Shown here: piece after piece, positions 1 to 64,000 of the stretch
Layout of the letters: every line of letters begins with the position of its first letter
Position numbering within the stretch: position 1 is the first letter of the stretch
DNA from: an uncultured Nitrospirota bacterium
GTDB taxonomy: Bacteria; CG2-30-53-67
Length of the DNA stretch: 64,000 nucleotides
Assembly (NCBI GenBank): GCA_945786985.1
Contig: CALZGC010000039.1
Location: 495 to 64,494, forward strand
Direction: 5' to 3'
Made by a program: the position numbers and the translations under genes
The notes under the pieces: generated by a model
The model's input: the letters and a program-made list of their open reading frames with translations, nothing else
The model's database searches: none
Told to the model about the DNA's origin: nothing

Positions 1-204
1 TCCGGCGGTTGAGCCGAGGGTGCAAATCAGCGCATAGAAGAGCGCCTGCTCCGGTGCATTGAGGACCATCACGATCAGGAGCAGATCCGGCGGGATGGGG
101 AAGAAGGATGACTCCGCGAAGGCGAGCGCAAAGAGTGCCACGACCGCATTGTCGGACTGGGCCCACGAAACTGTCCAGGCCTTCAGGTCATGAATCCATT
201 CCAC
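1..204 (-). CDS. DedA/YqaA-family (VTT-domain) inner-membrane protein, 5' part only; gene runs off the left edge
   Basis: Minus-strand translation PVEWIHDLKAWTVSWAQSDNAVVALFALAFAESSFFPIPPDLLLIVMVLNAPEQALFYAL matches the conserved DedA/SNARE-associated N-terminal region. Candidate GTG start near 204 overlaps the pcm 3' end. Confidence 0.5.
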   Translation of the reverse strand, partial: MEWIHDLKAWTVSWAQSDNAVVALFALAFAESSFFPIPPDLLLIVMVLNAPEQALFYALICTLGSTAG

Positions 205-883
205 CGGTTTCCCCCTCCCGGGCGGGGCTCTTCTTCTCCCAGCCGAACCGGCCGATGAGCGGCACGAACTGGCAGGCCGCCAGGTCGACGCGGTCGACCC
301 CCGAGGGGCGCCGTATGACCTTAACCAGCCGCTGCGAGCGACTGTCCCCGAGGGGGATCACCATCCGCCCCCCTACCCGGAGTTGCGCTATCAGGTAGTC
401 CGGCACACGGGGCGACATGGCCGAGACCACAATCGCTTCGAAGGGCCCCTGCTCGGGCCACCCGTAGGTGCCGTCACCAATCCGGAGCGCCACGTTGCTC
501 AACCCCAGGCGATCCAATCTTCGCCAGGCGAGTTTGGAGAGCGGTGCGACCCGCTCCATGCTGAAGACGCGCTGTGCGAGATGCGCCAGCAGAGCGGTTT
601 GATAACCTGAACCGCCGCCGATCTCCAGCACACGGTCTTTTTCAGACAATTCAAGAACCTGCAGAATGGCCGCCAGCGTGGACGGCTGGGAAATGGTCTG
701 GCCGAAACCAATGGGAAGGGATGTATCCTCGTAGGCCCGGGACTGGAACGCCTCCTCCACAAAGAGGTGCCTCGGCACCGCGGCAAAGGCCGCCAGTATT
801 CTCACGTCCCGAACCCCCGCCTTCGGGAGAATCCTTTCCACCAGTTTCTTCCGGGCTATTTCGGGGTGGCTGTACTGCACCAT
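188..883 (-). CDS. pcm: protein-L-isoaspartate O-methyltransferase
   Basis: 231-aa ORF with SAM-MTase motif VLEIGGGSGYQTALLA and the PCMT signature GQTISQPSTLAAILQVLEL. Conserved pcm–surE pairing. Confidence 0.93.
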   Translation of the reverse strand: MVQYSHPEIARKKLVERILPKAGVRDVRILAAFAAVPRHLFVEEAFQSRAYEDTSLPIGFGQTISQPSTLAAILQVLELSEKDRVLEIGGGSGYQTALLAHLAQRVFSMERVAPLSKLAWRRLDRLGLSNVALRIGDGTYGWPEQGPFEAIVVSAMSPRVPDYLIAQLRVGGRMVIPLGDSRSQRLVKVIRRPSGVDRVDLAACQFVPLIGRFGWEKKSPAREGETGGMDS

Positions 884-1006
884 GATTCTGAAGGCACCGC
901 CCTTTCATCCCTCGTTGTCGCACCCATCCTCCCAACCGGGACCGGGAGGCGGGCATTACGGCGGAGGCAGCCGGCCACCCAGACCGCGCGCCCCACCTGC
1001 CGCGGG

Positions 1007-1750
1007 TCATCCCGACAAGATGTCGGTAATCTCCTGCAACACGCCGTGATGGGTCATGTCGAGATGCAGCGGGGTGACCGAGACATAGCCCTGCTCAATG
1101 GCGTCGTAGTCGGTATCGACCTGGCTCTCCGGCACCACTTCTTCGCCGCCGATCCAGTAATAGGGGCGCCCTCGCGGGTCCGTCTTGGCCACGACGGGAT
1201 CTTTGAAAGTACGCCGTCCCATGCGGGTGACCCGCACGCCCCGTATCCGCTCGGCCGGCATATTGGGGACGTTCACATTCAAAAGCGTATCGGGGGGCAA
1301 CCCGTGGTTCGCGACCCGGGCTGTCAGATCGACCACCCGCTCGGCAGCTTCAGCGAAGCGCATGTTGCTGTTTCCCACAAGGGAAACAGCGATGGAAGGA
1401 ATTCCCAGGAGGGCCCCCTCCATGGCAGCCGAGACCGTTCCCGAATAGGTGATGTTGTCGCCCAGGTTACCCCCGCGGTTGATCCCGGAGACGACGAGGG
1501 TCGGTTTTTCTTTCAGGATGCTGTGCACCGCGAGCGTCACACAATCGGTGGGGGTCCCGTTGACACTGTACACATCGGTGTCGAGGCTCTCGACGCGCAG
1601 CGGTTTGTGCAGGGTCAAGGCGTGCCCCACCGCGCTCCGTTCCCGATCGGGCGCCACCACCACCACACGGCCGAGGGTTCCGAGGGTCCGGGCCAGCGCC
1701 TGAATGCCATGGGCCGTCACCCCGTCATCGTTGGAAACAAGGATGAGCAA
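1007..1750 (-). CDS. surE: 5'/3'-nucleotidase SurE
   Basis: LLILVSNDDGVTAHGIQALA...GTPTDCV motifs. Start set at TTG 1750 preceded by GAAGGAG; the longer track ORF (to 1930) would read through a tRNA gene. Confidence 0.88.
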   Translation of the reverse strand: MLILVSNDDGVTAHGIQALARTLGTLGRVVVVAPDRERSAVGHALTLHKPLRVESLDTDVYSVNGTPTDCVTLAVHSILKEKPTLVVSGINRGGNLGDNITYSGTVSAAMEGALLGIPSIAVSLVGNSNMRFAEAAERVVDLTARVANHGLPPDTLLNVNVPNMPAERIRGVRVTRMGRRTFKDPVVAKTDPRGRPYYWIGGEEVVPESQVDTDYDAIEQGYVSVTPLHLDMTHHGVLQEITDILSG

Positions 1751-1790
1751 CTGCGTTCTCCTTCGGACTCCCGTCCCCCCGCCAGCACAA

Positions 1791-1814
1791 ATAAAAAAAG
1801 CCCCGAAAGGGCTC
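1791..1814 (-). terminator. Rho-independent terminator after tRNA-Pro
   Basis: Minus-strand hairpin AGCCC-UUUCG-GGGCU followed by TTTTTTTAT. Confidence 0.5.
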
Positions 1815-1885
1815 GGCAGAATCTGTTCCGCTTTACAAGTGAGAGCACCGATGGACGGGACGGGTTGGCGGGCTTTCCAAAAAAC

Positions 1886-1962
<77 letters not shown>

Positions 1963-2148
1963 CCAAAACATTCCAGCCACGCGGCCCCTGAAATATCGGG
2001 CCCGTCGCCTTTGGATCTTAATGAGTCCCCTGTTTGATGTCAAGGCTTTTCTCCCTTGATTGCCCCGGGCGTTTCTGATATGGTACGCGCTTCATCCTAT
2101 TGGATTTCCCTGTCTCGACACCGGATCATCGCAGCAGAGGGATGCCCC

Positions 2149-2871
2149 ATGATTCACCTGCTCGTCTCGCTCTCCCTGGGAACAGCCGTCTTCTTCGGCC
2201 TCTATTTCGTGACGCACTGGGGGTTCGCCCTGGCGGGCGCGCTCGTGACCATCATGGTCGCGAACTATTTCCTCGGACGGCGCGTGAACAAAGCCATCAC
2301 GGCACTCATGGAGCAGGTGGCCGTTGACATCAAGACCGGGAAACTGGACCGCGCCATCCACTCTCTGGAAGGCGGGTTGAAATACAGCCGGTACCAGTTC
2401 TTTATCAAATCCCAACTTATGGCACAGATCGGCGTCATTCACTACATCAAGAAGGACTTCAACGCGGCCTTTTCGTTCCTGCAGCAGGGCTTTGCCCGGC
2501 ACTGGGTCGCCCAGGGGATGCTGGGCGCCATTTACATGCGTCGGAAGGACCGGGAGAACATGGTGAAAACGTTCAACCGCGCGGTGCGATACAACCGCAA
2601 GGAAGGGCTGCTCTGGAACCTCTATGCCTACTGCCAGCTCCGGCTGGGTGAGCGCGACGCGGCCATTCAGACCCTGGTGCGGGCCTCCAAGAAACTGCCC
2701 AGCGATGAAAAAATCCGAAACAACCTGATTAATCTTCAGAACAACCGGAAAATCAAAATGAAGCACTACGGTGAGATGTGGCTGCAGTTTCACCTCGAGA
2801 AAATGCCCGGGGGCGTTGGCCGCCGCCCGCCCTTCCCCGCCTCCCAGCGGAAACGGATTATCCGCCGCTGA
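2149..2871 (+). CDS. membrane-anchored TPR-like repeat protein (hypothetical)
   Basis: Two N-terminal hydrophobic helices (HLLVSLSLGTAVFFGLYFV, ALAGALVTIMVANYF) followed by TPR-like helical repeats. Start chosen at ATG 2149 after a GAGGGA RBS. Confidence 0.55.
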   Translation: MIHLLVSLSLGTAVFFGLYFVTHWGFALAGALVTIMVANYFLGRRVNKAITALMEQVAVDIKTGKLDRAIHSLEGGLKYSRYQFFIKSQLMAQIGVIHYIKKDFNAAFSFLQQGFARHWVAQGMLGAIYMRRKDRENMVKTFNRAVRYNRKEGLLWNLYAYCQLRLGERDAAIQTLVRASKKLPSDEKIRNNLINLQNNRKIKMKHYGEMWLQFHLEKMPGGVGRRPPFPASQRKRIIRR

Positions 2872-2877
2872 CAGCCG

Positions 2878-4656
2878 TCACGCCTCTGTGCCTGCATTGC
2901 CGTTCTCCGCTCCCTCCCACATCAAGGCTTCAGGAAAACGCGCGCGCATATAGGCCTTCGTATACTCCTCGATTTCCCGCGCGGTGGAGAGCTGCAGGAT
3001 CTGACGGGCCAGCCGTTTGGACTCCTCCACCGTTACTTCTCGCAGGACCCTTTTGACCCGGGGCACGGAAACAGGGTTCATACTGAAGTCCCTCAGGCCC
3101 AATCCCAGAAGGGCCGCCGCATACAGAGGCTCTCCCGCCACCTCCCCGCACATGGCGGCCGGAATGTCGGCAGCCTCCGCACCAGTCATGACGTTTCGAA
3201 TCATCCGCATGATGGCCGGATGGAGGGGCTCATAGAGATAGGCCACATCCTCGTTCACTCGATCGATGGCCAGTGCATACTGGATCAGATCGTTGGTACC
3301 GATACTCAGAAAATCGGATTCCGCGGCGATCATGTCCACCACAATTGCGGCCGACGGGACTTCAATCATGGAGCCCAGGGGGATGTTCTCCTGAAATGGC
3401 ACCCCCTCTTTGCGAAGCTCGTCACACACGCGGTAGAACATCTCCTTGGCCAGGCGCAGCTCCCGAAGGCCTGAGATCATGGGAAACATGATTTTGAGAT
3501 TCCCGTACACACCGGCCCGGGCCAGCGCCCGCAGCTGCGTCCTGAACATTTTCGGATGGTGCAGACACAACCGAATGGCTCGCAGCCCCATGGACGGATT
3601 GCTTTCACCCGAATAGGGGATATGACCAATGAGCTTGTCGCCTCCGAGATCGAGCGTCCGGATCGTCACCGGTTCCGGGTGGACCATCTCGATGACGCTC
3701 TTGTAAGCCTCGAGCTGTTCCGCTTCACTGGGAAGCTCCCGCCGCTTCAGATAAAGAAACTCCGTCCTGAAGAGCCCGACTCCATCGGCGCCGTGCTCCA
3801 GCACACCGCAGACATCGTCGGGGGTCTCGATGTTCGCCGACAGACGGAGCTTGCAACCATCCTTTGTTTCGGCCGGGAGCAAGGCCAGCTTATGAAGCTC
3901 CCGCTCGAAATAGATGAAACGCCTCTGTTTTTCCAGATAGCGGTTGAAGGTCTGGCTGTCCGGATGAACGATCACGATCCCACTGTCTCCGTCCAGAATC
4001 AGAGGATCCCCCGTCCGCACACGGGCGGTGATATGGCGCATGCCCACCACCGCAGGGATCTCCAGGGACCGGGCCATGATGACGGTGTGGCTCGTCTTGC
4101 CGCCCAGATCGGTGGCAAATCCCTTGACGTGCTGTCGGTCCATCTGGATCGTGTCGGCGGGCGTCAGATCGTGGGCCACCACAATGACATCCTCTTTCAG
4201 ATCGGCCAGAGTGACCTGTTCGTGTCCCGCGAGGTTACGCAAAATCCGCTCCGCCACATGGACGACATCCGCTTGGCGCTCCTTGAGATAATCGTCCTCG
4301 ATGGCATTGAAGATCGCTATGAACTTGTCCAGAACTTTCTTCAGGGCACCCTCCGCCATGATCCGCTCGTCCCGGATCACCCGTCGCGTCCCTTCGGTCA
4401 GCATGTCGTCTTTCAGCATCAGGATATGGCTGTCGAGAATGTAGCTGTGGGACTCGCCGATCCGATCACTGAACTGCTTTTTGACCGTTTCGAGCTGCTC
4501 GACGGAGCTGGCCAGGGCCTGATCAAAACGGAGAATTTCCGACGCCACGCTCTCTGCAGGGATCGTACGGGTCTGTACATCAACCCGTTCACGATTGAGC
4601 AGCCAGGCCTTGCCAATGACGATGCCCGGAGACGCCCCCATACCCTGTAGTCTCAT
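2878..4656 (-). CDS. ptsI: phosphoenolpyruvate–protein phosphotransferase (PTS Enzyme I)
   Basis: 592 aa with HPr-binding N-domain, phospho-His region GGKTSHTVIMARSLEIPAVVG and PEP-utilising C-domain GTNDLIQYALAIDR. Confidence 0.95.
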   Translation of the reverse strand: MRLQGMGASPGIVIGKAWLLNRERVDVQTRTIPAESVASEILRFDQALASSVEQLETVKKQFSDRIGESHSYILDSHILMLKDDMLTEGTRRVIRDERIMAEGALKKVLDKFIAIFNAIEDDYLKERQADVVHVAERILRNLAGHEQVTLADLKEDVIVVAHDLTPADTIQMDRQHVKGFATDLGGKTSHTVIMARSLEIPAVVGMRHITARVRTGDPLILDGDSGIVIVHPDSQTFNRYLEKQRRFIYFERELHKLALLPAETKDGCKLRLSANIETPDDVCGVLEHGADGVGLFRTEFLYLKRRELPSEAEQLEAYKSVIEMVHPEPVTIRTLDLGGDKLIGHIPYSGESNPSMGLRAIRLCLHHPKMFRTQLRALARAGVYGNLKIMFPMISGLRELRLAKEMFYRVCDELRKEGVPFQENIPLGSMIEVPSAAIVVDMIAAESDFLSIGTNDLIQYALAIDRVNEDVAYLYEPLHPAIMRMIRNVMTGAEAADIPAAMCGEVAGEPLYAAALLGLGLRDFSMNPVSVPRVKRVLREVTVEESKRLARQILQLSTAREIEEYTKAYMRARFPEALMWEGAENGNAGTEA

Positions 4657-4923
4657 TCACTCTTCTCCGAAATTGTCGTTCACCAGTTCGCTCAAGCTCT
4701 GAAGGGCCTGACTCTCGTCAGGCCCTTCGGCCTGAATGATCAACGTGGTGCCCTTGGCCGCAGCGAGCATCATGATTCCCATGATGCTCTTGCCATTCAC
4801 TTCGAGCTGTTCCCGTTTTATGAGGATCTCCGATGCGAAGTTGTTGGCCATTTTGACAAACATGGCTGCGGAACGGGCGTGCATCCCCAGCTTGTTTTGA
4901 ATGACCACTTCTACTTCCTGCAT
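4657..4923 (-). CDS. ptsH: phosphocarrier protein HPr
   Basis: MQEVEVVIQNKLGMHARSAAMFVKMA... with His15 context and the regulatory Ser (GKSIMGIMML). Sits immediately upstream of ptsI. Confidence 0.9.
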   Translation of the reverse strand: MQEVEVVIQNKLGMHARSAAMFVKMANNFASEILIKREQLEVNGKSIMGIMMLAAAKGTTLIIQAEGPDESQALQSLSELVNDNFGEE

Positions 4924-4973
4924 GCTTCGGATCACCACTTTCCGTCCGGATGGACACCAGAACATCTTCCAAT

Positions 4974-5744
4974 TTAAAAAGAGAACCACCCTGTTTGTGC
5001 CAGAAGCTGCGATACCAGCAGCAGGGCCGCCGCCTGGAGCACAAGTGGCACCCCCTTGCGCTCAGCCTTCCAGAGCAGATACACCAGCATCACGAGCAAA
5101 CCGAATAGACCGGCAAAAAAAACCGGCACCTCCGGTCTAACCTGGAGGGCCCACAGCGGAAGCAGGGCGCCGACCATGAAGAGTGTCAGGCCATTCATGC
5201 GATAGATTTTCCGCTGCAGATTGATGGTCTTCAGATACTGAATCAAATCCGCCCCGAAGGCGTAGCCGTTTCGGACACCCGCTACCCGAAGCCACAAGAC
5301 AACGCCGTTGTAGCAGATCAGATAGACCAGGGGCGCCACCGATTCGCTGACGACCGCCAGCATCACCGCCATCAGACCGAGCAGCGGTCTCACACCTCCC
5401 CATACGAAGGAATCCCCCAGGGCGCCAAAGGCTCCCGTCAGACTGCTCTTGAAATTCTCCACATCCTCCACCGATCCCTGCCCCGAAACCAGCCCTTCTT
5501 CCAGACGAAGAACACCTCCGAGGATCATGCCGGCCATATAGGGATTGGTGTTGAACGACTTAAGATGGCGCGCCGCCACGTCCGGGACCGGGGCCGTTTG
5601 CGCTTCATCCTGCTTCAAGAGCGGCATCAGCGCATACCCGAAACCAACACCCTGAAAGTTTTCGTAGTTCCAGGCCGACTGAATGAACAAGCCTCTGCCC
5701 ACAGCCCGCATGAGCGTTCGAAATGGCAGTGCTTTTCTTTCCAT
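4974..5744 (-). CDS. PTS mannose/fructose/sorbose-family IID component
   Basis: IID signature (NYENFQGVGFGYALMPLL) with multi-TM C-terminus. Start uncertain (several in-frame Met). Confidence 0.85.
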   Translation of the reverse strand: MERKALPFRTLMRAVGRGLFIQSAWNYENFQGVGFGYALMPLLKQDEAQTAPVPDVAARHLKSFNTNPYMAGMILGGVLRLEEGLVSGQGSVEDVENFKSSLTGAFGALGDSFVWGGVRPLLGLMAVMLAVVSESVAPLVYLICYNGVVLWLRVAGVRNGYAFGADLIQYLKTINLQRKIYRMNGLTLFMVGALLPLWALQVRPEVPVFFAGLFGLLVMLVYLLWKAERKGVPLVLQAAALLLVSQLLAQTGWFSF

Positions 5745-5750
5745 AACATG

Positions 5751-6521
5751 CTAAACGGACCGGAGCCGTTCCTCCACAAACACGGCGGGGACGGCCGCCA
5801 TCAACAGCGCAGCCAAGGGGACCGTGCCGTCCAGACCAAACCCCAGAAAGACGCCCACCGACACTGCGGCACCTGCGATGGCAAACAGACGGCCCCGGGG
5901 ATGGGACTTGCGCGTCAACAGCGACGCCACCCCCATGGCCGGAATCAGAAAGAAGAAAAGGCGCAAGCCCGGCAGCAACCCATGGGAAAGCAGGCCGTAG
6001 GCGGACCGCAGCGCCCCTGCAGACAGCCACAGAACAGCCAGCGTCACGCAGAAATAATAGAGATAAAAAACACCCACCCCCATCCAGACGGCACGGGCGA
6101 CGCTCCGACCGAAGCTCCCTTCGGCACGGGCCACGTCTATGAGAAAAGCGTTCTGCTGCCGCACCCACCGATCGAGCACGGCCGCAGGCGACATGAGAAG
6201 CCCCACCCACAGGAAAACCCAGGCAATCCAGGCCACGTCCGGCGCGCCACGGCCCGGAGATGCGCCGAGTGCCAGGGCCGCGGTCAGAATCGCCGCAAGC
6301 GTCGCGTCTTTCGGAACATGCCCCCCCACCGGCAGACCCCGCAGCCAGAAAAGCTCCAGCACAGCCCCGATCAGCAGGCCGGTATGAAAATCTCCCATCA
6401 CCAGACCGACGATCGGCGCCGCAACGATGGGCTGGGATATCATGAATTGGCCAAAGGCCAGCCGGTCCAGCCCGATGAGGCCTGCCAGCAGTGCCACCTG
6501 CAAGACTTCCAAGAACGGCAT
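5751..6521 (-). CDS. PTS mannose-family IIC component
   Basis: 256-aa polytopic membrane protein with IIC-Man type sequence, directly between IIB and IID. Confidence 0.85.
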   Translation of the reverse strand: MPFLEVLQVALLAGLIGLDRLAFGQFMISQPIVAAPIVGLVMGDFHTGLLIGAVLELFWLRGLPVGGHVPKDATLAAILTAALALGASPGRGAPDVAWIAWVFLWVGLLMSPAAVLDRWVRQQNAFLIDVARAEGSFGRSVARAVWMGVGVFYLYYFCVTLAVLWLSAGALRSAYGLLSHGLLPGLRLFFFLIPAMGVASLLTRKSHPRGRLFAIAGAAVSVGVFLGFGLDGTVPLAALLMAAVPAVFVEERLRSV

Positions 6522-6542
6522 GGTCAGCCCCTCTGTCGGACG

Positions 6543-7046
6543 TTACCTCTGCCCATGGTCAGGAGAGTGCGGCGGTATTAGTGTGCGGATGTCCACGGGC
6601 GATTCCGCCGGTACCGGTTGCACTTCGATTTTCACCCCCTGCCCCAAAAGGAGTCGAAGGTATCGGAGGTCTCCCTCCGATGCGTTCACACCGCGTCCCA
6701 GAAACGTGGTGGGTCCCTCGGAATGGAGACCGCCGAGATTAAGGGACCCGAGCGAGAGACCCAAGCCCATCGCCGTCAGTACGGCGCCGGGGCCCCGGAA
6801 AAGCAGAATCCCCCTCTGGGCAGCGTACGCCCCCGCGCACCACCGCTGCACCGCCTCCCGGATCGGTACGATTTCGGTCCGAATTCCATAGGGTACAACC
6901 ATCTCCATCACGCTGCACTGAAACTCGTTGGCTGCGGTCGCATCGTCTGCCACCACCACCACGTTGGGACGCAGATGATGAAACCACCCCTCCACCACCT
7001 GCCCGTGAATCAGACGATCATCAATCCGAAACAGAACAATTCCCAT
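6543..7046 (-). CDS. PTS mannose-family IIB component
   Basis: N-terminal MGIVLFRIDDRLIHGQVV is the EIIB-sorbose/mannose phospho-His signature. Confidence 0.9.
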   Translation of the reverse strand: MGIVLFRIDDRLIHGQVVEGWFHHLRPNVVVVADDATAANEFQCSVMEMVVPYGIRTEIVPIREAVQRWCAGAYAAQRGILLFRGPGAVLTAMGLGLSLGSLNLGGLHSEGPTTFLGRGVNASEGDLRYLRLLLGQGVKIEVQPVPAESPVDIRTLIPPHSPDHGQR

Positions 7047-7182
7047 CCGGTTGCACCCTGGGGCGATGACCCCTCTGTAGATCCTCTCGATATGTGCGGC
7101 GCCGCGGCATCATGGTCTCGCTGAAGACGGCTGCCGGAGCAGTTGACCCGAAACGGCTTGCCTCTCCCCGGACGGCAGACCC

Positions 7183-7599
7183 TTACGGGACTTGCCCCTG
7201 CTGCTCCTTGAGCAGGGCACTGGCCACAATGATCCCCCGTTTTCCATAGGCTGCCAGCTGCCCGCACAGCTCGGCAGGCGACGTGCCCTCCCGGGCCGAA
7301 AGCCCCTTGATCAACATGGGCAGGTTGACACCGGTCATCACCTCCACACCGGGGCGGTCCAAAAAAGAGAGGCTGATGTTCGAGGGTGTTCCACCGAACA
7401 TGTCCGCGAGGATGACAACACCGCCCCCGCCATCCGCCTCCTGTATGGCTGCATCAATCTCGGCCCGTGCCGCTTCAGCTGTTTTGGTAAAATCGACGGA
7501 GACTGACCGAAGCCCCTTCTGCGGACCGAGAATGCCCTCGACGCTGGCGCACAACTCCCGCCCTACCTCCGCATGTGTGACAATGACAAACCCTACCAT
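7183..7599 (-). CDS. PTS mannose-family IIA component
   Basis: MVGFVIVTHAEVGRELCASVEGILG (EIIA-Man fold, His10). Start taken at the internal Met; the upstream G/P-rich extension in the track ORF is unlikely to be coding. Confidence 0.8.
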   Translation of the reverse strand: MVGFVIVTHAEVGRELCASVEGILGPQKGLRSVSVDFTKTAEAARAEIDAAIQEADGGGGVVILADMFGGTPSNISLSFLDRPGVEVMTGVNLPMLIKGLSAREGTSPAELCGQLAAYGKRGIIVASALLKEQQGQVP

Positions 7600-7646
7600 T
7601 TCCTGTAAGCTCCTTTCCTCGAACCGTATCGGACGGCGGGCCGACG

Positions 7647-8516
7647 TCAGCCGCGCGAGATGTCCCGGTAACGGATGGACGTTTGGTAACCCTGGGCTTC
7701 CAGGTGTTCCTGCACCAGGTCGGCAATAACCACCGATCGGTGCCGTCCGCCCGTGCACCCGAATCCGAGGGTGAAATAGGACTTCCCTTCCCGAATATAT
7801 CGCGGTACGAGATAATCAAGCAAGGCATGCAGACGTTTCAGATATTCCCGGGTTTCGTCCCGCTCCGCGACATATTTGATCACCTCCGGAGATCTTCCGG
7901 TTTGCTCCCGCAGCTGATCCACGAAATAGGGGTTCTTCAAAAACCGCACATCGAGAATCATGTCGGACTCGGAGACGATCCCGTATTTGAACCCGAAGGC
8001 CACCAAAAGAATGGCCATCTTACTTCCGCTGACTGTGCGGGCGAAGTGTTTTTTCAGAACTTCTCGCAGATCATGAACGGAAAAATCGGACGTATCCAGA
8101 ATGATGTCCGCGTCTTCTTTCATCCCGGCCAGCATTTCGCGCTCCTGGGCAAGCCCCTCCTGCACGGACGCTTTGGCCAGCGGGTGCTTTCTGCGCGTTT
8201 CATTGAACCGCCGGATGAGCACAGCATCCGACGCTTCCAGAAAGAGCACCGTCAACGCAATGCCGCGATTCCTGATGACATCAAAGACCTCACTGTAGCT
8301 TTGAAGAAATTTCTTCTCCCGAATATCGACCCCCAGAGCCACCCGGTCGATTTCATTTCCGGGCTGCTCACAGAGCATGAGGAACTTGGGAATCAGATCG
8401 GTGGGCAGATTGTCCACACAAAAAAAACCCATGTCCTCAAAGTGACGGGCGGCCGTGCTCTTTCCGGAACCCGAGATTCCGGTGATGATCACTACACTAA
8501 GTTCCTGATTCATCAC
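7647..8516 (-). CDS. rapZ: RNase adaptor protein RapZ (YhbJ)
   Basis: P-loop ITGISGSGKST, full-length RapZ/YhbJ similarity, canonical position after ptsN/hprK. Confidence 0.93.
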   Translation of the reverse strand: MMNQELSVVIITGISGSGKSTAARHFEDMGFFCVDNLPTDLIPKFLMLCEQPGNEIDRVALGVDIREKKFLQSYSEVFDVIRNRGIALTVLFLEASDAVLIRRFNETRRKHPLAKASVQEGLAQEREMLAGMKEDADIILDTSDFSVHDLREVLKKHFARTVSGSKMAILLVAFGFKYGIVSESDMILDVRFLKNPYFVDQLREQTGRSPEVIKYVAERDETREYLKRLHALLDYLVPRYIREGKSYFTLGFGCTGGRHRSVVIADLVQEHLEAQGYQTSIRYRDISRG

Positions 8517-9447
8517 GATTCCGATCTATCTCCTCCATAAGTCTTTTCTCGAAACGGCGCGCCGCAAAATGACCCGTCGACTTCAGCAGGTGGTTCCGTG
8601 CAGCGACCTCGATGATCAGCGCCATGTTGCGCCCAGGAGTCACCGGCATTCGAAGGAATGGCTTCCGCACATCCATGATAGTGAATGTCTGCTCCTCCAA
8701 ACCGAGTCGGTCGACGCTCTCCGAAGACGACCACTCGACAAGTTCGACAATCAGGTCAATCTCCCTGCGCTTCTGGATGCAAGAAACGCCATAGAGGTCC
8801 TGGATATTGATTACCCCCAGCCCCCGGATTTCCATGTGCTGGCGCGTCAGGTCGGGACTGCTGCCAATGAGCGTGTCTGGGCTCTTCTTCTTGATGCCCA
8901 CCACATCATCCGCCACCAGTCTGTGACCCCGATCAATGAGATCCAGGGCTGCTTCACTCTTGCCGATGCCGCTCTTGCCCAGGATCAGAATGCCCACCCC
9001 GTAGACGTCGACCATAACTCCTGAGCGTGTCAGGCGGTGCGCGAGGGCATCTTCCAGATAGGCAGTGACCCATTTGATGGTGCGTGAGCTGAAATGGGGC
9101 GTGCGCAGGAGCGGAATGCGCTTGGCGTCACAGACCCGGACCAGTTCATCGGGGATCTCCAGGCCTTTGGTGACGATGAGACAGGGCACACCGCTTTCGC
9201 CGAAGGCCTCCAGCCTTCGAAGCCGCTCCTGCGGGTTCAGGGTCAGAAGATAGTTGATCTCGGTCTCACCGAGAAACTGAATCTTCGCCGCATCGATGTG
9301 ATCGACGTAGCCGGTCAGAGCCAGGCTGGATTTTTGGATACGGGGCTTGCCAATCTGATTCGCCAGCCCCCCCTGCCCTCCAACCAGTTCCACCTGAAGC
9401 CTCTGCTGAGCGGCGTGGAAGAGCTCTTCGACTGATACGTCCCTCAT
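8497..9447 (-). CDS. hprK: HPr kinase/phosphorylase
   Basis: Walker A GKSGIGKSE and the HprK C-terminal domain (LIGSSPDLTRQHMEIRGLGVINI). 20-nt overlap with rapZ. Confidence 0.93.
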   Translation of the reverse strand: MRDVSVEELFHAAQQRLQVELVGGQGGLANQIGKPRIQKSSLALTGYVDHIDAAKIQFLGETEINYLLTLNPQERLRRLEAFGESGVPCLIVTKGLEIPDELVRVCDAKRIPLLRTPHFSSRTIKWVTAYLEDALAHRLTRSGVMVDVYGVGILILGKSGIGKSEAALDLIDRGHRLVADDVVGIKKKSPDTLIGSSPDLTRQHMEIRGLGVINIQDLYGVSCIQKRREIDLIVELVEWSSSESVDRLGLEEQTFTIMDVRKPFLRMPVTPGRNMALIIEVAARNHLLKSTGHFAARRFEKRLMEEIDRNRDESGT

Positions 9448-9635
9448 AAAGAACCCCGCAGAGTAAACACTGCCCGATGAAGCAGGCCTGTTCGTGTCGA
9501 CCGCGCTGTGGCGGTCCCGGTTTCAATAAGGAGGCATCCTGGGATGGAAAGAGACTCTCGAGACGGCGGCCGGCATGCCCATCGCCCGCGCACGGCGGCC
9601 TCACCGTCAAAGAAGCCATACCCGGAGGACAGGTT

Positions 9636-10103
9636 TCAAGGGCCGTACTGCTCATCCTCTTTGCAGATCTCGTTGTAGATCTCTTCGGCCGCCTCTTGTT
9701 GCTGAAGGCGTTCCCGGAAACTCCGATTTTTCAAGATTCTCGAGATTCTTGCGAGAGCTTTCAAATGGTCCCCGGGGGAGTCCTCGGGTGCGATGAGAAC
9801 AAAGAAGATGTGCACCGGCTTTCCATCCATGGCATCAAAGTCGATCCCCGATCGCGACAGACCGAAAGAAAGAATCAAGTTATTGAGGCTCTTGAGCTTT
9901 CCGTGGGGTATGGCAATCCCATCACCGATGCCGGTGCTCCCGAGAGCTTCCCGGGCAAGTATCACTTCCAGAAACTCATGGCTGTCCCGAATCTTGCTGT
10001 TCCTGTGAAGAAGTGCTGAGAACTCATTGAGCACTTCCCGCTTGTTCTGGCCCTTCAGGTCGTGTAACACCAATTTGGGATCGAGAATATCCGTTAGCCT
10101 CAT
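9636..10103 (-). CDS. ptsN: PTS IIA-Ntr (nitrogen regulatory EIIA)
   Basis: EIIA-fructose/Ntr fold with phospho-His context GIAIPHGKL. Start set at MRLTDIL (the track ORF has an Arg/Gly-rich spurious extension). Confidence 0.88.
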   Translation of the reverse strand: MRLTDILDPKLVLHDLKGQNKREVLNEFSALLHRNSKIRDSHEFLEVILAREALGSTGIGDGIAIPHGKLKSLNNLILSFGLSRSGIDFDAMDGKPVHIFFVLIAPEDSPGDHLKALARISRILKNRSFRERLQQQEAAEEIYNEICKEDEQYGP

Positions 10104-10241
10104 GGGTTGCCTCTTTCTATGGTCTGCCTCCGTTCCACCCCACCGCTGGATGGCGCCCCTGCACCCAGGTCCCCGGTCTCTGCACCGGGCGCCATGGGCC
10201 GCACCGGGCCCCACTTCTGTGACCGTTTTTTGATTACCTGA

Positions 10242-10802
10242 TCATTCATGGACCGGCTCAATCAACCCCAGGTTGCCGTCCTTTCTCCGGTACAGGACAT
10301 TCACCTGCTCCGTTCTCGAATCTGTGTAGACGATGAAATCCTTATCCAGAAGCGCCATTTGCATGGCGGCTTCATCCACGGACATCGGTTTGGCGGCATA
10401 CTCGCGAGAGCGAATAATGCGAGGCGTGGCGCTCTCCTGACCGTCGCTCTCACTGACCCAGCGGGCACCGTCCTCCCCCATCCCGGTATCCGTGTTCAGG
10501 CCGGTCTTGCCCTTGCCGCTCCAGTGCTTGGCCTTGAATTTCCTGTACTGCTGTCCAATCCCCTCGATGGCCCGATCCACCGATTGATACATGTCTTTGG
10601 TCTCTTCGGAAACTTTGAAAATATGCCCGCCCACATTGCAAGACACTTCGGCTTTGTGCCGGTACTTCTCGACACAAAGCGTGACATGAACCTCCGTCTC
10701 CTTTTGGAAGTGACGCCGCAGTTTCTGCAGCTCCTTCTCCACATGCCCCCGAAGCCCGTCGGTCAGTTCCATATGCCGCGCCGTAATATGCACCTGCATC
10801 AT
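10242..10802 (-). CDS. hpf: ribosome hibernation promoting factor (long form, sigma-54 modulation protein)
   Basis: MQVHITARHMELTDGLRGHVEKEL... N-domain plus C-terminal dimerisation extension. Immediately downstream of rpoN. Confidence 0.9.
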   Translation of the reverse strand: MMQVHITARHMELTDGLRGHVEKELQKLRRHFQKETEVHVTLCVEKYRHKAEVSCNVGGHIFKVSEETKDMYQSVDRAIEGIGQQYRKFKAKHWSGKGKTGLNTDTGMGEDGARWVSESDGQESATPRIIRSREYAAKPMSVDEAAMQMALLDKDFIVYTDSRTEQVNVLYRRKDGNLGLIEPVHE

Positions 10803-11053
10803 TGGTCGCCCTCAAGCAAGAATGTCATCTCATCTCCGCTGCACCGGTTCACGGTTGCCGGGAGGGAGCGCGCCCGACAGATCTCTCTTCGAGCAACGCC
10901 GAGTGCGTGCAGCCGGGCGATGCACACAAATTCCTTGCCGGGTAGGTCTTGAACGGACAGGGCTGGCCGTAGAGTGTCAAGCATGGGTCCATTCGGCTCA
11001 GTGCAGGCCGACACTCCCTTTTTCATCTCGGGTTGCGGAGGGTTGATCGTCCG

Positions 11054-12478
11054 TCAGCGGCTCATGCGCTTTCGCTCAGTGGTAGAAAGGATATTCTGTT
11101 CGATTCGGTACTTGGTGACCGTCCGCCTCGCAATTGCAATCCCCTGGCCGTTGAGGATCTCCACGATCTTCTGGTCACTATAGGGCCTCTGGTGATCTTC
11201 CCCCATGATAATCTTGCGGATCCTTTCCTGCACGCTGATCGATGAAACGCTCCCATCGGCGCAACGAAGACCGCTGCAGAAAAAGTATTTCAGTTCAAAA
11301 ATGCCGTGGGGAGTATGGACATATTTGTTCGTCGTCACCCGACTGATAGTGGACTCATGCATTTCGATGTCTTCCGCCACATCCCGAAGGACCATCGGCT
11401 TCAGGCAGGACGCCCCCTTTTCAAAGAACTCCCGCTGAAACTTCAGAATACTTTCCATGGTCCGGTAGATGGTCTTCTGGCGCTGCTCAATGCTGCGGAT
11501 CAACCAGAGGGCCGACTTGAATTTGCTCTCCACATATTCCACCGTCTGTGAACTCAGCTGCTGCCGTTCCTTCAGCATCCTCCGGTAGAAGGACGACACC
11601 TTCAGCCGAGGCATCCCGTCATCATTGAGCAGAATGACCAAATCCTTGCCATCCCGCACCACGTATATATCGGGGACGATATAAACCGGATCCTCGCCAC
11701 CGAAAGACCGGCCCGGTTTCGGCTCAAGGTTCTCGATTACTTTGGCCGCCATCGCCACGTCATCCACCGTGACGCCGAGCTTCTTGGCTATGGCCGTATG
11801 ATCTTTTTTCTGCAGCAGCGGGAGATAGTCCTGAATGATGGCCACCACCAGATGGTTGTCTGCATCCAGCTGCTCAGCCTGAAGAATCAGGCACTCCTTC
11901 AGATCGCTTGCCGCCACCCCGGGGGGATCGAAATTCTGGACCAGCTTGAGCGCCTCGGCAACCTGATCGCCCGGGCGGCTCGTCATTTCCGACAGTTCAT
12001 TGACAGACACGCGCAAATAGCCATCGTTATCCAGGTTTCCGATGACATGCTCCGCGATCGAGCGGATCTGATCATCGCTCCTGGAAAGACTCAGCTGCCA
12101 AATCAGATGGTCGCTGAGTGTGCCCTTTCGGGACAGGGTATTTTCATAGGACGGCATTTCGCCGTTGTCGGCATAAGGTTCGTAGGCCGAATAGCCCGAA
12201 TCCATGGAATCATTCAGGTAACTGCGCCAGTCAAACTCCTCTTCCTGCTTTTTGGCGGTCTCTTCCGGGCCGTTCTCATCGTCGCCCAGGATCTGTTTCT
12301 CCTCTGCGGAGGCCTCCTGCAATTCCTCCTCCAGGACGGGATTCTCCACCAGTTCCTGGTGAATGCTCTGAATCAGTTCCAGTTTCGACAGCTGGAGCAG
12401 CTTGATCGCCTGCTGCAACTGGGGCGTCATGACGAGCTTCTGGCTCAGTTTCAGATTAAGTCGAGTATCCAGCTGCAT
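11054..12478 (-). CDS. rpoN: RNA polymerase sigma-54 factor
   Basis: N-terminal LKLSQKLVMTPQLQQAIKLLQL activator-interacting region, core-binding domain, and C-terminal RpoN box ARRTVTKYR. Confidence 0.95.
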   Translation of the reverse strand: MQLDTRLNLKLSQKLVMTPQLQQAIKLLQLSKLELIQSIHQELVENPVLEEELQEASAEEKQILGDDENGPEETAKKQEEEFDWRSYLNDSMDSGYSAYEPYADNGEMPSYENTLSRKGTLSDHLIWQLSLSRSDDQIRSIAEHVIGNLDNDGYLRVSVNELSEMTSRPGDQVAEALKLVQNFDPPGVAASDLKECLILQAEQLDADNHLVVAIIQDYLPLLQKKDHTAIAKKLGVTVDDVAMAAKVIENLEPKPGRSFGGEDPVYIVPDIYVVRDGKDLVILLNDDGMPRLKVSSFYRRMLKERQQLSSQTVEYVESKFKSALWLIRSIEQRQKTIYRTMESILKFQREFFEKGASCLKPMVLRDVAEDIEMHESTISRVTTNKYVHTPHGIFELKYFFCSGLRCADGSVSSISVQERIRKIIMGEDHQRPYSDQKIVEILNGQGIAIARRTVTKYRIEQNILSTTERKRMSR

Positions 12479-12528
12479 TGTGGCCCTCACACGTGACGGC
12501 GCAACCTGCCCGATTCAGCAGGTGAAAG

Positions 12529-13281
12529 CTACGCAATTTCGAAATTCCTGCCCAGATAATGATGCCGGACCACCGGATCACGAATCACCTCATCCGGCGC
12601 TCCACTGGCCTGGATTTGACCTTTAATCATTATATACAAGCGATCCGCAATTTTCAACATTTCTCTAGCGTTATGGTCGGTGATCAACACACCGATCCCC
12701 CGCTTCTTCAGTTCTTGGATCATCCCTTCTATATCACTGACGGCGATCGGGTCAATCCCGGCAAAGGGCTCGTCGAGCAGAATGAAAGCCGGGGCGATCA
12801 CGAGGGCCCGGGCAATCTCGACTCTTCGCCTTTCACCTCCCGAGAGGGTGTACGCTTTCTGGGTTCGCAAATGCGCAATCCCAAAATCCTGCAGCAGCGA
12901 CTCCCGCCTTTCGCTCTTCTCAACGGCGGAGAGGGGAAGATTCTCCAGAACGGCACTCAGATTCTGTTCCACCGTCAATTTCTGAAAAACAGACGCCTCC
13001 TGCGGCAGATAGCTAACGCCTTGACGGGCCCGCCGAACCATGGGTTCTTCGGTGATGGATTTTTCCCCCAGGTAAACCTCTCCCTGGTCTGCGCGAATGA
13101 GCCCGACCACCATATAAAAAGTCGTGGTCTTGCCAGCACCGTTGGGCCCGAGCAGCCCCACGACTTCTCCGGGATCCACATAAAGGCTCACATCTCGTAC
13201 CGCCTCCGCGCCATTGTACCGTTTGACGAGACCGACAGCCTTCAAGGCGCTCCGGCTGGGCACAGCAACATTTTCATTCAC
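12529..13281 (-). CDS. lptB: LPS export ABC transporter ATP-binding protein LptB
   Basis: Walker [13 protein letters not shown] signature [15 protein letters not shown], Walker B ILLDEP. Conserved lptB–rpoN adjacency. Confidence 0.95.
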
Positions 13282-13927
13282 TTGGATTCACCGACGGGTC
13301 GCCCTTGCCATCCTCAGGATAAAAGAGAAATCGGGGCCTCTCGACCGTGTCCCCCTCCACCTCGGTCCTGTCCTCGTCCAGATAGACCCGGATGATTGAT
13401 CCCGAAATAGTATTGTTTCCCTCGGAGATCTTCGCGTGACCGCTCAGAATCAGCAGTTCCCCGGCTTCCAGATACTCCGCCCGGTCGGCCATGGAAAGGC
13501 GGCTACCGCGGACCACCCGCACGTTGCCGATGGCCACAATCCGATCGACGTCCTCTCCGCCCTTCTTCGGATAGGTCTCCACTCGGTCCGCATAGAGGAT
13601 CGTGTCGCCCCGCACGACTTTGACACGGTCCATAAAGGTGATCACGCCCCCTTTCAGGTCCCCTTCCATCCGGTCGGAAGTAATCGTAATGGGCAGGTCC
13701 TTGACCACGCCCGAATCTTGCCCCCATCCGGGACCTGTGCCGAGGAATGCAACGGCCAGCACCCCGAGAGTCCACAGGAGGCGGCGCCACTTGCCTGAGC
13801 GCCCGAGCCAGTCCCTTCGCTGCCGAAAAGAAGGAGCCGGCGGCACCGCCCGGCGGCGGTTGTGGGACGCCTTTTGCTCTCGCGAGCAGCTTTCCTCACG
13901 CGCCTCGATCAACGCAACCCCTCTCAT
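13274..13927 (-). CDS. lptA: LPS transport periplasmic protein LptA (OstA-like)
   Basis: OstA-like beta-jellyroll repeats ([25 protein letters not shown]...[19 protein letters not shown]). Start chosen at MRGVALIE; ATGA overlap with upstream lptC. Confidence 0.8.
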
Positions 13928-14622
13928 CCTTTGTTCCCGGTCGGCGTGCGCACCGGCGTGATGACTGTCCGGACGCTTCCCGTCACTTCCAGCGTCTGCA
14001 GATCCGTGCGAAAGACCATGCGGTCTCCCCATAGAACGTAACCGGCATTCACCAACCGAACCGGCTCTTCCGACACCACCCGCTGTTCGGGCTCCTCCCA
14101 CGTCAGGCGAGCCGCGTAAAGCGTGTATCCCGAGTCGGTCTCCACCTCAACGTCCCCGCTGAGCTCGACTCGCCTTTCATCCTCGTAGTAATCACCGACA
14201 CGGCCAGCGAGATGTACCCAGCCCCCCGCTTTCGGTAAATATTCAACCCGGACCTGCTCCATATGGACCCTGGCTTCCCCCAGGAACCTCTCCGCCCGTT
14301 CGGCCCAGATTTCCCACTTGCGTTTTCCCTCTTCGCGCTCGGTGAAATGAAACTGCTCGATGGCAATTTCGGCATCCGAGTCGATATGGCTCGGATTCAC
14401 GGCCACATCCCGGCCAATCCCACCACCCCGCATCATCAGAATATAGGCAGCCAAGGAGACGACGGCCAGCGCCGTCACAAAGATCAGTGTATTGAAATGT
14501 CGTCTTAACAGGATCTGCAAACCGGGCCTCAAGTGGGCGGGAGTATAACATAACCGTCGTGCCCCCTCAACCGCCATCTCCCACTCCTCAAACCCAAACC
14601 GCACAGAGGCCTGGCCCGGCAA
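13924..14622 (-). CDS. lptC: LPS export system protein LptC (probable)
   Basis: Single N-terminal TM anchor (LIFVTALAVVSLAAYILMM) plus a beta-rich periplasmic domain. Position upstream of lptA–lptB. Start uncertain. Confidence 0.6.
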   Translation of the reverse strand: MPGQASVRFGFEEWEMAVEGARRLCYTPAHLRPGLQILLRRHFNTLIFVTALAVVSLAAYILMMRGGGIGRDVAVNPSHIDSDAEIAIEQFHFTEREEGKRKWEIWAERAERFLGEARVHMEQVRVEYLPKAGGWVHLAGRVGDYYEDERRVELSGDVEVETDSGYTLYAARLTWEEPEQRVVSEEPVRLVNAGYVLWGDRMVFRTDLQTLEVTGSVRTVITPVRTPTGNKG

Positions 14623-15258
14623 TCAGGGATAGGAAGACAGTAAGCGGTTGATTTTATTAATACTTGCCGCCATCTCCTTGCCGCTGACAGGCTGTGACAC
14701 ATGAAATCGTCCCGACGTGTCGAGATCCATGATTCCGGCCGCCAAAACCATGCGGACAGCCCGGTAATAACGATGGCCCTGCGGAAGATCGGTCGGTGCC
14801 CGCCCGGAAGAAGGTCGTTCCTCACGGTTGACGTTCATCCGCTCCAGGATCCCGGTCAGCACCTCTGCGGCTTCGCCCCTGGTAATCGGCCGGTCCGGCT
14901 CGAACCGATGGTTCGCGGGCACCGAGATGAGCTGGCGCTGAACAGCCGACAGAATCTCCCGGCGGGCCCAGTGCTCAGCAATGTCTACCACTACCGGGAA
15001 ATCTTCGGAGACCGGCATCCCGCCGATGGGAAGTTCCCTCACGAGCAGAACCGCCAACCCGGAGCGCGTCAACTCACGAATCTCCGAAACCGGTGGCAGT
15101 TCTTCCGGCCAGCGCTCCGGAATGGAAACCTGGGCCGGCCGGGGCAGCACCTCCGGCGGCGGCACCGAAACGGGGCGCATGCAAGCTGCAAGCATCATCA
15201 GGGCCCAGAGGCAGGATAGCCCGGATATTGCATGAGTGCATCTATTACGAGGCCGCAT
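14623..15258 (-). CDS. lipoprotein with SLH-like repeats (hypothetical)
   Basis: Lipobox LMMLAAC; two segments resembling S-layer-homology motifs (FEPDRPITRGEAAEVL, FHVSQPVSGKEMAASI). Its start codon and signal-peptide n-region are encoded inside repeat copy A. Confidence 0.5.
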   Translation of the reverse strand: MRPRNRCTHAISGLSCLWALMMLAACMRPVSVPPPEVLPRPAQVSIPERWPEELPPVSEIRELTRSGLAVLLVRELPIGGMPVSEDFPVVVDIAEHWARREILSAVQRQLISVPANHRFEPDRPITRGEAAEVLTGILERMNVNREERPSSGRAPTDLPQGHRYYRAVRMVLAAGIMDLDTSGRFHVSQPVSGKEMAASINKINRLLSSYP

Positions 15259-15313
15259 ACGGCAGCTTCTACGATCTCTCATCACGATCCCTTATAGAAT
15301 ATCCGGACTAGTC
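15217..15313. repeat. MITE-like dispersed inverted-repeat element, copy A (~97 bp)
   Basis: TAGCCCGGATATTGCATGAGTGCATCTATTACGAGGC...CTCTCATCACGATC...ATATCCGGACTAG. Its 5' 27-mer matches copy B at 25/27; the ends are mutually inverted. Confidence 0.6.
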
Positions 15314-15423
15314 CGAGATATCCACAGTGCTTCTGCAAATCGCGTCTTCCCATGGGGACACAATTGGTTGGCGTAACGCAACCCGGAGCGGCAGCAGAAT
15401 TCTATCGGGATGCCGGCAACAAG

Positions 15424-17019
15424 TCAAGAAAAGCGCTTGGCCGTGACGGAAGGGAATTGGGATGCATCGGTGTGCGGCAAAAACATGGCGGCATTTAGCA
15501 GGGGCATGAAATCGCCGTCGACGTTCAGCTCCACGTAGGTCACACGCCGGCTGATCTCTTCGAGTTCCCGTCGTTTTGCATTTGAGAGCAGACAGAGACA
15601 GGCGCCCACGCCGGCACTGTTATGGAGCGCGCGGTAACGAGCCAGGGGAATATCGGGAACCATCCCGATGCTTATGGCCTTTTCAGGGTCGATATAGGCA
15701 CCGAACGTTCCCGCGACGAAAAAATACTCCAGATCGTGGAAGGAAAGCCCCGCCTGGCGCGTCATGACAGTCAGCGCCGTGTACATGGCAGCCTTGGTGC
15801 GAAGCAGATTATCCAGATCGAGCTGGGTCAAGTCGATGGGCGTCCCGGTGCCGCTCTGATCCGCAGGGACCAGCCGATACGCCGTGTGGCCATCCCGTTC
15901 CACAACGCCTTGCGCCCCGATGACAATCTTTCCCCGTTCATCAATCACACCGCTCAGGAAGAGCTCGGCCATCAGATCGATGAGGCCCGATCCGCAGATC
16001 CCTCTGGGGGGGATACGCCCGATGGTGGACCAGGTGGGCCGGAGAGTCTTGCGGTCCATCCGCACCTGATCGATGGCCCCTGGCGCCGCCCGCATCCCGC
16101 AGCCAACGACTCCGCCCTCCAGGGCCGGACCGGCGGCGCCGGCCGCCACCGTCAGCCAGTGCCGATTCCCGAGAACGATCTCGGCATTGGTCCCCACATC
16201 CACGAGCACCGAGAACTTCTCGGCGCGGTGCATCTGCGACACCAGAATGCCGGCCAGCGCGTCCCCGCCGGCGTAACTGCCCACACTGGGAAGGGCATAG
16301 AACACTGCATTTTCATGGACCTCCAAATCGAAATCGCGGGCGGGACAAATCTGCAGGCGATTGACGACGGGACTGTAGGGCTCCCGGCAGAGACGGTGGG
16401 TAGAAAACCCGCAGAAGAGATGCACCATGGTCGTATTCCCGGCCGCGGCCACTGCGTAGACGTGCCGCCGGTCGATACCATTCTTCTGCAGCAGCTTTGC
16501 AAGGGCCCCGTTGATCGCCTGAATCAACACGGTCTGAAGCTCAGCCGCTCCCTCCTCTCTCTCACAATAGTGTATACGGCTCAGGATATCCTCCCCGAAG
16601 CGAACCTGGGGATTCTCGGCGGTCGACTCATCGAGAACGACTCCCCGGTGCAAGTCGAGGAGGTAGAAGACCAGATTGGTCGAACCGAGATCGACGGCCA
16701 GGGCAAAGTTCATCCCGACTTGGTTGCCGGCAGCCGCATCAATCACTTCCGTGCTGCTCTCCTTCACGGCCAGAGTCACTGTCAGCGGGCCGCGGCTTTC
16801 ATAAAGGACCTCCGACAAGTGCCGCACCATGCCCAAGGGCACAGAGGGGTTACGGACATCTGATTGCTTTTCGAGGAGATCCAGCACCCGATCAACGTCG
16901 CCCCGGTTGTCACGAAGACTGGGCAGCGGAACCTCCAGGAAGACCTTGCGCACCAGAGGATCCAACGCATCCCGTGCCAGGAGTTGTCTTGAGTCTTTCG
17001 GGTCAGAGAAGGTCACCAC
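15424..17019 (-). CDS. ASKHA-domain protein (DUF4445, RACo C-terminal-like ATPase without ferredoxin domain)
   Basis: 531 aa with acetate/sugar-kinase fold phosphate motifs (AVDLGSTNLVFYL, VDVGTNAEIVLG, CGSGLIDL) typical of the corrinoid-activase C-terminal domain family. Confidence 0.7.
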   Translation of the reverse strand: MVTFSDPKDSRQLLARDALDPLVRKVFLEVPLPSLRDNRGDVDRVLDLLEKQSDVRNPSVPLGMVRHLSEVLYESRGPLTVTLAVKESSTEVIDAAAGNQVGMNFALAVDLGSTNLVFYLLDLHRGVVLDESTAENPQVRFGEDILSRIHYCEREEGAAELQTVLIQAINGALAKLLQKNGIDRRHVYAVAAAGNTTMVHLFCGFSTHRLCREPYSPVVNRLQICPARDFDLEVHENAVFYALPSVGSYAGGDALAGILVSQMHRAEKFSVLVDVGTNAEIVLGNRHWLTVAAGAAGPALEGGVVGCGMRAAPGAIDQVRMDRKTLRPTWSTIGRIPPRGICGSGLIDLMAELFLSGVIDERGKIVIGAQGVVERDGHTAYRLVPADQSGTGTPIDLTQLDLDNLLRTKAAMYTALTVMTRQAGLSFHDLEYFFVAGTFGAYIDPEKAISIGMVPDIPLARYRALHNSAGVGACLCLLSNAKRRELEEISRRVTYVELNVDGDFMPLLNAAMFLPHTDASQFPSVTAKRFS

Positions 17020-18960
17020 TTATCCTGAGAGGCTCGCATCGTACACCACCGCCCCCATCTCCGATACGTCGTAACCACCGAGTGCCAGAATCATCTCTTT
17101 GAATTCCGGATCGTCCCGCAGAATCCCGAGCAGGCGCTGCATGGCCTCCGTCTCCAGGAAGTCCGACGGAATGGCAAAGTCAAACCGTTCGCGGGCCACG
17201 GGGATAAAGTCCAGAGAGAGCGCCCGGGCCGCCGCCAGAATTCCGACCCCCGCGTCTGCCGTCCCACCGGCCACGGCGGATGCCACCCCCATGTGGGTAT
17301 ACTCCTCCCGTTCGTAACCGCGGATGGCCTCGGGAAGGAACCCCAGTTTTCGCAGGCTTCCCTCGGTCAGCAGTCGGGTGCCGGAGCCCTTCTGGCGGTT
17401 GATAAAGACCAGATCGTCCCGGGCGAGATCCTGGAGTCCCTTGATCCCCTTCGGATTCCCCCGGGGAACCAGCAAGCCCTGCTCCCGGTACACGAGATTG
17501 ACCAACACCATCGGTCGGTCCGGCAGGAGACGCCGCAGAAAGGGTGCGTTGTATTCACCGCTCTCCTCGTCGAGCAGATGGGTACCCGCCAAATGCGCTT
17601 CCCCCCGCTTGATGGCCAGCAGGCCACCCAGACTCCCCACATGGGAGGAGGAGAAGGAGAGCCTCGGATGGCGTTTCTTCAGAACATTCGCCAGGATGTC
17701 CAGGGTGTTGTCGTGACTGCCGATGCAAACCACCGTCTCGGCCAGTTCCGATGTAGACCGGAGCAGCTCGACCCGGACCTCCTCCCCGGCGGCGATCCCC
17801 TCGCTGAGCGCCGGAATGCGGACGATACCGCCCGCCCGCACCAAGGACATGAGCTTCCCGGCCCCCCGGGAGACCGGTGTGGCCACGGTCCGGGGTCCCA
17901 CAACCCCGACCGTGACGCGCACAAACTCTTCCTGTCCGACCGCGGAGCTGATCTGTCGCGACAGAACAGCGGGCACCGTCTGAGGCTCGGGCACGGGACG
18001 CCCTTGACAGGCGAAGAGCAGGGGCTTCACAAAGAGCGACAAGGTCAACACGGCCGAAATGGGATAGCCTGGAATGCCGACTACCGGTTTGTGGTCCACC
18101 ACTCCGAGAATGACCGGTTTTCCGGGCTTGATGCTCACACCCTGTACGAAGACCTCCCCCAGTTCCCGCATAGCGTGAATCGTAAAGTCCTCGCGCCCCG
18201 CCGAAGAGCCGGCGTTGACCACAACCATGTCGGCGCTCTCGAGGGCGGCCTGAATGCCGGCCCGGACGGCTTCCAGCGTATCCGGAACAACATCGTGGCG
18301 CACAGCCCGTCCGCCCCACTCCTGGATGAGTCCGCAGAGAATTCTCGAGTTGAATTCGATGATCTGCCCCTGCTTCGGCGTACATCCGGGCTGGACCAAC
18401 TCGCTGCCGGTGGGAAGCACCCCCACAACGGGAAGCCGGCGTACCTGAAGCTCCGTCAAACCACCGGCCAGGATGGCCCCCAAGTCCACCGGACGAATCT
18501 CATGATTCTCCGGAAGGATCAGCTCCGTGGCCACCAGATCCTCCCCCATGGTCCGTACATGCTTGTAGGGGGTCACCGGAGCGATGATCTCGATTTCGTC
18601 CCGGCCGCAGCAGTCCACCTCCTCGATCATGATGACCGCGTCCATCCCATCGGGGAGGGGATCGCCCGTGTCCACGTAGACGGCCTCCCTGCCGATCCGC
18701 AGACGCTTCGGCCGCGTTTCCGAGGCCCCGACGGTATCCACAAACCGCACGGCCACGCCATCCATCGCAGCCGCGTGATAGCTCGGTGAGGAAAGCCGCG
18801 CCGTCACGGCCTGCGCGGTGATGCGACGCAGGGCGTCGTCCACAGGAATCACTTCGCCCGGTAGCGGCTGCCAAACCCCGTGCCGGGTCAGCACCTCTGT
18901 CCATTTCGCGAGGGCTTCGGACAGGGGCGTGCTTTTCGGGTAAACCTCACGTTTCACCAC
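17020..18960 (-). CDS. moeA: molybdopterin molybdotransferase MoeA fused to a C-terminal periplasmic-binding-protein-like domain
   Basis: N-terminal MoeA domains (AMDGVAV...GDPLPDGMDAVIMIEE...GSSAGREDF...IPGYPISA), then a ~240-aa extension (CIGSHDNTLDILA...GGLLAIKRGEAHLAGTHL) resembling a type-2 PBP/molybdate-binding fold. Confidence 0.85.
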   Translation of the reverse strand: MVKREVYPKSTPLSEALAKWTEVLTRHGVWQPLPGEVIPVDDALRRITAQAVTARLSSPSYHAAAMDGVAVRFVDTVGASETRPKRLRIGREAVYVDTGDPLPDGMDAVIMIEEVDCCGRDEIEIIAPVTPYKHVRTMGEDLVATELILPENHEIRPVDLGAILAGGLTELQVRRLPVVGVLPTGSELVQPGCTPKQGQIIEFNSRILCGLIQEWGGRAVRHDVVPDTLEAVRAGIQAALESADMVVVNAGSSAGREDFTIHAMRELGEVFVQGVSIKPGKPVILGVVDHKPVVGIPGYPISAVLTLSLFVKPLLFACQGRPVPEPQTVPAVLSRQISSAVGQEEFVRVTVGVVGPRTVATPVSRGAGKLMSLVRAGGIVRIPALSEGIAAGEEVRVELLRSTSELAETVVCIGSHDNTLDILANVLKKRHPRLSFSSSHVGSLGGLLAIKRGEAHLAGTHLLDEESGEYNAPFLRRLLPDRPMVLVNLVYREQGLLVPRGNPKGIKGLQDLARDDLVFINRQKGSGTRLLTEGSLRKLGFLPEAIRGYEREEYTHMGVASAVAGGTADAGVGILAAARALSLDFIPVARERFDFAIPSDFLETEAMQRLLGILRDDPEFKEMILALGGYDVSEMGAVVYDASLSG

Positions 18961-18974
18961 GCCTGCCTCCTGCG

Positions 18975-20267
18975 TCAGTCAAAAAGAGCCACCTCCACCT
19001 CCTCTCCCCTCTCCAGGCCGATCCTCTCCTCCGGGATGATCACGGTCCCATGGGCATCGACGAGGGTACGAATCAGGCCCGATTTGCCGAGAATGGGCCG
19101 CGCCCGAATCTGCTCCTCCTCGATCTCGATGGCCACCCGGATATAGTCCTCTCGCCCGGCCACGGAAGAGACGGACCGTGACATTCTGGCCCGAATGACC
19201 GGCCGTCGGAGCGAAGACCAGGGCACCTCCCGAAGGCCCGACAGCAAGCGGAGGACGGGCCTCACAAAGAGGTCAAACCCGATCACAATGGCCGCCGGAT
19301 GTCCGGGCAGGCCGAAAACAGGGGTCTTGCGGACCACGGCACAGATGGTCGGTTTGCCCGGCTTCACCGCCACCCCGTGAACAACGATCCCCGGCCCTCC
19401 CAGCCGTGAAACCACTTCGGCCGTCAGATCTCGTGTGCCGGCGGAGCTTCCGCCGGACAGCACGACCACCTCACACTCCGCCAACGCCCGCAACACGCTC
19501 TCCGTCAGGGCCGCCAGATCATCGGGCACGATGGCATACCGGTCCGGAACCCCGCCCGCCTGTTCGATCAAAGCCGACAGATGATAGCTGTTGATGTCCC
19601 GCACCTGTCCGGGACCGGCCACCTGATGGGGGGGGACGATTTCACTGCCCGTCGGAATGACGGCAACCCGGGGGCGCCTGTAGACGGGCACCCGGGTCAC
19701 ACCCAGGCCGCAGAGCACGCCGATGTCCTGGGGTCGCAGGCGGTGCCCCGCCTGCAGAACGACCTCCCCCTCTTGCACATCGTCGCCGGCCTGAATCACG
19801 TTTTCTCCCGGCGCCACCGATCGGGTGACCTCGATCATCCGATCGTCCACCGGAGCGGTCTGCTCGAACATGACCACGGCATCAGCGCCTTCCGGCAGCA
19901 TCCCCCCCGTGGCGATCTTCATCGCATCCTGGACCCGAACCACGCCGGATGCAGGCACGCCCATCGGAACTTCTCCTGCCATGTTGAGATAGGCAGGCAG
20001 AGCCTCCGTCGCGCCAAAGGTATCCTGCGCCCTTACCGCGTAACCGTCCATGGTGGACCTTGAAAAGACCGGCAGGTCTTCGCTCGACACAATCGGCTGA
20101 CTGATGACCCGGCCCAATGCGCAGACCACGTCGACCCTCTCCTCCCTAAGCTCGAGCACGCCGAGGTGGGAAAAAAAAGTCTCCCGCGCACGCCGACGGG
20201 GCGCCAGTTCGCACCGTCCCAGCATATCTTTCGGCCCCTGGGGCTTCTTTCTGGAAGGATCATCCAT
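18975..20267 (-). CDS. moeA: molybdopterin molybdotransferase MoeA (second paralogue)
   Basis: SRSTMDGYAVRA, GGMLPEGADAVVMFE, LSGGSSAGTRDLT, GLPGHPAAI, and a C-terminal beta-barrel domain. Start uncertain (MDDPS at 20267 or MLGRC at 20225). Confidence 0.88.
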   Translation of the reverse strand: MDDPSRKKPQGPKDMLGRCELAPRRRARETFFSHLGVLELREERVDVVCALGRVISQPIVSSEDLPVFSRSTMDGYAVRAQDTFGATEALPAYLNMAGEVPMGVPASGVVRVQDAMKIATGGMLPEGADAVVMFEQTAPVDDRMIEVTRSVAPGENVIQAGDDVQEGEVVLQAGHRLRPQDIGVLCGLGVTRVPVYRRPRVAVIPTGSEIVPPHQVAGPGQVRDINSYHLSALIEQAGGVPDRYAIVPDDLAALTESVLRALAECEVVVLSGGSSAGTRDLTAEVVSRLGGPGIVVHGVAVKPGKPTICAVVRKTPVFGLPGHPAAIVIGFDLFVRPVLRLLSGLREVPWSSLRRPVIRARMSRSVSSVAGREDYIRVAIEIEEEQIRARPILGKSGLIRTLVDAHGTVIIPEERIGLERGEEVEVALFD

Positions 20268-20448
20268 TGCGCCGCTCTCTCGCTTAAACGTCCGGCGCGC
20301 CCGTTCCCCTGAACCCCGGGCCCGGGCGAAGCCTTTGAAACCTAACAAAAAAATCGGGCAGAAAAATTTATATCACAGCCGGCGGAAGAATGGCAATGGA
20401 ATCTTCATCCTAAAGCCCGAATGACCACCTCTGCCCCCAAAATCAGAC

Positions 20449-20487
20449 AAAAAAAGCCGCCACCTTGAGAAATCAAGGCAGCGGCGG
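20449..20487 (-). terminator. Rho-independent terminator downstream of the tetrahaem cytochrome gene
   Basis: Minus-strand stem-loop GCCGCTGCCTTGA-TTTC-TCAAGGTGGCGGC followed by TTTTTTTG. Confidence 0.65.
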
Positions 20488-20514
20488 GTATCAACTGAAA
20501 AACGTGCCTGCGCG

Positions 20515-21039
20515 CTAGTGGGCTTTCTTCAGCGGGACGTGCTCGTGGATTCCCTGCTTCAGGCGCTCCTCGAAATTGAACTCCTTATAGAAGGGGCTCT
20601 TCTCGTTGTGGCATTTGCGGCAGGCGGCCTCATCGGGGAGGATCAGTCCCTTCGCAATCACTTCCTCCCGTTTGTAATCCCGGTTGGTCATCATGACCTT
20701 CATGTAGTCCGACCCGGCACCGTGACAAGCTTCACACTGCACGTTCGGCATGTCCGCGCTGCCGTTGACCGTGTGGCAGGGCAGACAGGTCGCATCCCCC
20801 GTGTAGTCTTTGTTCGGATCGAGCCCGGCAGCCGTCTTGGCCTCGGCCCGGACCCCCGGCTTGAGGTGTTCAAAGACCTTGGCCATTTTGGTGGTCTTCC
20901 AGCTCTTAAACTGTTTCATGTGGCACATCTTGCACTTCTTTACGCCTACATAATCGGCTGCCTGCACTGGGCTCACCCCCAACAGGACAAAAAACAAGAC
21001 TCCCATGAAAATCATTCCGTGTTTGAACATACCCCGCAC
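20515..21039 (-). CDS. tetrahaem c-type cytochrome (periplasmic)
   Basis: Signal peptide MIFMGVLFFVLLGVSPVQA; four CxxCH motifs (CKMCH, CLPCH, CEACH, CRKCH). Confidence 0.85.
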   Translation of the reverse strand: MRGMFKHGMIFMGVLFFVLLGVSPVQAADYVGVKKCKMCHMKQFKSWKTTKMAKVFEHLKPGVRAEAKTAAGLDPNKDYTGDATCLPCHTVNGSADMPNVQCEACHGAGSDYMKVMMTNRDYKREEVIAKGLILPDEAACRKCHNEKSPFYKEFNFEERLKQGIHEHVPLKKAH

Positions 21040-21386
21040 CTCCTGTTGTAATTGTGAAAACGGTTAATAAAGACGCAGCATCACCTTATAACTCTTCCGA
21101 CGACGGGCTGTCAAATATATTCAGATTTTTTTCTCGGATAGGTCTGCTGGCTGAGAACCCGTCCACCTTACCCACCACCTTTTTTCCTCCCTCTTTTCAA
21201 AGGGTTAAGCAGTTCTTACAATCCATGCGCCAACACGTCAAGATACGCTTGATTCGAAAGGCTTGTATTTCCTCCATGCCTCGGCTATGATCGCTTCGGC
21301 GCAGCCCCGGCTGTGCGGCACCGTTGCGCCTACAAATAGTGCCGGTTCCGATCAAATCCGCCGGAAACATGCTGCCGGAGACCCTG

Positions 21387-22235
21387 ATGAAACAGCGCCC
21401 GTTAGTCAGCGTGATCATTCCCACCTTCAACCGCTTTGCCATGCTCTGCGAGGCCATCGACTCCGTTCTGGCCCAGACCTTTTCCAACTTCGAACTCATC
21501 GTCGTCGACGACGGCTCCTATGACGAAACCGGCTCGACCCCGGACCGATACGGACCGTCCGTCAAGTATATTTTCCAAAAAAATCAAGGGGTTAGCGCGT
21601 CAAGAAACCGGGGGATTCGCCACGCCAAGGGGGATTTCATCTGTTTTCTGGACTCCGATGACCTCTGGTTGCCCCGGAAGCTCGCGGTTCAATATGCCAA
21701 AATGATCGAGAACCCTGCGGAGTCGATCTCTTACACGGAGGAGATCTGGTACCGTCGGGGGGTCCGGGTGAATCCGAAGAGAAAGCATGCCAAACACGGG
21801 GGGCGGATTTTCACACAGTGTCTGCCGCTCTGCATCATCAGCCCCTCCTCCGTCATGATCCGAAGAAGCCTCTTTCGAGTCGTGGGGCTCTTTGACGAAG
21901 GGCTCCCTGCGTGCGAGGATTACGACCTCTGGCTGCGAATTGCGAAGAATTTCCCGATACGGCTAATCCAGGAACCCCTGATTATCAAACGAAACGGCCA
22001 CCCCGGACAACTCTCGGCCAGTGACTGGGGCTTCGATCGCTACCGCGTGCAAAGCATTGTACAGCTTCTGGCCTCCGGCACGCTGAGCCCGGATCAGGCG
22101 GAAACCGCAGTCGTCGTACTGACACAGAAGTGCCGCATCCTCTGCAAGGGATTTCTGAAACGCGGGAAGACCGAAGAGGCAACGGCTTACGCAAAATTGC
22201 TGCAACAGTGTGCAGGTGCAATATTCCCTTCATAA
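21387..22235 (+). CDS. family-2 glycosyltransferase
   Basis: VSVIIPTFNR...IVVDDGS...CFLDSDD (GT-A fold with DxD). Start set at MKQRPL. Confidence 0.85.
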   Translation: MKQRPLVSVIIPTFNRFAMLCEAIDSVLAQTFSNFELIVVDDGSYDETGSTPDRYGPSVKYIFQKNQGVSASRNRGIRHAKGDFICFLDSDDLWLPRKLAVQYAKMIENPAESISYTEEIWYRRGVRVNPKRKHAKHGGRIFTQCLPLCIISPSSVMIRRSLFRVVGLFDEGLPACEDYDLWLRIAKNFPIRLIQEPLIIKRNGHPGQLSASDWGFDRYRVQSIVQLLASGTLSPDQAETAVVVLTQKCRILCKGFLKRGKTEEATAYAKLLQQCAGAIFPS

Positions 22236-22328
22236 ATCCGTACCCCCTGCCCCATTGGCCACTGGAGGTCCCCCCGCTTCGCCCGGCTCGATTAGCAAAC
22301 CGCCGAACAGAACCTGAGGGCCGCAAGG

Positions 22329-22344
22329 TGTGTCAAATAACACA
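22329..22344. promoter_or_regulatory. CRP/FNR-like palindrome TGTGT-N6-ACACA upstream of the haem-sensor kinase gene
   Basis: TGTGTCAAATAACACA, about 95 nt upstream of the ATG at 22437. Confidence 0.2.
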
Positions 22345-22436
22345 TTTTTCTTGCTTTCAGAACATCGCCGTGATATTTTTAGTGGATAGTGTATTGATCA
22401 GGGCACACACCTCTACTATATAAGAAGCGTTCATTC

Positions 22437-23948
22437 ATGGGTTTGCTTCAACATGCGAATTTGAGTCTTAAATTCCGATTTGTCTGTTTTGTCGTCCTGT
22501 TGCTGACACTCACCATCGGTGTTTTCTCCTACTATCTTCTGAAGATTCAGCGCAACCAGCTCATGGATGTCACCCGGGAGAAGCTGCGCGACGTTGCCGA
22601 CACCATCGAGAAGTCCATCCAGACGTCCATGGAGGTCGGCCGCAGTCAGGACGTCAAGCGGATCATCGAAACGGTGGGTTCCCTGCCCGATCTGAAGCAG
22701 GTGCGGATCTTCTCAAAACGGGGCGTCATTCTGATCTCCAACGATCCGGAAGAGGTGGGTGCGACGATCGACAAAGAAGAGATGGAGTTGTTCCGCCAGC
22801 AGAAGTTCTCCACGGTCTACGATATCAAACTGCTCGAGCAGCCGGTGTTCAGGATTGTCCGACCTATCATGAACGAGCCCCGCTGCTATCGTTGCCACGG
22901 TGCCAACCCCAACCAGATTAACGGTGTTCTCGAAGTGGACGTCTCCATGCAGAAGGTTCACGAACGGATGGCATCGGTGAGACGATTCATGACCACCTCA
23001 ACCCTGGTCACACTCGCCGTGCTGATGGTCTCCCTTCTGTTCCTGGTCTCTCACCTGGTCAACCGGCCCATCCAGAGCCTGATCACGACCATGCGAAAAG
23101 CAGAGCGGGGGGACATCACCGCTCGGGTGATTCCCGACGACACCCTTGAATTTGGAGAGCTGGGGCGCAATTTCAATTCCATGATCACCAAACTTCAGAA
23201 GGCACAACACGACCTGGAAGAGATGCACGACCAGCAGATGGAGCGGGTCGATCGCTTCGCTACGATCGGGGAGCTGGCGGCGGGCATCGCCCATGAAATC
23301 AAGAATCCCATCGCCGGTATCGGTGGCGCCATCCAGATCCTCATGGAGGACTTTCCGCGCAACGATCACCGACGGGAGATCTTTGAGGAAATTCTGAAGC
23401 AGATCGACCGAATCGATCAGGACATCAAAGACCTGTTGAGCTACGCGCGAACGGCCAAGCCGACCCTCGAAGAACACGATATCAACAAAGTGATTCAGCA
23501 GGCCCTGTTCCTCATCCGTGACCGGGCGGCGCAACAGCGGGTGGAGGTACTCACCGAATTGAGTGAGAAGCTCCCCTCCATCGAGATCGATGAAAAACAG
23601 ATCCAGCAGGTGCTCGTGAACCTCGGCTTGAACGCCATTCAAGCGATGCCGAACGGCGGCGTGCTGAAAATAACCTCCGCCGTTGACGATAGCTCACAGG
23701 ATCCAGAATTCGCGGCGATTCGCGTGGAAGACACGGGGCGTGGGATTTCTCCGAAAAACATTTCGAAGATCTTTACACCCTTCTTTACCACCCGTCACAC
23801 CGGTACCGGCCTGGGGCTGCCCATCAGCCAGAAAATTATTAACCATCACCACGGCACCATCGAAGTCAAGAGCCAGCCCGGCGACGGCACCTGCTTCACG
23901 CTGAGACTGCCGCTGACACGGGCCGGTTTCATGGCACGAGGAGAATAG
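22437..23948 (+). CDS. sensor histidine kinase (two TM helices, periplasmic domain with one CxxCH motif, HAMP, HisKA, HATPase)
   Basis: TM1 FVCFVVLLLTLTIGVFSYYLL; periplasmic segment ending PRCYRCHGANP; TM2; HAMP; H-box IAHEIKNPIAGI; ATPase G-boxes (VEDTGRGI, GTGLGLPIS). Confidence 0.9.
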   Translation: MGLLQHANLSLKFRFVCFVVLLLTLTIGVFSYYLLKIQRNQLMDVTREKLRDVADTIEKSIQTSMEVGRSQDVKRIIETVGSLPDLKQVRIFSKRGVILISNDPEEVGATIDKEEMELFRQQKFSTVYDIKLLEQPVFRIVRPIMNEPRCYRCHGANPNQINGVLEVDVSMQKVHERMASVRRFMTTSTLVTLAVLMVSLLFLVSHLVNRPIQSLITTMRKAERGDITARVIPDDTLEFGELGRNFNSMITKLQKAQHDLEEMHDQQMERVDRFATIGELAAGIAHEIKNPIAGIGGAIQILMEDFPRNDHRREIFEEILKQIDRIDQDIKDLLSYARTAKPTLEEHDINKVIQQALFLIRDRAAQQRVEVLTELSEKLPSIEIDEKQIQQVLVNLGLNAIQAMPNGGVLKITSAVDDSSQDPEFAAIRVEDTGRGISPKNISKIFTPFFTTRHTGTGLGLPISQKIINHHHGTIEVKSQPGDGTCFTLRLPLTRAGFMARGE

Positions 23949-23951
23949 CGG

Positions 23952-24305
23952 ATGCATTCCGAGAGAAGAAGCTCTCCTCGGGTTCCCGTCTCGGTCACCG
24001 TCACCTACCGGGTGGACGGCCACGAGAGAGAGGGAACCTACCGGGTGGAATCGGTGAATGTAAGCGAGGGCGGTGTTTTCGTTGCCACCGACGTGCCCCT
24101 GGGACTCGGGACGGAGGTACATCTGGAGTTTCACCTTCCGAATCAGAGTGAGTCCATTCAGGCTTCCGGAAGGATCGTCTGGTACGGCCGGGCGGAAACA
24201 GCCGGAGGGGGGATGGTCCTGGGGAAAGGCATTCAGTTCACAGATTGTACGGAGCGGTGCCGTCAGCACCTGGCAACCTATGTGGCTCAATACCAAAGGT
24301 CGTAG
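23952..24305 (+). CDS. PilZ-domain protein (c-di-GMP receptor candidate)
   Basis: RxxxR (RRSSPR) and N/DxSxxG (NVSEGG) PilZ motifs. Starts 4 nt after the kinase stop. Confidence 0.8.
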   Translation: MHSERRSSPRVPVSVTVTYRVDGHEREGTYRVESVNVSEGGVFVATDVPLGLGTEVHLEFHLPNQSESIQASGRIVWYGRAETAGGGMVLGKGIQFTDCTERCRQHLATYVAQYQRS

Positions 24306-25986
24306 AAGAAGACCGTTTTGCCCCGCAAGACGCGCGCGCGCGCCGGGTGGAGCGCTGTTACTCCTGACCGCCTTGGCAATCCTGCATGTCGGCTGCGGCA
24401 ATCCGCCGGTGAGTCTCCCGAATGGCAAGGAGGCCATCACCATCGGCGGTTCTGCCTCGCCCGCGCCCATCGTCAAGGCGCTGGTACGGGCGTACGGGCA
24501 GAAGCACCCCGGCGACAAGATTCAGTTTCTGCCAGATGTCCATTCGACCGGGGGCATTCTGGGGGTGGCGGACGGCACGCTCGATATGGGTTTTGTGTCA
24601 CGGGCGCTCACCCCGGAAGAGGACAGATATGCGCTGCTCCGGTACCCCTTTGCCCTGGACATTGTGGTGTTCGCGACCCATCCGGGTGTGCAGGTGGCCG
24701 AACTCTCCACACGTGAAGTGCTGGACATCTATTCGGGAAAAATCTCTAACTGGAAAGAACTGGGCGGTCCCGATCTGGCCGTTGTGGTATTGGACCGGCC
24801 GGAACATTCCTCGGCGAAGCAGGCGCTGCGCCAGTCGCTGTTCGGCGAAGACTTTTCCTGCCGGCCGGACGCCCTGGTACTGGAGCGCGTCAATCAGATG
24901 GACGACGCCCTCCAGACCATAACCGGCAGTATTGGCTACACGTCCTACAGCAATCTCTTTGCACGCAAATTTGATATCCCCCTCCTACGGCTGGACGGCA
25001 CTCTGCCGACCGTTTGGAATCTCGAGCGGCGCATCAGTAAAACCTATCGACAGTACGCCTTCGTGATCAAGGGGCGCCCGGAGCACCTGGTCAAGCGCTT
25101 TCTCAAGTTCGTGTACAGCCAGACCGCACAGGAGATCATCCGAACCAACGGGTTGGTCCCCGAGCGGCGCAAAGTCACCATCGCCTTTGCTCCGGAAATC
25201 AACCTTATGGAGCAGGAAACCCGTTACATCCCGCTGTTCAACTATCTCCACCGGAAAAGCGGAATCTTCATCGATATGAAATACTCGGCCAGCTATTCCC
25301 ACCTCATCCAGGATCTTGTGGCAAAGAGGTTTGACGGGGCCCTGCTCGGAAGCTTCGCCTACGGCCTGATCAATGAACAGGCTCCCCTGGAAGTACTCGG
25401 GCGGCCCGTCATCAACGGCCAGAGCTTTTACACGGGCATTCTGTTCGTACGGAAAGATAGTGGGATCAGGAACCTGGAGGATCTGCGGGGGAAGACATTC
25501 AGTTTCGTCGACCGGGCCACCACGGCGGGCTATCTTTTCCCCCTGCTCTACTTCAAACAGCACGGCATCACCGCGCCGGAGGACTTTTTCGAGAAAACCC
25601 TTTTCTCGGGAAGTCACGATGCATCCATCATGGCGGTTCTGAACGGACAAGCCGACGCGGCAGCGGCTAAGGATCTCGTTGTCATGCGGGTGGGCGAAAA
25701 GGACGTCCGGGTGGCCCTCGAACTTCTCATGCTGGCTACGTCTCTGCCGGTACCGACCAACGGGCTCTGTGTCAACCAGAGCCTCGACTGGGATTTACAA
25801 GAAGATTTGCAGAAGGTGCTACTGGGAATGGAGGAGGATCCGGAGGGACGGCAAGTGTTGAAACGCTTCGGTGCCGAACGTTTCCTGCCCACGACGCACC
25901 GGGATTACCAGAACCTATATGTCATGCTGAAAGAACTCGGCATCGACCCTGCAACTTATTTAAGTAGGCATAAAGGCACCCCTTGA
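24280..25986 (+). CDS. fused periplasmic binding protein: PstS-like phosphate-binding domain plus PhnD/SsuA-like domain
   Basis: Lipoprotein signal LLLLTALAILHVGC. N-half IGGSASPAPIVKAL...GSIGYTSYS (PBP-like-2); C-half TTAGYLFPLLYF...LNGQADAAA (PhnD-like). The only in-frame start overlaps the PilZ 3' end. Confidence 0.75.
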   Translation: MWLNTKGRRRRPFCPARRARAPGGALLLLTALAILHVGCGNPPVSLPNGKEAITIGGSASPAPIVKALVRAYGQKHPGDKIQFLPDVHSTGGILGVADGTLDMGFVSRALTPEEDRYALLRYPFALDIVVFATHPGVQVAELSTREVLDIYSGKISNWKELGGPDLAVVVLDRPEHSSAKQALRQSLFGEDFSCRPDALVLERVNQMDDALQTITGSIGYTSYSNLFARKFDIPLLRLDGTLPTVWNLERRISKTYRQYAFVIKGRPEHLVKRFLKFVYSQTAQEIIRTNGLVPERRKVTIAFAPEINLMEQETRYIPLFNYLHRKSGIFIDMKYSASYSHLIQDLVAKRFDGALLGSFAYGLINEQAPLEVLGRPVINGQSFYTGILFVRKDSGIRNLEDLRGKTFSFVDRATTAGYLFPLLYFKQHGITAPEDFFEKTLFSGSHDASIMAVLNGQADAAAAKDLVVMRVGEKDVRVALELLMLATSLPVPTNGLCVNQSLDWDLQEDLQKVLLGMEEDPEGRQVLKRFGAERFLPTTHRDYQNLYVMLKELGIDPATYLSRHKGTP

Positions 25987-26004
25987 GCCGAGAGACAAGA
26001 ATCG

Positions 26005-27780
26005 ATGGGTCATCTTGACACACAGAAACCGGCCAGTCCCACGATGAGATTGCTCGAGCCCTGGCGCAAAGCCAGTCTTCGAACAAAGGTGTTGATTCCC
26101 TTCCTGGTCATCTTCGTTATTTCGATGCTTCTGGGCACCTATTACTTTCTTAACGTCGTGCTCCGGATGATCGAGTCCCGCATCGAGGAACAACTCCGAG
26201 GCAGTGCGACCCACATTACCCAGGAGCTTCTTCAACAGGAACAACGTATTCTGCACCATGCCCAGAACATGGTGGAAATCAAACTATTGGCCGATCAGAC
26301 ACCGGATACCAATCAGGCAAGATTGCTTCAGATACACGAACTGCAGGCCCTGCGCACCGGGAGCATCCGATTCCTAGGCGTTTACGGAAAGGATCTCTCG
26401 GCCGGGGATCCCCTGTATCCCCTTGTACAAAAAGGTCTGCGGGGGCTTCGTGTCACTGCCCTCATTCAAAGGGATGACCCGGCTGGCACCTCGTGGCATC
26501 TGGTGGGGGTGGCCCCGGTTCCCGCGCCAGCATGGACCGTCGAAGTAGTCCTGCTGGAAACGGTGCTGGATCGAAGCTTTCTCGAGGAGTTGGGAAAACG
26601 TTTCGGTGCAGACGTTGCCCTTTACGATCGTCAGGGCGACCCCATGGCGGAAACGGGATACCAGACGGACAATACGAAAGGTCCTGCTCTGCACGCGCGG
26701 GTACAAGCTGCAGCCGCGCTGCCGGCGGACACCCATCTGCTTGTGCCACAGATGCTGAACGTAGGCGGCACGCCCTACAAGGCAATGTTAGCACCCTTCA
26801 CCGTCAATTACGAACCGGCCGGCACCATCGCCGTCATGATACCGGTGCAGGGATTTCTCTCGACGCGAACACTGGTCGTCGGGCAGGCGGTGGCGTACGC
26901 ACTGATTATCATCATCGGCATGAGTCTGCTCTATCTCCTGATCGTGAGAGGGATCACGGTCCCGTTGAAAGCGCTGGAGAAGGGCGCTCAGCGGATGATG
27001 GCGGGCGCGCCGGTCGAGGGTATCGAGACCCCGTCTGGCGATGAAGTGGGGACCCTCACGCACACCTTCAACGAGATGTCCCGGTCCCTGCAGCACCGGG
27101 AAAAGCAACTGCGGGTGAAAGCCCGGGAGTTCGAGAACAAAACAGAGGAACTCAATGCCATACTGGAACACATGGCCGACAGCGTCGTGGTCCTGAACCG
27201 GGATTACCGGATCGAATACATGAACCGGGCCGCCGTGGACGCCTTCGACGAGAGGGTCGGTGAGAAATGCTACAAAGTCTTTTATGGCAAGGACGAACCC
27301 TGCCACCCCTGTTCCATTGATGAGATCTTGCGCAAGAAGCAGCCTGTCTTTCAGTACAGTTCCGCCGATCCCAGAGGTAAATATTATGAAGTCATCGCCC
27401 AGCCGCTGCACCAGGTAAACGGCGAAGACAAGGTCATTACGATCCGACGGGACATTACGCAGCAGCGGCTGCGCATTGCAGAGCAGAGAAAAATGGAGAA
27501 GAAGATTCAGCAAGAGCGCCTGGCCGCCATCCAGCAGGTGGTCGTGAGCATTAAACATACCGTCAACAATTCATTAACCGCCATCTTCGGGTCGCTGGAG
27601 CTTCTCAAACAAAAGGACTGTAAACTCTCCGAAAAGGACCGGGAAATCGTTGGCATTATCGAATCGGAGTCGGATAAAATCAAGAGCGTTGTCTCCAAGC
27701 TGTCGAATATCACGGACCCGGTGGTGACCCAGTACACGGAGGATGTGACCATGATCGACTTGGATGACCCGTCGGTCTGA
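26005..27780 (+). CDS. membrane sensor protein HAMP–PAS–HisKA, lacking an ATP-binding (HATPase) domain
   Basis: TM helix; large extracytoplasmic domain; TM2 (AYALIIIIGMSLLYLLIV); HAMP; PAS (contains CHPC); DHp-like helix (VVVSIKHTVNNSLTAI). The ORF ends ~60 aa later with no N/G1/F/G2 boxes. Confidence 0.75.
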   Translation: MGHLDTQKPASPTMRLLEPWRKASLRTKVLIPFLVIFVISMLLGTYYFLNVVLRMIESRIEEQLRGSATHITQELLQQEQRILHHAQNMVEIKLLADQTPDTNQARLLQIHELQALRTGSIRFLGVYGKDLSAGDPLYPLVQKGLRGLRVTALIQRDDPAGTSWHLVGVAPVPAPAWTVEVVLLETVLDRSFLEELGKRFGADVALYDRQGDPMAETGYQTDNTKGPALHARVQAAAALPADTHLLVPQMLNVGGTPYKAMLAPFTVNYEPAGTIAVMIPVQGFLSTRTLVVGQAVAYALIIIIGMSLLYLLIVRGITVPLKALEKGAQRMMAGAPVEGIETPSGDEVGTLTHTFNEMSRSLQHREKQLRVKAREFENKTEELNAILEHMADSVVVLNRDYRIEYMNRAAVDAFDERVGEKCYKVFYGKDEPCHPCSIDEILRKKQPVFQYSSADPRGKYYEVIAQPLHQVNGEDKVITIRRDITQQRLRIAEQRKMEKKIQQERLAAIQQVVVSIKHTVNNSLTAIFGSLELLKQKDCKLSEKDREIVGIIESESDKIKSVVSKLSNITDPVVTQYTEDVTMIDLDDPSV

Positions 27781-27867
27781 TCGAATCCCCCCACCTGTCG
27801 AGGGAGACAGCCAGTACCCTGTCCGGAACTGACGGTCTGAAGTCATTGCAATAAGGAGTTAACCGAT

Positions 27868-29238
27868 ATGGCAAAAGCAAGAATTCTTGTGGTGGACGAC
27901 GAAAAACTGATCCGCTGGTCTCTGAAGGAGAATCTGGAGAAGGAGAAATACGAAGTCTACACGGCCAGCACCGGCGAAGAAGCGCTGGAGCTGATCCATG
28001 AGGAATTGCCCGATCTGATTCTCCAGGACATCAAACTCCCCGGAGTCAGCGGCCTTGAGATTCTCGAAGAAGTGAAGAAACTGCGAGAGGAGTCCTTGGT
28101 CATCATGATGACGGCCTACGGGGACATCAACACCTCCGTCAAGGCCATGAAGCTCGGCGCCTACGACTTCGTCGAAAAACCTTTCGTTTTCGACAAATTA
28201 AAGCTCACCATCGCCAAGGCTCTCGAAACGGTCAATCTCAAGAAGGAGGTGCATGTTTTCAAGAGTCAGCAGAAGGCCCAGTTCCGCCTGGACAATGTGG
28301 TGGGCCAGTCAGACTCAATGAACCGCGTTTTCAAAATGGTGGAGAAACTCTCCCGTAGTGACGCCACGACGGTGCTCCTGCAGGGAGAGAGCGGAACGGG
28401 GAAGGATGTCATTGCAAAGGCCATTCATTATCAGAGCCGCCGGGCGGAGGCACCGTACATGGAGATCAACTGCACGTCCCTGCCCGACACGCTCATCGAA
28501 AGTGAGCTTTTCGGGCATGAAAAGGGCGCCTTCACGGACGCGAGAGCCATGAAGAAGGGGCTCTTCGAAATCACCGACGGGGGTACCATTCTCCTGGACG
28601 AAATCGGGGATATGCCCTTGAGCACGCAGTCCAAACTGCTTCGAGTCATCGAAAACAAAGCCTTTAAACGCCTCGGAGGCGTCAAGGATATCGTCGTCGA
28701 TGTAAGAATCATCGCCGCGACGAACAAGGACCTGAAGCAGGCGTCCGCAGGGGGCAGCTTTCGGGAGGATCTCTACTATCGACTGAAAGTATTCCCCATC
28801 TATCTACCTACCCTGCGGGACCGGTCGGAAGACATCCCCCTGCTGGTCCGGCACTTCGTCACTACCTTCAATCATGAATTCAAGAAGAACGTGCGCGGCA
28901 TTTCGCCGGAGGCCCAGGATATGATGATGGCCTACCACTGGCCGGGAAACGTCCGGGAGCTGAAGAATGTCATTGAACGGGCAATAATCCTCGAAAGCGA
29001 AGACGTTATTCTGCCCGAACATCTCCCCCTGGAAGTGGTCCGACCCGAGCCGGTCACGAATCCCCACGGCTCATCCATTCAGCTTCCCGCCGAAGGGGTT
29101 TCGCTGTCGGAAGTGGAGAGAGAGCTGATTGAGCAGGCCTTGGCCACATCGAAAGGCAACCAGGTCCATGCAGCCAAATTGCTTCGCATGAGTCGGGACA
29201 CCCTTCGCTATCGTATGAAGAAACACGATCTGCTCTGA
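27868..29238 (+). CDS. sigma-54-dependent response regulator (NtrC family: REC, AAA+, HTH)
   Basis: REC (VVDDEKLIRW...D at LILQD), Walker A GESGTGKD, GAFTDA sigma-54 contact motif, C-terminal Fis-type HTH. Confidence 0.93.
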   Translation: MAKARILVVDDEKLIRWSLKENLEKEKYEVYTASTGEEALELIHEELPDLILQDIKLPGVSGLEILEEVKKLREESLVIMMTAYGDINTSVKAMKLGAYDFVEKPFVFDKLKLTIAKALETVNLKKEVHVFKSQQKAQFRLDNVVGQSDSMNRVFKMVEKLSRSDATTVLLQGESGTGKDVIAKAIHYQSRRAEAPYMEINCTSLPDTLIESELFGHEKGAFTDARAMKKGLFEITDGGTILLDEIGDMPLSTQSKLLRVIENKAFKRLGGVKDIVVDVRIIAATNKDLKQASAGGSFREDLYYRLKVFPIYLPTLRDRSEDIPLLVRHFVTTFNHEFKKNVRGISPEAQDMMMAYHWPGNVRELKNVIERAIILESEDVILPEHLPLEVVRPEPVTNPHGSSIQLPAEGVSLSEVERELIEQALATSKGNQVHAAKLLRMSRDTLRYRMKKHDLL

Positions 29239-29545
29239 CCAGGCTGTAGGCAAATCCGGGGGCACAGCCAAATCCGGTGCCTGCGGCCGTAAGCCGGAAG
29301 ACGCACCCGGAATACAACAACCTCCCCCCAAGCCCTGCTGCCGCCAAATGCCGCAGGGCGTGTGCCATATGCCCACCCCCGTTCACGCCAGGCCTTTGGG
29401 AACCGCTGTGACCGACCCTCGCTACCAGCAGCGGCGCACAAAACATCCTCTCGTGCAGCATTTTTTCCTTGAAAAAACAAAGGATTGAATATAGACTGCT
29501 GCCAGTCGAATTGATCGGTCTACCATATTTGCGCGTCCTGGATCG

Positions 29546-29561
29546 TGGTACGGGAATTGCA
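29546..29561 (+). promoter_or_regulatory. sigma-54 (−24/−12) promoter for the regulator–cytochrome operon
   Basis: TGGTACGGGAATTGCA matches the TGGCAC-N5-TTGCW spacing exactly, ~58 nt upstream of ATG 29619. An A/T inverted repeat (TTTTTTCCTTGAAAAAA, ~29462) and direct repeats (GCAAATCCGG...CCAAATCCGG, ~29250–29283) lie further upstream. Confidence 0.6.
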
Positions 29562-29618
29562 CGTTAGCACCCTATTACTCTTGCCCCCGCAGACAGCTGT
29601 TACGAAAAGGACCCGCAC

Positions 29619-29996
29619 GTGCATAAAAACATCCTGGTCGTTGATGATGAGAAGCTTGTCCGGTGGACCATCCAGCAATCCATGGGGAAACAGAATGTCC
29701 GAGTGGTCTCCGCTGCAACCGGGGCGGAAGCCATGGAGAAGCTCCGGGAAGAACGTTTTGACATCATCATCACCGACTACGTCATGCCCGGGTTCAATGG
29801 CATTGAAGTGGCTCGCCGGGCCCGCCTGCTTCAGCCGGAGAGCAAGATTATCATGATTACAGCCCACGAAATGATTCTGGACCGGGATGAGGCGGACCGG
29901 GCGGGCGTGAGCAGTATCATCAACAAGCCGTTCATGATCAGTGAGGTCAGAAACATCATCTCGGATCTCCTGTCGGAACAGAGAGACTCTGCATAA
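29619..29996 (+). CDS. single-domain response regulator (CheY-like)
   Basis: VVDDEKLVRW...IIITDYVMPG...phospho-Asp pocket. Its stop overlaps the start of the next gene (TAATG). Confidence 0.88.
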   Translation: MHKNILVVDDEKLVRWTIQQSMGKQNVRVVSAATGAEAMEKLREERFDIIITDYVMPGFNGIEVARRARLLQPESKIIMITAHEMILDRDEADRAGVSSIINKPFMISEVRNIISDLLSEQRDSA

Positions 29997-31348
29997 TGAT
30001 TCCTACGCGTATACTTTGTATCACAGCACTCTTGCTATGTCTTTACACACAACTGACCCTGGCGCCGGTGGAAGGGGCCGACGCGCTACCTCATGCCGGC
30101 CTGGCCGACGCCGCACCGGAGGTCTGCTTCAAATGCCACAAGGATCTTGCCACGCCCCCCGAAGGAGGCGTCGTGCATGCAGCCTTCGGAATGGGAGACT
30201 GTTCCATCTGCCATCTGCTGGGAGCGGACAACCGGTTCCAACTCATAGACACCGGCGCCGGCCTCTGTTACATGTGTCACGATGCGAAAAACACCCAGGC
30301 CAAGGTCCACAGCCCCGTAGCCTCAGGGGACTGCATCTTGTGTCACAATCCGCACCAGTCCCCCAACCCGAAGATGCTCATGGACTATCCGGTGAACAAG
30401 CTTTGCTTCAACTGCCACGATGAAGCGATGGCAAAGCATGCCTACGTCCATGTTCCCGTCTCAGAAGGGGAATGCACGAGCTGCCACGACCCCCATCAAT
30501 CGCCGCACGACAAACAGCTTCGGGAAGAGGGAAACAACCTATGCCTCATGTGTCATGCGGACAAAGAAGAGGATCTGAAGACCAAGAAACACGTGCATGA
30601 GGCCGTCGAAATGGTGGGGTGCACGGGCTGCCACAGTCCGCATGCCTCGGACACCAAATACCAGCTGCTCAGCGCACCCCCTGACCTCTGCTACACCTGC
30701 CACTCCGACAAAGAGGGGCCGGTGAAAACGCCGCACGGCGCCATCGAGATGAAAGGGAGCTGCGTCAACTGTCATGACCCCCATGCCTCCGACCATGAAG
30801 CACAATTAAAGGCTGCGGAAAACAAAGACCTCTGTCTCAAGTGTCACGATCGCAGGCGGAAGACAAAAAGCGGCTATATCCTCAACATGAAGGCCCATCT
30901 GGAAAAGAACCCGGAGCACCACGGGCCCATATTAATGGGAGACTGCGCGTCCTGCCACAACCCGCACGGCTCCGACGAATGGCGGATGCTGAAAAAACCT
31001 TTTCCGGCGGAGTTTTACGTCCCCTTTAAGCTGGAACGCTATGGCCTCTGTTTCGAATGCCATGACGAATCACTGGTTCTGGACGAGAACACGACGGCCA
31101 ACGGGTTCAGAAATGGCGAGATGAACCTGCATTTTGTCCACGTGAGCGATCCCCGTAAGGGTAGACGGTGCGTCGTCTGCCACGACGCCCATGCAGCCCA
31201 AGGACCGAAACATGTTCGGGAGACCGCCAAATTCGGGTCATGGGACCTTCCCATACGCCTCGAACTCCTGGAAGACGGCGGACGCTGTGCCCCCGGATGT
31301 CATCTCCCCCGGGCATACAACCGTAGCAAACCGGTAAAAAACAGGTGA
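29996..31348 (+). CDS. multihaem c-type cytochrome (14 CxxCH plus a C-terminal CxxxCH)
   Basis: Signal peptide. Motifs CFKCH, CSICH, CYMCH, CILCH, CFNCH, CTSCH, CLMCH, CTGCH, CYTCH, CVNCH, CLKCH, CASCH, CFECH, CVVCH, CAPGCH. Recurrent CxxCHxPHxS spacing typical of doubled-CXXCH/c7-type polymers. Confidence 0.9.
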   Translation: MIPTRILCITALLLCLYTQLTLAPVEGADALPHAGLADAAPEVCFKCHKDLATPPEGGVVHAAFGMGDCSICHLLGADNRFQLIDTGAGLCYMCHDAKNTQAKVHSPVASGDCILCHNPHQSPNPKMLMDYPVNKLCFNCHDEAMAKHAYVHVPVSEGECTSCHDPHQSPHDKQLREEGNNLCLMCHADKEEDLKTKKHVHEAVEMVGCTGCHSPHASDTKYQLLSAPPDLCYTCHSDKEGPVKTPHGAIEMKGSCVNCHDPHASDHEAQLKAAENKDLCLKCHDRRRKTKSGYILNMKAHLEKNPEHHGPILMGDCASCHNPHGSDEWRMLKKPFPAEFYVPFKLERYGLCFECHDESLVLDENTTANGFRNGEMNLHFVHVSDPRKGRRCVVCHDAHAAQGPKHVRETAKFGSWDLPIRLELLEDGGRCAPGCHLPRAYNRSKPVKNR

Positions 31349-31519
31349 TTATGACAAAAACATGCTGTAAGATGGGCGAAATCGCTCACAAACTGCGGTA
31401 AAAAACTCATTTCCGCCAAGACGAATCCTTTGTATAATGACAACTAAAGGGGTGTTGAGCCAAGCTAACCAACTGAAAACAAAAGATTTAGCTAAAAGTC
31501 AACCCCTTGAAACCCTCGT

Positions 31520-31535
31520 TGGCACAGCTCTTGCT
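31520..31535 (+). promoter_or_regulatory. sigma-54 (−24/−12) promoter for the 4-haem cytochrome gene
   Basis: TGGCACAGCTCTTGCT, a perfect TGGCAC-N5-TTGC. Followed by a ~175-nt leader before ATG 31710. Confidence 0.65.
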
Positions 31536-31709
31536 TACGTTATATGGAGAGAAAACAAATTTAAGTGATTTTTGGATTACGATAATCGGTGCAAACCAAA
31601 GAAAAAAGGAGGTGAAGATTCAACCCAGGGAAGGGGACGCGGGGGTTGGTTCCCCAAAAAGATTTCAAAGTTCACCATAGGGTGATTTCACAATCTTAGA
31701 GGAAGGAAG

Positions 31710-32378
31710 GTGTACATCATGAAAAAAGTATCCGCTATCATCTTTGCCATCATTTTCGCAGCCATGACGGCGGGCGTTGCCGTCGCCGGCCCCGGACCTG
31801 GAACCGGGATTTCGGGATCCAAGCATGACCTCAGCGGCTTGGTCCCCGGAGAGGTCCAGCTCTGCATCTACTGCCATGCGCCCCACAACGGAACCGGAGC
31901 CGCAGGCGGCCTTCTCTGGAATCATTCGCCGTCGGCAGCAACCTACAATATGTATACCGAGGAGGCTGCGAGTGACCCCGCTTTCGCGAACTTCATCAAC
32001 GGCGCGCAGGATGCGGAGCCGACGGGCTCTGCAAAACTCTGCCTGAGCTGTCATGACGGCACGGTGGCCATCGACGCCTACGGTGGCGCTGCAGGGACGG
32101 TCAACATGACCGCCTTTCCCAACGCTAATCTGGGCCTCGACCTGTCGGACGACCACCCCATCTCCATCGTCTACGATGACGCGGCTGATCTCGGTCTGTT
32201 TCCGAAGGCCGCCGTCAACCTGGGTGCGGTGAATCTCACGGACATTCTCGAGAACGACAAAATCAACTGCGTGGCCTGCCACGATGTGCACAACTCTCCC
32301 GGAGAGACTGTGGACGCTCCCTTCGTCAGGGTGACCATGACCGGCAGTGCTCTCTGCCTGAGGTGCCACGACAAATAA
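31710..32378 (+). CDS. tetrahaem c-type cytochrome (doubled-CXXCH-type)
   Basis: Signal peptide. SKHDLS motif, then CIYCH, CLSCH, CVACH, CLRCH. Confidence 0.88.
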   Translation: MYIMKKVSAIIFAIIFAAMTAGVAVAGPGPGTGISGSKHDLSGLVPGEVQLCIYCHAPHNGTGAAGGLLWNHSPSAATYNMYTEEAASDPAFANFINGAQDAEPTGSAKLCLSCHDGTVAIDAYGGAAGTVNMTAFPNANLGLDLSDDHPISIVYDDAADLGLFPKAAVNLGAVNLTDILENDKINCVACHDVHNSPGETVDAPFVRVTMTGSALCLRCHDK

Positions 32379-32409
32379 GCCTTGGCATGATCCTCAACCG
32401 AATGCAGCA

Positions 32410-32442
32410 AAGCCCCTATGAGATTTCATAGGGGCTTTTTTG
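32410..32442 (+). terminator. Rho-independent terminator
   Basis: GCCCCTATGAGATTTCATAGGGGC hairpin followed by TTTTTT. Confidence 0.7.
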
Positions 32443-32610
32443 GGGCTCTCACCGAGGAAATCTTTGGCAAGCGTCCACTGCAAAGGGGGGTTTTTCGACG
32501 GCATCGGATGGACTGGGCACAGAATCGAGGCACCGCAGTCAGGGCAAAGGAATCTTTCGGCCCTCGAGTGTGGGGTGCGATAGCGTGTCAATTTTGCCTT
32601 AAATACTTTA

Positions 32611-32639
32611 TTGACACGTTTGAACCTGCATGATAAACT
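32611..32639 (+). promoter_or_regulatory. candidate sigma-70-type promoter for the NHL-lipoprotein operon
   Basis: TTGACA-N17-TAAACT, ~80 nt upstream of ATG 32716. Confidence 0.3.
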
Positions 32640-32715
32640 TGAATATATTCAAAAGGTTAGCTTGTCAGGAAAGTGCCCAGATCTTTCAGCATCATTCCAA
32701 TTGGAGACAGAGAAG

Positions 32716-35169
32716 ATGATGGCTTCGTATGCAAGGAACGCCGCGTGCCGACGAATCGTACTCACCAGCCTCCTTGGCTGCTGTATGTCGCTATTCCTGG
32801 GGATAGGCTGTGCCCCTGTGCAGAAGAAACTGGGCACCAGTTTCTACCCGCCGCCGCCGCAGCCGCCCAAGATACAGTTTCTCGCACGCGTCGCTTCATC
32901 CAAGGATGTGGTACCGACGAAGCGATTTCAGAGCTTTGTCATCGGTGAGGAGCCGCCCAACCGCTTCATCAAGCCCTACGGTGTGGAGGCGCAGAACGGC
33001 ATCATCTATGTCTGCGATATGCGGCGCGCCGCCGTCGCAGAGATCGATATCGTCGACCACAAGTTCCAGTGGCTGCGCAACGAAGGCGCCGGAAAACTTC
33101 GAAAGCCGATCAACCTCGCGGTCGACAAGGACGGGACGAAATATGTGGCCGATGTCGCCCTCGGCCAGGTCATGGTTTACGACAAAGCCAATCGCTTCAA
33201 GAAAGCCTTCGGCACGGAAGGTCAGTTCAAGCCGGTGGATGTGGCGGTCTTCGAGGAGAGGCTCTACGTTCTCGATATCCAAGACCATCAAGTGGAGATC
33301 CTGAACAAGAACACCGGCGCCGTTGTAGGAACCATCGGCAGCCCCGCCTTGGAGGAGGGGCAGCTCGCAAAGCCGTCAAACATCTATCTAGACAAGGACG
33401 GCAATATCTATGTCACGAACACGCTGAACTGCCGCATCGAGAAATATGATGATCAAGGCAATCACCTGCTCTCCGTGGGTGAGTGCGGGGATGCGATCGG
33501 CTCTTTCATCCGGCCCAAGGGCGTTGCCGTCGACGACAAAGGTTTCATCTATGTCGTCGATGCGGCCTTTGAAAACGTGCAGATCTTCTCGCCCCAGGGG
33601 GAAACCGCTCTTTTCTTCGGCGGTCCAGGCGATGCCTCTGTCCCGGGAGCGCTCTGGCTCCCGGCCTCCATGGATATTACTTATGACAAGAGTCTGATCG
33701 CCTCCCTGAATGAAGTCCGCAACCCGGATTTTGATATCGAGTATCTGATTCTCGTCATGAGTCAGTTCGGTCCCCCCTACCTGAACATTTATGGATTTGG
33801 TGAACCTCGGGCGGCGTCACCTCTGGCCAGAGGCGACGCGGACGCCTACGAGCCTGAAACGGGCAAGCTCGAATCCGCCTCCGTACCGAGGGAGGTGGTA
33901 CCGGAAGAACCGGTCACACGAGCAACGGAAGAGGAAGCGGCACCCGAAAAGCTGGAGCCGCCCCCAACGGCGCTCGACAAGCCGGAAGTTGCCGCCGTCT
34001 CCAGCCCGTCCGCAGTGGATCAGGCGCCGGCCGTTGAACCGACCCGGCCTCCGGAGCCGAACGAAACAGATAAAGAAGAGAAGGAACTCGTTTCACTGAT
34101 CGAACATTGGAGAAACTGCTGGGATACCCTGGACTTCAATTGTTACATTGATCATTACGGCAGCGAATTCAAACACGGCAAGATGGATCTCGCCGGGTGG
34201 CGAGCTTACAAACGCTCCATTTTCAGGGAAAAGAAGCCCGTCGAGGTACAACTGGAGGACATCCGGATCTCCGGATCGGGGTCGAACCGGCGGGCGCGCT
34301 TCATGCAGACCTTTCGCTCCGGTCGGCTCAGCGACTACGGAGAGAAGGCGCTGACCCTAAGCCGGGAAGGAAACACCTGGAAGATCATCGGAGAAGAGTG
34401 GACAGCCGCCGAAAAAGTCGCGAAGGCGACCGTACCCGAAGCCGGCGATGCAAACCGTTCTGAGATTCTGAGTTTCATCGAGGGGTGGAGAAACTGCTGG
34501 GAAAGCTTGGACTTCAATTGCTACATCGATCATTACGGCAGCGGATTCAAACACGGCAAGATGGATCTCGCCGAGTGGCGAACCCATAAACGCTCCGTTT
34601 TCAAGAAAAAGAAGCGCGTAGAGGTTCAACTGGAGGACATCCGGATCTCCGGATCGGGATCGAACCGGCGGGCGCGCTTCATGCAGACCTTTCGCTCCGG
34701 TCGGCTCAGCGACTACGGAGAGAAGTTACTGACCCTCCGTCGAGAAGGCGACGCTTGGAAGATCATCGCAGAGAAGTGGACAGCCGCGGAAAGAGTCGCG
34801 AAGCCGACCGTACCCGAAGCTGGCGATGCAGACAGTTCTGAGATTCTGAGCTTCATCGAGGGGTGGAAGAACTGCTGGGAGTCTCTTGATTTCGACTGCT
34901 ATATGGAATATTACGGACAGGGCTTTCGGCATCATAAGATGGGCCTGGCTGATTGGAAAGATCACCGGCGCGGCGTCTTCTCCCGACAGAAGAACGTCCG
35001 TCTCACGTTCGAGGACATGGAGATCTCCGGGTTCGGATCAGATCGCAACATCCGTTTCCTGCAGACCTTCCAATCGGGACGATACACCGATTTCGGTGAA
35101 AAAAGATTGACCCTTCGCAAGGAAGGAGAAATCTGGAAGATCATCCGGGAAGAATGGAAGGCCCGGTGA
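32716..35169 (+). CDS. NHL-repeat beta-propeller lipoprotein with a Pro/Glu-rich linker and three tandem copies of an uncharacterised ~126-aa domain
   Basis: Lipobox LFLGIGC. Six YVxD-type NHL blades (IIYVCD, KYVADV, LYVLD, IYVTN, IYVVDA...). Linker. Three repeats: ILSFIEGWRNCWESLDFNCYIDHYGSGFKHGKMDLAEW...SGRLSDYGEK...WKII. Confidence 0.85.
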   Translation: MMASYARNAACRRIVLTSLLGCCMSLFLGIGCAPVQKKLGTSFYPPPPQPPKIQFLARVASSKDVVPTKRFQSFVIGEEPPNRFIKPYGVEAQNGIIYVCDMRRAAVAEIDIVDHKFQWLRNEGAGKLRKPINLAVDKDGTKYVADVALGQVMVYDKANRFKKAFGTEGQFKPVDVAVFEERLYVLDIQDHQVEILNKNTGAVVGTIGSPALEEGQLAKPSNIYLDKDGNIYVTNTLNCRIEKYDDQGNHLLSVGECGDAIGSFIRPKGVAVDDKGFIYVVDAAFENVQIFSPQGETALFFGGPGDASVPGALWLPASMDITYDKSLIASLNEVRNPDFDIEYLILVMSQFGPPYLNIYGFGEPRAASPLARGDADAYEPETGKLESASVPREVVPEEPVTRATEEEAAPEKLEPPPTALDKPEVAAVSSPSAVDQAPAVEPTRPPEPNETDKEEKELVSLIEHWRNCWDTLDFNCYIDHYGSEFKHGKMDLAGWRAYKRSIFREKKPVEVQLEDIRISGSGSNRRARFMQTFRSGRLSDYGEKALTLSREGNTWKIIGEEWTAAEKVAKATVPEAGDANRSEILSFIEGWRNCWESLDFNCYIDHYGSGFKHGKMDLAEWRTHKRSVFKKKKRVEVQLEDIRISGSGSNRRARFMQTFRSGRLSDYGEKLLTLRREGDAWKIIAEKWTAAERVAKPTVPEAGDADSSEILSFIEGWKNCWESLDFDCYMEYYGQGFRHHKMGLADWKDHRRGVFSRQKNVRLTFEDMEISGFGSDRNIRFLQTFQSGRYTDFGEKRLTLRKEGEIWKIIREEWKAR
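34084..35166 (+). repeat. three tandem 378-bp coding repeats (about 98% DNA identity between copies 1 and 2)
   Basis: An approximately 100-bp stretch CTGGAGGACATCCGGATCTCCGGATCGGG(G/A)TCGAACCGGCGGGCGCGCTTCATGCAGACCTTTCGCTCCGGTCGGCTCAGCGACTACGGAGAGAAG recurs at ~34252 and ~34630 with a single internal mismatch (period 378). Confidence 0.9.
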
Positions 35170-35266
35170 GCACCCGTAGAAATACCACAAAACACAGTGC
35201 GAACGCCCCCGCAGGCCGACCCATACCGCCTGCGGCGGGTTAGTCCTCATGGGAGGATACCCAGGC

Positions 35267-36349
35267 ATGAACCGTTACACCCGCATGCTGCTCATCGGCA
35301 CAGCCATTCTGGCTGTCACCCTTGGGCAGGCCTGCCAGCAAACGACCAAGCACAAGATCCTCAGCACACTCTTTGATGGGGTGCCCCCTCTGGAGACGGG
35401 CACACAGGAAGAAAGCACCGCGTCCGCGGAAACAGGCGCTGAGAATGCCGATCTCCAAGGGGCGGCGGAAAGAACGTACCGGGCAAGAAGAGCCCAGACC
35501 GCCCGAGCCTCAGGAATGGTCAAACACCCCCCCTATGCGGCGAAGATGTGCGACGGCTGCCACCAGGTGCGTCAAACCGCATCAGTCGCGCCCATGGGTT
35601 TTTCCCTGCGGGCGGAGAAAGACAAACTGTGCAGCCTGTGTCATGAGGACATGTCGCAGGAGGCACTGCAGGGGCGCTACCGGTGGATCCACGGTCCGGT
35701 TCAGTACGGCGCGTGTCTTGAGTGTCATAACCCCCACGAATCCCCCTTTCCCTTCATGCGGAAACAACCGACGGTCCGCAAACTTTGCCTCAATTGCCAC
35801 GACGAAGGGTGGTTCCGGGCTTCCGAGATTCATAGCGGCTTCGACGAAACCGAATGCACAGACTGCCACAACCCTCACGGCAGTCAGTTTCGCTATATGT
35901 TGACTTTCAGCGATGAAGGCACCGTTGAAGCAGCCGCAAAGACCGCTGCGCCTGCCAGCAGGAAACGTGAACAGGTGGCATCTTCTGCTCCGGCTGTGTC
36001 GGAACCCGATCGCGAATCACTCCTCGCCTTCCTGCGGCACTGGGAGCAATGTTGGGAGACCCTAGACCTAGAGTGCTATCTCGGCTTTTACGCACCGGAT
36101 TTCCGCCAAGGTGCCCGGGACCTGGAAGCGTGGAAGGCCTACCGGACGTCCGTCTTTGAAAAGAGCCGAAAAATAGACCTGACACTGGAGCGCATGGATG
36201 TCCAAAGTCTTGGAGAGACCTTTCAGATCACAGCCTTGCAGCGCTATCGGTCCGATCGGCACGAGGATGTGGGTACCAAGAAGCTTCGGGTGCGCCGAGA
36301 GGCAGACAGCTGGCAGATTATGCGGGAGACCTGGACCCCGAACAATTAG
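35267..36349 (+). CDS. pentahaem c-type cytochrome lipoprotein with a C-terminal copy of the same ~115-aa uncharacterised domain
   Basis: Signal/lipobox AVTLGQAC. CDGCH, CSLCH, CLECH, CLNCH, CTDCH. C-terminus LLAFLRHWEQCWETLDLECYLGFYAPDFRQG...WQIMRETW is homologous to the NHL-protein repeats. Confidence 0.88.
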   Translation: MNRYTRMLLIGTAILAVTLGQACQQTTKHKILSTLFDGVPPLETGTQEESTASAETGAENADLQGAAERTYRARRAQTARASGMVKHPPYAAKMCDGCHQVRQTASVAPMGFSLRAEKDKLCSLCHEDMSQEALQGRYRWIHGPVQYGACLECHNPHESPFPFMRKQPTVRKLCLNCHDEGWFRASEIHSGFDETECTDCHNPHGSQFRYMLTFSDEGTVEAAAKTAAPASRKREQVASSAPAVSEPDRESLLAFLRHWEQCWETLDLECYLGFYAPDFRQGARDLEAWKAYRTSVFEKSRKIDLTLERMDVQSLGETFQITALQRYRSDRHEDVGTKKLRVRREADSWQIMRETWTPNN

Positions 36350-36391
36350 CCCGGAAATGTCGTCAACGAGCTTTTTGAGCCAGGGCTTTTC

Positions 36392-38434
36392 GTGAAGAGA
36401 AAGACAATAAGACGGATGAAACGTCAAATGGCCGAAGGGCTCCTCGCATGCGTGATGTTCGCATTTTGCGTTCTATCCGCCTATGGTTCCGCCGGTGCCC
36501 AGGAAACGAGTCCCTTCCGCATTACCGGAACCCGAGGGTTTGTCGGCTTCGGATGGGAGCGCGAGGATGAGACACGGCAGGAAAGCCGCGGTCTTGGTGA
36601 CGAAATTGAGGATGTGGACAGCGAGATCTTTGAAGAGATCGGTCTCGGTGTCGACGGATTTGTCTACCATCCGCTGCTCTTAGACTTCCGGGCCGATGTG
36701 GATGCGGTCTTCAAACAGGTCGACTTCAGCACAAACACCAGAGCCATTCCGGACCAGGATGAGAATTATCTCAACTACGACATCTTTGCGAGAATCCTCA
36801 AAGAGCACCGGCTCTCTTTCTGGCTGAGCTCCAACCAGCAGCGCCAGGATATCAACACACCCTTCTTTGACACAAGCCGTATTACCACCACGCAGCACAG
36901 CGCCGGCTTCACCTACCTGCATCCGGTCATTCCGGTCTGGTCCGGCTACTCCCATGAGACCTCCGATGGCGAAGGGAGCGTACAACGGGATGAACAGCGG
37001 GACAAACTCTATGTCGAGGCCAAGAATGAGGGTCCGCTGGGCGACAGCCTGCTCCGGTATGAAAAGGAGGAGCGCGCCGACGATTTCAGCGATGTCGATT
37101 TGAAGATCGACGCCCTGGACTTCACCAACATCTTCCCCTTCGGCGTCGACGACCGCCATGCGCTTCGCAGCCAGTTGCGCTACCAGGACCAGCGGGGCAC
37201 GAGCCCCATTGAAACCACTTTCATCGATGAAAGTCTGGACTTTCGCCACAGCCAGCGGTTGCGAACTTATGCAGGCTTTTCCTATTACGATTCGGATTTC
37301 GATGTTCAGACCACCAACCAGACACGCTACCGCGCCGGCTTGGAGCATCATCTCTACGACAGCCTGGTCACCACCCTGGAAGGGCGCGTCGAGAATTACG
37401 AAATCGATGAAGGCTTCAACGACAGCTACGCAGGAGATCTCGGCCTCAATTACCGGAAAAGGCTGCCCCTCGGTTCGCTGGATCTGCGGTACCGCGGCGT
37501 CATCCGGCGGGAGGACGAAGACTTCTCCGGTAATGTGACCAGCGTTTTCCTCGAGAGTCACACCTTCGGTGAGCTCATTTTCGACGAGATCGTTCTAAAC
37601 CGGGATTTCGCGGTGTCGGACTCCATAGAGCTCGTCGACGCGAGCGGCGTCCCCCTCGTCGATCCCGGCCTCAACCCCGTCACCGAGGGAATCCACTATC
37701 AGATTATAGTCGTGGGAAAGGTGACGCGAATCAGGCTCATTCCGCCGGCGGGCAGCTTTCTTTCCGGTGCGGATGTCTTCGTCAATTACGATTCCGTACC
37801 ACAACCGCCCATCGAGTTTACCTCCTATGAGCAGTTCTACGGGGCCACACTCAATCTCAAAGATATCTGGAGGGTCTACTACGCGGGCGCACGAATCAAC
37901 CAGGTATTGCGAGACGGTGTTGATTTCGGCAACCGGCTGGATGACATCCGGGACCGTACCTATGGCCTTGAAGCCAACTACGGCTTTTCAAGTAGCAAAG
38001 CGGAGAGAAAAGAGCACCACTCCAAAAGGAATCCCTTTGAGACGGACTTCCTTTCCCAGGAGTTTCAAATCCACCTGTGGAACAACGCGGACCTCTTCTT
38101 GACCGGTATTTACTCGGACACGGTCACCTTCGAAGACGTCGATCGCACGATCGATCGCGTTGCCTCGGCGCGGCTCGCCGTCTTTCTTTCGAAGCTTCGG
38201 TGGGCTCAATGGGATATTGAAACGACGTATGCGAACCGCGATCTCATTAATGAAGACCAGGAGAGCGTGAAGCTTCGCACCGAATTTTTCTGGCGGTACA
38301 AACGGATCGATTTCACCGTCACTTACGAGTATTGGAACCTTGACCGGGAAGTATTCGGAGACGAAGACAGCCACTACTTCTTTGTCCGTTTGAGAAGATT
38401 TTTCGGAACACAAGACCGGAGGGCACGGCGATGA
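36392..38434 (+). CDS. large outer-membrane beta-barrel protein (candidate porin of a porin–cytochrome conduit)
   Basis: Signal peptide (LLACVMFAFCVLSAYGSAGAQE). 680 aa of alternating aromatic/polar beta-strand patterns, rich in Y/F/W/D/R, with an aromatic C-terminal region (FTVTYEYWNL...HYFFVRLRRFF). Similar in size to MtrB-class 26-strand barrels. Stop overlaps the next gene's start (ATGA). Confidence 0.55.
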   Translation: MKRKTIRRMKRQMAEGLLACVMFAFCVLSAYGSAGAQETSPFRITGTRGFVGFGWEREDETRQESRGLGDEIEDVDSEIFEEIGLGVDGFVYHPLLLDFRADVDAVFKQVDFSTNTRAIPDQDENYLNYDIFARILKEHRLSFWLSSNQQRQDINTPFFDTSRITTTQHSAGFTYLHPVIPVWSGYSHETSDGEGSVQRDEQRDKLYVEAKNEGPLGDSLLRYEKEERADDFSDVDLKIDALDFTNIFPFGVDDRHALRSQLRYQDQRGTSPIETTFIDESLDFRHSQRLRTYAGFSYYDSDFDVQTTNQTRYRAGLEHHLYDSLVTTLEGRVENYEIDEGFNDSYAGDLGLNYRKRLPLGSLDLRYRGVIRREDEDFSGNVTSVFLESHTFGELIFDEIVLNRDFAVSDSIELVDASGVPLVDPGLNPVTEGIHYQIIVVGKVTRIRLIPPAGSFLSGADVFVNYDSVPQPPIEFTSYEQFYGATLNLKDIWRVYYAGARINQVLRDGVDFGNRLDDIRDRTYGLEANYGFSSSKAERKEHHSKRNPFETDFLSQEFQIHLWNNADLFLTGIYSDTVTFEDVDRTIDRVASARLAVFLSKLRWAQWDIETTYANRDLINEDQESVKLRTEFFWRYKRIDFTVTYEYWNLDREVFGDEDSHYFFVRLRRFFGTQDRRARR

Positions 38435-39618
38435 CGGCAGAGGACCAGATCACGACGCATAGAGTTCCAAGCGGAAACCGGATCGGATTGACGGTGCTGC
38501 TCACGCTTTCCCTGACTGCCTGCGCCGGCCAGGTGCAGATGCCAACCGAACCGACTCCGCCGGCACCGTTGACTCGCGTGTGGCCGGCACCGCCGGAGCG
38601 GCCCCGAATCACGCTGGTCCGGGAGATTCAGCTTCCGAGAGATATCCGGCAAAAACCGAGCGCCTGGCGGAAGATCGTGGAGTTCATCGCCGGGAAGGAA
38701 CCGCAGCCGACCTTGGTCCGCCCATACGGCGTCACTGTAGATCCTGGCGAACGCCTTCTGGTCGCCGACACCGGAGCCCAGCGTGTCCATATCTTTGATC
38801 TGAATTCAGGACTGTACGAGAAGCTTCCTCACCCCAAGGACGATCTGCGCCTCCTCTCACCCATTGATGTACAGGTGGACGGTTCCGGCCGCATCTATGT
38901 TTCCGACTCGGAGGCCCGCAAAGTCCACATCTTCAATGCCGAGGGGAGGCTGGAGAAAAGCCTGGCAGGTTTTGAACGTCCCACCGGACTGGCCGTCAAC
39001 AAAAGCCTGGGGCAGCTCTTGGTGGTCGACACCAAAGCGCAACAGATTCATGTTTTCAGCACCGCCGGCGAGCGCCTCTTCTCCTTCGGACGCCGCGGGG
39101 GAGGCAACGGAGAGTTCAATTTCCCGACGAACATCTGTCTCGATCGCCGGGGAAACATCTATATAACCGATTCGATGAATTTTCGTGTACAGGTCTTCGA
39201 TCCGAAAGGAAACTTCTTGAGTCGTTTCGGCAAGGCCGGCGACGGACCCGGACGGTTCTCAAAACCGCGAGGCATAGCCGTCGACAGCGACGGGCACATA
39301 TACGTCTCCGACGCGTCCTTCGACAACATCCAGATCTTCAACATCCAGGGGCAGATCCTGCTCTATTTCGGAGCCCCCGGCGTCTCGCCGGGAGAGTTCT
39401 ATATGCCCGCGGGAATCACCATCGATGCAAGCAACCGGATCTTCGTCGCGGACTCCTACAACCACCGAATCCAGGTCTTTCAGTATCTCAAGCCAGACCT
39501 GGAATCGGAAAAGAGCAGCTCCGGATCGAAAAGATCGTCCGAAGATCAGACAGCGCCGTCTCTCAGGTCCAATACACAACTTGACGTTTCCGCTCGAACG
39601 GGTTGGATCGGGCGGTAG
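38431..39618 (+). CDS. NHL-repeat beta-propeller lipoprotein
   Basis: Lipobox LSLTAC. Six NHL blades (LLVADTG, IYVSDSE, LLVVDTK, IYITDSMNFRVQVF, IYVSDASFDNIQIF, IFVADSYNHRIQVF). Confidence 0.88.
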   Translation: MTAEDQITTHRVPSGNRIGLTVLLTLSLTACAGQVQMPTEPTPPAPLTRVWPAPPERPRITLVREIQLPRDIRQKPSAWRKIVEFIAGKEPQPTLVRPYGVTVDPGERLLVADTGAQRVHIFDLNSGLYEKLPHPKDDLRLLSPIDVQVDGSGRIYVSDSEARKVHIFNAEGRLEKSLAGFERPTGLAVNKSLGQLLVVDTKAQQIHVFSTAGERLFSFGRRGGGNGEFNFPTNICLDRRGNIYITDSMNFRVQVFDPKGNFLSRFGKAGDGPGRFSKPRGIAVDSDGHIYVSDASFDNIQIFNIQGQILLYFGAPGVSPGEFYMPAGITIDASNRIFVADSYNHRIQVFQYLKPDLESEKSSSGSKRSSEDQTAPSLRSNTQLDVSARTGWIGR

Positions 39619-39656
39619 GGACGGACGACTCCCTTTTGCACAGTGGAGGAATCAAC

Positions 39657-41402
39657 ATGAAAAGGCTCACAGAAAGAAAGAGCGGAGGCAATCCCTTCAA
39701 TAGACGCTTCCTTTGCGTCGCGGCCCTTGTGCTGCTTGCCTTTGCCAGCAGCGCCGCGGCCCTCATGAGCGTCGTGGACTCCAAACACAATCTCTCCATC
39801 AGCGGTCCCGGCACCATGAAAGCCACGGCGGAATCGGAGATCTGCATTTTCTGCCATACCCCTCACGGCGCGGAGCCGGGGGGTGTTCTCTGGAACCGTG
39901 CGGACCCCGCAGGCCCCTACCAGACTTACGACAGTACCACCATACAGACCTTTGTCGGCCAGCCGACGAAAGCCTCCCGGAAGTGCCTGAGTTGTCATGA
40001 CGGCACCATCGCGCTCGGGCAGGTCTCCAGCCGGCCCGCACAAATACCGATGAGCCAGCAGTTTCTCAACACCGGTCCCGCATTCCTGGACACCGATCTG
40101 AGGGACGATCATCCCATTTCACTCAACTACGGCAGTGCCCCGACGCCCGAGTACAAGAATCCGGCCACCCTGACAGGCCCCGTGAAGCTCGACAAAGACG
40201 ATGATCTGCAGTGTACGGCGTGCCACGATCCGCACGATGATACGTTGGGCGATTTTCTGACCGACACCACCTTCCAATCCGCTCTCTGCCTGAACTGCCA
40301 CCAGCCGACGGGCTGGACCACTGGCACGCACCGAAACTCCGCGGCTGGCTGGAACGGCAGCCCTCCGGACCCATGGCCCCATACAGACTACACGTCGGTG
40401 GCGGAGAACGCCTGCGAAAACTGCCATCGCCCCCACAGTGCGGGACGGGATCCACACATTCTCAACGAATTCCTCGAAGAGGACAACTGCTACCCCTGCC
40501 ACAACGGCAACCTGGTGGGGGCCATCAATAATTTCGACATCCAGAGCGAATTCGTCAAACCCTCGAATCATCCCATCGGCAGCACCGTGGGCACCCACGA
40601 GCCGACCGAGGACTATCTGACCATGGCGCGCCACGTGGAATGCGCCGACTGTCACAACCCCCATCAGGCCAATGACACCCCGGCCAACGCCCCCCTGGTC
40701 AGCGGCGCGTTGCTGGGTGTCAAGGGGGTCGATGCCGCAGGCGGCGTAGTCGACCCGTCGATCAACGAATACGAGATCTGCTTCAACTGCCACGCCGACA
40801 GCGCCCCGGGGCCGATCCCTATACCGCGCCAGATTCCCGAAGTGAACAAGCGACAACAGTTTGCCCTGAGCAATCCGTCCTATCACCCCGTGGAGGGGCC
40901 CGGCAAGAATGCCAACGTCCCGAGCCTCGCCGGCATGACACTCAACGGCGTACCTCTCACCACCGGCACCGTGATCTACTGCACCGACTGCCACAACAAC
41001 AACAACGGCCCCGGCGCCGGCGGCGGCGGCCCCAATGGCCCCCACGGCTCGACCTATGACTACCTGCTGGAAAGGCGCAATGAGACGGCCGACTTCACCC
41101 CCGAGAGTTCCACGAACTACGCCCTCTGCTACAAGTGCCATAACCGGAACAGTATCCTGAACGACGACAGTTTCGATGAGCACGACAAGCACATCCGTGG
41201 CGAAGATGCTCCCTGTTCGGTCTGTCACGACCCCCACGGCGTCGACGGCACCGCCTCGAACAATACGCATTTGATCAACTTCGACACCTCTGTCGTCTTC
41301 CCCAGCGGTGGACAGCTATGGTTTCGAGACGACGGAGTTTTTGGGGGAACATGCCGCCTCGTCTGCCATGGCGAGGATCACAATCCGTTCAACTACCCAT
41401 AA
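39657..41402 (+). CDS. multihaem c-type cytochrome (11 CxxCH plus a C-terminal CxxxCH)
   Basis: Signal peptide. SKHNLS motif. CIFCH, CLSCH, CTACH, CLNCH, CENCH, CYPCH, CADCH, CFNCH, CTDCH, CYKCH, CSVCH, CRLVCH. Confidence 0.9.
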   Translation: MKRLTERKSGGNPFNRRFLCVAALVLLAFASSAAALMSVVDSKHNLSISGPGTMKATAESEICIFCHTPHGAEPGGVLWNRADPAGPYQTYDSTTIQTFVGQPTKASRKCLSCHDGTIALGQVSSRPAQIPMSQQFLNTGPAFLDTDLRDDHPISLNYGSAPTPEYKNPATLTGPVKLDKDDDLQCTACHDPHDDTLGDFLTDTTFQSALCLNCHQPTGWTTGTHRNSAAGWNGSPPDPWPHTDYTSVAENACENCHRPHSAGRDPHILNEFLEEDNCYPCHNGNLVGAINNFDIQSEFVKPSNHPIGSTVGTHEPTEDYLTMARHVECADCHNPHQANDTPANAPLVSGALLGVKGVDAAGGVVDPSINEYEICFNCHADSAPGPIPIPRQIPEVNKRQQFALSNPSYHPVEGPGKNANVPSLAGMTLNGVPLTTGTVIYCTDCHNNNNGPGAGGGGPNGPHGSTYDYLLERRNETADFTPESSTNYALCYKCHNRNSILNDDSFDEHDKHIRGEDAPCSVCHDPHGVDGTASNNTHLINFDTSVVFPSGGQLWFRDDGVFGGTCRLVCHGEDHNPFNYP

Positions 41403-41415
41403 GCGAGGTTCGGCT

Positions 41416-42387
41416 TTGAAAAACCTTTTTCTATTGCTCTTTTTCGGACTGATCGTTGCGTCGGGCGCCGGTGCATCCGATCTCTCCGCCAAGGCTGTGA
41501 TGGCCACGGTCAACGGCGTTGCCATCACACGCAGCCTGGTCGAGGCCGAGGTGCGCCGCCTGGTCCCGAGGACCCTTTTTCACCAGAGCATCGATGCCGA
41601 GAAACTCGCCGCCTTTCGCAAGGACGCGCTCGAGAGCCTGATTGACAAGGAACTCCGGGTCCAGGAGGCAGCGCGTCTCGGACTCACGGTCGACAAGCGT
41701 GCCGTTGGGACGGAACTCAAGAAGGTGATCGAACGCTATTCGAACAAGAGGGAATTCGAAAAGCGACTCAAAGCGGCGGGCTATTCCACCCGGGATGCCA
41801 AAGAGGAAATTGAAAGACGGCTGCTGGCCGATCTCGTTTTTCAACGGGAAGTCGTCGCGCGCGTCAAGGTCAGCGACCAGGAGGCCCGAAGCTATTATGA
41901 AGCCAATCAGGAGAAGTTCGTGGAGCCTCGCCGCTTCAACCTGAGCCACATCCTGGTGAAAGTGCCTCCCCTGGCGAACGATTTCGAAGAAAAAGCGCTG
42001 GAGAAGAAGACCAAGGAGATCGCCAGACAAATCCGGGCAGGACTCACCTTTGACGAGGCCGTGCGCAAGTACGCGGAAGGAGACGACCAGGACGACGGCG
42101 GTGACATGGGCTGGGTTCACGAGGGGCGGCTCGTGCCGGAAATCGAGCAGGAAATCGCCAAATTGACGCCCGGTGAGATTGCCGGCCCCTTCCGAACCTT
42201 TCGGGGCTTCAGGATCTTCCGCGTGGACGAAGTCCGCACCGAGAGACAGGTCCCCTTCCCTGAGATCCGGGACAAGCTCCTGGCCGACCTCACCGAGAAA
42301 GCCATTCAGGAAAGAGAAACCGTCTGGAAGGCAGGACTAAGAGAGAAGGCTGAAATCGTTCGCCACGAACTTCCGGCCGGAAACTAG
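41416..42387 (+). CDS. SurA/PrsA-like peptidyl-prolyl cis-trans isomerase (SurA N-domain plus one PpiC/parvulin domain)
   Basis: TTG start 7 nt after a GAGGT RBS, giving signal peptide LKNLFLLLFFGLIVASGAGA. Parvulin motif FNLSHILVKV...GGDMGWV. Confidence 0.8.
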   Translation: MKNLFLLLFFGLIVASGAGASDLSAKAVMATVNGVAITRSLVEAEVRRLVPRTLFHQSIDAEKLAAFRKDALESLIDKELRVQEAARLGLTVDKRAVGTELKKVIERYSNKREFEKRLKAAGYSTRDAKEEIERRLLADLVFQREVVARVKVSDQEARSYYEANQEKFVEPRRFNLSHILVKVPPLANDFEEKALEKKTKEIARQIRAGLTFDEAVRKYAEGDDQDDGGDMGWVHEGRLVPEIEQEIAKLTPGEIAGPFRTFRGFRIFRVDEVRTERQVPFPEIRDKLLADLTEKAIQERETVWKAGLREKAEIVRHELPAGN

Positions 42388-42438
42388 CCTGGGTATCGCC
42401 TTAGAAGTGTTCGCCCCGTCTCTGCGCTTACCGCGAAT

Positions 42439-42477
42439 CTCGTAATAGATTGACTCATGCAATAGACGGGCTAGTAC
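42439..42477. repeat. MITE-like element, copy C (solo terminal inverted repeat, opposite orientation)
   Basis: CGTAATAGATTGACTCATGCAATAGACGGGCTAGTAC is the reverse-complement of the ATTGCATGAGTNAATCTATTACG terminus (22/23) and matches the flanking CCCGG-CTAG motif of copy B's 3' end. Confidence 0.5.
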
Positions 42478-43001
42478 TTGTCTGTATGGCAGGCAATGCA
42501 AAGCTCCGTGGAGGAGTGCCCCACGGTCAGTTCCCTCGAGGCGGTGCACTCTGCAGCGGGATCCAGCGCCATGGCCGCCGTCTGCATCCCGGTCGACAGA
42601 TCACTCTTAAGTCTGTGACAGGAAACGCAGCTCACCTTCCCATCAACCAGACGGATATTCTTGTCCAGCAGCAGCCTCGGCCGATACCCCCTTGGGTCCC
42701 GCATGGCATAGTGATCATAGGACATGCCCACCGGATGATTGACCGTCCGGGATCCGCTTATCTGGAAAGGGGCGTCGGCATCTTTCAATGAGATACTTGT
42801 TGCTGTGGCCCCATTGTGGCATCCCAGGCAGTCACTCGCCGTACTGTCAGGAGGTACTGCAGCCGCACTGACGGCGAAGGCTTGCACATCGGCACCGAAC
42901 ACGAAGTTCCTGAACATCTCAGAGAGGCTTCCCGCCACCGCTGTGCGCGGTGCAACACAAATCAGAGAAAAGACCATCAGGAGTGTACAAAACCTCTGCA
43001 T
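42471..43001 (-). CDS. trihaem c-type cytochrome
   Basis: Signal peptide MQRFCTLLMVFSLICVAPRTAVAG. CLGCH, CVSCH, CIACH. Confidence 0.8.
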   Translation of the reverse strand: MQRFCTLLMVFSLICVAPRTAVAGSLSEMFRNFVFGADVQAFAVSAAAVPPDSTASDCLGCHNGATATSISLKDADAPFQISGSRTVNHPVGMSYDHYAMRDPRGYRPRLLLDKNIRLVDGKVSCVSCHRLKSDLSTGMQTAAMALDPAAECTASRELTVGHSSTELCIACHTDKY

Positions 43002-43490
43002 AGCCAACCCTCCTCCTGTCATGCCCGAGGGGCAATTACCACACGGTATCGGTTCTAAAAGAATGGATTGAAAAAGAGGATGGGCCGCCGACGTCAGAGA
43101 GCCTGCCTGAAGACCCATACGTTCATCCGTCTCTTCGGCAGCCCCTCTACCATCACCTTGCGGCCCCAGGCAGGTGGCTTTGCGTCCGATCCCTTTCGGG
43201 AAAGGTTGCCTTTGTCACAAAACTAATCAGTACATCGGGAGAAAGGCAAAATACTTTAGAATAAACTGGTTCCCCCGATGGGTCTGGCCGGCTTGCGAAC
43301 GTATTCGGTGGCAAACCTGACCTCTCCACGAAGCCTTTCTAATGTTCTTACCACTGAATCCTTTGGCCCGCAACCGATGGGCGGACAAGATCTGCACCAT
43401 GGCGTCCGGCATGGCCGCCGACCTTTTCGCACGGGCCAGTGTGGGAAAAACATTGTGTTTCTATCATAACCTAAGAACTTGTTTATGCGG

Positions 43491-43521
43491 AAAAAAAAGG
43501 CCGCCGGGGAGTCCGGCGGCC
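43491..43521 (-). terminator. Rho-independent terminator after the 10-haem giant cytochrome gene
   Basis: Minus-strand GGCCGCCGG-ACUCC-CCGGCGGCC followed by TTTTTTTT. Confidence 0.8.
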
Positions 43522-43552
43522 TTCTCACGATTGTCCGGCATCAGGTGGATAC

Positions 43553-45688
43553 TCAGGGTTGCGGTAACCATGAATTGTCATGCACGTGACAGTCGGTGCA
43601 ATCTTGACCATCAAAGTGGGCGGGCGCGTCCCCATTGTATCGATGGAAAAGGGTCTGGGTATGGCAGGTCTCACAGATATTCTCATTGAAGGGCGGCCCA
43701 TCGGCAAAAGAGCCCTCTCCTTCCCGACTCGTGAAAACAATCAGACTGCCGTCGATGACACTCTGGTCCGTGGTCTCTCGCACCGCCTTAATGTTGTCCC
43801 CGACCTCGAACATAGGGTTGTGACAATCGACACACCCAACCTCGTAGTTGTATTTCCCGGTGCCACTGACAGCGCTGGTGTGGGGCTTTCGTGTCCCGTG
43901 GCACTTCATGCACTCTTCACTCGGGATCTTGGCAGAAAAAATGAGATTGTCACTTACATCCTCCACGTGACAGAACCCGCAGTTGCTATTGAAAAAGTTT
44001 GTGTTGTGCGGCGGCTGTGCCTGTCCCGCCGTAGGCAGAAATCCATCACGATGGAGGTGACACTGGGTGCACTGCTGGCCATCGAAGTGCGACTGACCGC
44101 CCGGTGCGGTGCCGTCGCTCTGATGATGATTGGTCCGGGTGTGGCAGGTCTCGCAGATGTTCTCCTCATGGGGCGGACCGTCCGCAAAGGAGCCTATCCC
44201 CGTGGGGGCCGTAAACTGCACAAAGTTCTGTATGGACGCGCCCGTGGCCTCGTTGTCAAAACAGATCGTCCGCCGGACATACTGCCCATAGGTGGTTCCA
44301 AACTTATTGTTCTGCTCCTGGGTGTGCGGATTGTGGCAGGTCACACAGTCGGCGCCCCAGTTCCCGTATTTGCTCCCCACGACGTCGGTCCCGTGGGTCC
44401 GAACGTTGGGGGCCGAGCCGAATCCGAACGGATAGGACTCGGGATACTGGACCTTGAATATCCCGTTGAGTGGATCCGAGGTATCTTCCGGGTCCGCGTG
44501 GCACCGCTGGCACTGATACCGCAAATCGTTGAAGAAATCATTTAGATCGTGGCATTTCCCGCAGAAGAGTTCAGTGTTGTCGGGGTGCACAGAGCCATCC
44601 GGGTTGAGCAGCAGCCCGAAATGGGGCGTATCCCGGGGCGTGGTCACGGTCTCGCAGCTCGGCCCACCGCAGTCGTCAACATCCGTCTCGTCAGCCAAGT
44701 TGTCACAGTCGTTGTCGATCCCGTCGTCACAGACCTCCAGAAAGCCGGGGCTGCGGTTGGGGTCGGCGTCGTCACAGTCTGGTGCGCACTTGGCCGCCCC
44801 GTCGCCATCGGCGTCGACATCCGTTGAGAAGTCGGCCCGACCGTCACAGTTGCTGTCCTTGCCGTCACAGATTTTTGGGGCACCGGGAAAGACCTGGGGG
44901 TCCGTGTCATCACAGTCGACGGGACCGCAGACACCGCCCAACGTGGAAAAACCGTCCCCGTCGGTGTCGGCCCCGGCGCAGGCCTCGCAATCGGGGTCGG
45001 AGATACAGGTTGCGTCATCACAGTCGATCGACCCGTCGCAGTTATTGTCGATACCGTCCGTACAGAACTCCGCGGCCGCTGGATTCACAGCAGCATTGGT
45101 ATCGTCACAGTCGGTACCGCCGCAGAAAGAAGCCGTATCACCGTCGCCGTCGGCGTCGGGGCAGATACATCCGGCTTCGTCCGTTGTGCCATCACAGTTG
45201 TTATCCTTGCCGTCGCCGCAGAGCTCGCTGGCCCCCGGATTCACCGTGGCACTGAAGTCATCGCAATCACCCGGCGTGTCGCAAATCTTAAATCCGTCTC
45301 CGTCGCTATCGCGCTCCTCCGCGGGCATGCCGGACGTACAATCGTTGTCCTTGCCGTCACAGATTTCGGAATTCCCGGGAAAGCGGGCCGGATCGCTGTC
45401 ATCGCAGTCGCCCGCGCACCGCGGCACACCGTCGCCGTCAGCGTCGACGTCGGTGCCGAAAGTCCGACCGTCGCAATTGGTGTCTCTCCCGTCGCAGATC
45501 TCGGGCACCCCTGGTCGAATATCGGGATCCGTATCGTCACAGTCGGGGCCCACACAGTCAATACCGCTCCCGTATCCGTCCCCGTCATTGTCCACGCATT
45601 GGGCCTGAACGTTGGAGCTGCCCAGGATCAACAGAACTCCCAGCAAGACAGATAAGAACATCCCCATCGGGCACTTCTTGGAAATCAT
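43553..45688 (-). CDS. secreted 10-haem c-type cytochrome with N-terminal Myxococcus-type putative metal-binding motif repeats (Asp/Cys-rich, Ca-binding-like)
   Basis: Signal peptide. More than five DADGDG...DCDD...PG..E.CDG.DN.CDG repeats. Then CGKCH, CQRCH, CVTCH, CETCH, CTQCH, CGFCH, CMKCH, CVDCH, CETCH, CTDCH. Confidence 0.88.
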   Translation of the reverse strand: MISKKCPMGMFLSVLLGVLLILGSSNVQAQCVDNDGDGYGSGIDCVGPDCDDTDPDIRPGVPEICDGRDTNCDGRTFGTDVDADGDGVPRCAGDCDDSDPARFPGNSEICDGKDNDCTSGMPAEERDSDGDGFKICDTPGDCDDFSATVNPGASELCGDGKDNNCDGTTDEAGCICPDADGDGDTASFCGGTDCDDTNAAVNPAAAEFCTDGIDNNCDGSIDCDDATCISDPDCEACAGADTDGDGFSTLGGVCGPVDCDDTDPQVFPGAPKICDGKDSNCDGRADFSTDVDADGDGAAKCAPDCDDADPNRSPGFLEVCDDGIDNDCDNLADETDVDDCGGPSCETVTTPRDTPHFGLLLNPDGSVHPDNTELFCGKCHDLNDFFNDLRYQCQRCHADPEDTSDPLNGIFKVQYPESYPFGFGSAPNVRTHGTDVVGSKYGNWGADCVTCHNPHTQEQNNKFGTTYGQYVRRTICFDNEATGASIQNFVQFTAPTGIGSFADGPPHEENICETCHTRTNHHQSDGTAPGGQSHFDGQQCTQCHLHRDGFLPTAGQAQPPHNTNFFNSNCGFCHVEDVSDNLIFSAKIPSEECMKCHGTRKPHTSAVSGTGKYNYEVGCVDCHNPMFEVGDNIKAVRETTDQSVIDGSLIVFTSREGEGSFADGPPFNENICETCHTQTLFHRYNGDAPAHFDGQDCTDCHVHDNSWLPQP

Positions 45689-45757
45689 GGCTCGGCCTCC
45701 ATTCCAAACGGCGGGTGATCATTTTGTAGATCAAATGGCTCCCTTAGGAAGGTATTG

Positions 45758-45786
45758 AATATAACACAGAATGAAAGTTTTTTCAA
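45758..45786 (-). promoter_or_regulatory. candidate sigma-70 promoter with extended −10 for the 43553..45688 cytochrome
   Basis: Minus strand TTGAAA-N17-TGTTATATT, ~65 nt upstream of the start codon. Confidence 0.4.
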
Positions 45787-45915
45787 AAGATTCTGAAGAA
45801 ATCTCGCCAAGGAAATGCGAAAATTAAGACGTTTCGTTAGGCGTTCAGACGCTCAGAGGAAATAAGAGCGAAAAGTCAAACTTACAGAAGACAAAAATGG
45901 CAGCAGGATGGAGGC

Positions 45916-46103
45916 CCTTAACCCGGAGATTGCATGAGTAAATCTATTACGAGGCTGGATAGTCTGCCACATGCGGCGTTACAGAAGATCTTCTGACTTC
46001 AATATGTTTACAGCCAGAAGATCTTTTGCGCCCTGCCTGTAGCGCATCCAAAACCTCTGGGGCCTCTCATGACGATCAACTCATGCAATATCCGGGCTAA
46101 GTG
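45916..46103. repeat. MITE-like element, copy B (full length ~188 bp, ~27-bp terminal inverted repeats)
   Basis: 5' CCTTAACCCGGAGATTGCATGAGTAAATCTATTACGAGGC ... 3' CAACTCATGCAATATCCGGGCTAAGTG. The termini are reverse-complements of each other. Confidence 0.6.
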
Positions 46104-46202
46104 CCCAAACAATAAACCGCGCTACTCTGTGATCGAAGCGTTGTGCACCGACAGAGGAGGATCAACCAAATCGAAACCACTGACTGTCACCAATTCATGA
46201 TG

Positions 46203-46233
46203 CAAAATCCCGGGCCACAAGGCGTGGCCCGGG
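46203..46233 (-). terminator. candidate Rho-independent terminator
   Basis: Minus-strand perfect 10-bp stem CCCGGGCCAC-GCCUU-GUGGCCCGGG followed by AUUUUG. Confidence 0.45.
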
Positions 46234-46263
46234 ATCTTCAGTATAACCGCTGCGCTTCAAGTT

Positions 46264-46524
46264 TTAAAACGAGCTTGCTCCATGTCCGTGGCAGTTTCCG
46301 GCCATACAACCGGTACTTTTGTTACCTCCCATTTGATCGGGATGGCAGGTTGAGCAGAAAGACCGGCCGTTTGTCGTTGCGTCACTGTTACTCTGTGAGA
46401 CATCAAGGACCCTGACGAGATCGGGGTCTTCACCTGGAATCGACCAATCCGGCGTGAGCGGCGTCGATCCGTTTTTGGAGTAGATAATCGGCTTCAAATT
46501 GGCCAGGTTTGTGTAAACCATACC
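46264..46524 (-). CDS. small Cys/His-rich ORF (86 aa) with strong RBS; possibly the C-terminal remnant of a cytochrome gene
   Basis: GGAGGTG-N6-ATG. MVYTNLANLKPIIY...SFCSTCHPDQMGGNKSTGCMAGNCHGHGASSF. No signal peptide. The C-terminal G.C...CHG resembles the C-termini of the 14- and 12-haem cytochromes. Confidence 0.3.
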   Translation of the reverse strand, partial: GMVYTNLANLKPIIYSKNGSTPLTPDWSIPGEDPDLVRVLDVSQSNSDATTNGRSFCSTCHPDQMGGNKSTGCMAGNCHGHGASSF

Positions 46525-46562
46525 ATTCACCTCCGCCCGTGTCCGGCATTGTGGCAGTCGCT

Positions 46563-47122
46563 TCACGCAAGGACATCACCCTGTTGGTATCCGCTCCCGG
46601 GCTGCAGACTGACCTGCCGACTCGCATCAGCTGGACCGTGCTGGTCGCCTTTGCCGTCGGTCCAAGCCGTGCAGATATCTGTGAGCGCCTGCGTTGGCGG
46701 CGTGACACTTGCCGGGTATGAGTTGTCATGACAATCGAGGCAGAACTCCGTCATGCTCGCCGGCACCCGACCGTCGTCCGGGTCGGGATCGGCCAAAAAG
46801 ATCCACCGCATGCGGACTGTGGCAATCGGTACACTCGATCTTCGCTCCGCTGCAGACCATATCCGCATAAGAGACATCGTGATGGGTATTCCGATCCGCT
46901 CCGGAGCGGGATACCATGGTTTCTGTGCCGGCAAAGAGGAACTGAATGTCCTGAGCCGGCGCGCCATCATGGCACCCAAAAGAGAGCTCTTCTTCTCCGT
47001 TGGCAACGGGTGCACCCGCCACCGTCCCCGAGAGGAAGGGCGGGTGCTATCGGTTCCGCCGTGACAGTACGGGCAGTTCCCTTCCAGGGCTTCCAACCGA
47101 CGGTGGTGCTCGGTCAGTGCCT
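46563..47122 (-). pseudogene. 5'-truncated, frameshifted remnant of a tetrahaem (31710-type) cytochrome paralogue
   Basis: Haem-motif segments in the same order as the 4-haem protein are split over two frames: NCPYCHGG (frame A), LSFGCHDG with the first Cys lost and ECTDCHSPHA (frame B), EFCLDCHD (frame A). There is no signal peptide and no room for one before the upstream gene's stop at 47123. Confidence 0.45.
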
Positions 47123-49891
47123 CTACTGCTCGTGGCACGTGGTGCAGTCGCGGAAGTCCTCGAGAATGTACGCCCCCAGGTCAGGATCCCACACGAAACT
47201 GTGGCAGTTCAGGCAGTCGTAGGTGGCATCCGGCACTCCGTCGCCGTTCGCATCAGGTTTCGGCACGATACTGTCCGGTATGATTGGCGTTCCCACGCGC
47301 TGGTGGTGCAGGTTGGGTATCGACGCACTGGTGAGGAGAAAGCCCTCCGAATGAGGATGACAGGTTGTACAAGTATTGCCGTCTAAGTGACTCTGCCCAC
47401 CGGGCGCCGTCCCATCTGACTGATGGTGGTTCGTGGCGCTGTGGCAGGTTTCACAGACATTCTCCTCGTGAGGCGGTCCGTCCGCAAAGGACCCCGGCCC
47501 GGAACGTGCCGTGAAGTCAATAACGCTGCCCGGAATGACGCTTCCCGGAACCGTCGATCTGACCAGTTTCAAGTTCGTCTGTTCAAACATCGGGTTATGG
47601 CAGTCGACACACTGGTTGGTATAGCTATAAGTGCCCGACCCGTTCACATCGCTGTGCGTCAGGACATTCGGCGCCGCCGGGAAGCCGTCTTTGAGGACGC
47701 CCGTTGGCGCATGACACTGCTCGCACTTGGAATCGGGAATGGGAGAACTGAAATCTGAAGTGCTGACGTGACAGTAATCACAGTTGTTCAGAAACTCCTG
47801 CGTGTCGTGCGGGGCCGCCGGTGTACCTCCTGTCGGTGCGAACCCATCGGCATGGGAATGACAGGCGGTGCAGGCAAGTCCGTTATTGTGATCCTGCCCA
47901 CCCGGTGCCGTCCCATCGCTCTGTTGGTGGTTGGTACGGGTATGGCAGGTATTGCAAATGTTCTCATCGTAAGGCGCGCCATCGGCAAAGGAGCCCGGCC
48001 CTGTGGGCGCGGTGAACTCCACAAAATTCTCCACCGACCCGCCCGTCGTCTGATTATCGAAACAGATGGTCCGTTTGATCAGCTTGCCGTAGGTGGTGCC
48101 GAACTTGTTGTTCTGCTCCTGGGTATGGGGGTTATGGCAGTTCACGCAGTCCGCCCCCCAGGTGCCATATTTGTTCCCGAGGATCCCCGATGAGTGGGTC
48201 ACGACATTCGCAGCCGAGCCGAACCCGAACGGATAAGCATCGGGGTACTGGGCTTTGAGGACACCGTTGAGCGGATCGGAGGTATCGTTCGGATCGGCGT
48301 GACACCGCTGGCACTGATAGCGGGTGTCATCGAGAAAATTGGTCAGATTGTGGCACTTGCCGCAGAACAGCGCATTGTTGTCCGGATGAATCGTGCCGTC
48401 CGGATTGAGAAGCTGACCCAGATGGGGCTCATCCCTCGGCGTGGTCACTGTACCACAGGTCGGAGGACCGCAGTCTTCTAAATCCGCCGCATCGGTCAGG
48501 TTGTCGCAATCGTTGTCGATCCCGTCGGTGCAGACTTCCAGATTGTCAGGATAGCGCTTCGGATTATTGTCATCACAGTCGGAGGCGCAGCGGGCCACCC
48601 CGTCGCCGTCTGCATCGACATCGGAGGAGAAATCGAGCCGGCTGTCACAATTGTTGTCTTTACCATCGCAGATGCGAAGCGCACCGGGGTAGACAGTCGG
48701 ATCGGTGTCGTCACAATCTCCGGCAGCCACGGCCACTCCGTCACCATCATTGTCACCTGCGACCGCGACGCAACTACTGTCCGCTGCATCGGTCATGCCG
48801 TCAAAGTCATTGTTGCAACCGTCACTGCAGGTCGGACTCCCCACCGGCCCTTCCAGCCCGATGAGGGAAGCGCCCACACAGTCACCGTTGGAGCAGGTGT
48901 CGCCGCTCGTACACGGGTCGCTGTCGTCGCACGCGCCGATGGCAAAGGTACAGTCGTTGTTGCAGCAAAGACCGCCGTCGCACTGCTCATCGGCCTCCAC
49001 GATGCCGTTGCCGCAAACGCCGACCGCATCACACCTGTCCGTAGCTTCGTTACAAGTCGTGCCGCCGGTACAGGGGTCGCCGGCAGAAACACAGGCGCCC
49101 GAGCCGTTGCAGCTCTCCGTGCCGTCACAGAAAACTCCGTTGGAACTGCAGGCCGTAGCGGTGCTCGAAAAAGTGCAGTCCGGATCGCAGCACTCGCCGC
49201 CATCACACTGCTCGCCGGTCTCCACGGTCCCGTTGCCACAAACGGCGCCCGTATCGCAGGTATCGGTCGATTCGATACAGTTCGTCCCGCCCGGACAGGG
49301 GTTGCCGGCGGAAACACAGCCGCCCGAGCCGTTGCAGCTCTCCGCGCCGTCACAGAAAAGACCGTTGTCCGTGCAGGCCATGCTGGGCATGGCAAAGGTA
49401 CAGTTGCTATTACAGCAAACGCCCCCATCACACTGCTCGCCACTCTCGACAATCCCGTTTCCGCACACCGGACCGCCGCCACCGACGCAGCCCCCCAGAT
49501 CCGCTGTGTCGACCCGGCGGTCGCAATCGTTGTCTTGGCCGTCGTCGCAGATCTCCTGATTGCCGGGAAAGTTTGACGCGTCGTTGTCATCGCAGTCCCC
49601 CCCACATCGCGGCACGCCGTCGCCGTCGGCATCCACATCGGTGCGGAAATCAAGGCGACCGTCGCAGTTAGTGTCGAGGCCGTCGCAGATACGGATCGCA
49701 CCCGGAAAGACGTTGGCGTTTGTGTCGTCGCAATCGACACCCGGGTTGGGACAGTCCGCTGCTCCGGCAACCCCGTAATCGTCGCCGTCAGCATCCACGC
49801 AGGCCGTCGCCGTGGGACTCGCCAGCGCAACGACCAGAAAACTAAAGAAAAAAACCGATAGGAAGGTTTTTAACGACCGTGTCTCTCTCAT
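47123..49891 (-). CDS. secreted 12-haem c-type cytochrome with putative metal-binding motif repeats and three Myxococcus cysteine-rich repeats (CGNGxVExGEQCDGG)
   Basis: Start MRETRSL after a GGAGGGG RBS; signal peptide. DADGDG/DCDD repeats at both ends of the N-region. Three ~75-aa CGNG...EQCDGG repeats. Twelve CxxCH. About 75% identical to the 43553 paralogue across the haem region. Confidence 0.88.
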   Translation of the reverse strand: MRETRSLKTFLSVFFFSFLVVALASPTATACVDADGDDYGVAGAADCPNPGVDCDDTNANVFPGAIRICDGLDTNCDGRLDFRTDVDADGDGVPRCGGDCDDNDASNFPGNQEICDDGQDNDCDRRVDTADLGGCVGGGGPVCGNGIVESGEQCDGGVCCNSNCTFAMPSMACTDNGLFCDGAESCNGSGGCVSAGNPCPGGTNCIESTDTCDTGAVCGNGTVETGEQCDGGECCDPDCTFSSTATACSSNGVFCDGTESCNGSGACVSAGDPCTGGTTCNEATDRCDAVGVCGNGIVEADEQCDGGLCCNNDCTFAIGACDDSDPCTSGDTCSNGDCVGASLIGLEGPVGSPTCSDGCNNDFDGMTDAADSSCVAVAGDNDGDGVAVAAGDCDDTDPTVYPGALRICDGKDNNCDSRLDFSSDVDADGDGVARCASDCDDNNPKRYPDNLEVCTDGIDNDCDNLTDAADLEDCGPPTCGTVTTPRDEPHLGQLLNPDGTIHPDNNALFCGKCHNLTNFLDDTRYQCQRCHADPNDTSDPLNGVLKAQYPDAYPFGFGSAANVVTHSSGILGNKYGTWGADCVNCHNPHTQEQNNKFGTTYGKLIKRTICFDNQTTGGSVENFVEFTAPTGPGSFADGAPYDENICNTCHTRTNHQQSDGTAPGGQDHNNGLACTACHSHADGFAPTGGTPAAPHDTQEFLNNCDYCHVSTSDFSSPIPDSKCEQCHAPTGVLKDGFPAAPNVLTHSDVNGSGTYSYTNQCVDCHNPMFEQTNLKLVRSTVPGSVIPGSVIDFTARSGPGSFADGPPHEENVCETCHSATNHHQSDGTAPGGQSHLDGNTCTTCHPHSEGFLLTSASIPNLHHQRVGTPIIPDSIVPKPDANGDGVPDATYDCLNCHSFVWDPDLGAYILEDFRDCTTCHEQ
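48860..49466 (-). repeat. tandem ~225-bp coding repeats (Myxococcus cysteine-rich repeat units) inside the giant cytochrome gene
   Basis: Near-identical DNA at ~49060–49150 and ~49290–49380 (…GCCGTTGCAGCTCTCCG(T/C)GCCGTCACAGAAAA…). The antisense ORF 48705..49559 displays the periodicity. Confidence 0.7.
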
Positions 49892-49980
49892 GGCCCCTCC
49901 AGAGATTAAGATGATGTGATGAATGCCTCGTATCCTCATATTTTCGAGCCGTTTCAGAAGCCAAACAAGCCAAAAAATAC

Positions 49981-49996
49981 GCAATATGCATGCCAC
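49981..49996 (-). promoter_or_regulatory. sigma-54 (−24/−12) promoter for the 12-haem giant cytochrome
   Basis: Minus strand TGGCATGCATATTGC (TGGCA-N6-TTGC, canonical spacing), ~75 nt upstream of the start at 49891. Confidence 0.55.
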
Positions 49997-50438
49997 AGGA
50001 TGACAATCCGACCTATCGCTTTTCGTGAATATTTCCATATAGTTACCTGCGGACGCGTCCGCTATTGTCGGGAGGAGTCTCTATCTTCACGCTAAATGAC
50101 TCAATAAAAGGGTTTAATAACATATTTTAGACGATTATTGGGTTAATTGAGTGTAACTAACGCGCAATTATATCATAATAGACGTATAAATGAAGTCTGT
50201 GTGCTATGCACGACTTTTATTTGCTCCAGATAACCGAATAGAAGAAGCAACGGCAGCGAACTGGCCATTCTTCCGTCTCGGAGTGCACCGTGACAGCCGA
50301 CACGTCTTCCCGGTCAGGGCTCAGGGTCGCCAGGGCCGTTCCAGCCTATCTGAAGGAGCGGAAAATAAATGTGCCTACAAAATTTCGCTTTGCAATGGGC
50401 GGTCTCCGGTCTATACTGCGTATTTTTGGGAGACCTTC

Positions 50439-51809
50439 ATGCGATTCACGGCTCTGGGCGGTTGCAGCGAAGTAGGGGCCAATGCCTACCACCTTGAAAT
50501 CGATGGTACGGGGATTCTGCTGGACGCAGGCATCCATCCGAAGAAATACGGCTTGGAGAGCCTCCCCCTGATCGAGGTGGTGCGGCGCAAGGAAATCGAT
50601 GCCGTCCTGATCAGCCATTGTCACATTGATCATCTGGGAGCCCTGCCAGTCATCTTGAAATACTTCCCCACCCCCCGGGTCTTCATGACGCAGCCCTCAC
50701 TCCCCATCGCCATGCGCATGCTTCACAACACCGTCACCGTGATGGGGCGGCTGAGAGAAGAGAAGGGCATCGAAGAGTATCCCTTTTACACACACGAGGA
50801 TATCGATCTGGTCGCCCCGCTGTTTCAGCCGATGGACTACGACACCCCCTTTCTGATCCCTGCGAATTATGGAAGCCGCACGTCCCATGTCGAGGTGGAG
50901 TTTCTGGATGCGGGCCACATTCTGGGTTCCTCCGGCATTATGATCCGCAGCGACGAAGGGAAAGTCTTTTACACCGGCGACACGTGCCGTCACGACCAAA
51001 CGGTCATCAAGGGAGCCATGTATCCCGAGGAGCAGGTGGAGACGCTGATTCTTGAGAATACCCTCTGCGCCAGTGTGGATGCCGAACGCAAGCGGCGGGG
51101 AAGTGAAATTCTGCGCCTCGCAGCCGAGATCCAGAAGGTGGCCGCCCGTGGTGGGTCCGTTCTGATCCCGACCTTTGCATTGGGGAGAACCCAGGAGATT
51201 CTGGCGATCCTGGATCAGCTTAAGACGCGCAACCGAATTCCTGACATTCCGATTCTCGTGGGCGGTATGGGGCGGGTCTTTTCCAAGATTTATGACCGCT
51301 TCTCACTTCAGACACGACGCAAGGATCCGGAACTGCTCTTCAAGGAGATCGCAACAAAGAAGATCGGCCCCAAGACGCAGCTGACAGAGAAGCTCGTGAA
51401 AGACCCCAGTATCGTGGTCGCTACCTCCGGCATGTTGAGCGAGAAAACGCCGGCCAACCGCCTGGCACAGGCCATGCTCGAAGACCCCAAGCATGGCATC
51501 TTCTTCGTGGGATACCTGGATGAGGATACTCCCGGTGCCCGGCTGTTAAATGCCACACCGGGAGAAGACGTTGTACTGGACAGCGGGGAGCCGCCGCGAA
51601 TCAGGAACTGTGACGTGCAGTCCTTCCGTTTCTCTGCTCACTCCCACCGGGGCGAGATCCTGCAACTCATCGAGAGTCTGAACCCGCGGAAGGTCATTCT
51701 CGTTCACGGCGACGCCGGGGCCATCGGCTGGACCGCCGAAACAATCCGGCAGAACTACCCCGGCATGGAGGTCATCGTCCCCAAGGCGGGTGTGGAGGTG
51801 ACCCTTTGA
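50439..51809 (+). CDS. MBL-fold metallo-hydrolase, beta-CASP RNA-metabolising family
   Basis: HCHIDHLGALP (HxHxDH), beta-CASP motifs (DAGHILGSS, ...HGD). 457 aa from MRFTALGG. Confidence 0.88.
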   Translation: MRFTALGGCSEVGANAYHLEIDGTGILLDAGIHPKKYGLESLPLIEVVRRKEIDAVLISHCHIDHLGALPVILKYFPTPRVFMTQPSLPIAMRMLHNTVTVMGRLREEKGIEEYPFYTHEDIDLVAPLFQPMDYDTPFLIPANYGSRTSHVEVEFLDAGHILGSSGIMIRSDEGKVFYTGDTCRHDQTVIKGAMYPEEQVETLILENTLCASVDAERKRRGSEILRLAAEIQKVAARGGSVLIPTFALGRTQEILAILDQLKTRNRIPDIPILVGGMGRVFSKIYDRFSLQTRRKDPELLFKEIATKKIGPKTQLTEKLVKDPSIVVATSGMLSEKTPANRLAQAMLEDPKHGIFFVGYLDEDTPGARLLNATPGEDVVLDSGEPPRIRNCDVQSFRFSAHSHRGEILQLIESLNPRKVILVHGDAGAIGWTAETIRQNYPGMEVIVPKAGVEVTL

Positions 51810-51850
51810 TGCCGGGACCGGCGGAAGACGCAGGGTCTCTGGACCCCGGT

Positions 51851-52831
51851 CTAGAGCCAGTGGTTCCTCCCCTTCATGGCCTGAAGCGCTGCGCCGGCGG
51901 CCCCGATAACCCCGGCATCATCACCAAGCTTCGCCCGTACGATCTTCGCCCGGATTCTGGGCACCTTGAAAGCCCGAACGGTCACCTCCTCTTTGACTAT
52001 GGGAATGAAATCCCGCCAGGCTGCCGTCACTCCGCCGCTGAGAACAATGATCTGCGGATTGAATGTATTGACCATGTTGGCAATGCCGATCCCAAGGTAT
52101 CGCCCCATCTGGTGAATCACCCGAAGACAGACCAGGTCTCCGGCTTTGGCAGCCCTGAAAACGTCACGCGCGCTGAAAACATCTTCGCGCCCCTGAAAGC
52201 TTGTCTTCAGGATTGAGTCCTCCCGGATGAGACGCCGTTTGACCTCCCGGACGATCCCCGTGGCGGAGGCGTAGACTTCCAGACATCCGGTGTTTCCACA
52301 CTTACACTGCGGACCATCGGGATTGACCGTCGTATGGCCGAGCTCGGCCGCCATGCCGTCTTCGCCGTGCCAGACCCGGCCATTGAGAATAATCCCGCCG
52401 CCTACCCCTGTTCCTAGTGTCAGACAGATCAGGCTGTCGGCCCCCTTGCCGGCACCGACCCACTTCTCGCCGTAGGCCGCAGCATTGGCATCGTTTTCCA
52501 CTACCACCGGCAGTGAGATTCTCCTGCGGACAATAGCTTTCAACGGTACCTCCACCCAGTCCGGAAGATTCGGTGAGGAAACGATGACCCCGCGCCGGAC
52601 ATAGATCACGCCCGGCGCACCGATGCCCACGGCCTGCGGGCGGCGGCCCGCTTCTCTCTCCCGCTGCACCGAACGCTCGAGCATCTGAAGGAGTTTCTCG
52701 ATGACCAGATCCTTGCCCGCTTCCGGATCGGTGGATTGTTTGGTCCGGTGCAACACGGAGCCCTGCATGGAGATCGCGGCAACCCGGATGTTCGTTCCCC
52801 CCAGGTCCACGCCGATGATTGATTTTTTCAT
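51851..52831 (-). CDS. glk: ROK-family glucokinase
   Basis: IGVDLGGTNIRVA, ENDANAAAYGE, and the ROK zinc motif CKCGNTGCLE. Confidence 0.88.
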   Translation of the reverse strand: MKKSIIGVDLGGTNIRVAAISMQGSVLHRTKQSTDPEAGKDLVIEKLLQMLERSVQREREAGRRPQAVGIGAPGVIYVRRGVIVSSPNLPDWVEVPLKAIVRRRISLPVVVENDANAAAYGEKWVGAGKGADSLICLTLGTGVGGGIILNGRVWHGEDGMAAELGHTTVNPDGPQCKCGNTGCLEVYASATGIVREVKRRLIREDSILKTSFQGREDVFSARDVFRAAKAGDLVCLRVIHQMGRYLGIGIANMVNTFNPQIIVLSGGVTAAWRDFIPIVKEEVTVRAFKVPRIRAKIVRAKLGDDAGVIGAAGAALQAMKGRNHWL

Positions 52832-52856
52832 GGAATCTCGTTAAAGAGCGGCGGGC

Positions 52857-55055
52857 TCAAACGCTCCACATGATCGCCTCAAAATGCTCGGACGGAACGT
52901 GAAAGGAAAGGGGGGATCCCAAGGGCCACTTTTCGAGCTCCATCCCCTTTCGTTCGACCCGCACGAAGAAGCTGACCCGGTCCCCCACCGACACATTCAG
53001 CTGGGCAAAAGGGATCGCCACTTCCATGATCCTCTCCCAGGCCACATCCGACAGGGCTGCCTCGGCTTCGCCGTTTCGGGAAAGGGTGCCCCGAATCCCC
53101 TCCTTCTCGAACCAGAGGCGCACGCGAACCCCTGCAGGCTCCACAAAGTGGAGGTCAAAACTGAGCTTGCGCATCTCCTTGGGCTCCATCCGCCCAGTCT
53201 GGTCCAGTCGGACAAAAAGGGTTTCCAGGCCAAACCCGTAGTAGATGCGGCGGATGATAGCATCGGCCTGATGCATGGTGCCACCCACCGTGCTCACATC
53301 GTAGAGCGCAGCGGAAATCCACTCGTAATAACTGGTGACCAGCCCGTCCACCGTCGGCTGGATGAAGGCCGTGATCTCCGAGGTGACCGCGGGCCCCTTT
53401 TCCCGGATGATCGGTATGAACAGCTTGTCCGGCGGCGTCTCACCGAGAAGGGTATAGACGTTGGCCAGATGCTTGCGGTACAGCTCATCGAAATCCTTGT
53501 CGTTCTGGGAAGAGTGATCGTCCCCGTACCACCAGTTCCAGTCGCTCCCTTCGGCAATATAGATCTCGCGCCAGGCCTTTTCCAGTTTCCCGGGATCCAG
53601 CTTGTCTGCCCTGTCCCGTTGCGCGCGCACCAGAAACTCACGGGTCTCATAGAGATAGTCCCATGCCTTGTTGTCCTCCTCATGACCGATCCAGACGCGG
53701 AAGTTGTGATTGATCCAGGACCCCGAGTGAAGCCGCGGCAGCGTCCTTTTCGGCGGGAACCGCTCGAGATAATCTCCGACGGTCGTCGTCTTGATCAGGG
53801 GGTCCTGACTCAGACGGGTGTAGAACTCGGTGAAAAAGTCCCACCCATCGTTCCGGTAGTGCTCCCACGCATTTTCGCCGTCCAGTATCACGGTGACGAG
53901 GGGCGCCTCCTGAAGGTCGATGGTGGCATTGCGTATCTGATGGATGTGATGCAGAAAGTCCATGGCGGCATCGCGGGGGTCCCAGCGGGAGTAAACGAAT
54001 CCGATGAGATCGGACAGGCCGTGATCCCGGAAAACAATATCCAGGGAGCTCCCCTGCGCTTCCACCCGGTAGGGTTGGTAGAGAAAGTCCTTTTTCTCCT
54101 TTTTCTCTCTGGCCAGGCCCGGAAGGAGGGAACAGATCAGGATCTCCTCGTCCGTCGCTATCCAGCGGATCCCCGTGTCGGCGACAATGGGGATGATTTC
54201 TTCCGACACGGAGCCCTCGGAGGGCCACATGCCGAGAGGCTTTCGCCCGAAGAGCTTCTCGTGATAGGCCACGGCCATGTCCACCTGCCGGCGGGCGTCT
54301 TCGGGATGAATGAACTGATGTCGGGGCAGATGAATCTGCGGACAGGCATCCCGGGCGCGGTCGGTATTGCAGACGAGCGGCAGAATGGGATGATAAAAGG
54401 GCGTGGTCGAGATCTCGATCTGACCCGTTTCGGACAGTGCCCTGTATTCGGGTACGATCGACCGCATCACCTCAATCTGCTTCTGCAGCAACCGCCCCTT
54501 CTCCTCCTCGGTAAATCCTTCCCCCTTCGCCAGCAATCCCTGCAGGAACGGATCGGTTCGCTTGAACAGCGGGTCGAACCAGGTCAGATTGAAATAAACC
54601 TGCAAATCGAGGAAATCCTGGGTGCTGAAGATCTTCCGGACCCGCTCCAGGTGCTTTTCGCCTGCCTGGAAGCCTCGCTTCTTCAGCAGATGCCAGTACC
54701 GCGGGTAGGGCTTCACCATGTTCTCCCACTCTGCGAAGAAAAAGCTCTGCAGCACAGCGATCTGTTCCTGCTTGTTCAGCTCCACCGCCGGTTTCAGCGA
54801 AAGGTCCATAAAGAGATCTTTGGCCTGGTTGTCGGTGTAATCGAGAATCTGCTCGAGCAGGCAGGGCACCAGGTTGAAGTTCTGCCGGATAGAAGGATAT
54901 TCCCGCAGGATCGCCACCATGTCATAGTAATCCTTGATGCCGTGCATCCGCACCCAGGGCAGACGGTACTCCCCTTTCACCAGGTCCTTGTAATAGGGCT
55001 GGTGCATATGCCAGACGATCGACAAATAGATGGGATTATTCGATTTCGACATCAC
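52857..55055 (-). CDS. glycoside hydrolase family 57 protein (alpha-glucan-active; branching-enzyme/amylopullulanase-like with a C-terminal extension)
   Basis: N-terminal GH57 catalytic domain (IVWHMHQPYY...WVRMHGIKDYYDM...). 732 aa. Confidence 0.88.
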   Translation of the reverse strand: MMSKSNNPIYLSIVWHMHQPYYKDLVKGEYRLPWVRMHGIKDYYDMVAILREYPSIRQNFNLVPCLLEQILDYTDNQAKDLFMDLSLKPAVELNKQEQIAVLQSFFFAEWENMVKPYPRYWHLLKKRGFQAGEKHLERVRKIFSTQDFLDLQVYFNLTWFDPLFKRTDPFLQGLLAKGEGFTEEEKGRLLQKQIEVMRSIVPEYRALSETGQIEISTTPFYHPILPLVCNTDRARDACPQIHLPRHQFIHPEDARRQVDMAVAYHEKLFGRKPLGMWPSEGSVSEEIIPIVADTGIRWIATDEEILICSLLPGLAREKKEKKDFLYQPYRVEAQGSSLDIVFRDHGLSDLIGFVYSRWDPRDAAMDFLHHIHQIRNATIDLQEAPLVTVILDGENAWEHYRNDGWDFFTEFYTRLSQDPLIKTTTVGDYLERFPPKRTLPRLHSGSWINHNFRVWIGHEEDNKAWDYLYETREFLVRAQRDRADKLDPGKLEKAWREIYIAEGSDWNWWYGDDHSSQNDKDFDELYRKHLANVYTLLGETPPDKLFIPIIREKGPAVTSEITAFIQPTVDGLVTSYYEWISAALYDVSTVGGTMHQADAIIRRIYYGFGLETLFVRLDQTGRMEPKEMRKLSFDLHFVEPAGVRVRLWFEKEGIRGTLSRNGEAEAALSDVAWERIMEVAIPFAQLNVSVGDRVSFFVRVERKGMELEKWPLGSPLSFHVPSEHFEAIMWSV

Positions 55056-55112
55056 GCGATCCCCCGAAGCGGGACCGATCCGACAGGCCGGTGGCCGGTC
55101 ACGGCAAGCGCG

Positions 55113-55487
55113 TCACCGCGCGTCCACTGCGGACCCGTCGGCCGGACGGATCTCCCTTGGATCGAAAAGATAGACCACTTCGTTTTCTTTGACAAGGCCC
55201 AGTTCTTCACGGGAGATACGCTCCACCGTAAAGGGGTCCTCCCGCGCGGCCAGGATTTCCTCCCGCAGCACGCGATTTTCTTCGGTCAGCCGGTCGTTCG
55301 TCCGCACCCAGCGCTCCCGTTCCCCCTCCATTCGTTGCAAATGCAAAAGGCTCTTGTCCCCCAGCAACGAGGTAAACAAAAAGAAAACAGCCGAAAGGAA
55401 AAACACCAGACCCAACGCGGCCCTCGTATTGCGACTCCCGGAGGACGGCTCTCCCTTCTTCTCTTTTGAAGAACGGCCCCGTTTCAT
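55113..55487 (-). CDS. ftsB: septum-formation initiator FtsB/DivIC-like protein
   Basis: Basic N-terminus, single TM (ALGLVFFLSAVFFLFTSLL), coiled coil LQRMEGERERWVRTNDRLTEENRVLREEI. Confidence 0.55.
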   Translation of the reverse strand: MKRGRSSKEKKGEPSSGSRNTRAALGLVFFLSAVFFLFTSLLGDKSLLHLQRMEGERERWVRTNDRLTEENRVLREEILAAREDPFTVERISREELGLVKENEVVYLFDPREIRPADGSAVDAR

Positions 55488-55701
55488 ACGCTGCCCGTCC
55501 GATCGTTTTGCCGTACAACCAAGCAAGCGCCCCGATGGCGGGAAGACCGGCGTCCCGGCGTCGGCGTCGTGCACCGACAGGCCTGCCGAAAAATGAGCGA
55601 CCGCAACTCTCTATCCTCCTGTCATCGCTACAATATTCTGAAAAACTCATGGTAGCACAACGGCATCGGGATGCCAATGAATTTTGCCGAACCACCACCG
55701 C

Positions 55702-56466
55702 TCACCCGTTTGGCAAGAGGTCCGATTCGGGGCGCACAGAGCGCTTCCGGCTCGCCGCCCACATCATCTGTCGACAGATGCCTCTGAAAATGCGGACTTC
55801 CCTTTCGTCCAGACAGGACCGTCCGAAGACCCTTCGGAGGTCCCGCATGATATGGGCGGGATTCTCTCCGTTTAGAAAGCCGACGGATCTGAGGGCCTCC
55901 TCGAAATGGCAGTACATGGCTTCCAGAGTGCGGGTGTCCGAGCGCGGCCTGTCGGCGGACTCTCCCCCTTGAAGGGTCGCCAGGAAAACCTCATAGGCGA
56001 TGACCATAACCGCCTGTGAGAGGTTGAGCGAGTGGCACGCAGCGCTGCCCGGAATGGAGACAAATTCCTGGCAAAGATCGAGCTCACGGTTGGACAGGCC
56101 GCAGTCCTCCCGCCCGAAGAGCAGCGCAATGCGATCTGCCCTATGTATGGACAGCAGCCGTTCGGCCAGTTGGCGCGGTGGCTGAGCCTCGAATCGGAAG
56201 CGTTCGCGATCGGGAGGCACGGTACCGACGACCAGATGGCAATCGGCCAGCGCGGAGGCCAGTTCGTCAAAGATTTCCGCCGCCGCTAGGATGTCCCGGC
56301 CCCGCACTGCCATCCAGCGCGCCATGTCTGCATAATAGTCGCACGGCGAGACCAGCCGGAGCTTGCTGAGGCCCATATTCATCATAGCCCGCGCCACGGA
56401 CCCCACATTGCCGGGGTGTTGGGGACGATGAAGCACTACGGTGATCCGATCCAAGTGTTCCTGCAT
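55702..56466 (-). CDS. SpoU/TrmJ-family RNA 2'-O-methyltransferase
   Basis: SPOUT motifs (VVLHRPQHPGNVGSVARAMMNMG; LLFGREDCGLSNRELDLC; ACHSLNLSQAVMVIAYE). Confidence 0.85.
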   Translation of the reverse strand: MQEHLDRITVVLHRPQHPGNVGSVARAMMNMGLSKLRLVSPCDYYADMARWMAVRGRDILAAAEIFDELASALADCHLVVGTVPPDRERFRFEAQPPRQLAERLLSIHRADRIALLFGREDCGLSNRELDLCQEFVSIPGSAACHSLNLSQAVMVIAYEVFLATLQGGESADRPRSDTRTLEAMYCHFEEALRSVGFLNGENPAHIMRDLRRVFGRSCLDEREVRIFRGICRQMMWAASRKRSVRPESDLLPNG

Positions 56467-56577
56467 GGCGCCTCCGGAATCATCCCATGATAACCTACGG
56501 AGCCCATTTGTCAATGCCGGAAAGCGGCGCTTTCCGTCTCGACCTCAACCACCGGACGGGTGCCGATGACGTGCAGT

Positions 56578-57738
56578 TCATTCGCGTGTTCGAGGCGGCA
56601 GCCGGTCGATCCGAAAACGCTGCAGGAGCGCCGGGAATTGTGCGGTGTGGAGGGGATGGTTGGCCGTACCGAAAAGATGGGTGGTGCAGGTACAGTCCGA
56701 TGCGCCGAAGCGCGGGATGGACCAGTCGGCCATCTCCCGGACGGCCGCGGCCATCTCGCACTCGATGGGGGTCGCCGTCCGAACGGGAAAGGCGGCAATG
56801 AAATCGGCAGCCTCCCGAAGATAATCAATGTGCCAGAAGAACCGCTTGCGCCGGTGCCGATGGCGCCGGATCCGCTGCGAGAGGTTTCGCATGCCCGACC
56901 CGACGTAGAGGTAGTAACCCCGGGGAAAGCGGACATCGCCCAGCTTACCGATGCGAAGGCGGCGCGCCCGCCCGAGGCGAAGAAGAAGAATATAACACCC
57001 CCGGTCCGGCGATTCCTGCTCGAAGAGGTTCCAGGGGATCTCCAGAGAGTGCACCTTGCTTTGCAGCGTGATATTCTGCCGCCACCCCACCCCCACAGCG
57101 CGGATGAAAAGTTCGTCGCGCAAGGTATGGAGCGTTCGGGAAAAGTCTGGATCGGTGTGATAATCAGGCAGAAAGAAGCGAACCGACGCCGAATGGACGA
57201 TGAAGAGCACCCCCGCCCGAAGCCCACCGCGTGAAAGACGGGCGAGCTCTTCCAGATGACGCCGCCCCCGCGCCGTCACCGCATCGGGAAACATGGCGAT
57301 CCTCTTTCCAAAAAGGGTGCAGGATTTGACTTCCAGGAGCATTTGTCCCTCGCGGCCCTCCAGCAGAAAATCGAACCGGCTCTTGCCAATGCTCACTTCC
57401 GGTCGGACCACGCGATACGGCTCCAATCCGGGGATTTCCTTGCGCGCCAGCAGATCCGCCGCCACCCGGTTGGTCAGGTGGGTATGGAGAAAAACGGGCC
57501 GGCCCCCTTTGTCCACAGCGATCGCGGTGTAGCGCGTCTTTCGCAACGCCGACGCCGCCGCCTTCGCCAGATAGAGTCTCCGCCCCGGGATCAGAAGTTC
57601 CAGGAGTTTTCCCGAATTGGGAAGATGGGCCTGTATCGCTCGCCCATTGACATCGCAGACCACCGCAAAGCGGTTGAGGCGACGCCTGAAAACCCCGGAG
57701 TGGATGGTCTCAAACCAGGAATCCCTGTCCGCAGCCAT
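56578..57738 (-). CDS. sfsA: SfsA-family nuclease fused to a C-terminal DUF123 (GIY-YIG-like) domain
   Basis: N-terminal SfsA OB plus PD-(D/E)xK (FVHTHLTN...DFLLEG...EVKS). C-terminal GCYILLLRLGRARRLRIGKLGDVRFPRGYYLYVGSGMRNLSQRIRRH. Confidence 0.75.
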   Translation of the reverse strand: MAADRDSWFETIHSGVFRRRLNRFAVVCDVNGRAIQAHLPNSGKLLELLIPGRRLYLAKAAASALRKTRYTAIAVDKGGRPVFLHTHLTNRVAADLLARKEIPGLEPYRVVRPEVSIGKSRFDFLLEGREGQMLLEVKSCTLFGKRIAMFPDAVTARGRRHLEELARLSRGGLRAGVLFIVHSASVRFFLPDYHTDPDFSRTLHTLRDELFIRAVGVGWRQNITLQSKVHSLEIPWNLFEQESPDRGCYILLLRLGRARRLRIGKLGDVRFPRGYYLYVGSGMRNLSQRIRRHRHRRKRFFWHIDYLREAADFIAAFPVRTATPIECEMAAAVREMADWSIPRFGASDCTCTTHLFGTANHPLHTAQFPALLQRFRIDRLPPRTRE

Positions 57739-57846
57739 GCATGCATCTCCTGTCGGCGGCCCATGCCGGGTCGTTCTGTCCGGAGGTTGCTTTTACCGAA
57801 CGGCCTATAGTATATAAGAAGCGGAACCTATCACAAGGAGGAAACG

Positions 57847-58914
57847 GTGGGCCTTTTTCCACGGAAAACCCGATTGACCCAGCTCTCCCACGGCGCCGGT
57901 TGAGCCTGCAAACTGAGTCCTTCGGACCTGTCCCAGGTGCTGGGGCAGCTGCCTGTCATCGAGGATCCCGATCTGCTGATCGGAAGTAACACGGTCGACG
58001 ACTCCGCTGTCTACCGGATCAACGACCGCCAGGCGCTCGTGCAGACTGTCGATTTCTTTCCGCCGGTGGTGGACGACCCCTTCCGGTACGGGGAAATTGC
58101 GGCCGCCAACTCGTTGTCCGACATCTATGCCATGGGGTGTGAGCCCCTGATCGCGCTGAACATTGTCGCCTTTCCCAAAGACCTGCCCCTGGAGATTCTC
58201 GCCAAAATCCTGGAGGGGGGCGCCTCCAAGACCCGGGAGGCGGGCATTCCCATTGTCGGCGGGCATTCCGTGGACGACCGGGAACCCAAATACGGACTGG
58301 TGGTCACGGCCATCGCCGACATTGGCGAGGTGGTGTCCAATGCGGGGGCCCGGGTCGGCGATGAACTGGTGCTGACCAAGCCCTTGGGGAGCGGCATTTT
58401 GATCTCCGCTATCAAACGGGACCGCCTCGACACTGCCGGAATCGAGAAGGTTTCGACCCTGATGGCCACCCTGAACCGGGACGCGGCCGCGGCCATGAAG
58501 ACGGTATCGGCCCACGCCTGCACAGACATCACCGGCTTCGGCCTCCTGGGTCATCTGCGTGAAATGACGAGCGCCTCCGGCGTCGGCGCCGAAGTCTATC
58601 TCGATCAGGTCCCCATAGTGGAGGAGGTCTGGTCGCTGGCCACAGCGGGGAACATCCCCGGCGGCACCCGAGCCAATCTCGCTTTTCTTGCCGAGACGAT
58701 CCGGTGGGACCCCGCCCTCACCGAAAAGCAGAAACTCGTGCTCTGCGACGCGCAGACCTCGGGCGGCCTGCTCATCGCCGTGCATCCCAGCGAAACGGAC
58801 CGACTCATCGCGGCCCTTCAGGAGAGGCGCACCCACGCTGCCCACCGGATCGGCCGAATTGTTGAAGATCCCTCCGGCGCCATCCGCGTGCTGCCGTCAA
58901 CCTCCGGCACTTGA
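57847..58914 (+). CDS. selD: selenide, water dikinase SelD — selenoprotein with in-frame UGA (Sec) at 57901–57903
   Basis: GTG start after AGGAGG. RLTQLSHGAG-U-ACKLSP aligns with E. coli RLTQYSHGAGCGCKISP (Sec replaces the catalytic Cys17). The rest is full-length SelD (AIR-synthase-like fold). The track ORF begins only after the UGA. Confidence 0.9.
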
Positions 58915-58930
58915 GCCCGCCTGATCGGAA

Positions 58931-60175
58931 TCACGCGCCCGGAGCACTTCGCAGAACCAGCACGGCGTTGGCCCCCCCGAAAGCAAAGGAGGCGCTGAGA
59001 ACGGTGTCGACCCTCGCCGTCAGGGCCTCTTCCCGGACGAAATGGAGCGGACAGTCCGGATCGGGGCGATCCAGATTGAGCACAGGCGGCACCCGATTCT
59101 CCCGAGCCGATCGCACCGACACGATAGCCTCCAGGGCGCCGCTGGCCCCCAACAGATGCCCCGTCATCGATTTAATTGCGCACACAGGGATTTCCGAAGC
59201 CCTGGCGCCCAGTACCTTCTGCAGCGCAAGGGCCTCGATCCGATCATTGAGGCGGGTGCCTGTCCCGTGGGCATTGATCAGGTCGATCTCGTCCGGCCCC
59301 ACGCCGGCATCACGAAGAGCCGCGCCGATGGCCTGCGCCATCCCCACACCCCCGGGGTCGGGCGCGGTGACGTGATGCGCGTCGGTGGAAAGGCCCATCC
59401 CCAGCACCTCCCCCAGAATCGCCGCGCCCCGGGCCTTTGCATGCTCGAAACTCTCGAGAACCAGAATCCCGGCGCCCTCACTGACGACGAAACCGTCCCG
59501 GCCCGTGTCGAAGGGACGGCAGGCTCTTTCGGGTGCGCCGTTTCTGCGCGACAGAGCCCGCGCCCGGCTGAAGCCTCCGATCACCAGGGGGGTGATGGGC
59601 GCCTCCGCGCCGCCCGTGATCACGAGGTCTGAGTCGCCCGATCGAATGATCCGCACGGCCTCCGCCACCGCATGGGCCCCCGAGGCGCAGGCCGTAGAGA
59701 CGGCCATGGAAGGGCCGCGGATACCGTACTGCATGCAGATCAGGGCCGGGGCCTGATTGATCAGCGATGAGACGGTAAGAAAGGGGGAAAGCGCGCGATA
59801 GCCCGACTCGGCATAGTCCGCGCCGTTTGCCTCCAGGGTGGAGATGCCCCCCCGGCTGGTTCCAACGACGACGCCGGCCCGCTCGGGCCGCCATGGGGAT
59901 CGATCGAGTCCGGCCTGCCGATAGGCTTCGTCGCATGCCGCGAGGGCGTAGAGAACAAACGGGTCGAGACGGCGCGACGCCTTTCGCCGCAGGCCCGGTA
60001 CGGGGCCGCACTGCTTGACCTCACCGGCAATGCGACAGGGCAGTCCCGAGGCATCAAAGCGGGTGATCCGACCGATCCCGGAGCGGCCCTTTACCAGGGC
60101 GGTCCAGGTCTCCTCGACACTGTTTCCGAGGGGACTCACGGCCCCCAGTCCGGTGACGGCGACGCGCGTTCTCAT
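58931..60175 (-). CDS. fabF: 3-oxoacyl-ACP synthase II
   Basis: VAVTGLGAVSPLG..., active-site ACASGAHAV, HGTGT, GHLLGASGA. Confidence 0.93.
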   Translation of the reverse strand: MRTRVAVTGLGAVSPLGNSVEETWTALVKGRSGIGRITRFDASGLPCRIAGEVKQCGPVPGLRRKASRRLDPFVLYALAACDEAYRQAGLDRSPWRPERAGVVVGTSRGGISTLEANGADYAESGYRALSPFLTVSSLINQAPALICMQYGIRGPSMAVSTACASGAHAVAEAVRIIRSGDSDLVITGGAEAPITPLVIGGFSRARALSRRNGAPERACRPFDTGRDGFVVSEGAGILVLESFEHAKARGAAILGEVLGMGLSTDAHHVTAPDPGGVGMAQAIGAALRDAGVGPDEIDLINAHGTGTRLNDRIEALALQKVLGARASEIPVCAIKSMTGHLLGASGALEAIVSVRSARENRVPPVLNLDRPDPDCPLHFVREEALTARVDTVLSASFAFGGANAVLVLRSAPGA

Positions 60176-60508
60176 CCCTGTTCCGCCCTGTTCAGCTAGA
60201 CTCCAAGGTACATTCGAAAACCCAAATTAGACCATCACCGCCCCTTCGTCAACATAATTATGGCCCATGGTTGACAAGGCTGGCTCGGCAACAGTCCTTT
60301 CAAAAACAATGCGTTGGAAGGCAGGGCCTCGTACCGGAGTTGGCAGTTACCTCCGGTTCGCGCTATAGTAGCAGATTGTACAGGACAGGCGGCGCCCCCG
60401 TTCATCCCATGGGCTGAACCACAGACACCAAGCGAACCGCCCGCCGTCTTTCGTAACTGTTTCGGACGGCGGAGCCTGCAGTCCGAAACTTCTGGAGGAA
60501 CAGACTTC

Positions 60509-61462
60509 ATGCAGAACGGACAGGTACTGATTCTCGGAGCGACAGGTTTTGTGGGAAAGCACCTTGTCAACGAGCTCAACGACAAGAAGATACCCGTGCG
60601 CGCCTTGGTTCGGGATCGCGCTAAGCTGGACGGGCTCTGGGCCGGGAGTCCCGGCGTTGAGCTGATCGAGGGAGACCTGCTGGACCCGGGCAGTCTGCAC
60701 GATGCACTCCAGGGTGTCGAAGTCGCTTATTATCTGGTCCACTCCATGGGCGGCACCAGCCTCTTCGGCAATCTCGAGTATGCCGAAAAGGACAAGCGGG
60801 CCGCCCGCAACTTCGCGGACGCGGCCGAGGCGGCCGGTCTGAAACGGGTCATCTACCTCGGCGCGCTGGGAGAAGCCGCGGAGGATCTCTCGGAGCACCT
60901 GCACAGCCGTGCGCAGGTCGCGCAAATCCTCACGTCGGCCAACGGCACGTCGGCCACCATCCTGCGGGCCGCCATCATCATCGGGGCCGGTGGAGCATCG
61001 TTCGAAATGCTCCGCTATCTGGTCGAAAGGCTGCCGGTCATGGGGTGCCCCCGCTGGATAGACACACGCATTCAACCCATCGCCATCCAGGACGTCCGGG
61101 CCTATCTTGCGGGCTGCCTCGCCCATCCGGAAACGGCCGGGCAGACCTACGATATTGGCGGACCGGAAGTCATGACCTACCGGGAGATGATGCAGGCCTA
61201 TGCCCAGGCCCGGGGCCTTTTGCCCCGACTGATCTTCCGGGTCCCTCTGTTAACGCCGCTCCTTTCCGCCTACTGGGTCGACCTGGTGACGCCCGTTCCC
61301 TCGGGCGTGGCCCACCCACTGATCGAGGGGATGAAGAACGAGGTCGTCTGCCGGGAGGACCGCATCCGAGACATCATCCCCATCGAACCGACTCCGTTCA
61401 GGGAGGCGGTCCGCATCGCCGTGGCGCAAGAAACCTCGGGCCCCGGCGTCAGGGGGTGTTGA
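60509..61462 (+). CDS. NAD(P)-binding NmrA/atypical-SDR-family protein
   Basis: VLILGATGFVGKHLV Rossmann motif. Start set at MQNGQVLI. Confidence 0.8.
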   Translation: MQNGQVLILGATGFVGKHLVNELNDKKIPVRALVRDRAKLDGLWAGSPGVELIEGDLLDPGSLHDALQGVEVAYYLVHSMGGTSLFGNLEYAEKDKRAARNFADAAEAAGLKRVIYLGALGEAAEDLSEHLHSRAQVAQILTSANGTSATILRAAIIIGAGGASFEMLRYLVERLPVMGCPRWIDTRIQPIAIQDVRAYLAGCLAHPETAGQTYDIGGPEVMTYREMMQAYAQARGLLPRLIFRVPLLTPLLSAYWVDLVTPVPSGVAHPLIEGMKNEVVCREDRIRDIIPIEPTPFREAVRIAVAQETSGPGVRGC

Positions 61463-61942
61463 ATGGAGGTCGCCGCTTCGGTTATCATCCATGCACCCCT
61501 GTCGATCGTCTGGCAGACTTTTACCGACGTCGCCTGCTGGCAGGACTGGAATGAAGTGATCGAGAACCGCACGGCCGCGCCGCAGAGTGCGCTTGCCGAA
61601 GGAAGCCGGATGCAGTTCTGCATTCGCCCCTTTGCCTTTCCCATTGCCTTTGAGCCCGAGGTCCAGGAGATCGTTCCCTATGAACGGGTCGTCTGGACCG
61701 GCGGCCGATACTGGATTCATGCCCGGCACGAGTTTCTTTTCGAGGAGCTGAACGGCGCCGTTCGGGTGACCAGCCGTGAAGTCTTCAACGGACTGCCCCT
61801 CGTCTTCGCCGGGTTCGTTTTTCCGAAGAGGCGGATCCGGAAAATGGTCGTCACCCTTTTGGACGAACTCAAGGGTGCCGCCGAAAGCCGCCTCCCCGCC
61901 AATAGGCGCGACGCCACCCCCGAGGAGGAGATCCTGCAATGA
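61463..61942 (+). CDS. SRPBCC (START/polyketide-cyclase-like) family protein
   Basis: 159 aa with the alpha/beta-grip pattern (SIVWQTFTDVACWQDWN...). ATGA-type coupling with flanking genes. Confidence 0.65.
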   Translation: MEVAASVIIHAPLSIVWQTFTDVACWQDWNEVIENRTAAPQSALAEGSRMQFCIRPFAFPIAFEPEVQEIVPYERVVWTGGRYWIHARHEFLFEELNGAVRVTSREVFNGLPLVFAGFVFPKRRIRKMVVTLLDELKGAAESRLPANRRDATPEEEILQ

Positions 61943-62889
61943 GCGAGCTAATCCGCGTCGGCATCAGCACTTGTCTGCTCGGCGAGCAGGTCCGTTATGA
62001 CGGCGGACACAAACTGGATCATTATCTGAAGGAGACGCTGGGCCGGTTCGTGGAGTGGGTGCCGGTCTGTCCGGAGGTGGAATACGGGCTGCCGACGCCG
62101 CGGGAGGCGATGCGCCTGGTGGGTGACCCGGAAAACCCCCGACTGGTCACCACGCGCACCGGGGTGGACCATACGGCGGGGATGCAGCGCTGGGCGCGCT
62201 CACGTGTCGACGCCCTGACCGGGGAGGATCTCTGCGGCTTTGTCTTCAAGAGCAAGTCGCCCAGTTCGGGGATGGCCCGGGTCAAAGTCTATCCCGAATC
62301 GGGCATCCCCGCCAACAGGGGGGTGGGGATCTTCGCCCGTGCCTTCATGGAGCGCTTCCCGCTGCTGCCCGTAGAAGAGGACGGACGCCTCCACGATCCG
62401 CGACTTCGGGAGAATTTCATCGAGCGCCTCTTCGTCTACCGCCGCTGGGCCGCATTTGTCAGAGACGACGGATCCCTGAAAGGTCTGATTGATTTTCATG
62501 CCGATCACAAACTGCTGATCATGTCACACAGCCCGAAACATCTGCGGGTGCTGGGAAAGCTGGTGGCCGACGGCAAGGGAATGCGCCGGACCAAGCTTCT
62601 CGAAACGTACACCCGGACGCTCATGGAGGGCCTGGGGCTTCTGGCGACCGTCCGCAAGAACACCAACGTGCTGCAGCACATGCTGGGCTACTTCAAGAAG
62701 GAGCTCTCACCCGACGAAAAGCAGGAACTTCTGGATGTGATTGAAGAGTATCACCGTAGCCTCGTGCCCCTGCTGGTGCCCGTGGTCCTCTTTCAGCACT
62801 ATGTCCGCAAGTACGACCAGCCTTATCTGAAACGGCAGCACTACCTCAATCCCCACGCCGCAGAGCTGATGCTCCGCAATCACGTGTGA
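61939..62889 (+). CDS. DUF523 (YbgA N-terminal-like) plus DUF1722 fusion protein
   Basis: IRVGISTCLLGEQVRYDGGHK...VPVCPEV (DUF523) and C-terminal DUF1722. Convergent with a photolyase gene, as with ybgA–phr in enterics. Confidence 0.75.
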   Translation: MSELIRVGISTCLLGEQVRYDGGHKLDHYLKETLGRFVEWVPVCPEVEYGLPTPREAMRLVGDPENPRLVTTRTGVDHTAGMQRWARSRVDALTGEDLCGFVFKSKSPSSGMARVKVYPESGIPANRGVGIFARAFMERFPLLPVEEDGRLHDPRLRENFIERLFVYRRWAAFVRDDGSLKGLIDFHADHKLLIMSHSPKHLRVLGKLVADGKGMRRTKLLETYTRTLMEGLGLLATVRKNTNVLQHMLGYFKKELSPDEKQELLDVIEEYHRSLVPLLVPVVLFQHYVRKYDQPYLKRQHYLNPHAAELMLRNHV

Positions 62890-62995
62890 ACGGCCCACTC
62901 AGAGACCTGCTGGAATCGGCCCACATGGATCTAGCGGGTCACCGCCACCAGGACGAGGGCCGACGTGGGCGAGCAGACAAAGTCCTTGAGATCGG

Positions 62996-63083
62996 ATATT
63001 GAATGAGTCAATCTATTGCAACGCCGGACTTGTCGCTGCGTAGCATTCTGCGAAGACGGATCGCCTGCCACATACGCCGTCAC
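62996..63083. repeat. MITE-like element, degenerate copy D
   Basis: ATATTGAATGAGTCAATCTATTGCAACGCC...TCGCCTGCCACATACGCCGTCAC parallels copy B (ATTGCATGAGTAAATCTATTACGAGGC...TAGTCTGCCACATGCGGCGTTAC). Confidence 0.4.
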
Positions 63084-64000
63084 TGAGACGCGATTCGCTT
63101 CACATACGTATCCATATCAAACTTCGACCGGCAGCCCCGGGCACTCATGTAGCGGATCTTTCCGAACACGGGCCGCCCGCCCCAGGCCCGATCGTGGACG
63201 CCGCCCACACTCCAGGCAATGCCCGTATAACCGTTGGGATCGCGCCCGTCGAGTTCGTACTTGTCATTCAAGTAGATGGCAAGTTTCATGGCGCGAGCCG
63301 GCGTTTCGGTCCATTCCAGGATCTTCTTGGCCCAGTACATCCGCATATAGCCGTGCATCTTGCCCCGTCGCACCATCTCCATTTGCGCCGCGTTCCAGAA
63401 GGGATCGTGCGTGTGCCCCTGCTCCAGGGCCTCTTTCGAATAGAGGTACTCCCGGGGGTCGCCCCGGTGGGCGTCCAGCGTTTTTCTGGCCCAGTCGGGA
63501 AAGCCCTCGACCGTATCGTAGGCCACGTTGTAATAGCAGAAATTGTCCGACAGCTCCCGCCGCACCACCAACTCCTCCAGAAAAGAATCCTGCGAAGGGG
63601 TGTCCCCCCCGACCGCTTCCACTTCCAGAGCCACCCGCTGTGCAGAGAGCTGGCCGAAGTGCAGATAGGGGGAGAGATGGGACTGCCCATCAAGGCTCGG
63701 ATCATTGCGATCCCGATCGTAGCGCGCAAGCTTCTTCGACAAGAAGCGGCGAAGGGACGCACGGGCCGCCTTTTCCCCGGGGCGGATCCAGTCGACTTCG
63801 CCGACGGAGCGATCCACCTGGAGGGACCGACGCACTTCTTCCCAGTCGATCTTTGCGGCTTTCTTCTTTGCAGTTACCGGATGTTTCCTGAGGGCCGGAA
63901 AGGGCTCCAGGAAGTCGGGAAGGGCGCGGTGTATCTTCGGGCGCAGCGTATACGCCCCATACTCCTGCTTCGGCGAAGCCACCCAGCAGGGCACAATGTT
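63080..64000 (-). CDS. phr: deoxyribodipyrimidine photolyase (FAD-binding C-terminal part; 5' end outside window)
   Basis: C-terminal photolyase FAD-domain motifs (...WNAAQMEMVRRGKMHGYMRMYWAKKIL..., RELSDNFCYYN). ORF open to the window edge. Confidence 0.8.
   Translation of the reverse strand, partial: NIVPCWVASPKQEYGAYTLRPKIHRALPDFLEPFPALRKHPVTAKKKAAKIDWEEVRRSLQVDRSVGEVDWIRPGEKAARASLRRFLSKKLARYDRDRNDPSLDGQSHLSPYLHFGQLSAQRVALEVEAVGGDTPSQDSFLEELVVRRELSDNFCYYNVAYDTVEGFPDWARKTLDAHRGDPREYLYSKEALEQGHTHDPFWNAAQMEMVRRGKMHGYMRMYWAKKILEWTETPARAMKLAIYLNDKYELDGRDPNGYTGIAWSVGGVHDRAWGGRPVFGKIRYMSARGCRSKFDMDTYVKRIASQ

What the first reader, a model, noticed from the sequence alone, without database searches (positions are those of the whole stretch)
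43553..49891. Two giant paralogous cytochromes fused to Myxococcus-type Cys-rich repeats and Asp/Cys metal-binding repeats
The 711- and 923-aa secreted proteins combine 10 and 12 CxxCH haem sites with TIGR02232-like CGNGxVExGEQCDGG repeats and PF11617-like DADGDG...DCDD...CDG.DNDC repeats. Their haem regions are ~75% identical, indicating recent paralogy.

The Asp-rich repeats look Ca2+-binding (thrombospondin-type-3-like). This suggests an extracellular, possibly mineral- or matrix-anchored cytochrome. The larger one sits behind a sigma-54 promoter.
Basis: partly seen in the sequence, partly recalled or inferred. Interest (0 to 1): 0.7.

Follow-up and report, generated by a model that had tools for sequence, protein, structure and literature searches.

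The report
Calcium-repeat-tethered multihaem cytochromes, Nitrospirota
Two secreted 10- and 12-haem cytochromes from an uncultured groundwater Nitrospirota bacterium carry Asp/Cys-rich "MopE-type" repeats at their N-termini and sit beside an outer-membrane electron-transfer gene cluster, so they are most likely cell-surface electron-transfer proteins of a clade-specific, uncharacterised family.

Summary
Gene A (43553-45688, minus strand) encodes 711 aa with 10 CxxCH. Gene B (47123-49891, minus strand) encodes 922 aa with 12 CxxCH. Both have Sec signal peptides and strong PF11617 repeats: 198 bits with 6 copies in A, 95 bits with 4 copies in B.

Four corrections:
- The CGNGxVExGEQCDGG repeats occur only in B (3 copies of 75 aa). 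They fail the profile thresholds (DUF4215 14 bits against 27; no NCBIfam hit; Disintegrin 32.8 against 35.1). They are still clearly homologous to DUF4215-positive proteins (E 1e-60).
- Haem-region identity is 65% (73% in the first module, 55% in the second), not 75%.
- A and B are not sisters in a tree, so the paralogy is old.
- B is 922 aa, not 923.

The sigma-54 promoter claim holds. There is a good -24/-12 match 89 nt upstream of B. rpoN and an NtrC-type activator lie in the window. The element recurs upstream of 8 of 24 homologues.

MopE-repeat/pentahaem-module fusions (10-52 haems) are almost confined to Nitrospirota/Thermodesulfovibrionia MAGs. They sit next to a conserved cluster of multihaem cytochromes, NHL propellers, a putative porin and a PpiC isomerase. 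Best reading: surface-exposed terminal cytochromes on a calcium-stiffened, disulfide-rich stalk. Location and calcium binding are inferred, not shown.

The parts
43553..45688 (-). Gene A: 711-aa secreted MopE-repeat decahaem cytochrome (public protein P0009)
   Evidence: ORF and 10 CxxCH. PF11617 198 bits and Cytochrome_C7 52 bits. Identical protein on the NCBI contig CAMYNS010000010.1.
45602..45688 (-). A signal peptide (residues 1-29, ...SSNVQA|QC)
   Evidence: Hydrophobic segment at residues 4-32 and an AxA-like site. In homologues the first Cys lies +1 to +3 from the predicted site, so it belongs to the repeat and is not a lipobox Cys.
44702..45592 (-). A: six MopE-type repeats (residues 33-73, 80-118, 127-166, 178-218, 241-282, 290-329)
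   Evidence: Pfam reports 6 stretches. Repeat alignment gives DxDxDG-x5-10-C-x-DCDD-x5-PG-x3-E-x-C-DG-x-DNDCD.
43556..44656 (-). A haem domain (residues 345-711): two tandem pentahaem modules
45758..45786 (-). Sigma-70-like promoter for A (TTGAAA-17-TATATT, extended TG)
   Evidence: Consensus scan, 10 of 12 matches, about 70 nt upstream of the ATG. GGAGG ribosome-binding site before the ATG. Prediction only.
46264..47138 (-). Decayed cytochrome gene between B and A (CPYCH, CTDCH, CLDCH and CSTCH spread over three frames)
   Evidence: Three-frame translation. blastx matches residues about 346-607 of a roughly 610-630-aa 15-haem family (P0207, P0183) in two frames. A related sequence follows the B-type gene in L011. 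No gene is called here in the public record.
47123..49891 (-). Gene B: 922-aa secreted MopE-repeat / CGNG-repeat dodecahaem cytochrome (public protein P0001)
   Evidence: ORF and 12 CxxCH. PF11617 95 bits, Cytochrome_C7 57 bits, Cytochrom_c3_2 42.5 bits. 100% match to P0001.
49802..49891 (-). B signal peptide (residues 1-30, ...SPTATA|CVDADG)
   Evidence: Hydrophobic segment at residues 5-32 and an AxA site. Prediction by inspection only.
49520..49795 (-). B: MopE-type repeats 1-2 (residues 33-77, 85-124)
   Evidence: AF2 pLDDT 80-94 for these repeats.
48797..49465 (-). B: three 75-aa, 12-Cys CGNGxVExGEQCDGG repeats (residues 143-217, 218-292, 293-~365). This is a DUF4215/disintegrin-like cassette inserted into the MopE array.
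   Evidence: Motif positions. 225-nt tandem array. DUF4215 14.2 bits and Disintegrin 32.8 bits, both below cutoff. 694 relatives in the representative library, best E 2.7e-92, and 6 of 10 tested carry PF13948 above or near cutoff. AF2 model is poor here, pLDDT below 50.
48503..48754 (-). B: MopE-type repeats 3-4 (residues 380-416, 424-463)
   Evidence: Residues 380-419 align to MopE* 2vov residues 6-45, E 0.011. AF2 pLDDT 82-94.
47126..48454 (-). B haem domain (residues 480-922): two pentahaem modules plus a C-terminal dihaem extension containing a DANGDG motif
   Evidence: The extension is shared with P0146 and P0148.
49980..49995 (-). Sigma-54-type -24/-12 element TGGCATgcataTTGCG, 89 nt upstream of the B ATG
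   Evidence: The same kind of element lies within 400 nt upstream of 8 of 24 homologous genes against 0.74 expected, P about 4e-7.
29996..42387 (+). Adjacent conserved cluster: 14-haem cyt (29996-31348), 4-haem cyt (31710-32378), NHL+Cds6_C protein (32611-35169), 5-haem cyt+Cds6_C (35249-36349), 680-aa secreted protein without Pfam match that is a putative OM beta-barrel (36392-38434), NHL lipoprotein (38431-39618), 11-haem cyt (39603-41402), SurA/PpiC isomerase (41308-42387)
   Evidence: Pfam and NCBIfam. Haem counts and signal peptides. The same gene order lies next to MopE-cytochromes in L002/L004, L003/L005, L009, L010 and L012.
42471..43118 (-). Small 3-haem cytochrome immediately downstream of A
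   Evidence: Conserved downstream of the A orthologue in L002 and L006.
27868..29238 (+). Sigma-54-dependent response regulator (NtrC/AtoC type) with histidine kinases upstream (22437-23948, 26005-27780)
   Evidence: NCBIfam AtoC 475 bits, NtrC 437 bits.
11054..12490 (-). rpoN (sigma-54) in an lptA-lptB-rpoN-...-hprK neighbourhood
   Evidence: Pfam Sigma54_CBD, Sigma54_DBD and Sigma54_AID.

Best explanation
A and B are exported terminal multihaem c-type cytochromes. They belong to an outer-membrane extracellular-electron-transfer system of an uncultured Nitrospirota (Thermodesulfovibrionia-type, genus-level bin CG2-30-53-67) groundwater bacterium.

Proposed mechanism:
- After Sec export and SPase-I cleavage, the C-terminal domain matures into a chain of 10 (A) or 12 (B) bis-His-type haems. 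The chain is built from two tandem pentahaem modules and relays electrons.
- The N-terminal array of 6 (A) or 4 (B) MopE-type repeats forms a disulfide-locked, probably Ca2+-loaded, non-catalytic stalk or attachment module. Each repeat has two DxDxDG-like acidic loops and two to three disulfides.
- This array occupies the position held by a lipobox plus Ser/Gly linker in MopE-less homologues. It would therefore position or tether the haem wire at the cell surface, matrix or mineral.
- B additionally carries a three-copy DUF4215/disintegrin-like Cys-rich cassette, which probably adds reach or a binding surface.
- The neighbouring conserved cluster would supply the trans-outer-membrane route and folding help. 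It holds periplasmic and lipoprotein multihaem cytochromes, two NHL propellers, a putative beta-barrel and a PpiC isomerase.
- B is transcribed from a sigma-54 promoter under an enhancer-binding protein. A has its own sigma-70-like promoter.

Shown: sequence architecture, family membership of the repeats, synteny, taxonomic restriction and promoter motif recurrence.
Inferred: haem ligation, Ca2+ binding, extracellular location, direction of electron flow, and physical coupling to the neighbouring cluster.
For: - Haem motifs and cytochrome profiles above cutoff.
- PF11617 at 198 and 95 bits. AF2 models the MopE repeats confidently, pLDDT 80-94.
- Each repeat carries DxDxDG and DxDNDCDG loops and aligns to the N-terminus of MopE*. 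MopE* and CorA contain a structural Ca2+ (PMC3912023).
- In other proteins PF11617 co-occurs with extracellular modules: FG-GAP, PKD, PPC, LTD, C-type lectin, MYXO-CTERM.
- MopE-less homologues P0146, P0148, P0151 and L008 start with canonical lipoboxes followed by Ser/Gly linkers.
- The family has 10, 15, 20, 25 and up to 52 CxxCH, which indicates modular wires.
- The cluster of cytochromes, NHL propellers, unk680 and PpiC lies next to MopE-cytochromes in at least 5 independent MAG lineages.
- That gene mix matches the composition of the Tenderia uet cluster: MHCs, PPIase UetB, beta-barrel UetC, NHL UetH/I (bioRxiv 10.1101/2022.05.06.490989; PMC10734462).
- Thermodesulfovibrionia at DeMMO are reported to carry D. 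ferrophilus-type multihaem cytochrome (DFE) genes (PMC8478452). L019 comes from a DeMMO3 MAG.
- unk680 has a signal peptide, no TM helix, and amphipathic strand-like sequence ending ...RLRRFF.
- Sigma-54 element, rpoN, enhancer-binding protein, and enrichment upstream of homologues.
Against: - No localisation predictor or experiment was available. Signal peptides only show export from the cytoplasm, so a periplasmic location is not excluded.
- There is no C-terminal sorting signal and no T2SS gene was seen in the window.
- The Pfam TSP_3 model does not match, and Ca2+ binding by the PF11617 motif itself was not verified in the MopE structure here.
- A and B are on the opposite strand from the main cluster and have their own promoters. 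Co-function rests on conserved adjacency only.
- In the sibling MAG the gene upstream of the A orthologue is a radical-SAM gene, and no B orthologue was found.
- The beta-barrel nature of unk680 is untested: no Pfam, NCBIfam or PDB hit.
Confidence: 0.55

Rival explanations
1. Periplasmic electron carriers or capacitors. A and B stay in the periplasm. The haem chain stores or shuttles electrons between inner-membrane quinol oxidoreductases and the outer-membrane conduit. The Asp/Cys repeats are a periplasmic Ca2+-stabilised spacer.
Against: PF11617 repeats co-occur overwhelmingly with extracellular modules. MopE itself is surface-associated or secreted (PMC3423442, PMC3912023). Lipoprotein versions with Ser/Gly linkers resemble surface cytochromes. 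A stalk of 300-450 residues and family members of up to 52 haems seem too long for a periplasm.
Confidence: 0.2
2. Adhesive or contact-dependent redox proteins. The Cys-rich MopE and disintegrin-like modules bind a specific partner such as a mineral surface, exopolysaccharide or another cell. The cytochrome then works in direct interspecies or mineral contact electron transfer, and B's CGNG cassette provides the specificity.
For: The cassette is related to Disintegrin at 32.8 bits and to DUF4215 proteins that carry cohesin, VWA and PPC modules. The cassette is found in only one protein of the family, consistent with strain-specific ligand adaptation. NHL proteins in comparable clusters have been linked to adhesion or stabilisation of outer-membrane cytochromes (bioRxiv 10.1101/2022.05.06.490989).
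Against: No ligand-binding motif was identified. The cassette model is unreliable, pLDDT below 50. This is largely a refinement of the main explanation rather than an exclusive rival.
Confidence: 0.15
3. Metal-handling proteins. The 'Cu-binding_MopE' repeats chelate Cu or other metals as substrate. The haems reduce or oxidise the bound metal, giving detoxification, metal acquisition or dissimilatory reduction of soluble metals.
For: The Pfam name and the MopE precedent for copper binding (PMC3423442). Very high Asp/Cys content.
Against: Only residues 6-45 of MopE* align. By my recollection of the MopE* structure (not checked here), the Cu ligands (two His and a kynurenine) lie outside that segment. 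PF11617 is described as matching only a small region of MopE/CorA and lacking specificity (PMC6189053). The number of non-haem Cys is even, 56 in B, consistent with disulfides rather than free thiols. The repeat consensus contains no conserved His.
Confidence: 0.07
4. Polymerising cytochrome nanowire subunits of the OmcS, OmcE or OmcZ kind.
For: NHL, PpiC and cytochrome genes also surround nanowire genes in Geobacter (from memory, not tested here). Modular haem chains.
Against: No sequence or fold similarity to any solved cytochrome filament. Large non-haem N-terminal domains would hinder tight stacking. The family lengthens by adding modules within one polypeptide, not by polymerisation.
Confidence: 0.03

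Closest known systems
Extracellular or outer-membrane multihaem cytochromes of porin-cytochrome systems: MtrC/OmcA and MtrCAB, Geobacter OmcB-type Pcc, Gallionellaceae PCC3 extracellular MHCs with 10-35 haems, Tenderia UetJ/UetA
   Same: Secreted multi-CxxCH proteins with a variable, modular haem count. They are encoded beside periplasmic MHCs, a putative beta-barrel, NHL propellers and a peptidyl-prolyl isomerase. That gene mix is as described for uet (bioRxiv 10.1101/2022.05.06.490989) and, for the extracellular and periplasmic MHC plus porin logic, for PCC3 (PMC10734462).
   Different: No profile or structural match to MtrC/OmcA, DmsE/MtrA (TIGR03508 20.7 bits against 192) or any solved cytochrome. 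The N-terminus is a long Asp/Cys repeat array rather than a lipid anchor. The family is essentially confined to Nitrospirota.
MopE / CorA surface copper proteins of methanotrophs (PDB 2vov) and the PF11617 'putative metal-binding motif'
   Same: They share the roughly 40-residue motif DxDxDG...DC(D/N)D...PG..E...DG.D.NCDG. MopE and CorA are surface-associated or secreted and contain Ca2+ (PMC3912023).
   Different: MopE has one copy followed by a beta-sandwich Cu(I) site with kynurenine. A and B have 6 and 4 copies, none of the MopE core, and haem domains instead.
Myxococcus cysteine-rich repeat (TIGR02232 / Pfam DUF4215) and ADAM-type disintegrin domains
   Same: CGNGxVExGExCD opening motif and dense disulfide pattern. 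Relatives found with phmmer (E down to 1e-92) include proteins with DUF4215 above cutoff. JGI names two relatives 'cysteine-rich repeat protein'.
   Different: B's copies lack the DDGNxxDGDGC insert of canonical DUF4215 (DGGxCC instead) and score below cutoff. Each 75-aa unit has a second six-Cys half. The cassette is embedded in a cytochrome.
Thrombospondin type-3 / DxDxDG calcium-binding repeats
   Same: Tandem Asp-rich loops with a DxDxDG signature interleaved with disulfides. A related family member (P0035) carries PF02412 together with PF11617.
   Different: Pfam TSP_3 does not match A or B at E<=1. Ca2+ binding is untested.

Membership tests
Multihaem c-type cytochrome (class III / c7-like) | Multiple CxxCH haem-attachment motifs with enough additional His for axial ligation, and a profile match | tested here: met
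   A has 10 and B has 12 CxxCH. Non-motif His number 14 and 16. PF14522 scores 52.2 and 57.2 bits against a cutoff of 24.8. PF14537 scores 42.5 bits in B.
PF11617 (Cu-binding_MopE / putative metal-binding motif) repeat proteins | Score above the Pfam gathering threshold of 27 bits | tested here: met
   198.1 bits (6 stretches) in A and 94.9 bits (4 stretches) in B.
MopE/CorA copper-binding proteins | Homology across the beta-sandwich core carrying the His/His/kynurenine Cu site | tested here: not met
   Only B residues 380-419 align, to 2vov residues 6-45, at E 0.011. Nothing else aligns.
TIGR02232 / PF13948 (DUF4215) Myxococcus cysteine-rich repeat | Profile score above the curated cutoff | tested here: not met
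   PF13948 scores 14.2 bits against 27 on the isolated cassette. There is no NCBIfam family at E<=10. I could not confirm that TIGR02232 is in that release.
TIGR02232 / PF13948 (DUF4215) superfamily | Significant homology to bona fide members (transitive) | tested here: met
   The cassette hits P0226 at E 1.2e-60, P0232 at 3e-46 and P0259 at 1e-19. These score 47.6, 53.4 and 643.7 bits on PF13948. P0218 is precomputed as PF13948.
Disintegrin (PF00200) | Score above the gathering threshold of 35.1 bits | tested here: inconclusive
   32.8 bits, E 1.2e-7, 2 stretches on the isolated cassette. This is just below cutoff.
Thrombospondin type-3 repeat (PF02412) | Profile match; Ca2+ binding by DxDxDG loops | tested here: not met
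   There is no PF02412 hit at E<=1. The DxDxDG motif is present, but Ca2+ binding cannot be tested with these tools.
MtrA/DmsE decahaem family (TIGR03508) | Score above 192.2 bits | tested here: not met
Cytochrome nanowire subunits (OmcS/OmcE/OmcZ) | Sequence or fold similarity to solved filament subunits | tested here: not met
Uet/DFE-like NHL-containing outer-membrane cytochrome clusters (genomic context) | Co-located MHCs, NHL beta-propellers, a peptidyl-prolyl isomerase and an outer-membrane beta-barrel | tested here: inconclusive
   The MHCs, two NHL proteins and the PpiC/SurA-like isomerase are confirmed by Pfam. The 680-aa candidate barrel has no family or PDB hit and is inferred from sequence features only. 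Orthology to Uet or DFE proteins was not tested.
Sigma-54-dependent promoter | GG at -24 and GC at -12 with consensus TGGCAC-N5-TTGCW, sigma-54 present, and an enhancer-binding protein present | tested here: met
   TGGCATgcataTTGCG at 49995-49980. rpoN at 11054-12490. NtrC-type EBP at 27868-29238. The motif recurs upstream of 8 of 24 homologues, P about 4e-7. Transcription itself was not tested.

The most novel reading that the evidence does not exclude
MopE-type Ca2+/disulfide repeat arrays are a previously unrecognised way of mounting extracellular haem wires. They would be a lipid-anchor-free, calcium-rigidified stalk that Nitrospirota/Thermodesulfovibrionia use to hold 10- to 52-haem cytochromes away from the outer membrane or onto minerals. 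They would be exchangeable with lipoprotein anchors within one family. B would show that further adhesive Cys-rich cassettes can be spliced into the stalk.
Probability: 0.25. Interest if true: 0.65.

Novelty: new variant of a known kind. Interest (0 to 1): 0.45.

Why it matters
Thermodesulfovibrionia and related Nitrospirota are abundant in deep groundwater and are repeatedly implicated in iron and mineral redox cycling. The molecular parts of their extracellular electron transfer are uncharacterised.

This locus defines a clade-restricted family of modular pentahaem-repeat cytochromes with an unusual non-lipid N-terminal module. It ties the family to a conserved cluster of porin-like protein, NHL propellers and PpiC isomerase, and to sigma-54 control. 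That gives concrete candidates for expression, localisation and heterologous tests.

It also shows that the Pfam label 'Cu-binding_MopE' should not be read as copper binding in these proteins.

Tried and rejected
- Model of B's N-terminal region. The MopE repeats were confident, but the CGNG cassette had pLDDT below 50. Foldseek returned only non-significant matches to acyloxyacyl hydrolase at E about 5. No fold claim is made for the cassette.
- Lipoprotein anchoring of B (ATA|C) was considered and rejected. The -3 residue is not L/V/I, and in homologues the Cys shifts from +1 to +3 relative to the cleavage site.
- Recent duplication was rejected.
- An intact gene between B and A was rejected. 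The reading frame is broken in at least two places and the N-terminal ~345 residues of the parent family are absent. An assembly error cannot be excluded without reads.
- The first genome scan with the 58-sequence alignment failed because it had no conserved stretch. It was repeated with a 10-sequence alignment.
- Literature searches for the MopE-cytochrome fusion found nothing relevant. Searches for OmcS-associated NHL/PPIase machinery found nothing in the held library.
- The window-wide count of sigma-54-like matches at 2 mismatches is not above chance. The promoter argument therefore rests on position, quality and recurrence in homologues, not on that count.
Full report
**Source and genes**

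The window is part of contig CAMYNS010000010.1 of MAG GCA_947259695.1. Its closest species-representative relative is 'uncultured Nitrospirae bacterium ES_M_CG2-30-53-67_01'. That relative has 94% aa identity for gene A and about 84% nt identity over the neighbouring cluster.

Two minus-strand ORFs occupy the flagged interval:
- A is 43553-45688 and encodes 711 aa.
- B is 47123-49891 and encodes 922 aa, that is 923 codons with the stop.

For B, a longer ORF from 50038 exists. The ATG at 49891 is preceded by GGAGG, yields a proper signal peptide, and is the public gene call.

**Check of the observation**

- A has exactly 10 CxxCH and B has 12. There are no CxxxCH or CxxxxCH variants.
- PF11617 scores 198.1 bits (6 stretches) in A and 94.9 bits (4 stretches) in B, against a cutoff of 27. 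Cytochrome_C7 is above cutoff in both.
- The repeat consensus is DxDxDG-x5-10-C-x2-3-DC(D/N)D-x5-PG-x3-E-x-C-DG-x-DN(D/N)CD.
- The CGNGxVExGEQCDGG repeats are present only in B. There are three 75-aa units with 12 Cys each. At the DNA level they form a 225-nt tandem array of 2.3 copies with 76% matches. The cassette is inserted between MopE repeats 2 and 3.
- The cassette fails the profile thresholds. DUF4215 (the Pfam counterpart of TIGR02232) scores 14.2 bits against 27. No NCBIfam model matches at E<=10. Disintegrin scores 32.8 bits against 35.1.
- Homology to that superfamily is nevertheless clear. An exhaustive phmmer search found 694 relatives with a best E of 2.7e-92. Six of ten tested relatives carry PF13948: five above cutoff and P0258 at 24.8 bits. 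One reaches 644 bits.
- The difference from canonical copies is a deletion of the DDGNxxDGD segment, leaving DGGxCC.

**Paralogy**

- BLASTP gives 60% identity over 521 aa.
- Global alignment of the shared haem regions gives 65%. The first pentahaem module is 73% identical and the second 55%. DNA identity is 67-74%.
- A is more similar to proteins from other MAGs (P0145 at 69-70%, P0013 at 67%) than to B.
- B shares its C-terminal dihaem extension with P0146 and P0148.
- In an NJ tree of the decahaem core, A and B fall in different clades. The tandem pair in L003 (P0012 and P0129) are sisters in the same tree. That tree has no bootstrap support.
- In the sibling MAG the A orthologue has a radical-SAM gene upstream, and no B orthologue was detected.

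The paralogy is therefore old, not recent.

**Family and distribution**

- A pattern scan of one genome per GTDB species found 35 loci. Thirty-two are labelled Nitrospirae, Nitrospirota, Nitrospiraceae, Thermodesulfovibrionia or Thermodesulfovibrio. Two are labelled 'bacterium'. One is a 3.7-kb contig binned as Gammaproteobacteria.
- Sources are mainly groundwater and deep-subsurface sites: CG2_30, SURF, DeMMO3 and NC_groundwater.
- Single MAGs carry up to eight copies.
- Haem counts are 10, 15, 20, 25 and up to 52. This fits serial addition of a pentahaem module, whose internal duplication is visible in A.
- Most members start with a signal peptide followed directly by MopE repeats.
- A minority (P0146, P0148, P0151, L008) lack the repeats. 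They start instead with a canonical lipobox and a Ser/Gly-rich linker.
- Stand-alone decahaem versions also exist, for example P0145.
- None of the 216 fetched homologues or 35 loci carries the CGNG cassette, apart from B itself (present in the fetched set as P0001).
- Among the 53 metagenome loci with cassette relatives, all at 61% identity or less (the closest, higher-scoring matches 45% or less), only one has several CxxCH.
- A few DUF4215 proteins in the representative library do carry haem motifs, for example P0264 with 9. The idea of such a fusion is therefore not unique, but B's architecture is.

**Genomic context**

Upstream on the plus strand lies a cluster spanning 29996-42387:
- a 14-haem cytochrome;
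- a 4-haem cytochrome;
- an NHL+Cds6_C protein;
- a 5-haem cytochrome+Cds6_C;
- a 680-aa secreted protein with no family hit;
- an NHL lipoprotein;
- an 11-haem cytochrome;
- a SurA/PpiC isomerase.

The same order lies next to MopE-cytochromes in L002/L004, L003/L005 (there co-directional and contiguous), L009, L010 and L012.

The composition matches what has been described for the Tenderia uet cluster, which has MHCs, PPIase UetB, beta-barrel UetC and NHL UetH/I (bioRxiv 10.1101/2022.05.06.490989). It also matches the general porin-cytochrome logic of PCC3 (PMC10734462). DeMMO Thermodesulfovibrionia were reported to carry D. ferrophilus-type MHC genes (PMC8478452).

The 680-aa protein has a signal peptide, no TM helices, amphipathic strand-like sequence and a C-terminal ...RLRRFF. 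I infer an outer-membrane barrel but could not test it.

**Regulation**

- TGGCATgcataTTGCG lies at 49995-49980, 89 nt before B's ATG. It has the correct GG/GC spacing.
- rpoN is in the window at 11054-12490.
- An NtrC/AtoC-type enhancer-binding response regulator with histidine kinases sits at 22437-29238, just upstream of the cytochrome cluster.
- Comparable elements occur upstream of other cytochrome genes in the window, at 31520 (an exact consensus match), 29546 and 43152.
- They also occur within 400 nt upstream of 8 of 24 homologous genes, against 0.74 expected (P about 4e-7). The starts in those loci were chosen automatically as the first ATG.
- A has a separate sigma-70-like promoter at 45786-45758.

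**Structure**

- AF2 on the A haem domain with a 58-sequence MSA and no haems gave pLDDT 75.6 and pTM 0.61.
- AF2 on B residues 31-480 modelled the MopE repeats at pLDDT 80-94 as helix-poor, disulfide-knotted units. It failed on the CGNG cassette.
- Foldseek on that model gave only non-significant hits to acyloxyacyl hydrolase.
- By sequence, the only PDB link is MopE* residues 6-45.
- MopE* and CorA are surface-associated or secreted proteins that hold one Cu and one structural Ca2+ (PMC3912023, PMC3423442).
- PF11617 covers only a small part of MopE and is not specific for copper proteins (PMC6189053).

**Interpretation**

The best-supported reading is that A and B are exported terminal cytochromes of a clade-specific extracellular-electron-transfer system. 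The MopE array would act as a Ca2+/disulfide-stabilised stalk or attachment module in place of a lipid anchor.

Rival readings are a periplasmic location, direct metal binding by the repeats, and filament formation. They are less well supported but not excluded. Their evidence is set out in the rival-explanations section of this report.

The direction of electron flow (mineral reduction or oxidation) cannot be inferred from sequence.

**Novelty**

The exact proteins are in public databases without names. Relatives are auto-annotated as 'MopE-related protein', 'putative metal-binding motif-containing protein' or 'cytochrome c3 family protein'. I found no paper in the held library describing the fusion.

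I rate this a new variant of a known kind, namely extracellular multihaem cytochromes. It is of moderate interest, mainly as a well-defined target family for subsurface Nitrospirota.

Noticed in passing
window 46264-47138 (- strand): Remnant of a third cytochrome gene between B and A. Haem motifs are scattered over three reading frames. It matches only the C-terminal ~260 residues of a 610-630-aa 15-haem family (P0207, P0183). A related sequence follows the B-type gene in L011. It is either a pseudogene or an assembly error.
   Followed up: partly
window 31520-31535 (+), 29546-29561 (+), 43152-43138 (-): Further sigma-54-type -24/-12 elements lie upstream of other cytochrome genes. They include an exact TGGCACagctcTTGCT 190 nt before the 4-haem gene at 31710. 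The whole cytochrome neighbourhood may be one sigma-54 regulon controlled by the EBP and kinases at 22437-29238.
   Followed up: partly
window 15217-15257 (+), 46099-46059 (-), 42473-42433 (-): A ~35-40-nt conserved motif TAGCCCG(G/T)(A/C)TATTGCATGAGT...ATC...A(C/T)GAG occurs three times, and two copies share an identical 16-mer. At 42473 its TAG is the stop codon of the 3-haem cytochrome gene. Its function is unknown; it could be a terminator, a small RNA or a repeat element.
   Followed up: no
window 36392-38434 (+): A 680-aa secreted protein has no Pfam, NCBIfam or PDB match. It is conserved (21-86% identity) at the same position in every related cluster. It is probably the outer-membrane beta-barrel of the system.
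   Followed up: partly
window 32611-35169 (+) and 35249-36349 (+): Cds6_C NTF2-like domains (PF24125) are fused to an NHL propeller (three copies, 207 bits) and to a 5-haem cytochrome. This is an unusual pairing and it is conserved in the sibling MAG.
   Followed up: no
L017, L018, L019, L023, L033 (Thermodesulfovibrionia / Nitrospiraceae MAGs): Giant members of the same family carry 28-52 CxxCH motifs in single ORFs of 1,660-2,515 aa. Most have N-terminal MopE repeats.
   Followed up: partly
L003 7206-12193 (JGI 3300028399, = L005): A tandem pair of MopE-cytochromes (925 aa with 15 haems, and 730 aa with 10 haems) lies directly downstream of and co-directional with the cytochrome/NHL cluster. 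The two are sisters in the tree. This is an independent, more recent duplication than the A/B split.
   Followed up: partly
window 11054-14101 (-) and 8497-9447 (-): A classical lptA-lptB-rpoN neighbourhood with HPr kinase. It confirms a diderm envelope with LPS transport and a sigma-54 regulon in this organism.
   Followed up: no

Follow-up and report, generated by a model that had tools for sequence, protein, structure and literature searches.

A frame-broken remnant between two giant multihaem cytochrome genes, very probably the severed C-terminal module of the upstream gene

Among the described systems that bear on the locus reported here, the OmcE-type tetrahaem nanowire cytochromes (PDB 7TFS, 9YUQ) are free-standing, secreted proteins of ~220-230 aa, whereas the four corresponding haem motifs of our locus are internal to a seven-motif module. 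The same module ends cytochromes of 600-700 aa, so far uncharacterised, from Gemmatimonadota, Acidobacteriota and other phyla, and it is likewise the C-terminal end of a multihaem cytochrome encoded in a Thermodesulfovibrionia MAG (CAMYNN010000019.1; 1171 aa, 29 CXXCH motifs), referred to below as locus L006 and protein P0013; no curated family covering the module was found. Multihaem selenoproteins occur in related taxa, and in MccSep, which belongs to a different family, the selenocysteine residue sits in the peptide ...HSIPDGUPTPNR, outside any CXXCH haem-binding motif (PMC13510729).

The interval considered here, 46264-47122 on the minus strand of the window (by which we mean the whole 64-kb stretch of DNA that was analysed), comprises ~860 bases between two giant cytochrome genes. 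The upstream gene (47123..50038, minus strand) is a 971-aa ORF with MopE-type Cys-rich repeats and cytochrome c7/c3-like regions, and its true start is likely at 49891, which would give a protein of 922 aa with the signal peptide MRETRSLKTFLSVFFFSFLVVALASPTATA. The downstream paralogue (43553..45688, minus strand) is a 711-aa MopE-repeat cytochrome, also with cytochrome c7/c3-like regions, that ends right past its last body unit and has no module. A reading of this DNA from sequence alone had taken these giants to be 14- and 12-haem proteins, but a regular expression finds 12 and 10 canonical CXXCH motifs, respectively. Among homologues of the giant cytochromes, many bear the label Nitrospirae or Nitrospirota. 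Based on the data below, we concluded with high confidence that the interval is a single non-functional, decayed and frame-broken remnant, and that it is very probably the former 3' end of the ancestor of the upstream 971-aa gene, lost by way of an old TAG; it is an ordinary pseudogene remnant, with no separate small gene in it.

Three-frame translation of 47200-46150 returned the haem-motif segments in order and alternating between two minus-strand frames, as the sequence-only reading had described for the first four: CPYCH (47075-47061) in the first frame, SFGCH (46983-46969) and CTDCH (46833-46819) in the second, and CLDCH (46742-46728) in the first again. That reading was also right that the second motif has lost its first Cys, a haem Cys of LCFACH now replaced by a Ser codon at 46983-46981, and that there is no N-terminal signal peptide; we found no start codon either. 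In the fifth motif the codon of the first Cys, near-invariant in the C.DCH motif of homologues, is a TGA (46565-46563), leaving a stop followed by SDCH. Motifs six and seven are CSTCH and a CX4CH (CMAGNCH), and the last part, again in the second frame, runs to ...CSTCHPDQMGGNKSTGCMAGNCHGHGASSF-TAA. Joined conceptually across four frame changes (~47121, ~47038, ~46797 and ~46534 on the ancestral path), the minus strand provides about 285 codons with seven haem motifs.

Between these breaks the remnant consists of four segments. Segment 1 (47040..47120, ALTEHHRRLEALEGNCPYCHGGTDSTR) contains CPYCH and is followed by the frameshift at ~47038, where ~16 codons are missing, the conserved NAHG among them. 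Segment 2 (46798..47037) holds LSFGCH, an HHDV motif and CTDCH, and segment 3 (46536..46796), reached through a 1-nt frameshift at ~46797, holds FCLDCH, with a 9-codon deletion ahead of it, and the interrupted fifth motif. Segment 4 (46264..46533), after the frameshift at ~46534, is the module tail with motifs six and seven, and at its far end the native stop is kept (TAA 46266-46264).

The conceptual join (~283 aa) matched intact proteins at E values down to 1e-86; for nine metagenomic proteins the values were 8e-86 to 3e-17, the best matches being 54-55% identical and the query coverage mostly 80-94%; several of the "proteins" in this first search were mis-called C-terminal parts of longer ORFs. 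Against the C-terminal modules of long cytochromes the remnant was 54-67% identical across the whole interval, and a frameshift-aware dynamic-programming alignment with L006/P0013 gave 61% identity over 375 aa. Scans of the genome and metagenome collections yielded 58 and 47 related loci, and no module relative above ~60% identity was found in either. For the 72 best-matching of the related loci from the two scans, the module formed the extreme C-terminal end of an open frame of 600-1900 aa in 66, with at most 16 residues after it, and the full-length module proteins had N-terminal signal peptides and 11-29 CXXCH motifs.

An HMM of the module was built from the C-terminal regions of homologous loci and run on the window. 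Its matches on the minus strand were colinear and in alternating frames, at 47093-47031 (HMM positions 199-219), 47034-46801 (229-306), 46799-46533 (311-409) and 46533-46273 (404-485), and no second copy of the module part covering HMM positions 229-485 was detected by the HMM elsewhere in the 64-kb window. Because these matches reached E values of 1e-23 to 1e-33, in addition to that of the conceptual join, the similarity is, judged on its scores, far beyond chance. The series of the module, from C.ACHGG to GC..G.CH.HG..SF-stop, is present with all seven haem motifs in order, the first Cys being destroyed in two of them, and the Pfam family Paired_CXXCH_1 was recovered only across the second frameshift junction of the remnant.

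The link to the upstream gene comes from the junction between the two. The last 71 codons of the 971-aa ORF (47126..47338, minus strand; LLTSASIPNLHH...DCLNCH...FRDCTTCHEQ) are absent from the 711-aa paralogue and form the proximal part of an element that is split by the stop. In the intact proteins P0094, P0097 and P0110 one frame leads from the 971-type extension straight into the post-stop element. Residues 70-159 of P0097 aligned to the C-terminal 70 aa of the 971 protein plus the post-stop segment with 66% identity over 90 aa (E 8e-36), and the post-stop 30 aa alone aligned with 79% identity over 19 aa (E 4e-9). The truncating lesion (47121..47125, minus strand) comprises a TAG (47125-47123), at a position where P0094 and P0097 have Q or N, and an adjacent 1-nt loss, the old frame being taken up again after only 2 nt (47122-47121). 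Since P0094, P0097 and P0110 read through this point in one frame, we regard the TAG and the 1-nt loss as truncating lesions in a longer ancestral ORF. These now cut the module from the 971-aa ORF, and a long secreted ORF would have existed only in the ancestor.

The same junction is found in relatives. P0016 and P0018 (537 aa) share the extension and the stop of the 971 protein, and the post-stop DNA of their contigs (L116 and L115) is homologous to the window for ~70 nt. Over window positions 47122-47053 the identity was 87% for L116 and 77% for L115, compared with 84% and 72% for the coding end, and all three loci have the TAG and 2 nt followed by the frame ...LTEHHRR.... Because the TAG and the frameshift are common to the window, L115 and L116, the truncation predates the split of three lineages; on this comparison of contigs it is old and no sequencing error, and the gene has clearly long worked in its short form.

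Taken alone, the ending of P0016 and P0018 at the 971 stop looks like a native C-terminus, and the extension has no significant similarity to the linker that precedes the module in L006. Both points would favour an explanation in which the 971 stop is native and a separate long cytochrome gene lay downstream of it, reduced to its 3' fragment, the remnant, by deletion of its 5' part. We nevertheless consider this improbable. The shared post-stop remnant reconciles the common stop with a truncation, L115 and L116 having the same TAG and 2-nt structure as the window, while P0094, P0097 and P0110 join the extension and the post-stop element in a single frame at the E values given above, and the 5 nt between the two parts leave no room for a start codon, a ribosome-binding site and a signal peptide. 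No intact protein combining a 971-type extension with an L006-type module was found.

A further candidate, in which the C-terminal 70 aa of the 971 protein are a degenerate L006-type linker, was dropped: three methods gave three registers, and ~0.5-1% of composition shuffles scored as well. No linker homology was found in other frames. The N-terminal ~160 aa of P0094, P0097 and P0110 contain the three- to four-haem element of the 971 extension and are followed by unrelated Cys-rich and beta-rich regions; the element looks like a mobile unit common to otherwise different cytochromes.

Very unlikely, in our judgement, is that the organism has an intact gene whose frame changes are errors of sequencing or assembly. 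The contig is metagenome-assembled and the 1-nt shift at ~46797 lies in a T5 run, and the sequence-only reading had offered two sequencing frameshifts as an alternative, on which correcting one or two homopolymer errors would bring back an unbroken ORF complete with signal peptide. No such correction restores the gene, and that alternative was rejected: there are four frame changes, and repairing the frame still leaves the TAG, the TGA at a haem Cys, the Cys-to-Ser substitution and the deletions of ~16 and 9 codons at conserved positions. The first lesion, moreover, is present in three separate assemblies; the lesions further inside (at 47038, 46797, 46534 and, for the TGA, 46565) were seen only in this one. 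The rest of the window, including the flanking paralogous ORFs of 2.9 kb and 2.1 kb, has no comparable breaks. The sequence at 46753-47064, where an antisense ORF spans two of the frameshift sites, is identical on two contigs, which are possibly not independent.

The lesions have hit positions that are nearly invariant (C48, C184 and the HG of NAHG). Of the 58 columns with a conservation of 90% or more, the remnant deviates at 8; among 33 sequences only L001, whose gene is likewise frame-broken (upstream), deviates at more of them. Other module homologues are broken or truncated too: L001 (~650) has a deletion and a frameshift, with its DC.VCH motif gone, L005 (~895) has a 1-nt loss between PFSDGR and TPPDI, and L066 and L067 have unrelated sequence ahead of the module. 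These broken homologues could represent repeated module decay or metagenome assembly noise.

The sequence-only reading had instead seen two items in the interval, a broken stand-alone tetrahaem paralogue of the 31710 protein and, downstream of it, an 86-aa ORF with a strong ribosome-binding site, which might be expressed from that site. The first four motifs are indeed ordered as in the 31710 protein, an OmcE homologue (PDB 9YUQ, E 4e-21; 7TFS, E 2.8e-18; 10.1101/2025.10.22.684050), and the profiles show remote homology (hhalign probability 96% for the remnant against the 31710 protein, with a BLASTP E value of 1e-4; E 4.6e-5 for a profile comparison with 9YUQ). The identity to the 31710 protein is 26%, however, against 54-67% to the seven-motif C-terminal modules, which span both items continuously, so the assignment to a 31710-type paralogue is given up. 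A free-standing OmcE-like protein is also not what the interval contains, which has no start codon or signal peptide and seven motifs, not four.

The small ATG ORF is there (46521-46264, minus strand; 85 aa, ending ...CSTCHPDQ...GCMAGNCHGHGASSF), as is the string GGAGGTG 7 nt upstream of its ATG at 46521. The string, on the other hand, is coding sequence that is conserved in L006: it encodes the conserved E-V-N, and intact L006 has GAC GAG GTG AAC at the same site. The N-terminus of the small ORF, MVYTNLANLKPIIYSK, is no signal peptide, and its proposed resemblance to the C-termini of the giants did not hold up, the BLASTP E values being 0.06 and 0.7. On these alignments the ORF is the last segment of the module and no independent gene, and we regard the two-item explanation as very unlikely as well.

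The 31710 protein itself is a 222-aa tetrahaem OmcE homologue (31710-32378, plus strand) with neighbours at 29996-31348 and 32611-35169. It is followed by an 852-aa ORF whose orthologue at locus L114 has NHL-repeat Pfam hits, fitting the beta-propeller component of omcE clusters. An OmcE-type nanowire locus may be present here, in what is probably a Nitrospirota MAG.

That the long protein is still made by recoding, with the TGA read as selenocysteine or with programmed ribosomal frameshifts or both, can be dismissed almost completely: although the TGA lies exactly at a Cys position and multihaem selenoproteins exist in related taxa, this Cys is a thioether-forming haem Cys that all homologues have as Cys, no SECIS-like hairpin follows the TGA (z = 0.22), the frameshifts lie ~230 nt upstream and ~30 nt downstream of it, the post-stop region has no stable, conserved or covarying RNA structure and 45500-47300 no Rfam match, and four frame changes, the TAG and the deletions at conserved sites would all have to be bypassed. 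Public gene calls include none on the correct strand in the remnant and place a 103-aa antisense "gene" at 46753-47064 (plus strand), which is almost certainly a spurious G+C-rich shadow ORF; none of the antisense ORFs (164, 128, 103, 90 and 70 aa) has a Pfam match.

The remnant is followed, ~30 nt past its stop, by a hairpin (46209..46233, minus strand) with a perfect 10-bp G+C-rich stem, CCCGGGCCAC-GCCUU-GUGGCCCGGG, and then AUUUUG. Its folding energy is -27.6 kcal/mol (z = -4.2), and it is probably the terminator of the ancestral full-length gene. A simple terminator scan misses it, probably since its T-run is only four T, and gave only chance-level matches inside the remnant. The spacer between the remnant and the 711-aa gene (45689-46263, 575 bp) has a much lower G+C content (47% versus 59%), and the best sigma-70-like promoter match, TTGAAA-17-TATATT (45786-45758), lies ahead of the 711 start. 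The 711-aa gene is followed immediately by a c-di-GMP-I riboswitch (43134-43220, minus strand; 59.8 bits, E 3e-9) and, directly after it, a small secreted cytochrome carrying three CXXCH motifs (42471-43118, minus strand).

The two relatives with the same truncation, L115 and L116, have lost most of the 711-like gene and of the remnant, together with the spacer. Relative to the arrangement in the window this corresponds to a deletion of ~3.4 kb with a breakpoint near the C..CHGG-coding motif; the jump of L116 into the 711-like tail and downstream DNA was supported at E 2e-8, and the tail of L115 is similar. At L116 3628-3830 and L115 3825-4010 the first ~70 nt of the remnant are fused to the last ~22 codons of the 711-like gene (...HLDSQNCTDCQNHDNSWLPEP, then a stop). 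L114 (1-1520; GCA_947259355.1) encodes a 715-aa protein that is orthologous to the 711-aa one and falls into one 90%-identity cluster with it; upstream there is a radical-SAM-like gene in place of the 971 gene and the remnant. From this arrangement, the left side of the locus differs between close relatives and the right side is syntenic.

We therefore return to the truncation of the 971 gene, for which the following history can be proposed. The ancestor of the 971-aa gene would have run on into a seven-haem C-terminal module, until the TAG at 47125-47123 and the adjacent 1-nt loss severed the reading frame, before the three lineages split. After the truncation the downstream DNA would have drifted without selection; slow decay of the module followed in one lineage and a large deletion in the other two. 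The truncated 971-aa protein would now be in use, as the module-less 711-aa paralogue would be, and transcription probably still covers the remnant, which would then form a long 3' untranslated region of the 971 mRNA up to the hairpin at 46233-46209. Attachment of c-type haem requires export (cytochrome c maturation). Because the remnant has no signal peptide, it would yield no functional cytochrome.

These results suggest that the 971-aa cytochrome be read as a truncated derivative minus its seven-haem C-terminal module, and that the interval be annotated as a pseudogene remnant and the public antisense 103-aa "gene" as spurious. The sequence-only reading had proposed birth-and-death evolution of cytochrome genes; gene death at a cytochrome-rich locus stands, but it very probably struck the tail of the 971 gene, not a small paralogue. 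The remnant is a clean case, and one that can be dated, of a domain being lost from giant multihaem cytochromes of probable Nitrospirota; it illustrates how haem number and architecture change in extracellular electron-transfer proteins, with no new mechanism.

It is also conceivable, though we think it unlikely, that dead cytochrome modules, rich in repeated CXXCH-coding motifs, persist as recombination substrates by which C-terminal haem modules are added, removed or swapped among tandem giant genes. The suggestion comes from the ~70 nt after the stop, which are conserved like the coding end and which are the same stretch as the breakpoint of the ~3.4-kb deletion in L115 and L116. If it were true, this recombination would be an ongoing mechanism of modular shuffling for extracellular electron-transfer proteins.

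Compared with known systems, the module of L006/P0013 matches the remnant motif for motif at 61-67% identity (C.ACHGGTDST, LCFACHDG, HHDV, IECTDCH, DPDPDDG, FCLDCHDN, DQHG, C.DCHN.GHG, IYSKDG, FCSTCHP and GCMAGNCHGHG.SSF-stop), and the repeat units of its body are like those of the 971 protein. Unlike the window locus, the L006 gene is intact, has no MopE repeats and has another linker between body and module (...RRQV.G.GGDFER.SHH...); the L006 locus is not syntenic with the window. The secreted, 630-730-aa cytochrome-like proteins P0094, P0097 and P0110 from metagenomes contain ...RHH.RVG...DCLNCH...FRDCTTCH...HHR..EALEGNC.YCHG in one frame, which is split in the window, and past C.YCHG they run into domains unrelated to the L006-type module. 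With the OmcE-type cytochromes the module has its first four motifs in the same order and with the same spacing logic, as a remote homologue. Like other bacterial pseudogene remnants, the one in the window has full-length homology to intact genes together with stops, frameshifts, deletions and loss of essential residues, and it lacks both a start codon and a signal peptide while retaining the original stop and terminator. Unlike the usual pseudogene remnant, its truncating lesion is common to at least three lineages and the 5' part of the gene survives as an uninterrupted ORF that appears functional, and because of this the event is one of domain loss, not of whole-gene loss.
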